Shown: positions 1 to 32,000 of the stretch, one piece after another | How positions within the stretch are numbered: position 1 is the stretch's first letter | Layout of the letters: every line of letters starts with the position of its first letter | Assembly (NCBI GenBank): GCA_027371715.1 | Contig: DAHXMM010000022.1 | Location: 1-32,000 of the forward strand | Length of the DNA stretch: 32,000 nt | Direction of reading: 5' to 3' | Origin: Elusimicrobiota bacterium | Lineage (GTDB): Bacteria; Elusimicrobiota; Elusimicrobia; UBA1565; UBA9628 | Program-made: the position numbers and the translations under genes | Notes under the pieces: model-generated | Seen by the model: the letters and a program-made list of their open reading frames with translations, nothing else | Databases searched by the model: none | What the model was told of the DNA's origin: nothing

Positions 1-55
1 CAACGATAATTTTTTTCACGCGATCGTTAATGCTGCCGCTTGCTGTCTCAGTCAT
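1..55 (-). CDS. acpP: acyl carrier protein, 5' fragment (gene continues past window start)
   Basis: Minus-strand ATG at 55-53, preceded by a GGGGGA SD-like run about 4 nt upstream. Translation is MTETASGSINDRVKKIIV, which matches the ACP N-terminal helix pattern (xIxxRVKKII). It lies immediately downstream of fabG, as in fab clusters. It is too short and truncated to appear in the ORF track. Confidence 0.7.
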   Translation of the reverse strand, partial: MTETASGSINDRVKKIIV

Positions 56-71
56 GTTTCCCCCTGTTTTT

Positions 72-857
72 TTACATGTACCCGCCGCCGTTCACATTGA
101 GAACGTGGCCGGTAATATACGACGAATCCTCCGACGCCAAAAACAAAACGGCTCTGGCAATTTCAATGGGCTCTCCGATCCGCCCAAGGAGAATGCCGGA
201 TAAAAACTTCTGCTTTTCCGCCTCCGGAACCATGTCGGTCATCCGGGTTTTGACGAACCCCGGAGCGACGGCGTTGCACAGGATATTTCGAGAGGCAAAT
301 TCTTTCGCGCAAGTCTTGGTAAAGGAGATGAGGCCTCCCTTGGAAGCCGCGTAGTTGGCTTGCCCGGCGTTGCCTTCCTCTCCGATCACGGAGGCGATAT
401 TGACGATGCGTCCGTAATGGGCCTTGAGCATCGGGCGAATGGCGGCCTTGGTGAAATTAAAGGGCCCTTTCAAATTGATGTTGAGAACCGTATCCCAATC
501 CGCATCGGACATCCTCATCAGCAAATTATCCCGTGTGACGCCGGCGTTATTAATCAAAATGTCAATTTTGCCAAACTTGGCCACCGTTTCCTTGACCACT
601 TCCTCGCAGGACTCAAATTTAGTCACATCACAAGCCATTCCCAAGGTCGTAAAACCTTGAGAAGAAAGACCCTTGGCCGCGTCCGAAACCTTCAGAGCAT
701 CCACGTCGACCAAAACTACTTTAGCCCCTTCTTTTGAAAAAAGCTCCGCGATCGCAAAGCCTATCCCCTGAGCCGAACCAGTCACAATCGCTACGCGATC
801 TTTAAGTCTCTGATATGTCGCGCTCGAAACTTGATTTGCCGTCATTGTCGTTTCCAT
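72..857 (-). CDS. fabG: 3-oxoacyl-[ACP] reductase (SDR family)
   Basis: Contains TGSAQGIGFAIA (TGxxxGIG cofactor motif), NNAG, and the YAASKGG catalytic Y-x3-K. The C-terminal GHVLNVNGG is typical of FabG. I prefer the ATG at 857 (AAGGGAG SD 6 nt upstream) over the TTG at 863 used in the ORF track. Confidence 0.93.
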   Translation of the reverse strand: METTMTANQVSSATYQRLKDRVAIVTGSAQGIGFAIAELFSKEGAKVVLVDVDALKVSDAAKGLSSQGFTTLGMACDVTKFESCEEVVKETVAKFGKIDILINNAGVTRDNLLMRMSDADWDTVLNINLKGPFNFTKAAIRPMLKAHYGRIVNIASVIGEEGNAGQANYAASKGGLISFTKTCAKEFASRNILCNAVAPGFVKTRMTDMVPEAEKQKFLSGILLGRIGEPIEIARAVLFLASEDSSYITGHVLNVNGGGYM

Positions 858-1027
858 AATCAACTCCCTTAAGGTGATATTGCAAAATTAAAAAAGCCTT
901 TGCAACACTACCGTCCCATTTCCAGAACGCACACTAATGCCTTTTCTAATGAATCATGAGGAAGGCATTGTCCCATCCTCAGGACCTTACAAAGGAGAGG
1001 GACTAAAAATAGATATACTATATTGTC

Positions 1028-1531
1028 ATGAAAAAATACACAATCTTAGTCGGACACGGCGCCGTTCCCAAGGACGCCCCCAGAGCCTTGGTGGAAGAAT
1101 TTAAGCGTTTAGAGCGCGTATCTCCAGGCTCTCCTGAATTTTTGGAAGTTGACCGAAAGCTTCGCGCTTGGCCTAGAACCCCCGCAACCGATCCCTATAA
1201 AATAGGTCTTGAACAAATCTTAGCCGCCCTCCAAAAACAAATGCCCAGCCATACGACGATCGAAGCTTATAATGAATTTTGTTCTCCCAGTCTTGAAGAA
1301 GCGTTGGAATTTGCCGCCCAAGACCAGGCGGAAACCATTACCGTCATCCCGACTATGTTCACCCGCGGAGGCATTCATAGCGAGACGGAAATTCCGGAAA
1401 TTATCCGCAAATTTTCAGAAGACCACCCCCGCATCTCGATCAATTACGTCTGGCCCTTTAATCTCGAAGCCCTCGCCAAGATGTTGGCCGAAGAAATTTC
1501 TCGCGTTGAAAAATCCGCTGTTTCTTCCTAG
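1028..1531 (+). CDS. CbiX/SirB-like chelatase-domain protein
   Basis: N-terminal ILVGHGAVPKD and C-terminal VIPTMFTRGGIHSETEIPEII resemble the CbiX sirohydrochlorin chelatase motifs (GHGS ... LFLxxGxHxxxDIP). Its single-domain size of 167 aa resembles short CbiX forms. Confidence 0.65.
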   Translation: MKKYTILVGHGAVPKDAPRALVEEFKRLERVSPGSPEFLEVDRKLRAWPRTPATDPYKIGLEQILAALQKQMPSHTTIEAYNEFCSPSLEEALEFAAQDQAETITVIPTMFTRGGIHSETEIPEIIRKFSEDHPRISINYVWPFNLEALAKMLAEEISRVEKSAVSS

Positions 1532-1548
1532 GGCTTGCGCTCGCTCAA

Positions 1549-3384
1549 ATGGAGAAGCCGACCCTCCTCTATGATGGAGATTGCTACTTTTGCCGCAGTT
1601 GGGTCAACCGCTGGAGAAAGACATCGGGCCATGCCGTTGAGTTTCGCGCTTATCAAGAAGCCGGACACTTGTTTTCTCATGTTCCCAGCGAAGAACTAAA
1701 AGCCGCCATTCAACTCATTGATTCTCAACACCGATATTCCGGCGCGGAAGCCGTTTTCAAAACCCTCGCCTACGGCGGGCAAAAGGGACCCCTCTTTTTA
1801 TATCAGAAACTCCCGTTTTTTAAAACCCTTAGCGAAACCCTTTACCGCTTTGTCGCCTCCCACCGTAATTTCTTTTCAAAACTCACGCGGCTTTTCTGGG
1901 GAACGCATTTAGAAAAATCAGAATACGCTTTTTCTTCCTGGATTTTTATGCGCCTCTTGGGACTGTCTTATTTGTTCGCTTTTGGGGCGCTCATCTTTCA
2001 ATGGAAAGGTCTGTGGGGACATCAGGGCATACTGCCCGCCCAAATGTATCTTCAAGCGCTCAAATCCCACTTTAGGGAAAAAGCCTATTTCCTCTCGCCC
2101 ACCTTGAGCTGGCTGTTTAAGCCGGACGCATTTTTAGGGTTTATGACCTGGGGCGGAACCTTTTTTTCCTTATTAATAGTGTTGGGAATCGCAGAAGGTC
2201 CTTTGACTTTTCTCTGCTGGCTTTTTTATCTTTCTTTGGTCTCTACTGGACAAGATTTTCTGAGTTTTCAATGGGATATTTTGCTTTTGGAGATCGGACT
2301 CATTAGTTTCTGGATGTTTCCCTGGAGACTTTGGCGCGGGCGTGAAGTCGAAAAACCCAGGCCTGCCGCTCGCATACTTCTTTTCTTTCTCTTATTTAAG
2401 CTTTTCTTTGAATCGGGTCTTGTCAAAATTTTAAGCGGAGACCCAAACTGGCGCAATTTCACGGCCCTTTTTTATCACTTTCAAACACAACCACTGCCGA
2501 CTTGGATCGGCTGGTGGGCAGCTCAGAGCCCCTCTTGGTTACTCAAAATCTCCGCTCTCTCCGCTTTAGCCGTCGAATTGGGCGCGCCTTTTCTCCTTTT
2601 CCTTCCCCGCCGCGCCAAGATGCTGGGCGCCGCCCTCATGATTTTTCTTCAAACCTTGATCGCCTTGACCGGGAATTACGGTTTTTTCAATTTGCTGACG
2701 ATCGCCCTTTGCGTTCTTTGTTTCGACGATTTTTTCTTTCAGGAATTTTTTAGAGGATACTCCTCAAAATTTCATTTGAAGACTGAGACAAAGCCGCTCA
2801 AGCGCCTCAAACGCATCCTCATCTTTTCTTTTGCCGGCCTTTGGGGCCTTCTCTCTTTATCCCAACTGCTGGCCATGCTCATTCCCCAAACTACTCCCAA
2901 ATTTCTTGAGGATTTAGACGCCACTCTCAGCCCTCTTCATATCGCCAGTTCCTACGGCCCTTTCGCGGTGATGACTACTCATCGCTATGAAATCATCATT
3001 CAAGGAAGCGCTGACGGAGTTGATTGGGAAGATTACGATTTTAAGTGGAAACCGCAGGATTTAGAGCGCGCGCCTTCGTTCGTCGAGCCTTATCAACCGC
3101 GGCTCGATTGGCAAATGTGGTTCGCCGCCCTTGAGCCCTATCAAAGACGTTCCTGGTTTACGGCGTTTTTGGTGCGGCTGCTTGAGGGTTCTCCCAACGT
3201 GTTGTCACTTTTGAGAAGTAATCCTTTCGGGCCCAATCCGCCTAAATACGTGCGCGCGCTTATTTATGAATACCATTTTACCTCGTCCGCCGAGCGCCGT
3301 TTAAACGGGCATTGGTGGAAGCGTCAGTTTCAAGGGGCTTATTGCCCTATTCTCGCCCTAAAAGGAGATCAAGATGGCATTTAG
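1549..3384 (+). CDS. fusion protein: N-terminal DCC-family thiol-disulfide oxidoreductase (DUF393-like) plus polytopic lipase maturation factor (LMF1)-like membrane domain
   Basis: YDGDCYFCRSWV near the N-terminus is the DxxCxxC signature of the DCC family. Multiple hydrophobic helices follow. The C-terminal EPYQPRLDWQMWFAAL and GHWWKR motifs are typical of the LMF family. Confidence 0.8.
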   Translation: MEKPTLLYDGDCYFCRSWVNRWRKTSGHAVEFRAYQEAGHLFSHVPSEELKAAIQLIDSQHRYSGAEAVFKTLAYGGQKGPLFLYQKLPFFKTLSETLYRFVASHRNFFSKLTRLFWGTHLEKSEYAFSSWIFMRLLGLSYLFAFGALIFQWKGLWGHQGILPAQMYLQALKSHFREKAYFLSPTLSWLFKPDAFLGFMTWGGTFFSLLIVLGIAEGPLTFLCWLFYLSLVSTGQDFLSFQWDILLLEIGLISFWMFPWRLWRGREVEKPRPAARILLFFLLFKLFFESGLVKILSGDPNWRNFTALFYHFQTQPLPTWIGWWAAQSPSWLLKISALSALAVELGAPFLLFLPRRAKMLGAALMIFLQTLIALTGNYGFFNLLTIALCVLCFDDFFFQEFFRGYSSKFHLKTETKPLKRLKRILIFSFAGLWGLLSLSQLLAMLIPQTTPKFLEDLDATLSPLHIASSYGPFAVMTTHRYEIIIQGSADGVDWEDYDFKWKPQDLERAPSFVEPYQPRLDWQMWFAALEPYQRRSWFTAFLVRLLEGSPNVLSLLRSNPFGPNPPKYVRALIYEYHFTSSAERRLNGHWWKRQFQGAYCPILALKGDQDGI

Positions 3385-4156
3385 AAAAATTCTAATAACC
3401 GGAGCTTCTTCCGGAATCGGCCAAGCCATGGCCGTTCTTCTCGCGAAAGAAAAACATCACATCGCCATCACCGGGCGGAGAGAAAAAGCCCTGCAAGAAA
3501 CGGCCGCTCAAATTGAAAGAGAAGGCGGAAAAGCGCTGGTTCTGGTTGGAGACACCACCGATCCCGAAACCGTCGCCCGTCACTACGGCGAAATTAAAAA
3601 CCAGTGGGGCGGGCTTGATTGGGTGATTCTCAACGCCGGAATCAGCCTTAGAAACCCAGGGCCGGAATTTTCCGCCGCCCTCTACAAAAAAACTTTTGAG
3701 ACCAATGTTTTGGGCGCCGTCTACTGGATTGAAGCCGTCATTCCTGACATGGTCAAAGCCAAAAACGGAACCATCGCGGGTATCGCGAGTCTGGCGGGTT
3801 TTGTCGGGCTTCCGCGTTCGGGAGCGTACTCTTCCAGTAAATCCGCCTTAATGGTTTTGCTTGAATCCTTACGCGTTGATTTAGCCGCGTCGAACGTTTC
3901 CGTTGTAACTATTTGCCCTGGATTCATCAAAAGCGAGATGACCGATAAAAACGATCCCCGGGACATGGTTTTTATTTTGGACGCCGAAACCGGCGCAAAA
4001 AAAATCATTCAGGCAATCAAAAAGAAAAAACGTCTGTTTTATTTTCCCTGGCCGCTGGCCATTCCAATGACATGGATTTTGCCCAATCTCCCCCGAGGCG
4101 TTTATGATTTCATCGCCCGCCGCATGCTCAAAAGGCGCCTTAAAAAAAACGAGTGA
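3374..4156 (+). CDS. short-chain dehydrogenase/reductase (SDR) family oxidoreductase
   Basis: Contains ITGASSGIGQA (TGxxxGxG), NAG, and the YSSSKSAL catalytic Y-x3-K. An AAGGAG SD lies 5-6 nt upstream of the ATG. The gene overlaps the upstream gene by 11 nt. Confidence 0.9.
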   Translation: MAFRKILITGASSGIGQAMAVLLAKEKHHIAITGRREKALQETAAQIEREGGKALVLVGDTTDPETVARHYGEIKNQWGGLDWVILNAGISLRNPGPEFSAALYKKTFETNVLGAVYWIEAVIPDMVKAKNGTIAGIASLAGFVGLPRSGAYSSSKSALMVLLESLRVDLAASNVSVVTICPGFIKSEMTDKNDPRDMVFILDAETGAKKIIQAIKKKKRLFYFPWPLAIPMTWILPNLPRGVYDFIARRMLKRRLKKNE

Positions 4157-4164
4157 GATTTCCC

Positions 4165-4193
4165 TTGCAAATTTTCCGGGGGCCTGCTATAGT
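4165..4193 (+). promoter_or_regulatory. sigma70-like promoter candidate (TTGCAA - 17 nt - TATAGT)
   Basis: TTGCAA at 4165-4170, an exact 17-nt spacer, and TATAGT at 4188-4193. The ATG of the next ORF begins 7 nt after the -10 box (4200), which implies a leaderless or near-leaderless transcript. Confidence 0.45.
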
Positions 4194-4199
4194 TTAGGT

Positions 4200-4538
4200 A
4201 TGCAAAATTGGATGCGCGGGCTCATCGCGCTGATTTTTATCGCGAGCTTTTCTCCCAGGCCGGTCTTCGCCGTCTGCGCCCAGATGCCTTGTTGCGCGGG
4301 ACATGTTGCCCATAAAAAACCTTGCAAAAGCTCCAAGTCCTGTTGCGTCAAAAATCCGCCCGCCTTGGCTCAATTTAACGTCTCCCCTTGGCGCGCCCCT
4401 CAAGCCAACGGGGCTTTCGCCTCAACAATTGCCCTACCGGTTTTTTCCTCCGCTATTTTCTTCCCCATTTATTCCTCGCCCGCCATTGGGCCGCCAGGAG
4501 TTTTTAGGTCTCTCGGCCGCTCCCCGCCTCTCGCCTAA
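4200..4538 (+). CDS. small exported Cys/His-rich protein (putative metal-binding), heads the cus operon
   Basis: I use the internal ATG at 4200 of ORF 4104..4538. The N-terminus is signal-peptide-like (MQNWMRGLIALIFIASFSPRPVFA). It is followed by C-x4-CC-x2-H-x2-H-x3-C-x5-CC (CAQMPCCAGHVAHKKPCKSSKSCC). I recognise no homolog, so coding status rests on position, the promoter and the signal peptide. Confidence 0.5.
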   Translation: MQNWMRGLIALIFIASFSPRPVFAVCAQMPCCAGHVAHKKPCKSSKSCCVKNPPALAQFNVSPWRAPQANGAFASTIALPVFSSAIFFPIYSSPAIGPPGVFRSLGRSPPLA

Positions 4539-4601
4539 GCCGTCCTCTGTTTAATTTCGTCTTTTATTTCATCTGTTGTTTCATTTACTTAAGGAGAAAA
4601 A

Positions 4602-5855
4602 GTGTTTAAAATTTTAATTCTCATCGTTTCAATTGCGCCAGCCTGGGGGAGTGAAAACCCGCATCAAGACTTGGATTCTATCATCGCTGTCGCTGTCAAA
4701 AAAAATCCTGAGATTTTGCGGGCCAAGGAACATTGGAAGACCCTCATGGCTCAAGTTCCCGCCGAGGCCACCTGGAATGAGCCCGTCATTGGCTTTCAGC
4801 GAATGAATTTCCAAGGCGGAGACGCCGGCAACTATTGGTCGGTCGCGCAAGATATCCCTTTTCCGGGAAAACTCTCAAAAAGCGCGGAAATGAAGCGGCA
4901 TGAAGCCCTCATCGCCTATCAAGAATATCGCGCTCAAAAACTCAACGTCATCGCGCAAGTCACTAGGACCTACGCGCGGATATGCTGGCTAAAAGACACC
5001 TCCCAAATTCTTAAAAAAGATTCCGAGATTTTGAACGCCGTTTCCAAGGTCGCGGAGGCCTCCGTCGCCTCCGGCCGCGCTAGAGCCGATGAGGCCCTAT
5101 CCGCTCAGGCCGCTTTTATCAAGGTGAGAAATGCGGCAAAAGAAAGACAAGCGGAAAGCCTGGTCCAAGAGGAAGCCCTCAACGCCCTTCTCGACCAAAC
5201 GCCGGGAAACCGCTGGAGACTTTTACCGCCGCAAGAACCTCAAAGGCTCAACGTTGGCGCGTCGCAACTCGACCAACTCGCCCAAAAAATCAGCCCGGAT
5301 TACATGGAAGCGCTTCATCTCATCTCCCACGCTCAAGCCATGGTGACCCTGGGGAAAATGGGTTTTTTGCCGGATTTTCAGTTCACCGCGACCCAGGAAT
5401 CCGGTCGTCCCGTGCCGGCCATGGAGGAAAGCGCCTACGGGGTCAATCTCGCGATTCCCCTTTGGTTCTGGAAAGAAAATGCCGTTCTTAAATCGGCCGA
5501 GACCCATGCCCGCGAAGCCGTCGCCGCATCGAGAGAGGCCCGAAACGAAATTTTTAGGCAAATCCATTCGGAACTCATTGAGGTCAACCTCCACCAGGAA
5601 TTGGCCCAAAGCGACAAGCAAGAACTTATTCCTCTGGCGAAAGGGGCGTTTAAAATCGCGGAAAAAGGATACGAAGCGGGCCGCACCAGTTTTTCGCAAC
5701 TCTCGCAAGCCGTACGCGCTCTTTTAGACGCGCAGCTCAAATATCCGACCGAAGTTGAACTCTATCAGGAACATTTGGCCAATCTTGAACGCGCGTTGGG
5801 CGGACCGCCGAACCTCAAGGCGTCCGCGATGTCCAAGGAGGACATGAACCCATGA
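4602..5855 (+). CDS. cusC: TolC-family outer membrane efflux protein (CusC/CzcC-like)
   Basis: GTG start with AAGGAG 5 nt upstream and a short signal peptide. There are two OEP-type repeats, including IPLWFWKENAV and KGYEAGRTSFSQLSQAVRALLDAQ. The gene overlaps the adaptor gene by 4 nt. Confidence 0.85.
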   Translation: MFKILILIVSIAPAWGSENPHQDLDSIIAVAVKKNPEILRAKEHWKTLMAQVPAEATWNEPVIGFQRMNFQGGDAGNYWSVAQDIPFPGKLSKSAEMKRHEALIAYQEYRAQKLNVIAQVTRTYARICWLKDTSQILKKDSEILNAVSKVAEASVASGRARADEALSAQAAFIKVRNAAKERQAESLVQEEALNALLDQTPGNRWRLLPPQEPQRLNVGASQLDQLAQKISPDYMEALHLISHAQAMVTLGKMGFLPDFQFTATQESGRPVPAMEESAYGVNLAIPLWFWKENAVLKSAETHAREAVAASREARNEIFRQIHSELIEVNLHQELAQSDKQELIPLAKGAFKIAEKGYEAGRTSFSQLSQAVRALLDAQLKYPTEVELYQEHLANLERALGGPPNLKASAMSKEDMNP

Positions 5856-6958
5856 AATCAAAAATCCCCGCTCTTTTGACCGCTCTTATTTTACTCATCG
5901 GCGTTTCTTTTTTCCTCAAGAAGACGACTCCGCCCCCCGCCCCGCAAGAAGCGGCGAAAAAAATTCTCTATCAATGCCCGATGCACCCTCAAATCATTCG
6001 TTCAAGTCCGGGGCAATGCCCCCTCTGCGGAATGGACCTTCGTCCGATGGAGCAACTTAAAGAAACGGGACCCGTTGTCCCCAACCGAGCGCCTATTGCC
6101 GTCTCGGCGCGAAAAAAACAATTAATCGGGGTCACCTACGGCGAGGTTAAAATTCGCCCTCTCGCTGAAAAAATTGATGCCCCCGGACGCATCGCCTATG
6201 ATCCCAAGCTCTATCAAGCCGTTGAAGAGTACCGCCAGGCCTTTGAAGCCTTAAAATCCGTAAAATACGCGACGTCCGAAGCGGCTTGGGCTCGTTCCAT
6301 GGAAAAGGCGGCGGCCCTCAAACTCAAGCTACTCGGCTTATCCCCCGCCCAAGTTTCACAATGGCTTAAAAATCCGGAATCCGCTCAAAGCCTTCTTTTG
6401 GGAAAACGCGGCGAAGCGGTTTGGGTTTACGCCGATGTTTATGAGTATAATCTTCCGCTCATCCATCCGGGATTACCCCTCGAAATTCGTTCTCAAACCT
6501 TGCCGGGAAAGACTTGGAGCGCAAAAATTATTTCCATCGACCCCGTCATCAATCCCGAAACCAGAACCGCCCGCGTCCGCGCGCGCTTAGACGACGTCTT
6601 GGGGCTTCTCAAGCCTGGAACCTACGTTGACGTGACCATTCAGTCTCCGTTAGGAAACTTGTTGAGCGTTCCGGACGGCGCGGTGTTGGACACTGGAGAA
6701 AACCAATACGTCTTTGTCGCCGGAAAAGACGGAACCTTGACCCCCACGCCGGTCACGCTCGGGAAAAGAGCCCAAGGCTACATGGAAGTTTTGTCTGGTC
6801 TTAAAGCCGGACAAACCGTCGTCACCTCGGCTAATTTTCTCATCGACGCGGAATCCCAATTTCAGTCCGCGATTAAATCTTTCGCCAAACCCGCAAGCGA
6901 CTCAAGCAAGGATTCCTCTTCCGGCGCGATGGGCTCCATGCCCGGGATGAAGATGTGA
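5852..6958 (+). CDS. cusB: RND efflux periplasmic adaptor (CusB-like) with N-terminal heavy-metal-binding domain
   Basis: Starts with an N-terminal TM anchor. YQCPMHPQIIRSSPGQCPLCGMDL (aa 40-63, nt 5969-6040) is the YxCPMHP...CPxCGM heavy-metal-binding motif. The remainder has HlyD/CusB-like beta-barrel segments (ARVRARLDD, GTYVDV, and the C-terminal SANFLIDAES). Confidence 0.88.
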   Translation: MKSKIPALLTALILLIGVSFFLKKTTPPPAPQEAAKKILYQCPMHPQIIRSSPGQCPLCGMDLRPMEQLKETGPVVPNRAPIAVSARKKQLIGVTYGEVKIRPLAEKIDAPGRIAYDPKLYQAVEEYRQAFEALKSVKYATSEAAWARSMEKAAALKLKLLGLSPAQVSQWLKNPESAQSLLLGKRGEAVWVYADVYEYNLPLIHPGLPLEIRSQTLPGKTWSAKIISIDPVINPETRTARVRARLDDVLGLLKPGTYVDVTIQSPLGNLLSVPDGAVLDTGENQYVFVAGKDGTLTPTPVTLGKRAQGYMEVLSGLKAGQTVVTSANFLIDAESQFQSAIKSFAKPASDSSKDSSSGAMGSMPGMKM

Positions 6959-6975
6959 TGAAAAAGGATGAGTCT

Positions 6976-7006
6976 AAAAAAGAAGGCCCCGGTCTCCCGG
7001 GGCCTT
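6976..7006 (-). terminator. rho-independent terminator candidate for the minus strand (downstream of the tRNA-like gene)
   Basis: Perfect 10-bp GC-rich stem: AAGGCCCCGG (6983-6992) and CCGGGGCCTT (6997-7006), with a TCTC loop. On the minus strand it is followed by C then TTTTTT (complement of A6 at 6976-6981). On the plus strand no U tract follows it. Confidence 0.55.
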
Positions 7007-7075
7007 GGATAGTTCAACGCTCGGCGTCTCTCACTTTTTATTATAACGCCGATATCTCGATTGTCAAGGGGTGTC

Positions 7076-7115
7076 GGATATCCCCGCCGCGTCTCTTACG
7101 GCGGCGGGGATGTCC
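7076..7115. repeat. 15-bp inverted repeat (strong hairpin) in the cusB-cusA spacer
   Basis: GGATATCCCCGCCGC (7076-7090) pairs with GCGGCGGGGATGTCC (7101-7115) around a 10-nt loop. The single imperfect position is a G-U wobble if read as plus-strand RNA, but an A-C mismatch as minus-strand RNA. Confidence 0.6.
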
Positions 7116-7122
7116 ATCGAGA

Positions 7123-7194
7123 TTGCGGGAGCGGGACTCGAACCCGCATCGGCCGTTTGAGAGACGCCCGTTCTATCGATTGAACTATCCCACA
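7123..7194 (-). tRNA. tRNA-like gene, candidate tRNA-Glu(CUC), with non-canonical features
   Basis: Hand-folded cloverleaf on the minus strand. Acceptor TGTGGGA/TCCCGCA (one G-U pair). U8 A9. D stem GTTC/GAAC. Anticodon arm GGCGT-CTCTCAA-ACGGC with U33 and anticodon CUC. 4-nt variable loop. T arm GCGGG-TTCGAGT-CCCGC. Discriminator A, no encoded CCA. Atypical points: U1-A72, a G-G mismatch at 28:42, and only one G in the D loop. Confidence 0.6.
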
Positions 7195-7250
7195 GTCTCT
7201 ACCTATCATACGGGCCAAGAGCCGAGAAAGTTCCATCCAGGAGCCGCTTC

Positions 7251-10200
7251 ATGATTTCTAAAATTATCGAATTCTCCGCGCGCAATAAATTTCTCGTTAT
7301 TTTGCTGACTCTCGCCGCGAGTTTAGGCGCCTTTTACGCCGTTCAAAAAATGCCGTTGGACGCCCTTCCGGATTTGTCCGACACACAGGTTATTGTCGTC
7401 TCGAAATGGGACCAAGCGCCGGAAGTCTTGGAGGACCAGGTCACCTACCCCATCGTCTCCGCTCTTTTGGGCGCGCCCCAGGTCAAGGCCATTCGCGCGA
7501 CCAATGAATTCGGAATTTCCTTAGTCTACGTGATTTTCAAGGACGGCACCAATCTCTATTGGGCGAGAAGCCGGGTTTTAGAATATTTATCAAAAATCAC
7601 GGCGGAACTTCCCAAGGGAGTCAAGACTGAAATCGGCCCCGACGCGACCAGTCTAGGATGGGTCTATCAATACGCCTTGGTGGACGATTCCCACACGCTT
7701 GATTTGCCGCGGCTGCGGGCGCTTGAAGATTGGCAAATTCGCTACCAGCTTCAAAGCGTTCCCGGGGTCGCGGAAGTAGCCTCCATCGGCGGATATCAAA
7801 AGGAGTACCAAATTAAAATAAATCCTCGCGCCCTTTGGAGTTACGGAATTCCCATTACCCGCGTTCTCAAGGCCGTGGCGGAATCCAACAGCGAACGAAG
7901 CGGCGGGACCGTTGAGTTTTCGGGGCGAGAATTCATGATTTTAGGAAAAGGCTATTTAAGAGGCCTTAAGGATATCGCCCAAATTCCCCTGGGACGCGAC
8001 CCGAAAACCGGAACTCCGGTTTTGCTCAAGGACGTCGCTATTCTCAGCCTCGGCCCCGCCAGAAGAAGAGGCGTCGCGGATTTAAACGGACTTGGAGACG
8101 CCGTCGGCGGCATCGTTATTATGAGAAGCGGGGAAAACGCCCTCAACGTCATCGCCCGCGTCAAGGCAAAAATCAAGGAAATCGCGCCATCCTTGCCGCC
8201 GGGAGTTCGCCTTGTCCCGGTTTATGACCGATCAAATCTGATTCACCAGTCCATCCGCACGCTGACGGAGACCCTCGCGGAAGAAATGCTGGTCGTCAGT
8301 TTGGTCATCCTCTTTTTTCTGTGGCATTTTCCATCGGCCATCGTGCCGATCTTGACCATCCCCATCTCTATTTTTCTCGCCTTTATCCCGATGTCGGCCC
8401 TGGGAATTACGACCAACATTATGTCTTTGTCCGGCATCGCTATTTCAATCGGTATTTTAGTAGACGGCGCCATTGTCGAAGTAGAGAACGCCTACAAACG
8501 CCTGGAAGAATGGCAAGCCTCGGGCCGCAAGGGAGATTTTCACGAAGTTCGATTAAAGGCCTTGAGCGAGGTGGGTCCTTCGGTCTTTTTCTCGCTCTTG
8601 GTGATCGCCGCGGCCTTTTTGCCGATTTTTGCCTTGACCGGAGAAGAGGGCCGATTATTTAAACCCCTCGCGTACTCCAAAACCTTCGCGATGGCCTTGG
8701 CCGCGATTTTAGCCGTAACCCTGGACCCCGCCGTCCGAATGCTTTTCACGCGAATGGAGGGATTTAACTTCAAAATCCCCTGGATCAAAAAAATCGCCGA
8801 CGCCCTATTGGTAGGACGCTATTATCCGGAGGAAAAACACCCCGTCAGCCAAAGGCTTTTCAAAATTTATTCTCCCGTCGTTCGCTGGGTTTTGGAAAAG
8901 CCCAAAGCCGTTATTTTATCGGCGATTGCCCTATTAATTTTGAGCTTGCCTATTTTCCGAAGTCTCGGATCCGAATTCATGCCCCCTTTGAACGAGGGGA
9001 CCATCCTTTATATGCCGACCACTTTGCCGGGAATCTCGATTACCGAAGCCGGCCGAGTTCTTCAAATTCAAGATGAAATTCTAAAATCGTTCCCGGAAGT
9101 CAAAACGGTTTATGGAAAAGCCGGACGCGCCGACACTTCGACCGACCCTGCGCCCCTTTCGATGATGGAGACGACCGTCGTATTAAAACCAAGGAAAGAC
9201 TGGCCGAACGTTTCCTGTTTCGGCGGTTTTTGGAAATGCAAAAGTACCTACAAACAAATGATCTCTCAAATGGATCAAAAACTCAAGATTCCCGGATTTC
9301 CCAATATTTGGACGCAGCCCATTCGAAACCGCATCGATATGCTCTCGACCGGCATGAGAACCCCGGTGGGAATCAAAATTTTTGGGCCTCATTTGTCGGG
9401 CATTCAAGACCTCGGCGTTCAAATTGAAAAAACATTAAGCACGGTCGCCGGAACCCGCGAAGCGGTCGCGGAAAGAAGCGCCCAAGGCTATTACGTCAAT
9501 ATTCATCTTAACCGCCGGGCCCTGGCCCGCTACAATCTTTCGGTGGATGAAGCCAATTCGGTCGTCGCCGCAGCCTTGGGAGGAGCAAATCTCACGACCG
9601 TCATCAAAGGCCGAGAGCGTTTCCCCGTCAACGTCCGCTACGCCCCGGATTTTAGGGATAATATCGAAAAAATCAAGGAGACGCTAATTCCCATTTCCGG
9701 CGGGGCTCAAATTCCCTTGGCTGAAATCGCCGACATCCGCAAAAGTCTCGGCCCGGACATGATTCGAGATGAAAACGGGGAGCTGACCGGATACGTCTAT
9801 GTCGATTTAAACACTTCAAATATCGGAGATTACGTCCAAAAAGCGAAAGCCGCTCTTCAAAAATCAGTTTCCCCACCCCCGGGATATCGATACGAATTCA
9901 CCGGTCAATACCGGCAAATGAAAAAAGCGGATCAACGGCTTGAACTGATCATTCCGCTGGCGCTTTTCTTGGTCATTCTTCTTCTTTACTTTAACACGGG
10001 CTCTTGGATGGAAGCGGGAATTGTTCTCTTAGCGGTGCCTTTTTCAGCCATCGGGGCGATCTGGCTCTTGTGGATTTTGGACTATCACCTGTCTGTCGCG
10101 GTTGGAGTCGGGTTTATCGCGCTTTTAGGTCTGGACGCCGAGACCGGAATTTTCATGCTTTTGTATCTGAACCTGGAAAGAAAGGCCCGGGCCTCGACCG

Positions 10201-10457
10201 GACGACTCAATACCTTAAACGATCTCAAGGACGCGATTCACGACGGCGCGGCGAAAAGACTGCGGCCCAAGTTGATGACGGTTTCTTGCGCCTTCTTGGG
10301 ACTTTTGCCCGCGATGTTTGCTCACGGCGCTGGAGCCTCCATGATGAAAAGGATCGCCGCCCCCATGGTCGGCGGATTATTCACGTCCTTTCTGCTTGAA
10401 CTTCTCATCTACCCTGCGGTTTATCTTTTGTGGCGGAAAAATGAGATACAGGAATAA
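7251..10457 (+). CDS. cusA: heavy-metal efflux RND transporter, CusA/CzcA family (Cu/Ag type likely)
   Basis: 1068 aa with 12-TM RND architecture and an AGGAG SD upstream. Residues matching the CusA three-methionine cluster are present: ILYMPTT (M588), APLSMMETT (M638/639) and RIDMLSTG (M697). Confidence 0.92.
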   Translation: MISKIIEFSARNKFLVILLTLAASLGAFYAVQKMPLDALPDLSDTQVIVVSKWDQAPEVLEDQVTYPIVSALLGAPQVKAIRATNEFGISLVYVIFKDGTNLYWARSRVLEYLSKITAELPKGVKTEIGPDATSLGWVYQYALVDDSHTLDLPRLRALEDWQIRYQLQSVPGVAEVASIGGYQKEYQIKINPRALWSYGIPITRVLKAVAESNSERSGGTVEFSGREFMILGKGYLRGLKDIAQIPLGRDPKTGTPVLLKDVAILSLGPARRRGVADLNGLGDAVGGIVIMRSGENALNVIARVKAKIKEIAPSLPPGVRLVPVYDRSNLIHQSIRTLTETLAEEMLVVSLVILFFLWHFPSAIVPILTIPISIFLAFIPMSALGITTNIMSLSGIAISIGILVDGAIVEVENAYKRLEEWQASGRKGDFHEVRLKALSEVGPSVFFSLLVIAAAFLPIFALTGEEGRLFKPLAYSKTFAMALAAILAVTLDPAVRMLFTRMEGFNFKIPWIKKIADALLVGRYYPEEKHPVSQRLFKIYSPVVRWVLEKPKAVILSAIALLILSLPIFRSLGSEFMPPLNEGTILYMPTTLPGISITEAGRVLQIQDEILKSFPEVKTVYGKAGRADTSTDPAPLSMMETTVVLKPRKDWPNVSCFGGFWKCKSTYKQMISQMDQKLKIPGFPNIWTQPIRNRIDMLSTGMRTPVGIKIFGPHLSGIQDLGVQIEKTLSTVAGTREAVAERSAQGYYVNIHLNRRALARYNLSVDEANSVVAAALGGANLTTVIKGRERFPVNVRYAPDFRDNIEKIKETLIPISGGAQIPLAEIADIRKSLGPDMIRDENGELTGYVYVDLNTSNIGDYVQKAKAALQKSVSPPPGYRYEFTGQYRQMKKADQRLELIIPLALFLVILLLYFNTGSWMEAGIVLLAVPFSAIGAIWLLWILDYHLSVAVGVGFIALLGLDAETGIFMLLYLNLERKARASTGRLNTLNDLKDAIHDGAAKRLRPKLMTVSCAFLGLLPAMFAHGAGASMMKRIAAPMVGGLFTSFLLELLIYPAVYLLWRKNEIQE

Positions 10458-10490
10458 TTTTTTATCGATAAGGCATTACTTAAAGCCGCC

Positions 10491-11147
10491 TCAATGTCCT
10501 TCCGCCAAAAGAAGCTCTCCCGCGTAAAGTCTTTTATTGTCGGAATTAAACTCATGCTTGACGTCAACCAAAAGCTTCTCCAGAGACAATATCTTCCAGC
10601 CCTGGCAATAATAGACGCCGGGACTCTTTTGGTTCATCTCCAAGGATAAAACAAAGTGATGGACGTCCTGGGTAATCTTAAAATCTTCCGAGGGGGAAAG
10701 ATAAAATGAACGCTGGGTTGTTTCCACATTTTTCCGATTAAACGTCTTGCATTCGAGATAATTACGGCGCTCGTTTTGGTCCACGAATTCCAAATCGGGA
10801 TAACCCGCCGACTTTGTTTTTCCATTTACTTGCGGCTTTCCCGCCTTCCTCGCCCCAGATTCGATGAGCGCCTTCTCCACAAAAGCTTCAATGGCATTGC
10901 CCACTTCATTGGGACGCCGACTTCTGATGCCCTCTTTATTGATATACCTTTTAAAGCTGTTTGAGCCGTCTTTTTCATCAGACGGCTTAAATGGAACCAC
11001 GCGATGGCCCGATAGAGATTCAATGACGAGCCGAAAGGGAACGTCCTTGAGAGGCTCAATCATATGTTTGACGATGGATTCGAGTCGCTGGACATAAACC
11101 GCGTCCGAGACGAGGCTTTCCCTATCCTTGGTCTTGGGATAATTCAC
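10491..11147 (-). CDS. type II restriction endonuclease candidate (PD-(D/E)xK fold)
   Basis: GYPDLEFVDQNERRNYLECKT gives P117-D118 ... E132-C133-K134, a classical PD-x13-ExK catalytic motif. The GTG start has AAGGAGG 4 nt upstream and overlaps the methyltransferase stop (GTGA). I recognise no other family. Confidence 0.65.
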   Translation of the reverse strand: MNYPKTKDRESLVSDAVYVQRLESIVKHMIEPLKDVPFRLVIESLSGHRVVPFKPSDEKDGSNSFKRYINKEGIRSRRPNEVGNAIEAFVEKALIESGARKAGKPQVNGKTKSAGYPDLEFVDQNERRNYLECKTFNRKNVETTQRSFYLSPSEDFKITQDVHHFVLSLEMNQKSPGVYYCQGWKILSLEKLLVDVKHEFNSDNKRLYAGELLLAEGH

Positions 11148-12481
11148 GGCGCCTCCTTGCGGAAAATAACAATGCGATTCGTATTCGTGCCCAGAGAATT
11201 ATTGCCGATGCCCCAGATATTCGACGTTTTCGTGAACCGCTGCTCGTTGACCATGACGCAAAGGCATTTAAAACCCGCGGATATTCCAACCGGAATGACA
11301 TAATCCTCGAGCTTAAGAGTTCCCTTGCGGATTTCGCCGACCTCGAAAGCGACATAGCCTCCAGGCATGGTCACTCGGAGCAAATCGCGAAAAACATCCT
11401 TCATCACGGACGCCCATTCCTTGACCGCCCGAGATATCGTTATTTTTGGAGAAATACTGGCGAAGTCAATTCCATTAAACCACAAGCGAAGCCAGTTATC
11501 CTTGGAGTATTCCACGATGTCAAGAAAAGGTGGAGAAGTCACCGTCAACTTCACTGATTCGGGTTCCACCTCCAAAACTTTTGCGGCATTGCGGCAGGCA
11601 AACAAGGCCTTCCGGGAAGCAAAATTCAACCGTTCGATATCCCTCAATGTCAAATCTTTCATTAGGGCTTTCGTTTTTTTGAGGATAATTTTTCGAATAT
11701 CCCTATATTCGGGAGTTTGATTTCTCTTCTCGTTGATTCGTTTTTGATCCTCTTGGGATGCCGCCTGATTGGGAGGAAGCGTATAGACGGAAAAAAATCC
11801 GCTCGAATGACCCGTCAGACGATTGGTCGCCGTCATCCGAATCCAACGATCAATATCATCTTCTTTTCCCTCGGTTTCTCTTTGATTGAGATAGGTTCTC
11901 AGGGAAACTATCTCGCTTTCCGTTATCGGGTGATAAAACATGCTTAAATCGATTTCCGCCCGTGACTTCCTATCCATTGGAATGGAATCCAAGCGCCTTA
12001 AAATTTGTTCCATGTCGGGGACGCGCAACCTTGGACGAGCCAATATTTTGCTCAGCGGATTTATGTCGTTTCCAACGGGAATGCGCCCCAAAAGCGCCGC
12101 CTCAATCGCGGTCGTCCCGCGTCCAAGAAACGGATCATAAACCCTGTCTCCCGGAAGAGTCAGGCGTTCAATAAAAAAACGCGGCAGTTGAGGCTTAAAG
12201 CAGGCGCGGTAGGACACTTCATGAACGGAATTGCCTTGCCTTTGGCGCGAAGTCCAAAATTCGCCTGTAAATACGGGGATATCAGCGCCTGATTTATTCC
12301 AAACGCCCAAGCGCGGGAGTTTAGACTCCAAAGGCGATTTATCGTCCAACCCCATCGCGGGTGAATTTAGAAATTCAAAAAACCAGCGGATTTCAGGGCT
12401 GACTTGCCCCTCTTTTTGAAGACTTAATTCCTGGCTAACTATCGGCGATCCAAAACTCATATTCATTTTAGTATACCACAC
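11144..12481 (-). CDS. site-specific DNA methyltransferase (N4-cytosine or N6-adenine; SPPF motif favours N4C)
   Basis: The AdoMet motif DPFLGRGTTAIEA lies at aa 116-128 and the catalytic motif TSPPF at aa 315-319. Motif I therefore precedes motif IV, separated by ~190 aa (alpha-like permutation). The gene is coupled to the downstream nuclease gene. Confidence 0.88.
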   Translation of the reverse strand: MWYTKMNMSFGSPIVSQELSLQKEGQVSPEIRWFFEFLNSPAMGLDDKSPLESKLPRLGVWNKSGADIPVFTGEFWTSRQRQGNSVHEVSYRACFKPQLPRFFIERLTLPGDRVYDPFLGRGTTAIEAALLGRIPVGNDINPLSKILARPRLRVPDMEQILRRLDSIPMDRKSRAEIDLSMFYHPITESEIVSLRTYLNQRETEGKEDDIDRWIRMTATNRLTGHSSGFFSVYTLPPNQAASQEDQKRINEKRNQTPEYRDIRKIILKKTKALMKDLTLRDIERLNFASRKALFACRNAAKVLEVEPESVKLTVTSPPFLDIVEYSKDNWLRLWFNGIDFASISPKITISRAVKEWASVMKDVFRDLLRVTMPGGYVAFEVGEIRKGTLKLEDYVIPVGISAGFKCLCVMVNEQRFTKTSNIWGIGNNSLGTNTNRIVIFRKEAP

Positions 12482-12615
12482 CTCTTATACGGCTCAAAGC
12501 CCTATTTTGTTCCCTTGGATGCCCCCGTTTATCTTTAGCACAACCCCAAAGACCCAGGCGGCGTCTAGGTCTTTAGACCCTGACTGAACCTCGAAAATTG
12601 GTTTATCCTAACCTT

Positions 12616-14712
12616 ATGAATATTCAACGCCAATCTAAGAAAAATTGGTTCGCCCTTTTTCTGGTCTTGTGCCTTTCTTTTCAAAACGCATTTTCGATTG
12701 CCGCTGATTTTGGGGAAATCAGGGAAAACATTCCCCAAAACTCAAGAATCGGTCATTCTTTATCGGGGCCCGACCTCTCGTTTTTCCTCACTCCCCAGGA
12801 AATGTTGGCGCAATATCAGGAAGCTGAAGACCGCTATCAAATAGAAATTAAGAAAGTTCTCTCGGTTCCCCAAGATCAAATTAATTTTGAGAATACCGCG
12901 AAAGCCCTTGAAGCGGCCGCAGCGAATTACTCGGATAAAATCCAACCTCTCACCTTCCTCAGCCAAGTTTCCCCCAACCCTCAAATCCGAGAGGCGGCGG
13001 AGAGAATTGAAGAAAAAGCCCAAAACTTTGGAAATAATATCGATCACGAGGCCCTTTACAAGATTTTGCGCCAGTGCGCCAATAAAAGAGAGAATCTCGA
13101 TGAAAAAGACTCCGAATTACTTAAAAGTAGCCTCCAAAGTTTTCAATCCGGCGGAATTGGGCTTAAACCCGAAGCGAGAGAGCGGCTGAAAGTCATTGAC
13201 GAACGCCTGGGTCAAATCGCGATGGAGTTTCAAAAAAACATTAATGAAAACGACGATTTTATCGCCGCCAACCGAGAAGAGCTTAACGGCCTGCCGGATG
13301 ATTATATCAATGGACTTCAAAAAAATGAAAGCGGGAAGTATCTCGTGACCCTCAAATACCCGGACTATGTCCCTTTCATGCAACAAGCGGAAAACGCTTC
13401 CCTAAGAAAAAAAATTGAATTTAAATTCAATAATCGCGCGTCCCAAAAAAACATTCCTCTTCTTCAAGAAGCTCTGAAGCTCAAGGACGAATCGGCAAAA
13501 ATCCAAGGGTATCCCTCCTATCCGGATATGGCTTTGGAAGACCGAATGGCCGAAAAACCGGAAAACGTCTGGCAGTTTTTAAACGGACTTTTGCCCCTTT
13601 TGAGATCCAAGGGAGACAAAGAACTTGAAGAACTTCTCAAAATCAAGCAGAAAGATTTCCCCGAGGCCCAAAAAGTTCATTCTTGGGAAAAAAGCTATTA
13701 CCTGGACAAGTGGCACAAATCTCAAAACAAAACCGATGAGGGTCTGATTAAGGAATATTTTCCGGTCAATCAAGTAGTCGAAGGAACCCTAAAAACTTAT
13801 CAAAAAATTTTGGGAGTTCAATTTTCCGAGATTCAAAATCCGGATGTTTGGCACAAAGACGTCCGGGCTTTTGAAATTAGGGACGCAAAAACCAACCAAC
13901 GCATCGGCCATTTCTATCTTGATCTCTATCCTAGGCCGGGAAAATTCGGGCATGCCGCGGTTTTTCCCTTGGTCAACGGCCGCGAGACTAAAAATGCCTA
14001 TCAAGAGCCCTCGGCGGCGATGGTCGCAAACCTCAGCCCGCCCCGCGCCGATCGCCCGGCCCTTCTTAACTTTGACGAAGTGGAAACCTTCTTTCATGAG
14101 TTCGGGCATTTGATGCATCATACGCTCACCAAGGCCCGATACGCGAGTTTTTCTGGAATGAATGTCGCCTTGGATTTTGTCGAAGCGCCTTCTCAAATGA
14201 TGGAAAATTTTATTTGGGAGCCCGAGGTTCTAAATGAAATTTCCGGACATTATCAAGACTCTCAAAGAAAACTCCCCAAAGAGATTCTCAATGAGATGAA
14301 ACAATCGAAGAAACTGGGAGAATCCTTGGCTTATCTAAGACAACTGGCCTTGGCCCTTGCCGACATGACCCTTCACGCGACGATTCCCAATGACGCGAAC
14401 ACGCTTTTCAATCAAATCATGGGTTGGATTAGTCTCTTCCCACCCCAGGAGAACACTCATTTTGCCGCGAGTTTCGGCCATCTTCTCGGCGGCTACGGCG
14501 CCGGATATTACGCGTACTTGTGGTCTGAAGTCTTCGCCGACGATCTCTTCTCGCGCTTTAAAAAAGAAGGAATTTTAAACCCGCAGGTCGGAATGGAGTA
14601 TCGCAAGAAAATCCTTGAGCAGGGAAGCGAACGACCCGAAATGGAATCCATGAAGGATTTCTTGGGTCGCGAGCCTAACAACGAGGCTTTCTTAAATAAA
14701 ATCCTAAACTAA
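12616..14712 (+). CDS. secreted M3-family zinc metallopeptidase (thimet oligopeptidase / oligopeptidase A-like)
   Basis: FFHEFGHLMHH (HExxH) with the downstream FVEAPSQMMEN third zinc-ligand motif typical of M3. The N-terminus is signal-peptide-like (KKNWFALFLVLCLSFQNAFS). I prefer the ATG at 12616 over the TTG at 12598 in the ORF track. Confidence 0.92.
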   Translation: MNIQRQSKKNWFALFLVLCLSFQNAFSIAADFGEIRENIPQNSRIGHSLSGPDLSFFLTPQEMLAQYQEAEDRYQIEIKKVLSVPQDQINFENTAKALEAAAANYSDKIQPLTFLSQVSPNPQIREAAERIEEKAQNFGNNIDHEALYKILRQCANKRENLDEKDSELLKSSLQSFQSGGIGLKPEARERLKVIDERLGQIAMEFQKNINENDDFIAANREELNGLPDDYINGLQKNESGKYLVTLKYPDYVPFMQQAENASLRKKIEFKFNNRASQKNIPLLQEALKLKDESAKIQGYPSYPDMALEDRMAEKPENVWQFLNGLLPLLRSKGDKELEELLKIKQKDFPEAQKVHSWEKSYYLDKWHKSQNKTDEGLIKEYFPVNQVVEGTLKTYQKILGVQFSEIQNPDVWHKDVRAFEIRDAKTNQRIGHFYLDLYPRPGKFGHAAVFPLVNGRETKNAYQEPSAAMVANLSPPRADRPALLNFDEVETFFHEFGHLMHHTLTKARYASFSGMNVALDFVEAPSQMMENFIWEPEVLNEISGHYQDSQRKLPKEILNEMKQSKKLGESLAYLRQLALALADMTLHATIPNDANTLFNQIMGWISLFPPQENTHFAASFGHLLGGYGAGYYAYLWSEVFADDLFSRFKKEGILNPQVGMEYRKKILEQGSERPEMESMKDFLGREPNNEAFLNKILN

Positions 14713-15203
14713 GGCGTCAGTTTCGCGCCAGACTGTTGATACCAATACTTAGGCGCGTTGGAATCAAAAGGATAGCGCAGAGGCGCGATCGCGTCCACAA
14801 AAGCGATTACCTGGCTCCCATTCACCACATAGCCCCAGCCGCCCGTATTTTTAATTTTGGATCCGTCAACTTGTCCGTTTTTTAAAATCGTGGACGAATA
14901 AACCGTCACCAAGCGAGTGCTTCGGTAGCTGGGAATTCCCAACTCAACAATGGGGATCTCAAACAAGTATTTAGGAACCAGAGACTTAAGGTCCGGGGGA
15001 ATTGTCCCATGGTCATGATAATAGGCCGCGATGGCATCATCAATATTTCCCAAAAATGAAAGAGTCTGAGACTCATCCGCCTGAACCTGCACCTTTGAAG
15101 CCGCCTTATCCATCGCGCGAGATGACGAATCGGTAAAAAGTTGCGTCGAAGACGCGCAAGCCGTAAATGAAAATACAGCCGCTAAGAAAAATATTTTTTT
15201 CAC
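14709..15203 (-). CDS. lipoprotein, pseudopilin/GspG-like core suspected
   Basis: GTG start overlapping the mnmA stop (GTGA). Signal peptide with a lipobox (AAVFSFTAC). IDDAIAAYYHDHGTIPPDLKSLVPKYLFEIP resembles the helix-loop signature of type II secretion pseudopilins and type IV pilins, but no prepilin cleavage motif is present. Confidence 0.6.
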   Translation of the reverse strand: MKKIFFLAAVFSFTACASSTQLFTDSSSRAMDKAASKVQVQADESQTLSFLGNIDDAIAAYYHDHGTIPPDLKSLVPKYLFEIPIVELGIPSYRSTRLVTVYSSTILKNGQVDGSKIKNTGGWGYVVNGSQVIAFVDAIAPLRYPFDSNAPKYWYQQSGAKLTP

Positions 15204-16273
15204 CGTAAGACCTCCCTAATTGTTCCTCCGCCGATAACCTCCGTTCCATGATACAAAACCGCCGATTGTCCCGGGGTAATGGCTCTTTGTGGAGAATCGA
15301 AATGAATGCGCACCCGCCCGCTTTCCGTCAATAAAAACTTCGAAGACGCGGGCATGTGACGATGACGAATGCGAACTTCGGCCCGACCCTCCAAAATTGG
15401 CCGACCACCGCTCCAACTCATGTCGGACACCTCGCAAAGAGACGCCAGCGTCTCTTCTTTTTCTCCCACAATCACTGTTTGATTCTCGGGATCCAAACGC
15501 ACAACGTATTTCGGATCCGGCGTCCCTGACACCAAACCCTTTCTTTGCCCAATCGTATAACCCACGGTTCCCTGATGACGACCAAGTTCGCGGCCAGAAA
15601 TATCTTTGATTGGGCCGGATTTAAGGGCGGATTGAATTTTTGAACTCAAGGGATGAGATTTCACAAACCCACGATAATCGCGGTTGGGGATAAAACAAAT
15701 TTCTTGACTCTCCGGCTTATCTGCCGTCTTAAGCCCCAAGCGCCTTGCATAATCTCTAACCTCCGGCTTTGAAAGTTCCCCCACGGGAAAAATAAGCCGA
15801 GATAATTCGCTAGGGCCCAAATTGTAAAGAAAATAAGTCTGATCTTTGTTTTCATCGCAAGCGCGGTAAAGTTTTCCGTCCTGAACCCGCGCGTAATGGC
15901 CCGTAGCCAAAAATTTTGCGTTCCACGCTTCCGCAAGCCCCAACAAATGCCCAAATTTGACAAAGCGGTTACAGAGAGCGCAAGGATTGGGAGTGTCCCC
16001 ACGAAGATAAGACTCAACAAAAGGACGAATGACCTTATCTTCGAAAAGCTCATCCATGGTAATCACATAATGGGAAATATTAAGTCGAGACGCCACTGCT
16101 TTCGCATCCGCGATATCGGCCGGCGACCCGCAACAACCAAAGCCCGTGGGCGCGCCGGGCAAAAGCTGAAGGGTCACTCCAATCGTCTCAAAACCTTGCT
16201 CAACAAGCAAAGCGGCGGCGACCGAACTGTCCACCCCTCCCGACATCGCGACAACCGCTCGTTCTTGAGTCAT
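15200..16273 (-). CDS. mnmA: tRNA 2-thiouridine(34) synthase
   Basis: PP-loop VVAMSGGVDSSVAA, CGSPADIADA, NPCALCN and TGHYAR motifs. I prefer the start at M31 of the tracked ORF (ATG 16273-16271), which forms an ATGA overlap with the upstream desulfurase stop. Confidence 0.93.
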   Translation of the reverse strand: MTQERAVVAMSGGVDSSVAAALLVEQGFETIGVTLQLLPGAPTGFGCCGSPADIADAKAVASRLNISHYVITMDELFEDKVIRPFVESYLRGDTPNPCALCNRFVKFGHLLGLAEAWNAKFLATGHYARVQDGKLYRACDENKDQTYFLYNLGPSELSRLIFPVGELSKPEVRDYARRLGLKTADKPESQEICFIPNRDYRGFVKSHPLSSKIQSALKSGPIKDISGRELGRHQGTVGYTIGQRKGLVSGTPDPKYVVRLDPENQTVIVGEKEETLASLCEVSDMSWSGGRPILEGRAEVRIRHRHMPASSKFLLTESGRVRIHFDSPQRAITPGQSAVLYHGTEVIGGGTIREVLR

Positions 16274-17427
16274 GCAGAAACCAAAGAGGCCGAGCGCATT
16301 TTTTGGACCGCGCTCGGGAAAGTTCGAATAAACCAACTGACTTCTTCTTGTTTTGTATTCCAACCGGTGGAAATGCGCAAAGCGCCCTTAATTAAATTTT
16401 TGGAAAGACCCATGGCCCGTAGAACATGGGAAGGACTTGAAAGTCCCGCAGCGCAAGCCGAGCCGGAAGAAACGCAAATTCTCTCCAAATCAAGGGCAAT
16501 CGACAAGGAATGCCCATCCACGCCTTCAATTGAGAAATTAGAAGTGTTCGGTAATCTTTTGGCCCCGGCGCCATTTAAAGTTACGCCTTCAACCGAAAGA
16601 CATGCCGTCTCAATTTGTTTTTGCCAAGCCAAATATTTGGATGAGTAGGATAAATCTGCAAAAGCTAATTTCGCCGCTTCTCCAAGGCTCACAATTCCCA
16701 CGACGTTTTCTGTTCCGCCTCGGCGTCTTTTTTCTTGAAGCCCCGAAATCAGCGGGAAAAGTTTGACTCCCTCTCGAACATAGAGCGCCCCCACGCCTTT
16801 AAGCGCTCCTAATTTATGTCCTGAGATGGACAATAAATCCACCCTCCAGGCCGCGGCTTTTATTTCAATTTTGCCAGCGGATTGAACCGCGTCGGAATGA
16901 AACAAAACGCCTTTTTCTCGGCAATAAGCCGCGATATTTTCAATGGGCTCAATCACCCCGGTCTCATTGTTGGCGTGCATGACCGAAACCAAAGCCGTCT
17001 CTTCGTCAATGGCATTAAAGAGAGAATCACAATCAATCAGCCCGTTTGAGTCTACCTGGGTTTCGTAAATTTTAAATCCTTGGCTGGACAAGACGGGGAG
17101 CATCTCCCGAATACTGTCATGTTCAACGGAACTGACGATAATCTTTTTCCGACCGCTGATCTGGAGAGAATGCCAAGCCGCCCCATAAAGAGCGGCGGAA
17201 TTAGCCTCTGATCCTGAGGAAGTAAAAACAATTTCTTGCGGGTTATTGGCCCCGACTAAACGCGCAACATCTTCTCGCGCCCACTCCACAGCCCGGCGCA
17301 CTTCTTGCCCTAAACGATAAGGACTATTGGGATTGGCAAAATTTTCTCTTAAATAAGGTTCAACGGCTCGTGACACCTCCGAGCGAATAGGGGCCGTCGC
17401 GTTATAATCCAGGTAAGCCACATCCAT
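16270..17427 (-). CDS. cysteine desulfurase (NifS/IscS class V aminotransferase)
   Basis: YLDYNATAP N-terminus, SISGHKLGALKGVGALYV (PLP lysine) and SSGSACAAG (catalytic Cys loop). The start is either ATG 17427 (preferred, gives MDVAYLDYNAT) or TTG 17436, which overlaps the upstream stop. Confidence 0.93.
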   Translation of the reverse strand: MDVAYLDYNATAPIRSEVSRAVEPYLRENFANPNSPYRLGQEVRRAVEWAREDVARLVGANNPQEIVFTSSGSEANSAALYGAAWHSLQISGRKKIIVSSVEHDSIREMLPVLSSQGFKIYETQVDSNGLIDCDSLFNAIDEETALVSVMHANNETGVIEPIENIAAYCREKGVLFHSDAVQSAGKIEIKAAAWRVDLLSISGHKLGALKGVGALYVREGVKLFPLISGLQEKRRRGGTENVVGIVSLGEAAKLAFADLSYSSKYLAWQKQIETACLSVEGVTLNGAGAKRLPNTSNFSIEGVDGHSLSIALDLERICVSSGSACAAGLSSPSHVLRAMGLSKNLIKGALRISTGWNTKQEEVSWFIRTFPSAVQKMRSASLVSA

Positions 17428-17432
17428 GGCAA

Positions 17433-18176
17433 TCAAGGGCCGAAACCAAACCCCTTAAAAAGACTATCTTCCGATTGCGCGGCGGGAGCGGGAGTTTCTT
17501 TTTTCTTCTTCGGAGAAGCGGGAGAAGCCGCGGGCGGCAAGGTTCCCGGCAAGGGAGAAGCGGCAGAACCTCCGGACAAGCTTCGAACCGGCGCCACGAT
17601 CACTTTCCTGATTCCCTCGGCAAAAACAATCATCCCGGTTTTTTCCTCGTAATAAAGCCTGAAGGGACTTTGTTTCATCTGCGGCTCATAAGCTTTTCCG
17701 AGATTGGATTTTTCTTCCTCCCACCCTGGGTTATAGACCAATTTTCCCCTGACGTCTACAATGCCATCAACGATGGGCAGAGAAAAACGAATCCGATAAA
17801 ATCCGTTTGAATCGCTGACCCCCGGATCAAAAGAACTAACCGCCAAAGCTTTTTCGCCCGTGTCAAATTGATCTTGATTTTCCTGTCCCTCAGCCGAAGC
17901 CACCGCGCGAACAACCACTCCCTGAATCGGGTTATCCGCGTAATCGGTGATCACTCCCTGAATATAGCCATCCAAGAACTCACTTTTTTTCGGGAGAGAG
18001 AAGAAAACATAATCATTGACTCCCGTTAATTTCTCAGTAATGGAGAGATCCACCACACGTCCTTCGGCGAAATCTAAAACGACAATTTTGCGCGGAGCTC
18101 CTCCGCAACCCCAAAAGACAAGTCCAACCGCCAAGAAAAATAGCGCTAAATGGGCGCAGGTTTTTATTTTTTTCAT
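17433..18176 (-). CDS. lipoprotein with carboxypeptidase-regulatory-like beta-sandwich motif and a Pro/Ala/Lys-rich tail
   Basis: ATGA overlap with the upstream gene. Signal peptide plus lipobox (VFWGC). GVITDYADNPIQGVVVRAV...SDSNGFYRIRF resembles CarboxypepD_reg-type domains. The C-terminus is low complexity (PLPGTLPPAASPASPKKKKETPAPAA). Confidence 0.65.
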   Translation of the reverse strand: MKKIKTCAHLALFFLAVGLVFWGCGGAPRKIVVLDFAEGRVVDLSITEKLTGVNDYVFFSLPKKSEFLDGYIQGVITDYADNPIQGVVVRAVASAEGQENQDQFDTGEKALAVSSFDPGVSDSNGFYRIRFSLPIVDGIVDVRGKLVYNPGWEEEKSNLGKAYEPQMKQSPFRLYYEEKTGMIVFAEGIRKVIVAPVRSLSGGSAASPLPGTLPPAASPASPKKKKETPAPAAQSEDSLFKGFGFGP

Positions 18177-19315
18177 AAGAAAGAACGCCGGAAAACAATA
18201 GCCGCGATTAGAATCGGCAAGAGACTAAGGGAAAGCCACCACCAAGCCAAATTTTCAGAGTCGGAAAGAGGCGGCAATTGCTTAAACGCAAGCGCGTTTA
18301 ATTTAGTCCTTGAAACGCTCGAGTTGAGAACGGGAGAAAAAGAAACAAAGAAATTCCACTTCGGATTTAAATCGGAAGGAGTCTGAGAGCGCAAACTTTG
18401 ATAGACGCCCTTAACCTGGTCAAACAATGAAAAATCTAAAATCCGCCGGGAAACGGTCATCACAATTAAAACTGGAAATCGGCCGATTAAGGAAATATCC
18501 GAAAGGAGATGAGCCCCCAAGCCGTTTCCGACCTTATAAGATTGAGGCAAAGTTTCCCACGAACGCAAAAAAAACTTATTATTGACGTCTTCAGGGGAAG
18601 GAATTTTTCCAACCGGAGAAACAGCCGGGTCTCGCCCCTGAGAAACCGACGACGCATAGTTAGGGACAGTCCCTAATTCTTCTGTTGTTGGCTCCTGGTT
18701 TGTCTGAGATGGAAAAGCTAAATTCAGTAAACCGGTGGAATTGGGGACTGTCCCTAACTCTCCCCCGGACAAATGTCGTTTCGAGCGCTCCTGAGATTTT
18801 CCCTGCGACAAAAGCCGCCACAAATCATCGCTGATTTGGCGACCTTTTTCCAGCGATTTTTTTGCGCCGTTTTCCCAAGCCTTCAAGTTTTGGAGCGGTT
18901 TCTTAAGCTCGAGTTCTCGGCGCCGAATATTTTTTGATAAAGGAGCATTTTGACTCCGGGGCGAAAGAACGGAAGAACCGGGCGTCAAAACAGGCTCGAC
19001 GTTGTTGGCCAACGGATGAGTTTCAGGCGATTTCAAGGTTAAATTGGGAGAAACCGGCAACGCGAAAAAAACTCCCGAGGGAATTGTTTGAGGAAGAGCG
19101 GATGGAGAAAACCCCGGAGTTAAAGTCGGTGATATTCCAATATCCGAAGGTAAACCCGCATTTTGAGGCAAGGTCCCTAAATTATCGGCTCCCAAAAAAG
19201 CCATCGGCATAACGCCATTAGAGCCTACGATGTTCCGCGAAAAAGCTCCGGCATGGAGGTTTCCTTTAAAAAAACAAAGGGCCAAGACTATCAGCGCCGA
19301 CGTTTTTATGTTCAT
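18173..19315 (-). CDS. secreted Pro/Ser/Thr-rich protein with C-terminal TM helix and basic tail; function unknown
   Basis: N-terminal signal peptide (MNIKTSALIVLALCFFKGNLHA). Internal ELGTVPN repeat. The C-terminus is LAWWWLSLSLLPILIAAIVFRRSFL. The gene starts 9 nt after the giant gene's stop, and the AAGGA SD-like motif lies immediately 5' of its ATG. Confidence 0.6.
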   Translation of the reverse strand: MNIKTSALIVLALCFFKGNLHAGAFSRNIVGSNGVMPMAFLGADNLGTLPQNAGLPSDIGISPTLTPGFSPSALPQTIPSGVFFALPVSPNLTLKSPETHPLANNVEPVLTPGSSVLSPRSQNAPLSKNIRRRELELKKPLQNLKAWENGAKKSLEKGRQISDDLWRLLSQGKSQERSKRHLSGGELGTVPNSTGLLNLAFPSQTNQEPTTEELGTVPNYASSVSQGRDPAVSPVGKIPSPEDVNNKFFLRSWETLPQSYKVGNGLGAHLLSDISLIGRFPVLIVMTVSRRILDFSLFDQVKGVYQSLRSQTPSDLNPKWNFFVSFSPVLNSSVSRTKLNALAFKQLPPLSDSENLAWWWLSLSLLPILIAAIVFRRSFL

Positions 19316-19324
19316 TCCTTAGAA

Positions 19325-22300
19325 TTATAGAACATTCTTTCTCCGCTTTTTCTTCTTAAAAAGCGTTCCGAGAACTCCCGCCGCGGAGCCAAGGAAAAGC
19401 ATGATTTTAGCGGCATAGGATAAAATCTTATCTTTAAGCGAAATCGCCGCATGCGGAATAAAAGAAACCTGAAGGGCGGGTTCTAGTTTTTCCAAGCGGC
19501 GAATGTAACGCCGCCACCAAGAAACCTGGCGCGTCAAGGCCGCATCTCGCGCCCGGTCGGATTTGAGGCGAGATTCGACTTCCTGTTGTGAAAGGACCCG
19601 AATTTCCCGTCCATAAACGTCTTCATGAAGCCGATCCGCCGCGGCTTTGACGCTTGAGTCCTGGGCCGCAGTTTCCTTTCTCATGCGCTCAATTTCAAGT
19701 TGTTTTTTCTTAAGACTCGCCAGGTCCTTTTTTCTCAACGGGAGTTCTTTCTCTGTTTGATTGACGTATCCATGAACCTCTTTGGAATCGGATTGATACT
19801 CTTGCGCCCCGGCTTCAATATGAACCGTTTTCTGCGCGCGGTTGACCCAAATATCCTCGGGATTTCCCGACAAAACGATTTTCCCCGATCCATCAGCCCG
19901 CGGAGACAAGCCCACCTCCTTATCGCTTAAAGCTTTCGCCAAGGCTTCCTCGCCCACAGACCCTTCTTTTTTAGATTCCTCATAGGTTTTTCTCCGGCCC
20001 TGCATCTCGTTAATGACAAACTCAGACACTCCTCCGTTAAAATGAGCGAGGGTCCTCAAGCGCGCGGCATTAATGTCTTCCTGGTAATAGCGAAGGAGTC
20101 GCTCTAAAAACAGAGCGCCAAAATGAACATTCGCATCTTTATAACGTCCGCTTAAAGACGCTTCGCTGTCTCCGGGCATGAGAGTCGAACGCCCGACGCG
20201 CAAATCAGACGGGAATTGGCTTAAATCGTAGTAAGGAGTGACCGGGTCCGGAAGAAAGTTAAGCACATCCAAGGCCCCCGCGATATTGCGGAAAAACCCG
20301 TGGTGTTCCGTCTCTCCGCCTTCAGTCTTATACATCGCGACGCGCCCAAGATAATGCTGAAATCTTGGATCTCGCCCCGCCCACTCCACGGGGAAACCCA
20401 CGATTTCGCGCGGGACCTCCATGATCAAACTTCCCCAACGCCAAGGCATCACGCCCCAGTATTTTTTGAACGGAAGATGGGAGGAAACGTTTTGAGCGCT
20501 CTTTTCCAAATAGCGCTGATTCAAAAGAACGGGTAATTCATCGATTCCTTCCTTCGACAAACGAGCCTTAATTTCGAGGGCAATGCGCTTCGCATAATCT
20601 TCCGGGCTTTCACCCTGTTTGCTTGGCATATCTTTCTTAACCGCGGCGGAAACCTTGGTTATTTCCTCTTGGATTTGACCTTGAGTCTGCCCCTCCCGTC
20701 CCACCCAAACTTCATAATGACTGACGCGCAAACCAGGGTTGAGCGTTTTTGCCTTCGCGTTAAATATGTTTTTCTTGCCGTCGATCGTCTTTGACTTCAA
20801 TGTCCAGGACTTGGCGGCCTGATCCATTCCCGAAGAACTGGTATAGTATTGTCTTAAGCGCCCTTCTGAATCCATGACGGCGGCATAAATCGGCCCGCGC
20901 ACATAGACGTCGGCTCTTTGAGGCGACAAGCGATCGTTCAAGACGGAACGGCCGTAAACCGGGGAAGCTTGGGCATGAAGAACCGTTCCACGGGAATCCA
21001 ACCCCAAAATCAAATCGCGGCTGCGGTAAAGACTCCAAGTTTTCGAGCGCTCTTTAATGGTATTGGCCTCTTTCACTTGTTTCTTGGCGTCCGTAAACAC
21101 CGCTTTCTGGAGTTTCAAATTATCGCGAGCCGTATCCAATTTTTTGGATAAGAAGCTGACGCGTTTTTGAGCGTCTTTATACTGGCCGTTAGAAGATAAC
21201 TCCTTCTTGGTTTCTTCGCCTATCCGTTGAGCGTAGTTCGCCGCCAATTCCTTGTTTTTCCGCGGATACCTCTCGAGAACTTTCTCTTTGATGCTTCTCT
21301 CCACCTCGTTTTCGGCCCGCACGGCTTCCAGCATTATTTTCTGAGCTTCTTTTTCCTTTTTATCCGACTCTCCCAGATCTTTCGCGGCCTTAATGAGGCG
21401 AATCTGCGCTTCCTTAATCCCCCCATCCGCATCCGAGAACGCTTTTTTAGCCGCGTCGAAATCATCCCGGCTGAGATAAACGTCCGAAACTTCTCCTTTT
21501 TCATTTCTCGCGAAACCATATCCCGCTAATTTTAGCTCCGCGTATCCGGCCCGAAGTTCCGCTTGGCGCCTGGTCTCGAAGAAATCCATCAAATCTCCGG
21601 CTCCTTTTTTGGAAAGATAGACTCGACTGAAATCTCCCTTTACAGAAGAAGCCTTGAGAGATTCGAGAGTCTGGAACTTATCCGAGGGCAAAGCCGTTTT
21701 TCCGGTATAGACATAAATTTCGTATTGATCCGGCGACCTCGCCCAAGCCGCCAAGGCCGGCAACCGGTAATGCAAAAGCCCTGGGTTCTTAGAATTGAAA
21801 GCCTCGAAGAAAAGAACCTTTCCGTTGCTTAAAAGGCCTTGGGCCCCGAAAAGTTCTTGAACGGAATAACCCTTTTGGCCGTCCTCCGAGGCAAAATCAT
21901 ATTGACTCAGGCGTTCCGCCAAATTGATGACGCGAGAATCGTCCTTGACGCCGCTATTTGCTTCTAGTTTTTGCCGCTCGAAAGCGTCCGCTCCCCTGAC
22001 GAACTCAACTTTCATATTCGATTTAAGGAAATAGCGCCCACCCACATCGACGATTTGATCGTCCCCCTTATACGCGGGAGAGGCGCGTTTGGCGAGTTCC
22101 TCTTGAGTCAACCAACCCTCCACCGCCCACAAACGGCGGCCGTCCTTATCCACGCGGGTTTGGGCGTAGAGCGGATACAGTTTGGAACCGTGCTTAAGCC
22201 AATCGGCCCTCTTATTTTCCAATTCGGAGATTTTGAGGGCGACGGCGTTGATGGACTGCTCCGAGCGCCCTTCCCATCGTTCGGCAAAAAGACGGGATTT

Positions 22301-25300
22301 TTCAAGCATAATCAAGGCGTCCAAGGCGAGAATTCCGCGCCCGGATTCTTTGGAATCAATCTGGCGATCAAGGCTCTTGTGAACGTCATAGAGAGCGTCG
22401 AGCGTGCGAATGAGTTCGGCATTTCCTTGAACCTCTTTTAGGTCCAAGGTTCGGATTAAATCCTCGTCAAAAATCTGCTGGGCCTTGAGATAATCGTCCA
22501 AAAGCCCGTCTTTCAAGATAAAATCGTCGTTTTTCAAGGGCGAGGCGAAATAAGAATCAATCAACGCGGCCTTGGACAAATCTAATTGTTGATGATCCGC
22601 TTCAAGAGACTTAAACGCGGCTTCGGCTCTTGGAGAAACGGCGACCGCATTCCAATACGCATTGCGAAGTTCCAAGGCGGCCTGGGAATATTCAGTCCGT
22701 TTTTGCTCGCTTGAACCTAGCTCCCGCTCCAAATCTCGGCGCAAAAACCCAAGCTGCGGATCTTTATTTTCAATCTCGGTTTTTAACGCCGCAAGGCTGA
22801 AAATCAAAAGATTTCTCTTTCCGCGAGCGTCATTTTGGGCCAAAAGGCGAAGTCTTTCTTCCGATGAAAAATCTTCCGCCGTAACATCCTTGGAATCTCG
22901 AATGGCGGTGCGGTAAAGGCGTGCCACCGAATCGACGGAATCAATTAACTGCTGGGAAATTCCCAAACCGTGGAGATAGCGATCCTGTCGAATTATAAAA
23001 TTTGGATCTTCCATGCGGTCCGCCCAATATCCCAGGAGTCCGCGTTCGGAGGGATTTTTAGGCAAATTAAGATCGCCCGAAGCCCGTTGTTTTCCCAAAC
23101 TGAGATTTTTAAGCGAGAGAGCCGTATCGGAGGATTGGCTTTCCTTTCCCAGGGCTTTTAGTTCCGCGACTAAGGAAACGAAATTAGATTTTAAATCCGC
23201 CGACTGAACAATCAATTTTTCCTGGGCTTGAATTAAATTTTTCCGGGCGTCCAAAACGTCTTGATGAGCCTTGAGCGAACCGGATTCATGCGCGGCGGTC
23301 CAGTCCTTCTGTTTCAAATCGTCAATAGCCGCGGCCAACAAACGGCTGTCGGCTTGAACTTCTTTCATTCCGCCGGAAACGCGGGTCATTTGAGTATAAA
23401 GAACCATCTCTAGCTTCTCGAACTGCCCCTGGGCCTTGAGCTGTTCGCGAATGGAATCAGACAATATATTGGTCAACCCGCGTTCGATTTCCTGCGGGTC
23501 GGGGGCTTCCAAAAATCCGCCAAAAACAGGAGTTCCGCGGAAAATGCCGAAAGCCGCAATCGGCGTAATTCCTTGATAACTCATGTGTTCGGACAAAACA
23601 TCGGCCCGGATTTGATCCATGAAAACGTCCTTATCATGACTGGGCCCCAAAGCGTCCAAACCAAGGATTTTGGCAATGCGCGCTTTTCCCTCCGGAGAAG
23701 CAATCTCTTGAACCAAGCGAGGCTCCCCTCCGGAAAATTCAGCGCCCGAGGCTTCCGGAACCAGCTTCGACAGCAAACGCAAGCGATCCTCCGCGGTCTG
23801 TCCCTGAGCCTTTGAAAGCCCCAACAGCGCCCAAATTTCTTCCGCTTGAGAGAAGGTTTTTTGGCGAACGGAATCAATCATTCCCGTCCAATCGACCCCG
23901 GTTTCCTTGCTCTGATGCGATTGAACCCATTTGAGAAAACGGACATTTTCCGCGAAAGCGGCCAGCTCCGCGTCCGCCAACGCCGCCGCGCGCTCGCGCG
24001 CGATTTGATCTAAGCGGTCAGCCTTATCCTCGGATAATTTGGCCAAGGCAATCAAATCCGGTTCCGGGGTACCCTTGCTTTTAAGGCGCAACTCAATCCA
24101 CGGTTCCAAAAAGCCTCGGTTAATCGGAGTTTCATCGAGAGTTTGCCGCGCGTAAAAATAGCGCATGAACATCTCCGCCGGAGCCTTGTCAAAACCAGGC
24201 GCGGGAATGGGGGGCAAGGAATCCAAGCGGGGAACGCGAGCCACTTTTTCCTCTCCGTCAATCAGACGACGTCTGAGAGCGGCGAAGCTATCGGGCATCG
24301 AAACGGAATGAGCTGAACTCCCCGAATCAACTCCAAGACTGAGAAGAGATGCTTGAATGACCGCCTTTTGTCCTTTTAACTCTTCCACCTTGGCCAAGCT
24401 AAAAGGATCTCCCTTGGCGGACAAACTCTGAATCTCGGAATCGAGCATTTGAAGCCTGACCTGGTCGCGCGCGCGGAGATTCGCCAAATGAGAATCGAAC
24501 GAATCTTGTTGCCTTTCTTCCGTCAAAAGCCTGAGACGCGCCGCCATCACTTTATCGGCGCGCCCCGAATCTTCCTCCGAAAGCGCGCTAATCAGGCGTC
24601 CGATAGTCCGAGCCGTCAAGGAAATTGGATCAGCCGAGACGTCTTGTACTTTCAAGTTTTTATCCACCATCTTTTGATAGGCCTTGGCCACTTGGACGCG
24701 CGCCTGAAAAATGGTCTTTTGGGCCGCGACCAAATTCTGCTCCTTAAGCGTTTCTTGAAGCTGTTGGTAAGCCTTTTCCGGAGAGATGTCAATGGACAAG
24801 ACGGAATCCGCCGGTCGCCCCATCAAGACGTTGAGCGCCGAATGAGCCTCGTCGTTGGTTAAAACCATTTGAGCGCGCGACAATTTCGCGTTAAAAATTT
24901 CCTTTTTAATTTGGCTGACTTTCGCACGATCGCCGGAGGACTCAGCCCGGGACAATTCCCTTTGAAGCGCGGGAAGCGCCTGTTGGTCGATTTGAGCGAT
25001 GGCCGATTGCGCGGCCTTGGCCTCGACGATATCCTGATACATTTGAAGGGCCGTCTCGACTTTGAGCTTGGACTCCAAGGCCCCGTAATAGGCGGACTGC
25101 CCCTTGTCGGCCTTGACTTGCAGTTCTTTAAGTTCTTCCGGCTGAAAGCGGGCTCCTGGAATCGGCAGAATCGGAAATCCGGTAAAGCCGAAAGAAGGCA
25201 AAAACCCGGTGCCGGTCGCGGTCAAATCCACTCCGATCATCAAATTAATCCAAAATTTTTGAGTGACATGATTGTCGGCTTTCGCCAATGCCTCAAACTC

Positions 25301-28300
25301 TTCTTGATGAAGAGCCAAGGCTTCCAAGGATGAGTTCTGAAACGCGGTTTGAATGGCCCCGCTTAAATCCGAAACGCTCATCGGCGGCGCCATGGAATGA
25401 GATTTTCCTCCCACCGCCTCATCCATCGCGGCCCAAGCTCCGGCGGAAGCGGCCTGTGATTGAGAATTGACGGTCGCCCGAGCGTTCAAATTCCATAGGT
25501 TGATGGCTTGTCTCAATTCGCTTCTTGAAATTAAACCGTTGCGATAGGCTTTAATAGCGAATTCTAGTTCGCTGCTGGTCTGAGGAAGAGCCGCGGTCAT
25601 TTCCCCCGCCGTCTGTCCCCAGACGTCGGCTTCACGGCGTTCATTGCTTGCCAACAGACGGTATTGGGAATGGATGTCCTCCATTTCCTTGATATCGGCC
25701 TGGCTTTTGAGCAAATAACTCTTGTTTTTATCTTTTGAGGATGGGTCATAAAAAGGAAGCCTTAAGGTTCCGCCCATGCCGAAAATCTGCCCTGCCATCA
25801 AGTCCTGGATTTGAGTTCCGATTCCGAAGGTAAATTGATCGACAAAGGGAATCCAATCCATGATGTTGAAGCGGTCTTCGCCAATACGATCTTTTAGAGA
25901 TTTTTTATCCAAGGACCCAAGAATCTTTTTGAGGCGGTCGGGAGCGGCCACGAGGGAATGAATCTCCTTGACTAAGTTTTGAACGTCGGCGAGATTTAAG
26001 TCGTCAAACGGAGTCGGAGAAGACGGGTTTTTCCCGGCCATGATATTGTAGCGGACCCGCGCCTCGCTTAATTTCTCAGATGCCTCCGCCATCTGCGCCT
26101 GGGCCTTTCCCTTTTCAATGACGGAAGAAGCGTTTTGGAGCAAAAACGCCGCGCGCTGAACGGCAACCCGCGCCTTGACGATTTGAAGAGCGCTCTCTTC
26201 CCAGTCCTTGGTCAATTGAACCAAGCGAGACTGAAGCAAAAGACCGTTTTTATAAAGAGAAACGACTTTATTGTCTAAAAGCCCCTTTTGCGTCTTGGTC
26301 AAAGTCACCATAGTCTCGGTCCCGCTCATGAAACCTCCGGTGGCGGCCAGTTCCGCCGGGTCGTTGGAAACGGGGCCCGAGACAAAGCCGGCGTCTCCCA
26401 CCACCTTGACGTTGTCTAAAATCGCGCCCGCCGAACGCAAGTCCTTGATGTCGTGGTCCAAGGTTCCGATTTTCTGTTCAATGAGCCTTCTACCCACATC
26501 CTTGGCGAAAACCGCTTTAAGCTCGTTGAGATCTTTTTGGCCTTTTTGGGGTTTAAGAAAAGCCCCCATGCGCTTTTGATAGCCCTTGAGCGCTTTCCCA
26601 CCGTTTAAATCATCCGCGGCGCTGCGGGTCACTTCATTCCATAATTGAGAAAGACTGGCCGAGGTATTAAACATCAAGGACAAGCGGTTGTTATAGCCGA
26701 CAAACGGAGAACCGTATCCAACCGACACCTGCGTTCGGTTGGTCAGTTGCTTGCCGATCTGCGCATAATAAGCGTCGGCGGGCCCCAGCATTTGCCCCGT
26801 CGCGCTAAAAACAATTCCATTTTGGGGAAGCTGCACCGACAACTGATCAATGGCGATGTTATACTGCTGTCCCAACTCCCCGGTCGCGGTGTTGGAGATT
26901 CGAACCAAATCCACCGGCCTTCCCGAACTGTCCTGACCGCGAATCGTAAATCCCTTTAAAATCGTCGTGCCCAGGGTTTGCTGCGTAATATCGTAAGTAC
27001 CGGCGTAATTGGCGTAATAAAGGTCAACGGTAAACGGATTACTATCATCCTTAGAAACGACTCCCGATTGTTTAAGAAGAGAAGCCACGTCGAATGTCGG
27101 CCCGATTTTGGTCTCATAAAAATTCGCGCTTTTTCCGTGCGCGGCGATATCGAAGGTTTGGTTCAGACTCGGGTCAAGGCCCGTGAAGTCGAGATTGGCG
27201 GTCTCAAAAAATTGCCGCGGATCTTTCGCGAACAAAGCCTGCTGGTCGGCGTTTAAGCTCATGACCGGAGTCAATTGAATGGAGGTTTTGGCGTTTCCTC
27301 CGTAATAGTACGGTTGATTGGCGGAATTTTGCGCCGCCGCATCTCCAAAGCCCGTCAAACCGACGTAAAGTTTTCCATTCATTAAAAGCATCGCGTAATC
27401 ATTAAAGAGAAGAAGGCGGCTTTCATTGGCTTGGGACGCAAACGACATATTCGGGGGAACGTCCAGAATGTCGTGATGGATAATCGCCTCGAAATAATTG
27501 ACGTTATTTTTGCGCAAAGTCTCGACTTGAACGCCGACGCCCTTGTCTCCCCAAGGCGCGTTCGAGGCCCCGCCGGTTTCCGGCGGGGAATAGGTGTCGT
27601 AAGCCATGACGCTTAAATTACTTCCCATCACATGGGCGACGTTACCCAAGGTCACTTGATTGGTCGAACTCAAGCCGTAAGGAACTCCAAATCCTGTTTG
27701 ATAAACCAGATAAAAACCGTCCGCGGAATCCCCCAAATTCATGACCTGCGCTCCGGGGATGAGTTGTGCGATGTTTTGGGGATTGGCGAGAATGCTTTGC
27801 CCCAAGGCCCCGATGTCGGCCGAGGAGGCATTGGCTCCGCCGGACAAACTTGAAAGGATGTTGTTGACAAAATCGGGAAAATTCGATTTTTTAATCACCA
27901 AAGCCGAAGCCCCGGAGGATGAATTGAGTCCCATGCCCCAGCCGGAATCGCTCAGATGAAGGGAATCAAATTCCTGCTTAATCTGATTGGGAACGCGCGC
28001 CCATTCTTCATCCGTTAAACTTAAGCGCAAGTTGATGAGCTCTTTTTGTTTATCCCCGATTAAATCCATATCCGCTCTCAAAATGCGGTCGGCGCGGGAT
28101 AGATTCTCTTTGAGCAAGGTCCACTTATGATTGGCCTCAAGAACCTTGCGGGTGTCATCCTGAATCTGGGAAATCGCATGCGAGGTTTGGTGTAGCGCGC
28201 TGTCGTAAGGGCTATTGAGTTGTCCCATCCATGACAAAAGTTCGGATTTCGTGCTATTCAAACTGCTCATCGTGTTTTGAAGCGCCGTCATCATCGAATT

Positions 28301-31300
28301 CATCGCCGTCAAATCGCCCTGATCAACGGTGACCCCCGAGCCGTAAACCTGATTAGCCATGGCCTGATAATAGGTGGCGAGGAGGTTTACCGTCCCTAAA
28401 GACCCGGGATCGTATTGACTAATCTTGATATTGTAAAAATTGATTCCCTCTTGGAGAACGGACTGCAAAGAATTGAGCATCGCGATTTGATTGGCGTAAA
28501 CCGTCGCGGTTGGGGGGCTATTGCCACCTGAGTTGATGTAAGCCTCGTCCTGCTTTAATTGCGCTTGAGCGCTGTTTAAAGCGGCGGTTGCATCATTTAA
28601 GAATTTTTCAGCTTGGGGAATCTCGGTCGCGAGTTCCTGCTGGGAGCTCTGAACCGTCGAAAAGGAATAGAGAAAGCGCGCGATTGAGAAAGAAATCGAA
28701 GGAGAATTGGCGCTGCTTCCGGATGACGGCGCCAAGATTTTGGCCGCGTCCAAGGCCAAAAGGGCCAACTGTTGAGCGTTAGAAACGGTCGGAGACGGCT
28801 GATGACCGGTTTGAACGGCGAGACCGCCCCCGCCGCCCACATTAATTGAAGACGCTGAGCCCGCTTGGGCCGCGATATTTTTCAGCTCGGAAGCCAAACC
28901 GGTTAAATTCCCGTTGTTAGTCACGGAGAGAGAATAAATCTGATTATAGCCCGCTTGACTCGCCGCGACATTGGTCGGCAATTGATAGGACGAAAGATTG
29001 TATTTCCCGCCCGACAAGGTTTGGATTTTCGTTAGGATTTGGTTAAGTTGCGCATCTTGATCGTTGATTTCCTTGACGCGCTGATCCATTTCAGTCGTGT
29101 AAAGGGTAATTTTTTTCGGGAGGCTGTATGGCCCGCCGCCGGGATAATTACTGTCCTTCAAATAATCTACGGTCTCATTCCCATTAAAATTCGGGTCTTT
29201 TCTCTCGTTGACCTGAGTCAGATTCGTTGAAACCGTCTGTTGAAGATTGGTGAAATTGGTCTGCCAAGATTGCAAACTCGACAAACTGCTGGCGGTGTTT
29301 CCGGAACTGCCGCCTAAAGAGATCAGCCCCCAAGGAATGGTTTTATCGTTGAGTTGTTGAGTTTGGGTAATCAGAGAATTTTCCGCGCTAAAAAGCTCTT
29401 GATAAGCTCCATTGGAAGACACCTGCTGAATGGAAGACTCTTGATAGGGAATGAGCGTGTTTTCCAAGGCGTTTTGAATGTTGTTCAGAGGCGAGATAAT
29501 GTCGTTTTGAAGCAAATTTTCCTTGCGGTTAATAAGCGCCTGCACCGCGTTGGTCGGGGGATTGGCATTGGCATTGGGATATTGGGCCACGAAAGCCTGA
29601 TCGGCCCCAACATCGTTGATGATATTTTGCACCATGTTGACGGCCTGCTTCATGGCGGTCTGGGCTTGGGGAACGGTACCTCGAAGCGCGCTTTGAATGG
29701 TCGTCACGGTCGTCTGGGCCTCGCTTCCTTGAATGACCAGCCAAGCCGCCTGCGGCAAGAGAGAAGCGATTTTCACCAAATCCAGGGAAGCCTGAAAAGC
29801 CTGGGGTGTTCCGTTATTGGGTATCTGTGCGTTTTGAAGAGCCGTTCCATAATTTTGAACCGCGGTTTGGAGTTGGGTCAGAGTCAAACCCGAAAGCCGG
29901 GGCAAGCTCGGCCCTCCAGCCTGACTGATTTGGTTGGCCATTTGATCCATTTGAGAGGTAATGGAGTTAATGGATGATTGCGCTTGGCTCAAGGTTTGGC
30001 TCGCTTGGGCTTCCCAAACCGGCAAAGACTGAGGATAAGAACGCCCAAATTCATCGGTCACCATCGTCTGATTATTGGGGTCTAACATCGCCGCGACCGA
30101 GTTAAGGTCCTTTTGAAAAGTATTGAGTTGCCCTTCCCAGTAAGACTTTCGCGCGCTTAAAATTTCGCTAAAGCTCATCGAGTTGGAAATGCCCGGGCCG
30201 CCCGGAACGTCTTTAATAATGACTGGCCAGGCTTGAGTAGGCGCCGTCTTAATTTCGCTGAGGCCATTCTGCGCTGATTGAAGATTGGTCTGGACCTCGG
30301 TCAAGATATTTTTAAATTCCTTGAGCGAAAATGCCGAGGGATTGTTGGGATTTCCGTTCGTACGCCATTGAGACACCTGTCCCAGTTCCTGCAAACGCAG
30401 TTGAAACTTCGCCTCCAAAGCCTGCGCCTCGGAATCAAAACTTCCGCTCGTAACTCCTTCATGAGAGGCAATGGTCGCCATAACCGAGGGAAGCGCGCCT
30501 TTGACGGAAGTGAAAACTTGGACCGCGGAAGAAGCTTCGCTAAAATCGGAAGAGAGTTGATTTTGTTGGGTTTGATCGGCCTGGGTCTGCTGAGTCGCTT
30601 CCTGCTGCCATTGCGGAAGATTAGACTGCGCCTGTTGAGCTGCCGCTTGGTTTTGTTGCGACAAGGTCTGGGACTGGTCTATTTTCTGGATGTTGGTATT
30701 CAAAAGACCTTCCATCCCGCTGATCGCGTTTTCCGCCGCGTTAATTTCGCGAAGGCCTAGAGCGAAATCCATGACCGCCGAAACCTGGGAAAGGCCTTGA
30801 ATAAAATTCATCATATCCTGCCCGTTCCGGCGATTATTCAGAGCGCTCTCCCGCGCCTTGGAAACGACTTCAAGCACTTTTCCAGTCGCGTCCCGCATTT
30901 TCATCTGGGCCGCGGCATTGGTTCTGAGAGTTCTAATCTCCTTCACCAAGTTTTCGATTTTATGATCCACCTTCAAATCTTCGGGGGAAAGGGGACGTTC
31001 GCTCGGGACGTTTCTCCCCACCTTGCGGTCCAGATTGCTCAATACGGACTTGATCATTCCAGGACGAATTTCCTGATCCTCGGCATAACCGATGCGATTC
31101 TCCGGGCCTCTGCGTTTTTTTGCATCCATCGAAGACAGATCTTTCAGTTTTTGCTTCAATTCGTGAAGATGTTGGTCTGAATTTGAGGCAGGACGGCTTA
31201 AATCATGGTTTTCTGAAAGCTTTGAACGGACATAACGCTCGTTTTGAGCCTGTCGTAATTTGGCCAACCGCGCTCGATAGGCCTTGATTTCACCCGGGGT

Positions 31301-31963
31301 CAAAGGCCGGTTTTGAGTTTTGAGCGCCGCCTCGTCTTTATGAACCGAGGCCAAATCTTTTTGAAGCTTCAGTTCTTGCGCGCGCGCGGCTTTCATCTCG
31401 TCCTTAAAATTTCCCGCCGATTTCTCAAGTTCTTTAAGGCGAGCGTCTATTTCCTTGGGAGTTTTTTTGTAAAGCTCGGAGTCAAACGGAATCGGCTTAC
31501 TGGGAGCGGAAGCCGCCGCTACCACGCCCGCGGCCGCAGCGCCGGCGGTACGGGAGTTGAGAGTGTGCATGACCGCGTCCGACAAGTTAAATCCCAAGGC
31601 CGATTCAACTTTGTAGAGAAGGACATTCCCCCAGGTAATCGCTCCACCAAAAGGAATCACGCTTTGACCTTTAGGGGCTTCAAACGCCGAGAAAAGGCCG
31701 TGAAAGCCGTGAAAGTCGTGCCCCGTAACCGCATGCCAAGAAGGAGTCAGGCTTGTATCAATCTGGGCTCCGTAGGAAAGAATTCCTTGAATCTCGGAAC
31801 CGACGGTCAAAAGCCCCAGGAAAAACTTAAGGTCCTGCCAAATGAAGAATTTCCAAAACTCGCGCGCGAAAACGGCCGAGGCCATGGCCTGGGTCCAACT
31901 TACGGAATCTTCGGGATGTTCGGCTTCAAGACGCCGGCGATGCCAATCCACCGACTGGGGCAA
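19325..31963 (-). CDS. giant multi-domain envelope/surface protein (at least 4212 aa), cysteine-free, with embedded TolC-like module and C-terminal membrane anchor; 5' end probably outside window
   Basis: Single uninterrupted 12.6-kb frame. The tracked start is a TTG, but the same frame stays open for 12 more sense codons (ILNTFILSTIFT) to the window edge. Composition and segment motifs are described in the findings. The antisense ORFs inside it look like shadow ORFs. Confidence 0.85.
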   Translation of the reverse strand: MPQSVDWHRRRLEAEHPEDSVSWTQAMASAVFAREFWKFFIWQDLKFFLGLLTVGSEIQGILSYGAQIDTSLTPSWHAVTGHDFHGFHGLFSAFEAPKGQSVIPFGGAITWGNVLLYKVESALGFNLSDAVMHTLNSRTAGAAAAGVVAAASAPSKPIPFDSELYKKTPKEIDARLKELEKSAGNFKDEMKAARAQELKLQKDLASVHKDEAALKTQNRPLTPGEIKAYRARLAKLRQAQNERYVRSKLSENHDLSRPASNSDQHLHELKQKLKDLSSMDAKKRRGPENRIGYAEDQEIRPGMIKSVLSNLDRKVGRNVPSERPLSPEDLKVDHKIENLVKEIRTLRTNAAAQMKMRDATGKVLEVVSKARESALNNRRNGQDMMNFIQGLSQVSAVMDFALGLREINAAENAISGMEGLLNTNIQKIDQSQTLSQQNQAAAQQAQSNLPQWQQEATQQTQADQTQQNQLSSDFSEASSAVQVFTSVKGALPSVMATIASHEGVTSGSFDSEAQALEAKFQLRLQELGQVSQWRTNGNPNNPSAFSLKEFKNILTEVQTNLQSAQNGLSEIKTAPTQAWPVIIKDVPGGPGISNSMSFSEILSARKSYWEGQLNTFQKDLNSVAAMLDPNNQTMVTDEFGRSYPQSLPVWEAQASQTLSQAQSSINSITSQMDQMANQISQAGGPSLPRLSGLTLTQLQTAVQNYGTALQNAQIPNNGTPQAFQASLDLVKIASLLPQAAWLVIQGSEAQTTVTTIQSALRGTVPQAQTAMKQAVNMVQNIINDVGADQAFVAQYPNANANPPTNAVQALINRKENLLQNDIISPLNNIQNALENTLIPYQESSIQQVSSNGAYQELFSAENSLITQTQQLNDKTIPWGLISLGGSSGNTASSLSSLQSWQTNFTNLQQTVSTNLTQVNERKDPNFNGNETVDYLKDSNYPGGGPYSLPKKITLYTTEMDQRVKEINDQDAQLNQILTKIQTLSGGKYNLSSYQLPTNVAASQAGYNQIYSLSVTNNGNLTGLASELKNIAAQAGSASSINVGGGGGLAVQTGHQPSPTVSNAQQLALLALDAAKILAPSSGSSANSPSISFSIARFLYSFSTVQSSQQELATEIPQAEKFLNDATAALNSAQAQLKQDEAYINSGGNSPPTATVYANQIAMLNSLQSVLQEGINFYNIKISQYDPGSLGTVNLLATYYQAMANQVYGSGVTVDQGDLTAMNSMMTALQNTMSSLNSTKSELLSWMGQLNSPYDSALHQTSHAISQIQDDTRKVLEANHKWTLLKENLSRADRILRADMDLIGDKQKELINLRLSLTDEEWARVPNQIKQEFDSLHLSDSGWGMGLNSSSGASALVIKKSNFPDFVNNILSSLSGGANASSADIGALGQSILANPQNIAQLIPGAQVMNLGDSADGFYLVYQTGFGVPYGLSSTNQVTLGNVAHVMGSNLSVMAYDTYSPPETGGASNAPWGDKGVGVQVETLRKNNVNYFEAIIHHDILDVPPNMSFASQANESRLLLFNDYAMLLMNGKLYVGLTGFGDAAAQNSANQPYYYGGNAKTSIQLTPVMSLNADQQALFAKDPRQFFETANLDFTGLDPSLNQTFDIAAHGKSANFYETKIGPTFDVASLLKQSGVVSKDDSNPFTVDLYYANYAGTYDITQQTLGTTILKGFTIRGQDSSGRPVDLVRISNTATGELGQQYNIAIDQLSVQLPQNGIVFSATGQMLGPADAYYAQIGKQLTNRTQVSVGYGSPFVGYNNRLSLMFNTSASLSQLWNEVTRSAADDLNGGKALKGYQKRMGAFLKPQKGQKDLNELKAVFAKDVGRRLIEQKIGTLDHDIKDLRSAGAILDNVKVVGDAGFVSGPVSNDPAELAATGGFMSGTETMVTLTKTQKGLLDNKVVSLYKNGLLLQSRLVQLTKDWEESALQIVKARVAVQRAAFLLQNASSVIEKGKAQAQMAEASEKLSEARVRYNIMAGKNPSSPTPFDDLNLADVQNLVKEIHSLVAAPDRLKKILGSLDKKSLKDRIGEDRFNIMDWIPFVDQFTFGIGTQIQDLMAGQIFGMGGTLRLPFYDPSSKDKNKSYLLKSQADIKEMEDIHSQYRLLASNERREADVWGQTAGEMTAALPQTSSELEFAIKAYRNGLISRSELRQAINLWNLNARATVNSQSQAASAGAWAAMDEAVGGKSHSMAPPMSVSDLSGAIQTAFQNSSLEALALHQEEFEALAKADNHVTQKFWINLMIGVDLTATGTGFLPSFGFTGFPILPIPGARFQPEELKELQVKADKGQSAYYGALESKLKVETALQMYQDIVEAKAAQSAIAQIDQQALPALQRELSRAESSGDRAKVSQIKKEIFNAKLSRAQMVLTNDEAHSALNVLMGRPADSVLSIDISPEKAYQQLQETLKEQNLVAAQKTIFQARVQVAKAYQKMVDKNLKVQDVSADPISLTARTIGRLISALSEEDSGRADKVMAARLRLLTEERQQDSFDSHLANLRARDQVRLQMLDSEIQSLSAKGDPFSLAKVEELKGQKAVIQASLLSLGVDSGSSAHSVSMPDSFAALRRRLIDGEEKVARVPRLDSLPPIPAPGFDKAPAEMFMRYFYARQTLDETPINRGFLEPWIELRLKSKGTPEPDLIALAKLSEDKADRLDQIARERAAALADAELAAFAENVRFLKWVQSHQSKETGVDWTGMIDSVRQKTFSQAEEIWALLGLSKAQGQTAEDRLRLLSKLVPEASGAEFSGGEPRLVQEIASPEGKARIAKILGLDALGPSHDKDVFMDQIRADVLSEHMSYQGITPIAAFGIFRGTPVFGGFLEAPDPQEIERGLTNILSDSIREQLKAQGQFEKLEMVLYTQMTRVSGGMKEVQADSRLLAAAIDDLKQKDWTAAHESGSLKAHQDVLDARKNLIQAQEKLIVQSADLKSNFVSLVAELKALGKESQSSDTALSLKNLSLGKQRASGDLNLPKNPSERGLLGYWADRMEDPNFIIRQDRYLHGLGISQQLIDSVDSVARLYRTAIRDSKDVTAEDFSSEERLRLLAQNDARGKRNLLIFSLAALKTEIENKDPQLGFLRRDLERELGSSEQKRTEYSQAALELRNAYWNAVAVSPRAEAAFKSLEADHQQLDLSKAALIDSYFASPLKNDDFILKDGLLDDYLKAQQIFDEDLIRTLDLKEVQGNAELIRTLDALYDVHKSLDRQIDSKESGRGILALDALIMLEKSRLFAERWEGRSEQSINAVALKISELENKRADWLKHGSKLYPLYAQTRVDKDGRRLWAVEGWLTQEELAKRASPAYKGDDQIVDVGGRYFLKSNMKVEFVRGADAFERQKLEANSGVKDDSRVINLAERLSQYDFASEDGQKGYSVQELFGAQGLLSNGKVLFFEAFNSKNPGLLHYRLPALAAWARSPDQYEIYVYTGKTALPSDKFQTLESLKASSVKGDFSRVYLSKKGAGDLMDFFETRRQAELRAGYAELKLAGYGFARNEKGEVSDVYLSRDDFDAAKKAFSDADGGIKEAQIRLIKAAKDLGESDKKEKEAQKIMLEAVRAENEVERSIKEKVLERYPRKNKELAANYAQRIGEETKKELSSNGQYKDAQKRVSFLSKKLDTARDNLKLQKAVFTDAKKQVKEANTIKERSKTWSLYRSRDLILGLDSRGTVLHAQASPVYGRSVLNDRLSPQRADVYVRGPIYAAVMDSEGRLRQYYTSSSGMDQAAKSWTLKSKTIDGKKNIFNAKAKTLNPGLRVSHYEVWVGREGQTQGQIQEEITKVSAAVKKDMPSKQGESPEDYAKRIALEIKARLSKEGIDELPVLLNQRYLEKSAQNVSSHLPFKKYWGVMPWRWGSLIMEVPREIVGFPVEWAGRDPRFQHYLGRVAMYKTEGGETEHHGFFRNIAGALDVLNFLPDPVTPYYDLSQFPSDLRVGRSTLMPGDSEASLSGRYKDANVHFGALFLERLLRYYQEDINAARLRTLAHFNGGVSEFVINEMQGRRKTYEESKKEGSVGEEALAKALSDKEVGLSPRADGSGKIVLSGNPEDIWVNRAQKTVHIEAGAQEYQSDSKEVHGYVNQTEKELPLRKKDLASLKKKQLEIERMRKETAAQDSSVKAAADRLHEDVYGREIRVLSQQEVESRLKSDRARDAALTRQVSWWRRYIRRLEKLEPALQVSFIPHAAISLKDKILSYAAKIMLFLGSAAGVLGTLFKKKKRRKNVL

Positions 31964-32000
31964 GGTAAAAATGGTCGAGAGAATAAAAGTATTTAATATG

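Follow-up and report, generated by a model that had tools for sequence, protein, structure and literature searches.

The window, a stretch of 32,000 nucleotides from an Elusimicrobiota bacterium, carries at its right-hand end a giant minus-strand gene, followed by two small genes for exported proteins (Table 1). Read in frame 2, the reverse complement of 19325-32000 holds 4224 sense codons and a single stop, the terminal one. The initial annotation counted 4212 codons, which agrees with the ORF listing from the first TTG (19325..31963), and it placed the true start probably beyond position 32000. The latter is borne out by contigs from three samples, retrieved by exact look-up of the gene downstream of the giant one, which share 99.87-99.98% identity with the window across 21 kb: two of the three carry a gene call of 4727 aa for the giant protein. 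This call implies that the window is without 503 N-terminal residues of the protein.

Table 1. Features of the giant gene and its downstream neighbours (residues numbered from the window edge; AF2 strands, E, and helices, H, in model numbering).
Feature	Residues (aa)	Position (nt)	Strand	Remarks
Giant ORF	1-4224	19325..32000	-	4224 codons plus stop at 19325-19327; 5' end cut by window edge
N-terminal region	1-150	31550..31999	-	Last helix of TM cluster (ILNTFILSTIFTLP), then conserved hydrophobic/amphipathic domain (PFGGAITWGNVLL motif)
N-terminal arm	150-1395	27815..31552	-	Charged stretch (150-400), then Q/N/S/T-rich low-charge stretch
Beta-rich domain	1395-1800	26600..27817	-	Motifs PYYYGG, KDPR, NLDFTG
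TolC/OMF-like core	1820-2960	23120..26542	-	Six predicted units of beta-hairpin, long helix and return helix
Unit U1	1835-1987	26039..26497	-	AF2: E45-54, E70-82, H86-136, H141-168
Unit U2	2055-2197	25409..25837	-	AF2: E236-242, E252-265, H269-334, H340-378
Unit U3	2212-2392	24824..25366	-	AF2; aligns with Pfam-recognised OEP stretch of P0068
Unit U4	2407-2554	24338..24781	-	AF2: E633-636, H642-655, H662-710, H713-735
Unit U5	2608-2725	23825..24178	-	AF2: E789-800, E806-819, H827-877, H886-906
Unit U6	2812-2949	23153..23566	-	AF2: E993-1001, E1004-1013, H1040-1085, H1090-1130
C-terminal arm	2960-4000	20000..23122	-	Helical stretch, then mixed alpha/beta regions
Highly conserved core of C-terminal arm	3838-3960	20120-20488	-	GRDPRQxHYLGR...EGGxTEHHGFF...LPDPV...DPSQFP
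C-terminal region	4050-4224	19328..19852	-	Coiled coil, then TM helix and basic tail
C-terminal TM helix		19358-19432	-	
Basic tail		19328-19357	-	KKKKRRKNVL
d1		18173..19315	-	Exported low-complexity protein, 380 aa; starts 9 nt past the giant gene's stop codon
d2		17433..18176	-	Putative lipoprotein, 247 aa; 4-nt overlap with d1; kept in closest relatives only

An ORF of this size could in principle be an artefact, be it an assembly chimera, adjacent genes run together or an open frame that does not code, yet the chance of this is vanishingly small. The chimera, a possibility raised by the initial annotation itself, is already refuted at the assembly level, since three independent assemblies that are 99.9% identical over 21 kb carry the intact ORF. 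About 40 full-length homologues of 3.3-5.9 kaa are collinear with the protein (over more than 4000 aa in BLAST, at 30-38% identity) and show purifying selection along the entire length, while the GC content of the gene is uniform with that of its neighbours. Nothing was found in favour of an artefact: at some of the homologous loci (L011 and, on a nanopore contig, L001) the gene is broken into pieces, but this is an error of the opposite kind. The collinearity, the uniform GC content and the absence of tandem repeats likewise speak against the label of a mosaic under which the protein was first described. The giant ORF is a real gene with one architecture that is conserved throughout its family.

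The full-length homologues belong essentially all to the Elusimicrobiota, and 50 homologous loci were found. A search of 1.84 billion representative proteins with the family profile returned 106 matches in all, and no OMF was among the matches of that profile, either there or in the PDB sequences. Judged by these searches, the family is conserved almost only in Elusimicrobiota. At least six genomes encode, in addition, a second, shorter paralogue that is devoid of both TM anchors. Profile searches of Pfam, NCBIfam and PDB sequences gave no match to the window protein, in keeping with the original remark that no characterised system matches it.

The genes adjoining the giant gene are d1, d2 and those for a class V aminotransferase and MnmA. 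Much as the giant protein does, d1 ends in a TM helix, W-rich in d1, and a basic tail; its counterparts in L003 and L004 are 45% identical, and analogous genes lie directly downstream of the giant gene in L021, L051 and L011. The two exported genes, initially proposed as syntenic companions, do accompany the giant gene in the closest relatives, and a d1-like gene recurs elsewhere, but the pair is not a family-wide feature. Conserved neighbours at other loci include a Y1_Tnp/HTH protein, a histidine kinase and a LysM/FecR protein. Neither in the window nor at the homologous loci were energising transporter or adaptor genes found near the giant gene. A separate, ordinary CusCBA-type set with its own OMF lies at 4602-10457, 9 kb away.

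That the giant protein is free of cysteine, as the initial annotation claimed, holds for all 4224 codons. The 17 other ORFs of the window contain 54 Cys in 6330 aa (0.85%), a rate at which finding none in 4224 has a probability of about 2e-16, and base composition alone would lead one to expect about 120 Cys codons. The depletion is family-wide, with about 0.05% Cys in full-length homologues and 0-8 Cys in each of the 3.8-5.8 kaa ORFs at homologous loci. Close homologues begin with a signal peptide, followed after about 400 aa by a cluster of 3-4 hydrophobic helices, an N-terminus that lies beyond the window. In L003, L004 and P0011 the cluster is located at aa ~430-520 of the full protein, and alignment with these three assigns the last of its helices, and the domain that follows, to the first 150 residues of the window protein, where conservation peaks at 0.60 (aa 101-150). 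Basic residues flank the cluster on both sides, leaving its topology ambiguous. At the other end, the TM helix and R/K tail are kept in the long subfamily, and the PDB matches of aa 4050-4224 are of the coiled-coil type only. The sequence thus places anchoring helices at both ends of the protein. Together with the signal peptide and the family-wide lack of cysteine, these helices favour the view, voiced from the start, of an exported envelope protein; the best reading is one of a Sec-exported protein with predicted inner-membrane anchors at both ends.

The central part of the protein appears to be TolC-like. In an AF2 model of aa 1820-3019 (pLDDT 71.8, pTM 0.68) six consecutive units follow one another, and the top 40 PDB matches of this model in Foldseek are all OMFs. 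It aligns with TolC at a TMt of up to 0.63 over 416 of 421 TolC residues, the TMq of about 0.25 indicating that a single TolC protomer spans only about one third of the model. Two AF2 models gave significant PDB matches to OMFs only, with E values of 1e-8 for the first and 2e-5 for the second (TMt 0.56-0.63, about 390-416 residues of targets of about 420 residues). The TolC-like repeats that the initial annotation saw at 1880-2440 are real, but they reach from about 1835 to 2949, roughly twice the length, and number six. The by-eye segment map is otherwise largely right, notably in its Q/N/S/T-rich region, its beta-rich region and its C-terminal TM helix and tail.

The units would have the make-up known from the OMFs TolC, OprM, CusC, VceC, CmeC and MtrE: a beta-hairpin leads into a helix of some 50-68 residues, and a shorter helix runs back. 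A pair of neighbouring units matches an entire TolC protomer in superposition (at the TMt of 0.63), and by eye an LxG-type motif closes the units, just as one closes the halves of TolC. An RLPxYDP motif directly follows the hairpin of U2, and that of U6 (FTPVAAFGxFRGxxVxGxFLEAPDP) is conserved at 0.56 (aa 2801-2850) with invariant columns. In U4 the helices are confident in AF2 and the hairpin is not (pLDDT ~37), so that the core may have 10 strands rather than 12. Comparison between units by hhalign relates U1 to U3 (E 1.2e-4) and U2 to U4 (E 0.023), as would be expected if a two-repeat protomer had been multiplied. The OEP model (PF02321) is blind to the window protein, whole or tiled, at E values up to 10. 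It does recognise P0068, a distant relative to which NCBI gives the name 'TolC family protein': the match scores 28.7 bits, above the cut-off of 22 (E 1.4e-6), and maps to window aa 2214-2369, the position of U3. Across the family, no Pfam model turns up more often as a weak match than OEP (7 of 35 members, all sub-threshold, best E 9e-4). An hhalign comparison of the family with the window's own CusC was not significant. Six OMF-like units in one chain are what the AF2 model of aa 1820-3019 shows.

The regions on either side of the core are conserved as well. The N-terminal arm, presumably helical, is collinear across the family, and its profile (A9) returned only coiled-coil noise from Pfam and PDB, with no known family. 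No part of the protein is more conserved than the beta-rich domain (63% mean column identity in alignment A3). It shows alternating hydrophobicity and, at aa ~1430-1780, about 20 beta strands in an AF2 model of low confidence (pLDDT below 50), and it has no match among Pfam and PDB profiles. The C-terminal arm matches nothing in Pfam or PDB either, nor is it similar to the membrane-fusion protein of the window.

Could such a protein be displayed outside the cell, as a surface fibre, an adhesin or a contact-dependent apparatus whose beta-rich domain and TolC-like part self-translocate in the manner of an autotransporter? The absence of cysteine would suit this, as would the flagellin-like composition of aa 400-1350 (38% Q/N/S/T, 13% charged) and the occurrence of the beta-rich domain in some Omnitrophota giant proteins (P0100, P0102 and P0105), a class for which action at the cell surface has been proposed (bioRxiv 10.1101/2023.11.21.568195). 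We nevertheless consider it quite improbable. The Q/N/S/T bias is lineage-specific, with A/R/E/L in its place in high-GC homologues; Pfam and repeat searches of the giant protein found no adhesin, Ig-like, RTX or beta-helix repeats; and inner-membrane anchors at both ends are hard to square with external display. The giant adhesins of RTX/T1SS systems also differ in having tandem repeats, of Ig-like or RTX nonapeptide type, and a secretion signal at the C-terminus, where the giant protein has a TM helix and a basic tail. The Omnitrophota giants resemble it in being giant, membrane-associated and poorly annotated proteins of related uncultured bacteria. West-Roberts et al. (bioRxiv 10.1101/2023.11.21.568195) describe in them SecA-DEAD domains, numerous TM helices, and domains of carbohydrate-active or peptidase type, and the text of that preprint does not contain the word 'TolC'. 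In these proteins (Archaeovorin and Dockerin types) the SecA-DEAD, carbohydrate-active and peptidase domains set them apart from the window protein, in which Pfam finds none of them. Among the functions that had been offered initially, an envelope-spanning or secretion-related scaffold fits, but a surface fibre or adhesin lacks support. The initial annotation is hence supported in part: the frame, the lack of cysteine, export and the TolC-like repeats stand, whereas the mosaic and the surface-fibre and adhesin options are not supported.

The OMFs known to date measure about 420-500 aa and hold two units per protomer. They trimerise into a duct of 12 strands and 12 helices, and the partners they work with, an adaptor in the periplasm and a transporter in the inner membrane, are often encoded adjacent. 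With two units per protomer, six units amount to three protomers, the equivalent of a whole trimer. Our preferred reading, to which we give about an even chance, is that the single chain of the giant protein folds into an entire outer-membrane channel-tunnel, with 12 strands and 12 helices, that is tethered to the inner membrane. Closure of the barrel would follow from the number of units and from the pTM and TM-scores of a monomer prediction. Some 4100 aa of extracytoplasmic chain would run between the two inner-membrane anchors, the basic tail facing the cytoplasm, in the order of a 1250-aa helical arm, the 400-aa beta-rich domain, the six units and, last, another arm, some 1200 aa long, that includes a conserved globular core. 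The arms would tie the channel-tunnel covalently to the inner membrane, yielding a one-piece trans-envelope duct and tether. Such a geometry would be like that of tripartite efflux pumps and type I secretion systems, in which an outer-membrane exit duct is tied to the inner membrane by long helices. Those comprise three proteins with an energised transporter (RND, ABC or MFS), whereas here there is one polypeptide, in which Pfam recognises no transporter, ATPase or membrane-fusion domain. The giant protein further departs from the OMFs in the six units of its 4727-aa chain, in its own inner-membrane anchors, in the beta-rich domain fused upstream and in having no adaptor or pump partner encoded nearby. 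That channel, arms and anchors form a pseudo-trimeric trans-envelope machine in a single polypeptide, replacing the three-protein architecture of efflux or type I secretion, is a bolder proposal that we regard as possible but doubtful.

The same anchors and the very long helical arms, which bear no enzymatic or transporter domain, would also suit a structural tether or spacer devoid of transport activity, whose OMF-like units insert in or dock onto the outer membrane while the arms set the distance between the two membranes. The absence of pump genes nearby points in this direction, and the shorter anchorless paralogue would permit hetero-oligomers, so that the tether might act as an oligomer or paired with that paralogue. 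Tethers of the SlpA/OmpM type, in Deinococcus-Thermus and Negativicutes, combine a coiled-coil stalk with a porin-type barrel and an SLH domain that binds peptidoglycan. They would share with the giant protein a long coiled-coil stalk joined to an outer-membrane beta module and a role in envelope architecture, and the tether would also recall Lpp, except that the link would run from the outer to the inner membrane. The anchors are here inner-membrane helices, the predicted outer-membrane module is TolC-like, and Pfam finds no SLH, OmpA-like or other peptidoglycan-binding domains in the window protein, nor SLH or peptidoglycan-binding domains in the N-termini of the homologues. Moreover, six units are the exact count for a closed TolC-type barrel, and every characterised protein of the OMF fold is an exit duct (PMC8277102). 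A tether without transport hence strikes us as rather unlikely. Location in the periplasm and outer membrane, and a function as conduit or tether of any kind, are what we infer from these features taken together.

The channel-tunnel remains the more probable scenario. To our knowledge, every TolC-type duct characterised so far is a homotrimer, its protomers have two repeats each, and it needs separate adaptor and pump proteins; the predicted equivalence of a single chain to a whole three-subunit TolC channel has not been described before. If true, a natural duct made of one chain and six diverged repeats would stand as a counter-example in evolution, arising through gene triplication and fusion, and it would provide a natural template for the design of asymmetric channels, as its six units are free to differ. 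Both arms, the beta-rich domain and the conserved C-terminal core, together about three quarters of the protein, resemble nothing known and mark a sizeable piece of unexplored envelope biology. As this family shows, 'hypothetical' giant ORFs from metagenome-assembled genomes can be resolved by segment-wise modelling with alignments built from their own families, and in this case the outcome would, if true, hint at how deep-branching uncultured diderms link their two membranes.

The giant gene extends beyond the window and is not confined to a single assembly. On the reverse complement, positions 19325-32000 read as one frame of 4224 sense codons whose sole stop lies at its end, and the frame is unclosed at base 32000 (the ORF listing, counting from the first TTG, gives 4212 aa). 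The translation holds no cysteine, as the initial annotation had claimed for this long minus-strand frame. Base composition alone would predict about 120 cysteine codons, and at the rate of the window's 17 other ORFs (54 cysteines in 6330 residues) the probability of finding none in 4224 is about 2e-16. An exact look-up of the 380-aa product of d1, the gene directly downstream, retrieved 11 contigs, three of which, each from a different sample, match the window at 99.87-99.98% identity in a gapless stretch of 21 kb. Two of these, 176 kb and 34 kb long, carry the giant gene with a called product of 4727 residues, indicating that the window lacks 503 N-terminal residues and that the true start, as had been suspected, lies past position 32000. 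Contig ena:ERZ27237420:k141_292746 supplies the full-length sequence. Since the matching contigs come from separate samples, the giant ORF is reproducible across assemblies rather than the assembly chimera that had been considered; an artefact ORF is excluded at the assembly level, and we regard this explanation as negligible.

The protein is not an isolated curiosity either. Scanning a single genome per species identified 50 related loci, all in Elusimicrobiota MAGs, with ORFs of 3.8-5.8 kaa that contain 0-8 cysteines each (0.048% overall). Relatives are collinear with the window protein across more than 4000 residues at 30-38% identity, the family alignment displays conservation in every 50-residue bin, and an exhaustive HMMER profile search of 1.84 billion representative proteins produced only 106 hits, about 40 of them full-length giants and none an ordinary TolC protein. 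Thus, the giant protein is a member of a narrow, conserved family of fixed architecture, neither mosaic nor chimera. The earlier description of the protein as a mosaic also sits badly with the absence of tandem repeats in a repeat scan and with a GC content that equals that of the neighbouring genes. The full-length relatives emerged from the exhaustive search and not from word-indexed searches, which returned only 9 fragments with the alignment of the beta-rich domain (A3) and no matches with the C-terminal alignment (A4), where coiled-coil words probably swamped the search. Family members are named 'hypothetical protein' in databases and, rarely, 'TolC family protein'. In L001 (a nanopore contig) and L011 (the complete genome CP096137.1) the giant homologue is split into several ORFs, probably owing to frameshift errors or pseudogenization, and such broken genes in long-read assemblies explain why many database entries are 'partial'.

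The portion outside the window is revealed by two close relatives, L003 and L004 (77% full-length identity), in which it comprises a signal peptide, a proline-rich linker, a conserved domain (FRFPYHLFDxFxFGYFRQ) and three or four clustered hydrophobic helices, the last corresponding to ILNTFILSTIFT at the window edge. The topology of this cluster is ambiguous because basic residues occur on both its flanks. At the other end, a coiled coil is followed by one TM helix and KKKKRRKNVL, and an aromatic-rich C-terminal TM helix with an R/K tail is kept throughout the long subfamily. A shorter paralogous subfamily of about 3.86 kaa (L027, L028, L030, L031, L032, L039, L042 and others) has only the signal peptide, with neither the TM cluster near the N-terminus nor the TM helix at the C-terminus; long and short forms occur together in at least six genomes (MAGs), for example palsa_1176 (L005 and L027). 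The roughly 4100 residues between the anchors probably lie outside the cytoplasm, judging from the export signals, the anchoring at either end and the depletion of cysteine across the family. The exported nature proposed initially is therefore retained, whereas a surface fibre or adhesin, also proposed, fits poorly with a chain anchored at both ends and devoid of adhesin repeats, and we consider it improbable.

What could such a chain do in the envelope? Pfam and NCBIfam searches with the whole window protein and ten tiles, a check that had been recommended, gave no match, and the structural claims that follow are all based on summary output of AlphaFold2 (secondary structure, pLDDT and pTM) together with Foldseek scores. 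A first model (aa 1400-2450, 12 sequences) was poor overall (pLDDT 49) with confident long helices, and its top 43 PDB matches were all outer membrane factors (OMFs), including TolC, CusC, SilC, OprM, OprN, VceC, CmeC and MtrE (E down to 1e-8, TMt 0.5-0.56). A second model (aa 1820-3019), with an alignment built from the full-length relatives of the exhaustive search, reached pLDDT 71.8 and pTM 0.68. It predicts six consecutive units (U1-U6), each combining a beta-hairpin with a long helix (46-68 residues) and a return helix (21-41 residues); once more, OMFs make up all of its top 40 PDB matches. The alignment with Klebsiella TolC takes in 416 of the 421 TolC residues (TMt 0.63) but no more than roughly one quarter to one third of the model (TMq 0.25). 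The TolC-like repeats suspected by eye are thereby supported and extend over aa 1835-2949. Since TolC channels are trimers of protomers with two such units each (review PMC8277102), six units in one chain would equal a whole trimer.

Sequence comparisons bear on this likeness in both directions. P0068, a distant family member of 3776 aa from Elusimicrobia that the family profile finds at E 1e-54 and NCBI names 'TolC family protein', exceeds the gathering score of OEP, the Pfam family of OMFs (E 1.4e-6, 28.7 bits versus 22), through a stretch that corresponds to window aa 2214-2369, which is U3. OEP is also the commonest weak match among family members scanned singly (7 of 35, best E 9e-4). Profile-profile comparison between units (U1-U3, E 1.2e-4 over 143 columns; U1-U2, 0.006; U2-U4, 0.023) shows old internal repeats, in a pattern that fits multiplication of a two-unit protomer, and by eye an (L/M)xG motif closes five of the six units, as it does both TolC halves. 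Counting against OMF membership, the window protein itself fails the OEP model, and hhalign detected no significant similarity between the TolC-like profile and the window's own CusC.

The reading with the best support, in which we have about even confidence, is that the inner membrane holds both ends of a giant envelope protein whose centre would be a TolC-like module of six repeats in one chain, which probably forms a whole channel-tunnel in the outer membrane; two arms of about 1200 aa each would join this module covalently to the inner membrane. We are more confident that six OMF-like units are present, as modelled, and less so that the predicted barrel closes and serves as a conduit. In the main alternative, which we consider less likely, the same architecture would instead tether the two membranes or space them apart as a structural element, perhaps oligomeric or with the short paralogue; a heterodimer of long and short paralogues was set aside since both are visible in only six genomes. 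Neither an adaptor nor an ABC, RND or MFS partner is encoded beside the giant gene in the window or related loci, and hhalign found no significant similarity between the C-terminal profile and the window's CusB-like adaptor.

Profiles of A2, A3 and A5 (segment alignments) had no match among PDB sequences; outside the core, those of the C-terminal (A4; arm aa 2960-4185) and N-terminal (A9; arm aa 150-1395) alignments retrieved only coiled-coil noise from Pfam and PDB; Pfam scans of A3, A4 and A9 members likewise gave noise only. The beta-rich domain (aa 1395-1800), without Pfam or PDB match, is the most conserved part of the protein (63% mean column identity), with about 20 predicted strands of alternating hydrophobicity that model 1 (pLDDT <50 here) does not distinguish as membrane barrel or soluble beta structure. 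This domain also occurs in giant Candidatus Omnitrophota proteins among the exhaustive search hits (P0100, P0102 and P0105), alongside SecA_DEAD, M23 peptidase and LysM domains in P0100; the C-terminal part of P0102 (6932 aa) is, by eye only, a candidate GT48 glucan synthase. The Q/N/S/T richness of aa 400-1350 is a compositional feature of this lineage, since high-GC homologues have A/R/E/L at those positions. Conservation is also strong across a core at aa 3838-3960 (GRDPRQxHYLGR...EGGxTEHHGFF...LPDPV...DPSQFP), a possible site of binding or catalysis.

The giant gene is the first of a tightly packed minus-strand run that continues with d1, d2 (a putative lipoprotein), a class V aminotransferase, MnmA and a small lipoprotein. 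The d1 product carries at its C-terminus a W-rich TM helix and then basic residues, the kind of ending that the giant also has (LAWWWLSLSLLPILIAAIVFRRSFL; PLWWAWLVLPALAAAAYRAF), and this may be a common sorting or anchoring signal. Synteny of the two downstream exported genes, raised initially, holds in part: by tblastn d1 and d2 are detectable in the nearest relatives only, and d1-like genes directly follow the giant gene in L021 (18177-19376), L051 (18617-19876) and L011. In other Elusimicrobiota, the recurrent upstream neighbour is a roughly 300-aa protein in which Y1_Tnp is combined with a DnaA_C-type HTH (L005, L023, L025, L040, L044); downstream, a Cache-HAMP-PAS histidine kinase recurs together with an exported LysM/FecR/glucodextranase-B-like protein (L007, L008, L013, L016, L020, L025); L001 is also among the loci with conserved neighbours. 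In the closest relatives (L002-L004) a gene just upstream (2727-4331, plus strand) overlaps the giant ORF start by 33 nt and encodes a 534-aa protein that has a signal peptide and many TM helices but no Pfam match; its counterpart would lie just past the window edge. Elsewhere in the window, the CusCBA-type set is an ordinary system, separate from the giant gene, indicating that the organism also has canonical trimeric OMFs, and the methyltransferase and its overlapping ORF (10491-12481) look like a type II restriction-modification pair.

Coordinates of window genes (nt) and of the predicted TolC-like units (aa of the window protein)
Feature	Position	Strand	Remarks
DCC1-like thiol-disulfide oxidoreductase + lipase maturation factor (LMF1) fusion, 611 aa	1549-3384	+	
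144-aa ORF	4104-4538	+	8 Cys, no Pfam match
CusCBA-type heavy-metal RND efflux set	4602-10457	+	
OEP	4602-5855	+	CusCBA-type set
HlyD-type adaptor with HMBD domain	5852-6958	+	CusCBA-type set
99-aa ORF	6955-7254	+	CusCBA-type set
AcrB-family pump	7251-10457	+	CusCBA-type set
218-aa ORF	10491-11147	-	contig annotation: PF27324 MjaV
N6_N4 DNA methyltransferase	11144-12481	-	overlaps 218-aa ORF
d1	18173-19315	-	exported, low-complexity, 380 aa, fast-evolving
U1	aa 1835-1987		model 2
U2	aa 2055-2197		model 2
U3	aa 2212-2392		model 2
U4	aa 2407-2554		model 2; sole unit whose hairpin is not confidently predicted
U5	aa 2608-2725		model 2
U6	aa 2812-2949		model 2

About 75% of the giant chain is still uncharacterised. 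Full-text literature searches found no published description of the giant family or of a single-chain OMF, and an OMF fold in a single-chain, giant, self-anchored architecture, as the models suggest here, would be unprecedented.

Follow-up and report, generated by a model that had tools for sequence, protein, structure and literature searches.

The canonical outer-membrane factor is a homotrimer that forms a 12-stranded beta-barrel continued by a 12-helix tunnel. TolC-type ducts are known as free-standing trimers of ~450-residue proteins, and their docking to adaptor and pump proteins, which are separate chains, is transient; in tripartite efflux and type I secretion, the partners are an adaptor in the periplasm and a transporter in the inner membrane, and their genes are often close by. 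The structural repeat of the family consists of a beta-hairpin, a long helix of ~67 residues and shorter helices that stack to make a second long one. Both chain ends of canonical TolC lie on the periplasmic side, and its helices H3 and H7 are ~67 residues long. Extended relatives exist, such as Bucl8 of Burkholderia pseudomallei/mallei, whose collagen-like region is said to be a C-terminal extracellular extension. Bucl8 has been described as an outer-membrane factor encoded in a putative efflux operon (PMC7682875), and the LapA adhesin has been reported to be retained inside its TolC-like pore (bioRxiv 10.1101/198937). The giant protein presented here is like Bucl8 in that a large extra region is fused to the OEP domains of a TolC-family protein, and like LapA and its pore LapE in that a giant envelope protein is physically tied to a TolC-like pore. 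However, Bucl8 keeps to the usual pair of OEP domains and lies in a putative efflux operon, whereas the giant has a central duplicated module with thousands of residues on both sides and no pump operon. LapA, which relies on an ABC transporter for its export, is a different protein from its pore LapE, whereas the giant and its pore-like module form a single chain with a Sec signal peptide. A TolC module placed within a giant protein in this manner was not described in the literature searched.

The window (the whole 32,000-nucleotide stretch of DNA analysed) contains the giant gene on its minus strand (nt 19325-32000), with the 5' end cut by the window and 4,212 codons visible. The reading frame stays open up to nt 32000, the visible protein aligns with the orthologue at locus L001 from residue 517 on, and the gene as called on identical contigs has a product of 4,727 aa. 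Residues are numbered below within the window, aa 1 being at nt 31963 of the minus strand. Orthologues with 84-87% identity are present in five Elusimicrobia MAGs, and full-length relatives carry a signal peptide. As the ORF is open at the window end, the ~1,900 aa that an earlier, sequence-only reading had placed before the TolC-like module must be corrected to ~2,300 aa in the full-length protein, in which ~1,650 aa follow the module.

The visible part of the giant contains no cysteine in 4,212 aa, and the region at aa 400-1200 is 38-42% Q/N/S/T with only 8-14% charged residues. Such a Q/N/S/T-rich, charge-poor N-terminal half would also suit a surface-exposed region. The protein is helix-rich along its whole length. 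Directly N-terminal to the module is a low-charge domain, beta-rich by eye (aa 1340-1770; nt 26654-27946, minus strand), that is strongly conserved throughout the family, the distant subfamily included; it gave no Pfam or PDB sequence-profile match and has no known relatives. The chain ends in a hydrophobic helix, ILSYAAKIMLFLGSAAGVLGTLF (nt 19358-19426, minus strand), and then KKKKRRKNVL, a candidate inner-membrane anchor. In a hydropathy scan, this helix and the KKKKRR tail were found in members of the main subfamily but not in the distant one; members of the main subfamily also carry a hydrophobic cluster close to the N-terminus.

The same window encodes a stand-alone CusC-type outer-membrane factor (nt 4602-5855, plus strand; Pfam PF02321, E 8.3e-28) in a separate CusCBA operon. 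CusB-like and CusA-like genes lie downstream of it, and the CusBA pump has its own CusC, which is used here only as a comparator and is not part of the giant. No membrane-fusion (HlyD), ABC or RND genes were found beside the giant gene, either in the window or at loci L006-L014; the comparison took in four divergent loci, and partners encoded elsewhere are not excluded.

When the window protein was searched alone, no relationship to TolC was detected. Pfam OEP (PF02321) did not match the whole giant, a 621-aa segment or slices of 370-430 aa, even at E values up to 10, and no match came from NCBIfam, from BLASTP with the CusC of the window or from a sequence search of the PDB. A single-sequence AF2 prediction was uninformative (pLDDT 43). 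Standard single-sequence annotation does not see the module, which emerged only from profiles of the family or from predicted structure.

An exhaustive HMMER search recovered ~94 cluster representatives of the giant family, all of them giants (up to ~5,900 aa) or fragments. As far as the named members show, the family is restricted to Elusimicrobiota, to which every one of them belongs. The homologous giants keep the module, its region being retained in all full-length members compared. Pfam OEP matched four of 23 family members (best E 1.3e-7) and was the sole Pfam family to match more than one of them. The direct OEP profile search that the sequence-only reading had proposed was not sufficient: the window protein itself has no Pfam match, but the family-level signal is significant, both in profile-profile alignment and in the matches of its relatives. 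A distant member, P0153, scored 28.7 bits against a Pfam cut-off of 22; its match (aa 2062-2202) corresponds approximately to the third half-repeat described below, by extrapolation from the family alignment. This protein belongs to the same family as the window giant (E 8e-19 to the window segment), but is only 26% identical to that segment and has neither the hydrophobic cluster nor the C-terminal anchor. It is 3,776 aa long and is deposited at NCBI as MBI2071126.1, 'TolC family protein' [Elusimicrobia bacterium]. No study of it was found in the literature searched and its name is a database label only; the remark in the sequence-only reading that it knew of no such described architecture holds for that literature, but with this labelled relative as a qualification.

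A giant-family profile (42 sequences, Neff 4.75) was aligned with a profile of 81 CusC/TolC homologues using hhalign, giving a probability of 95.6% and E 1.2e-8 over 274 columns. Further registers, each shifted by about one half-repeat, reached 94.4% and 93.0%. The real OEP profile scored 77.3 (P 1.2e-8), compared with 29.1 (P 0.014) for the reversed profile and at most 19.5 (P 0.2 or worse) for eight column-shuffled profiles, and other parts of the helix-rich giant gave P 0.013 or worse. In the reciprocal direction, scores of the giant-family HMM reached 27.5 bits for canonical TolC proteins and did not exceed 2.2 bits for reversed decoys, although TolC sequences in the PDB were missed by hmmsearch with the family profile. 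The profile-profile alignment pairs the same segments that had been paired by eye between the giant and CusC. All peptides quoted in the sequence-only reading were found where it had placed them, in the giant at aa 2064-2096 (GGTLRLPFYD...), aa 2134-2165 (EFAIKAYRNGLISRSEL...) and aa 2178-2185 (AAMDEAVG), with a second copy at aa 2254-2294 (FLPSFGFTGFPILPIPG...) and aa 2376-2391 (ALNVLMGRPADSVLSI), and in CusC at aa 282-309, 352-381 and 395-400.

AF2 was run without templates on an MSA of family sequences only, containing no canonical TolC. The module was predicted with a pLDDT of 72.9 and a pTM of 0.69, as a pattern of hairpin, long helix and return helix occurring four times, i.e., four half-repeats or two tandem equivalents of a TolC protomer. 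Its extent, as given by the structure prediction, is aa 1809-2542 (nt 24338-26539, minus strand), and the interval of 24644-26326 proposed earlier is too narrow. In a Foldseek search against the PDB, the top 43 matches were all TolC, CusC, OprM, VceC, SilC, CmeC, MtrE or OprN; target-normalised TM-scores reached 0.61 at best. Confidence was low in the hairpin regions (pLDDT 35-68). Hairpins were assigned to segment residues 73-110, 264-293 and 455-494; the fourth is degenerate and was not predicted as a hairpin.

The two half-repeats recognised from the sequence are R2 and R3, which remain the best-supported, central pair of what are four. R2 (aa 1991-2185; nt 25409-25993, minus strand; the first copy of the earlier reading; secondary structure from AF2) consists of short helices, a beta-hairpin (QFTFGIGTQIQ...GGTLRLPFY), a 66-residue helix and a 39-residue return helix ending in AVG. 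It aligned with the OEP second half (columns 258-397) with P 1.5e-7, and its RLPxYDP motif is nearly invariant across the giant family. R3 (aa 2200-2380; nt 24824-25366, minus strand; the second copy of that reading) has ascending helices, a beta-hairpin (FWINLMIGVDL...FGFTGFPILPIPG), a 68-residue helix and a 35-residue return helix ending in LNVLMGRP, and matched the two OEP halves with P 1.5e-7 and 4e-6. The outer half-repeats are less well supported. R1 (aa 1809-1975; nt 26039-26539, minus strand), assigned from AF2 secondary structure, runs from an ascending helix through a beta-hairpin (aa 1852-1889) and a 53-residue helix to a 28-residue return helix ending in YNIMAGKNP, the counterpart of the 'LxxLLGRP' motif of the OEP first half. 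Sequence profiles support it only modestly (P 0.003 for OEP columns 116-205), and the ends of R1 and R3 align with each other (P 1e-4). R4 (aa 2395-2542; nt 24338-24781, minus strand), also assigned by AF2, has ascending helices, then a hairpin that is degenerate or uncertain (VQDVSADPISLTARTIGRLISALS), a 52-residue helix and a 23-residue return helix. At its hairpin site AF2 gives a short strand plus a helix instead (pLDDT ~41), and R4 matches the OEP profile only weakly (P 0.03); family members conserve the segment as EPVSL..RSLGRL.

The module thus shares with the TolC/OEP family (E. coli TolC, CusC and OprM) the repeats of hairpin, long descending helix and return helix, the 'LP.YD'-type motif at the strand-helix junction, the 'L..LLGRP' motif closing the first-half type of repeat and, in its 66- and 68-residue helices, the helix length of TolC. 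It differs in being embedded in a 4,727-aa protein instead of standing alone at ~420-500 aa, in carrying four half-repeats per chain where the family has two, and in that the window protein is below Pfam detection and adaptor and pump genes are not adjacent. The four half-repeats of the predicted model do not map simply onto a canonical barrel of three chains with two half-repeats each, and they argue against that arrangement.

These results establish homology to TolC, a TolC fold, conservation of the module throughout the family, the presence of a signal peptide in full-length relatives and the absence of adjacent pump genes, and they bear out the claim that a TolC-like module lies within the giant protein. 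The conditions that the sequence-only reading had set for its own refutation were checked and did not hold. A chance or convergent likeness of a long coiled-coil protein unrelated to TolC might have been suspected from the negative single-sequence searches, the poor single-sequence model and the helix richness of the whole giant. However, this explanation has already been largely refuted and is now very improbable, as neither the reversed profile nor the other helical parts approached the profile-profile match, curated Pfam OEP matches occur in four members, with P0153 above the cut-off, and the reciprocal HMM scores far exceed those of the decoys. Nor was a generic coiled coil predicted: beta-hairpins appear where expected and precede the 66- and 68-residue helices, and the top fold matches are exclusively of the TolC family.

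We somewhat favour, at little better than even confidence, the interpretation that the module, a true but highly diverged TolC-type homologue duplicated in tandem inside a Sec-exported Elusimicrobiota giant, gives an envelope-spanning assembly made of one polypeptide its own built-in duct or anchor in the outer membrane, and is not the exit duct shared with a separate efflux pump; its oligomeric state, channel formation and function are inferred. The amphipathic hairpins would insert into the outer membrane jointly with the hairpins of other chains, and the 66-68-residue helices would form a shaft of TolC length, ~100 Å, reaching into the periplasm. Both long flanks may hang from the periplasmic end of this shaft, and main-subfamily giants could be tied to the inner membrane by the C-terminal transmembrane helix and its positive tail. 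As the distant subfamily has no C-terminal anchor, the family as a whole cannot have tethering to the inner membrane as its core function.

It is possible, although we consider it unlikely, that the giant is instead a self-displayed surface protein, with the module as its own outer-membrane pore or anchor and the N-terminal half shown through or beside it as a giant adhesin or fibril. The composition of aa 400-1200, the absence of cysteine from the visible giant and the lack of pump genes nearby are all compatible with this, and Bucl8 and LapA are precedents linking extensions or giant adhesins with TolC-type pores. However, given canonical TolC topology, the N-terminal half would have to cross the outer membrane without a known route, the N-terminal hydrophobic cluster and C-terminal anchor of the main subfamily suggest that both ends remain at the inner membrane, and a Pfam search detected no adhesin-type domains in the giant. 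Less likely still is a TolC-derived strut without an open channel, in which each chain would use three or four hairpins, giving 6-8 strands, to anchor a rigid periplasmic spacer in the outer membrane, making the giant an envelope tether or ruler and not a conduit. Four half-repeats per chain with one degenerate hairpin, the shorter helices of R1 and R4 compared with R2 and R3, the main-subfamily anchor and the lack of transporter partners nearby would fit this idea, but the strongly conserved R2 and R3 still have amphipathic hairpins and helices as long as those of TolC, which is what a genuine barrel and tunnel would call for, and the distant subfamily has no inner-membrane anchor.

Returning to the built-in duct or anchor, we put forward only tentatively, and with considerable doubt, its fullest form: a single chain spanning the whole diderm envelope, Sec-exported, inserted into the outer membrane by its own tandem module of non-canonical stoichiometry (e.g., two chains supplying six good hairpins, or three chains forming a wider barrel) and held at the inner membrane by its C-terminal helix, as an Elusimicrobiota-specific duct or tether replacing the three-protein TolC architecture.

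A conserved, phylum-specific family with a duplicated TolC unit in a ~4,700-residue protein that has a signal peptide and, in many cases, a membrane anchor at its C-terminus would alter the picture of TolC-type proteins as free-standing trimers, and would show that far larger envelope machines can be built with the TolC fold as one of their units. Concrete questions follow: which barrel is formed by a chain of four half-repeats; how the BAM or TAM machinery would insert a module with such huge flanks; and whether the assembly acts in Elusimicrobia as a conduit, a tether or a device for surface display.

Our analyses show that the segment at aa 1809-2542 of the giant protein is homologous to TolC, folds in prediction like TolC, is internally duplicated and is conserved, all within an exported protein. 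The gene is listed as an open reading frame at 19325-31963 on the minus strand (4,212 aa), and residues are numbered here within the window, with aa 1 at nucleotide 31963. The TTG at that position is not the start: the frame continues without a stop as far as the window edge (31964-32000 and further, minus strand), it aligns with a 4,664-aa orthologue from residue 517 of the latter onward, and on contigs identical to the window gene calling gives a product of 4,727 aa. Outside the window lie approximately 515 further N-terminal residues, among them a signal peptide, a region rich in Pro, Gly and Ser, and a hydrophobic cluster. The 4,212 residues inside the window are free of cysteine. Full-length relatives start with a Sec-type signal peptide. 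Members of the main subfamily also carry a Gly/Pro-rich hydrophobic stretch at about aa 430-510 and, at the C-terminus, a hydrophobic helix with a Lys/Arg tail behind it, while the distant subfamily has the signal peptide only, with neither the stretch nor the helix.

By genome scanning, orthologues with 84-87% identity were located in five metagenome-assembled genomes of Elusimicrobia. An exhaustive HMMER search with aa 1376-2575 as query against 1.84 billion representatives yielded 94 proteins (59 with E below 1e-30), all of them either giants, the longest of 5,940 aa, or pieces of giants truncated by contig ends. For most, the alignment extends over all 1,200 residues of the query, with 24-47% identity, and every member with an organism name belongs to Elusimicrobia or Elusimicrobiota. 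All full-length members share a core of about 1,350 residues (aa 1300-2700), which answers positively the question, raised by the sequence-only reading, of whether homologous giants conserve the module. The module is immediately preceded by a domain of low charge (aa 1340-1770; 26654-27946, minus strand), which is strongly conserved, common to even the most distant members and beta-rich by eye; sequence-profile searches of Pfam and the PDB returned no match for it. All but two of the product names given read "hypothetical protein". The first of the two belongs to MBI2071126.1 (3,776 aa), labelled "TolC family protein", so this distant member is already flagged by NCBI naming. The other, a JGI/IMG protein of 4,644 aa, is named "exonuclease VII small subunit", an annotation that is evidently spurious and driven by coiled-coil sequence.

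The sequence-only reading had paired peptides of the giant with peptides of the window's CusC. All of the quoted peptides were found in their places in both proteins, and CusC is indeed a bona fide outer-membrane factor (Pfam OEP, PF02321, E 8.3e-28). The Pfam OEP search that was proposed as a check on the segment was negative in the window protein itself: neither the whole giant, nor the 621-aa segment, nor nine overlapping slices gave a match, even at E up to 10. An NCBIfam scan of the giant, segment and slices returned nothing relevant, and no TolC was found among PDB sequences by phmmer or by hmmsearch with the family profile. Our own OEP HMM scored only about 4 bits against the window protein. 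BLASTP against CusC gave only short fragments (E 0.05-0.07), located on the peptide pairs just mentioned, and a single-sequence AlphaFold2 model was unusable (pLDDT 43). A word-indexed homologue search of the segment was empty despite an identical 4,727-aa protein in a public assembly collection and relatives in the protein collection; we treated this as a limitation of the tool, whose negatives on very long proteins should not be trusted. Taken alone, these direct tests would have refuted the TolC idea.

Family profiles gave a different answer. A profile of six orthologues (85% identity) reached only 27% probability when compared by hhalign with an OEP alignment of 81 CusC/TolC homologues. 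With a deep family profile (42 diverse members, Neff 4.75), three matches were obtained: aa 1895-2188 with OEP columns 115-403 (95.6%, E 1.2e-8), aa 2058-2387 with columns 74-405 (94.4%, E 8.7e-8) and aa 2198-2523 with columns 22-347 (93.0%, E 3.5e-7). Their registers are shifted by roughly one half-repeat each, as would be expected, from these alignments, for a tandem array of TolC half-repeats. The signal lies beyond chance: a reversed OEP alignment gave P 0.014, eight column-shuffled ones gave P 0.2 or worse, and scanning the giant outside aa 1895-2412 with equally deep family profiles gave P 0.013 or worse everywhere. When 23 family members were scanned singly, OEP was the only Pfam family matched by more than one (4 of the 23, best E 1.3e-7), with MBI2071126.1 scoring 28.7 bits, above the 22-bit cut-off. 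Reciprocally, an HMM of the family (aa 1986-2390) scored up to 27.5 bits on canonical TolC-family proteins (median 6.6), against 2.2 bits at most for reversed decoys.

For aa 1780-2620, AlphaFold2 was given an alignment of 23 sequences from the giant family, without templates and without canonical TolC sequences, and returned a mean pLDDT of 72.9 and a pTM of 0.69. The model repeats four times over a succession of ascending helices, beta-hairpin, long helix and return helix. Hairpins are predicted at aa 1852-1889, 2043-2072 and 2234-2273; in place of a fourth, the model has at aa 2439-2462 a short strand and a helix, with low confidence. The long helices have 53, 66, 68 and 52 residues; H3 and H7 of TolC have about 67. 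In a Foldseek search of the PDB, the top 43 matches were all TolC-family outer-membrane factors, including TolC, CusC, SilC, OprM, VceC, CmeC, OprN and MtrE (best E 5.2e-5; target-normalised TM-scores reaching 0.61 across about 430 columns), and no unrelated helical protein had an E of 0.1 or less. The TolC proposal would have been refuted by a generic coiled coil that lacks hairpins; this is not what was obtained, since hairpins are predicted and the top 43 matches are of the TolC family.

The two half-repeats proposed from sequence correspond exactly to the second and third (R2 and R3) of the four (R1-R4) in the predicted structure, so the copies stand and the count does not. Individually, R1 (aligned aa 1896-1984) matched OEP at P 0.003, R2 (2043-2182) at 1.5e-7, R3 (2199-2388) at 1.5e-7 and 4e-6 for the two OEP halves, and R4 (2413-2455) at 0.03. 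The first-half motif "L..L.G[RK].P" closes both R1 and R3, which align with each other by family profiles at P 1e-4; no other pair of half-repeats aligned, and self-comparison by hhalign with a shallow alignment detected no internal repeats. R1 plus R2, and R3 plus R4, are each equivalent to one TolC protomer, and the module is thus a tandem duplication of a whole protomer. We also looked downstream for two more half-repeats, a fifth and a sixth, with which one chain would form a pseudo-trimer; they are unsupported (P 0.09 or worse against both OEP and R3), and this applies also to the stretch ITPIAAFGIFRG...LVAELKALG, which by eye is suggestive of an extra half-repeat.

Neither in the window nor in three divergent loci does the giant have a membrane-fusion, ABC or RND gene beside it. 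The downstream genes had been considered as an adaptor and an ABC transporter, which proved wrong: they are two unannotated genes, then cysteine desulfurase and MnmA. The product of the first (18173-19315, minus strand, 380 aa) has a signal peptide, a middle part rich in Pro and Ser, and a hydrophobic helix at the C-terminus, and that of the second (17433-18176, minus strand, 247 aa) is a probable lipoprotein (…VFWGC…); neither has a Pfam domain. This two-gene arrangement is kept in L002, the sole close orthologue locus examined. Distant loci have, in the same position, similar-sized proteins with a signal peptide and C-terminal helix, and because the downstream genes lack detectable homology between distant loci, no conserved partner could be identified. 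In two divergent loci a second very large gene without Pfam matches lies upstream of the family member (L013, 1-3278, at least 2,993 aa; L014, 1-6728, at least 2,447 aa), a few kilobases away with one to four small genes between; neither has BLAST similarity to the window's giant.

Elsewhere in the window, CusC (4602-5855, plus strand) belongs by Pfam to a complete CusCBA-type heavy-metal efflux operon (4602-10457, plus strand), in which CusB carries HlyD_D23 and the heavy-metal-binding HMBD motif and CusA matches ACR_tran at 3e-217. A probable type II restriction-modification pair follows (10491-12481, minus strand), consisting of an N6/N4 DNA methylase (445 aa) and a 218-aa protein matching Pfam MjaV in precomputed annotation. 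In a 611-aa protein (1549-3384, plus strand), a DCC1-like thiol-disulfide oxidoreductase domain occurs together with the two domains of lipase maturation factor, LMF1 and LMF1_C; the name LMF1 is best known from eukaryotes.

How might such a protein work? That the resemblance to TolC arose by chance, as the direct searches alone would allow, is very hard to maintain given the profile controls and the predicted fold. We lean, by a modest degree, towards an envelope-spanning duct or tether built from one polypeptide through the module, with membrane insertion, assembly and function all inferred. Hairpins from this and other chains would together build a barrel in the outer membrane, the helices of 66-68 residues would form a periplasmic shaft as long as that of TolC, and both flanks would leave from the periplasmic end of the shaft, like the chain ends in TolC. 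The C-terminal helix of the main subfamily might anchor the chain in the inner membrane, and barrel, shaft and anchor together would give the duct or tether. With four half-repeats in each chain, the canonical 3 x 2 arrangement does not fit, and the stoichiometry is therefore undetermined.

Composition splits sharply along the giant: aa 400-1200 are 38-42% Q/N/S/T and 8-14% charged, against 22-36% charged from the module to the C-terminus (aa 1800-4212). It is possible, though we consider it rather unlikely, that the polar N-terminal half is displayed on the surface via the giant's own pore. Bucl8 (PMC7682875) and LapA-LapE (bioRxiv 10.1101/198937) offer analogies for such display, and Bucl8 is also the closest described case to a TolC unit embedded in a giant. 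Less probable still is that the module, TolC fold and all, serves as an anchor or strut that does not conduct.

Our searches of the literature turned up no account of the family, nor of any giant protein in which a TolC unit is embedded. The source organism is uncultivated, and for the duct or tether that we favour, as for any other role of the TolC-like module, function and assembly are inferred only. For envelope biologists, a TolC unit within a giant protein is a clear surprise.
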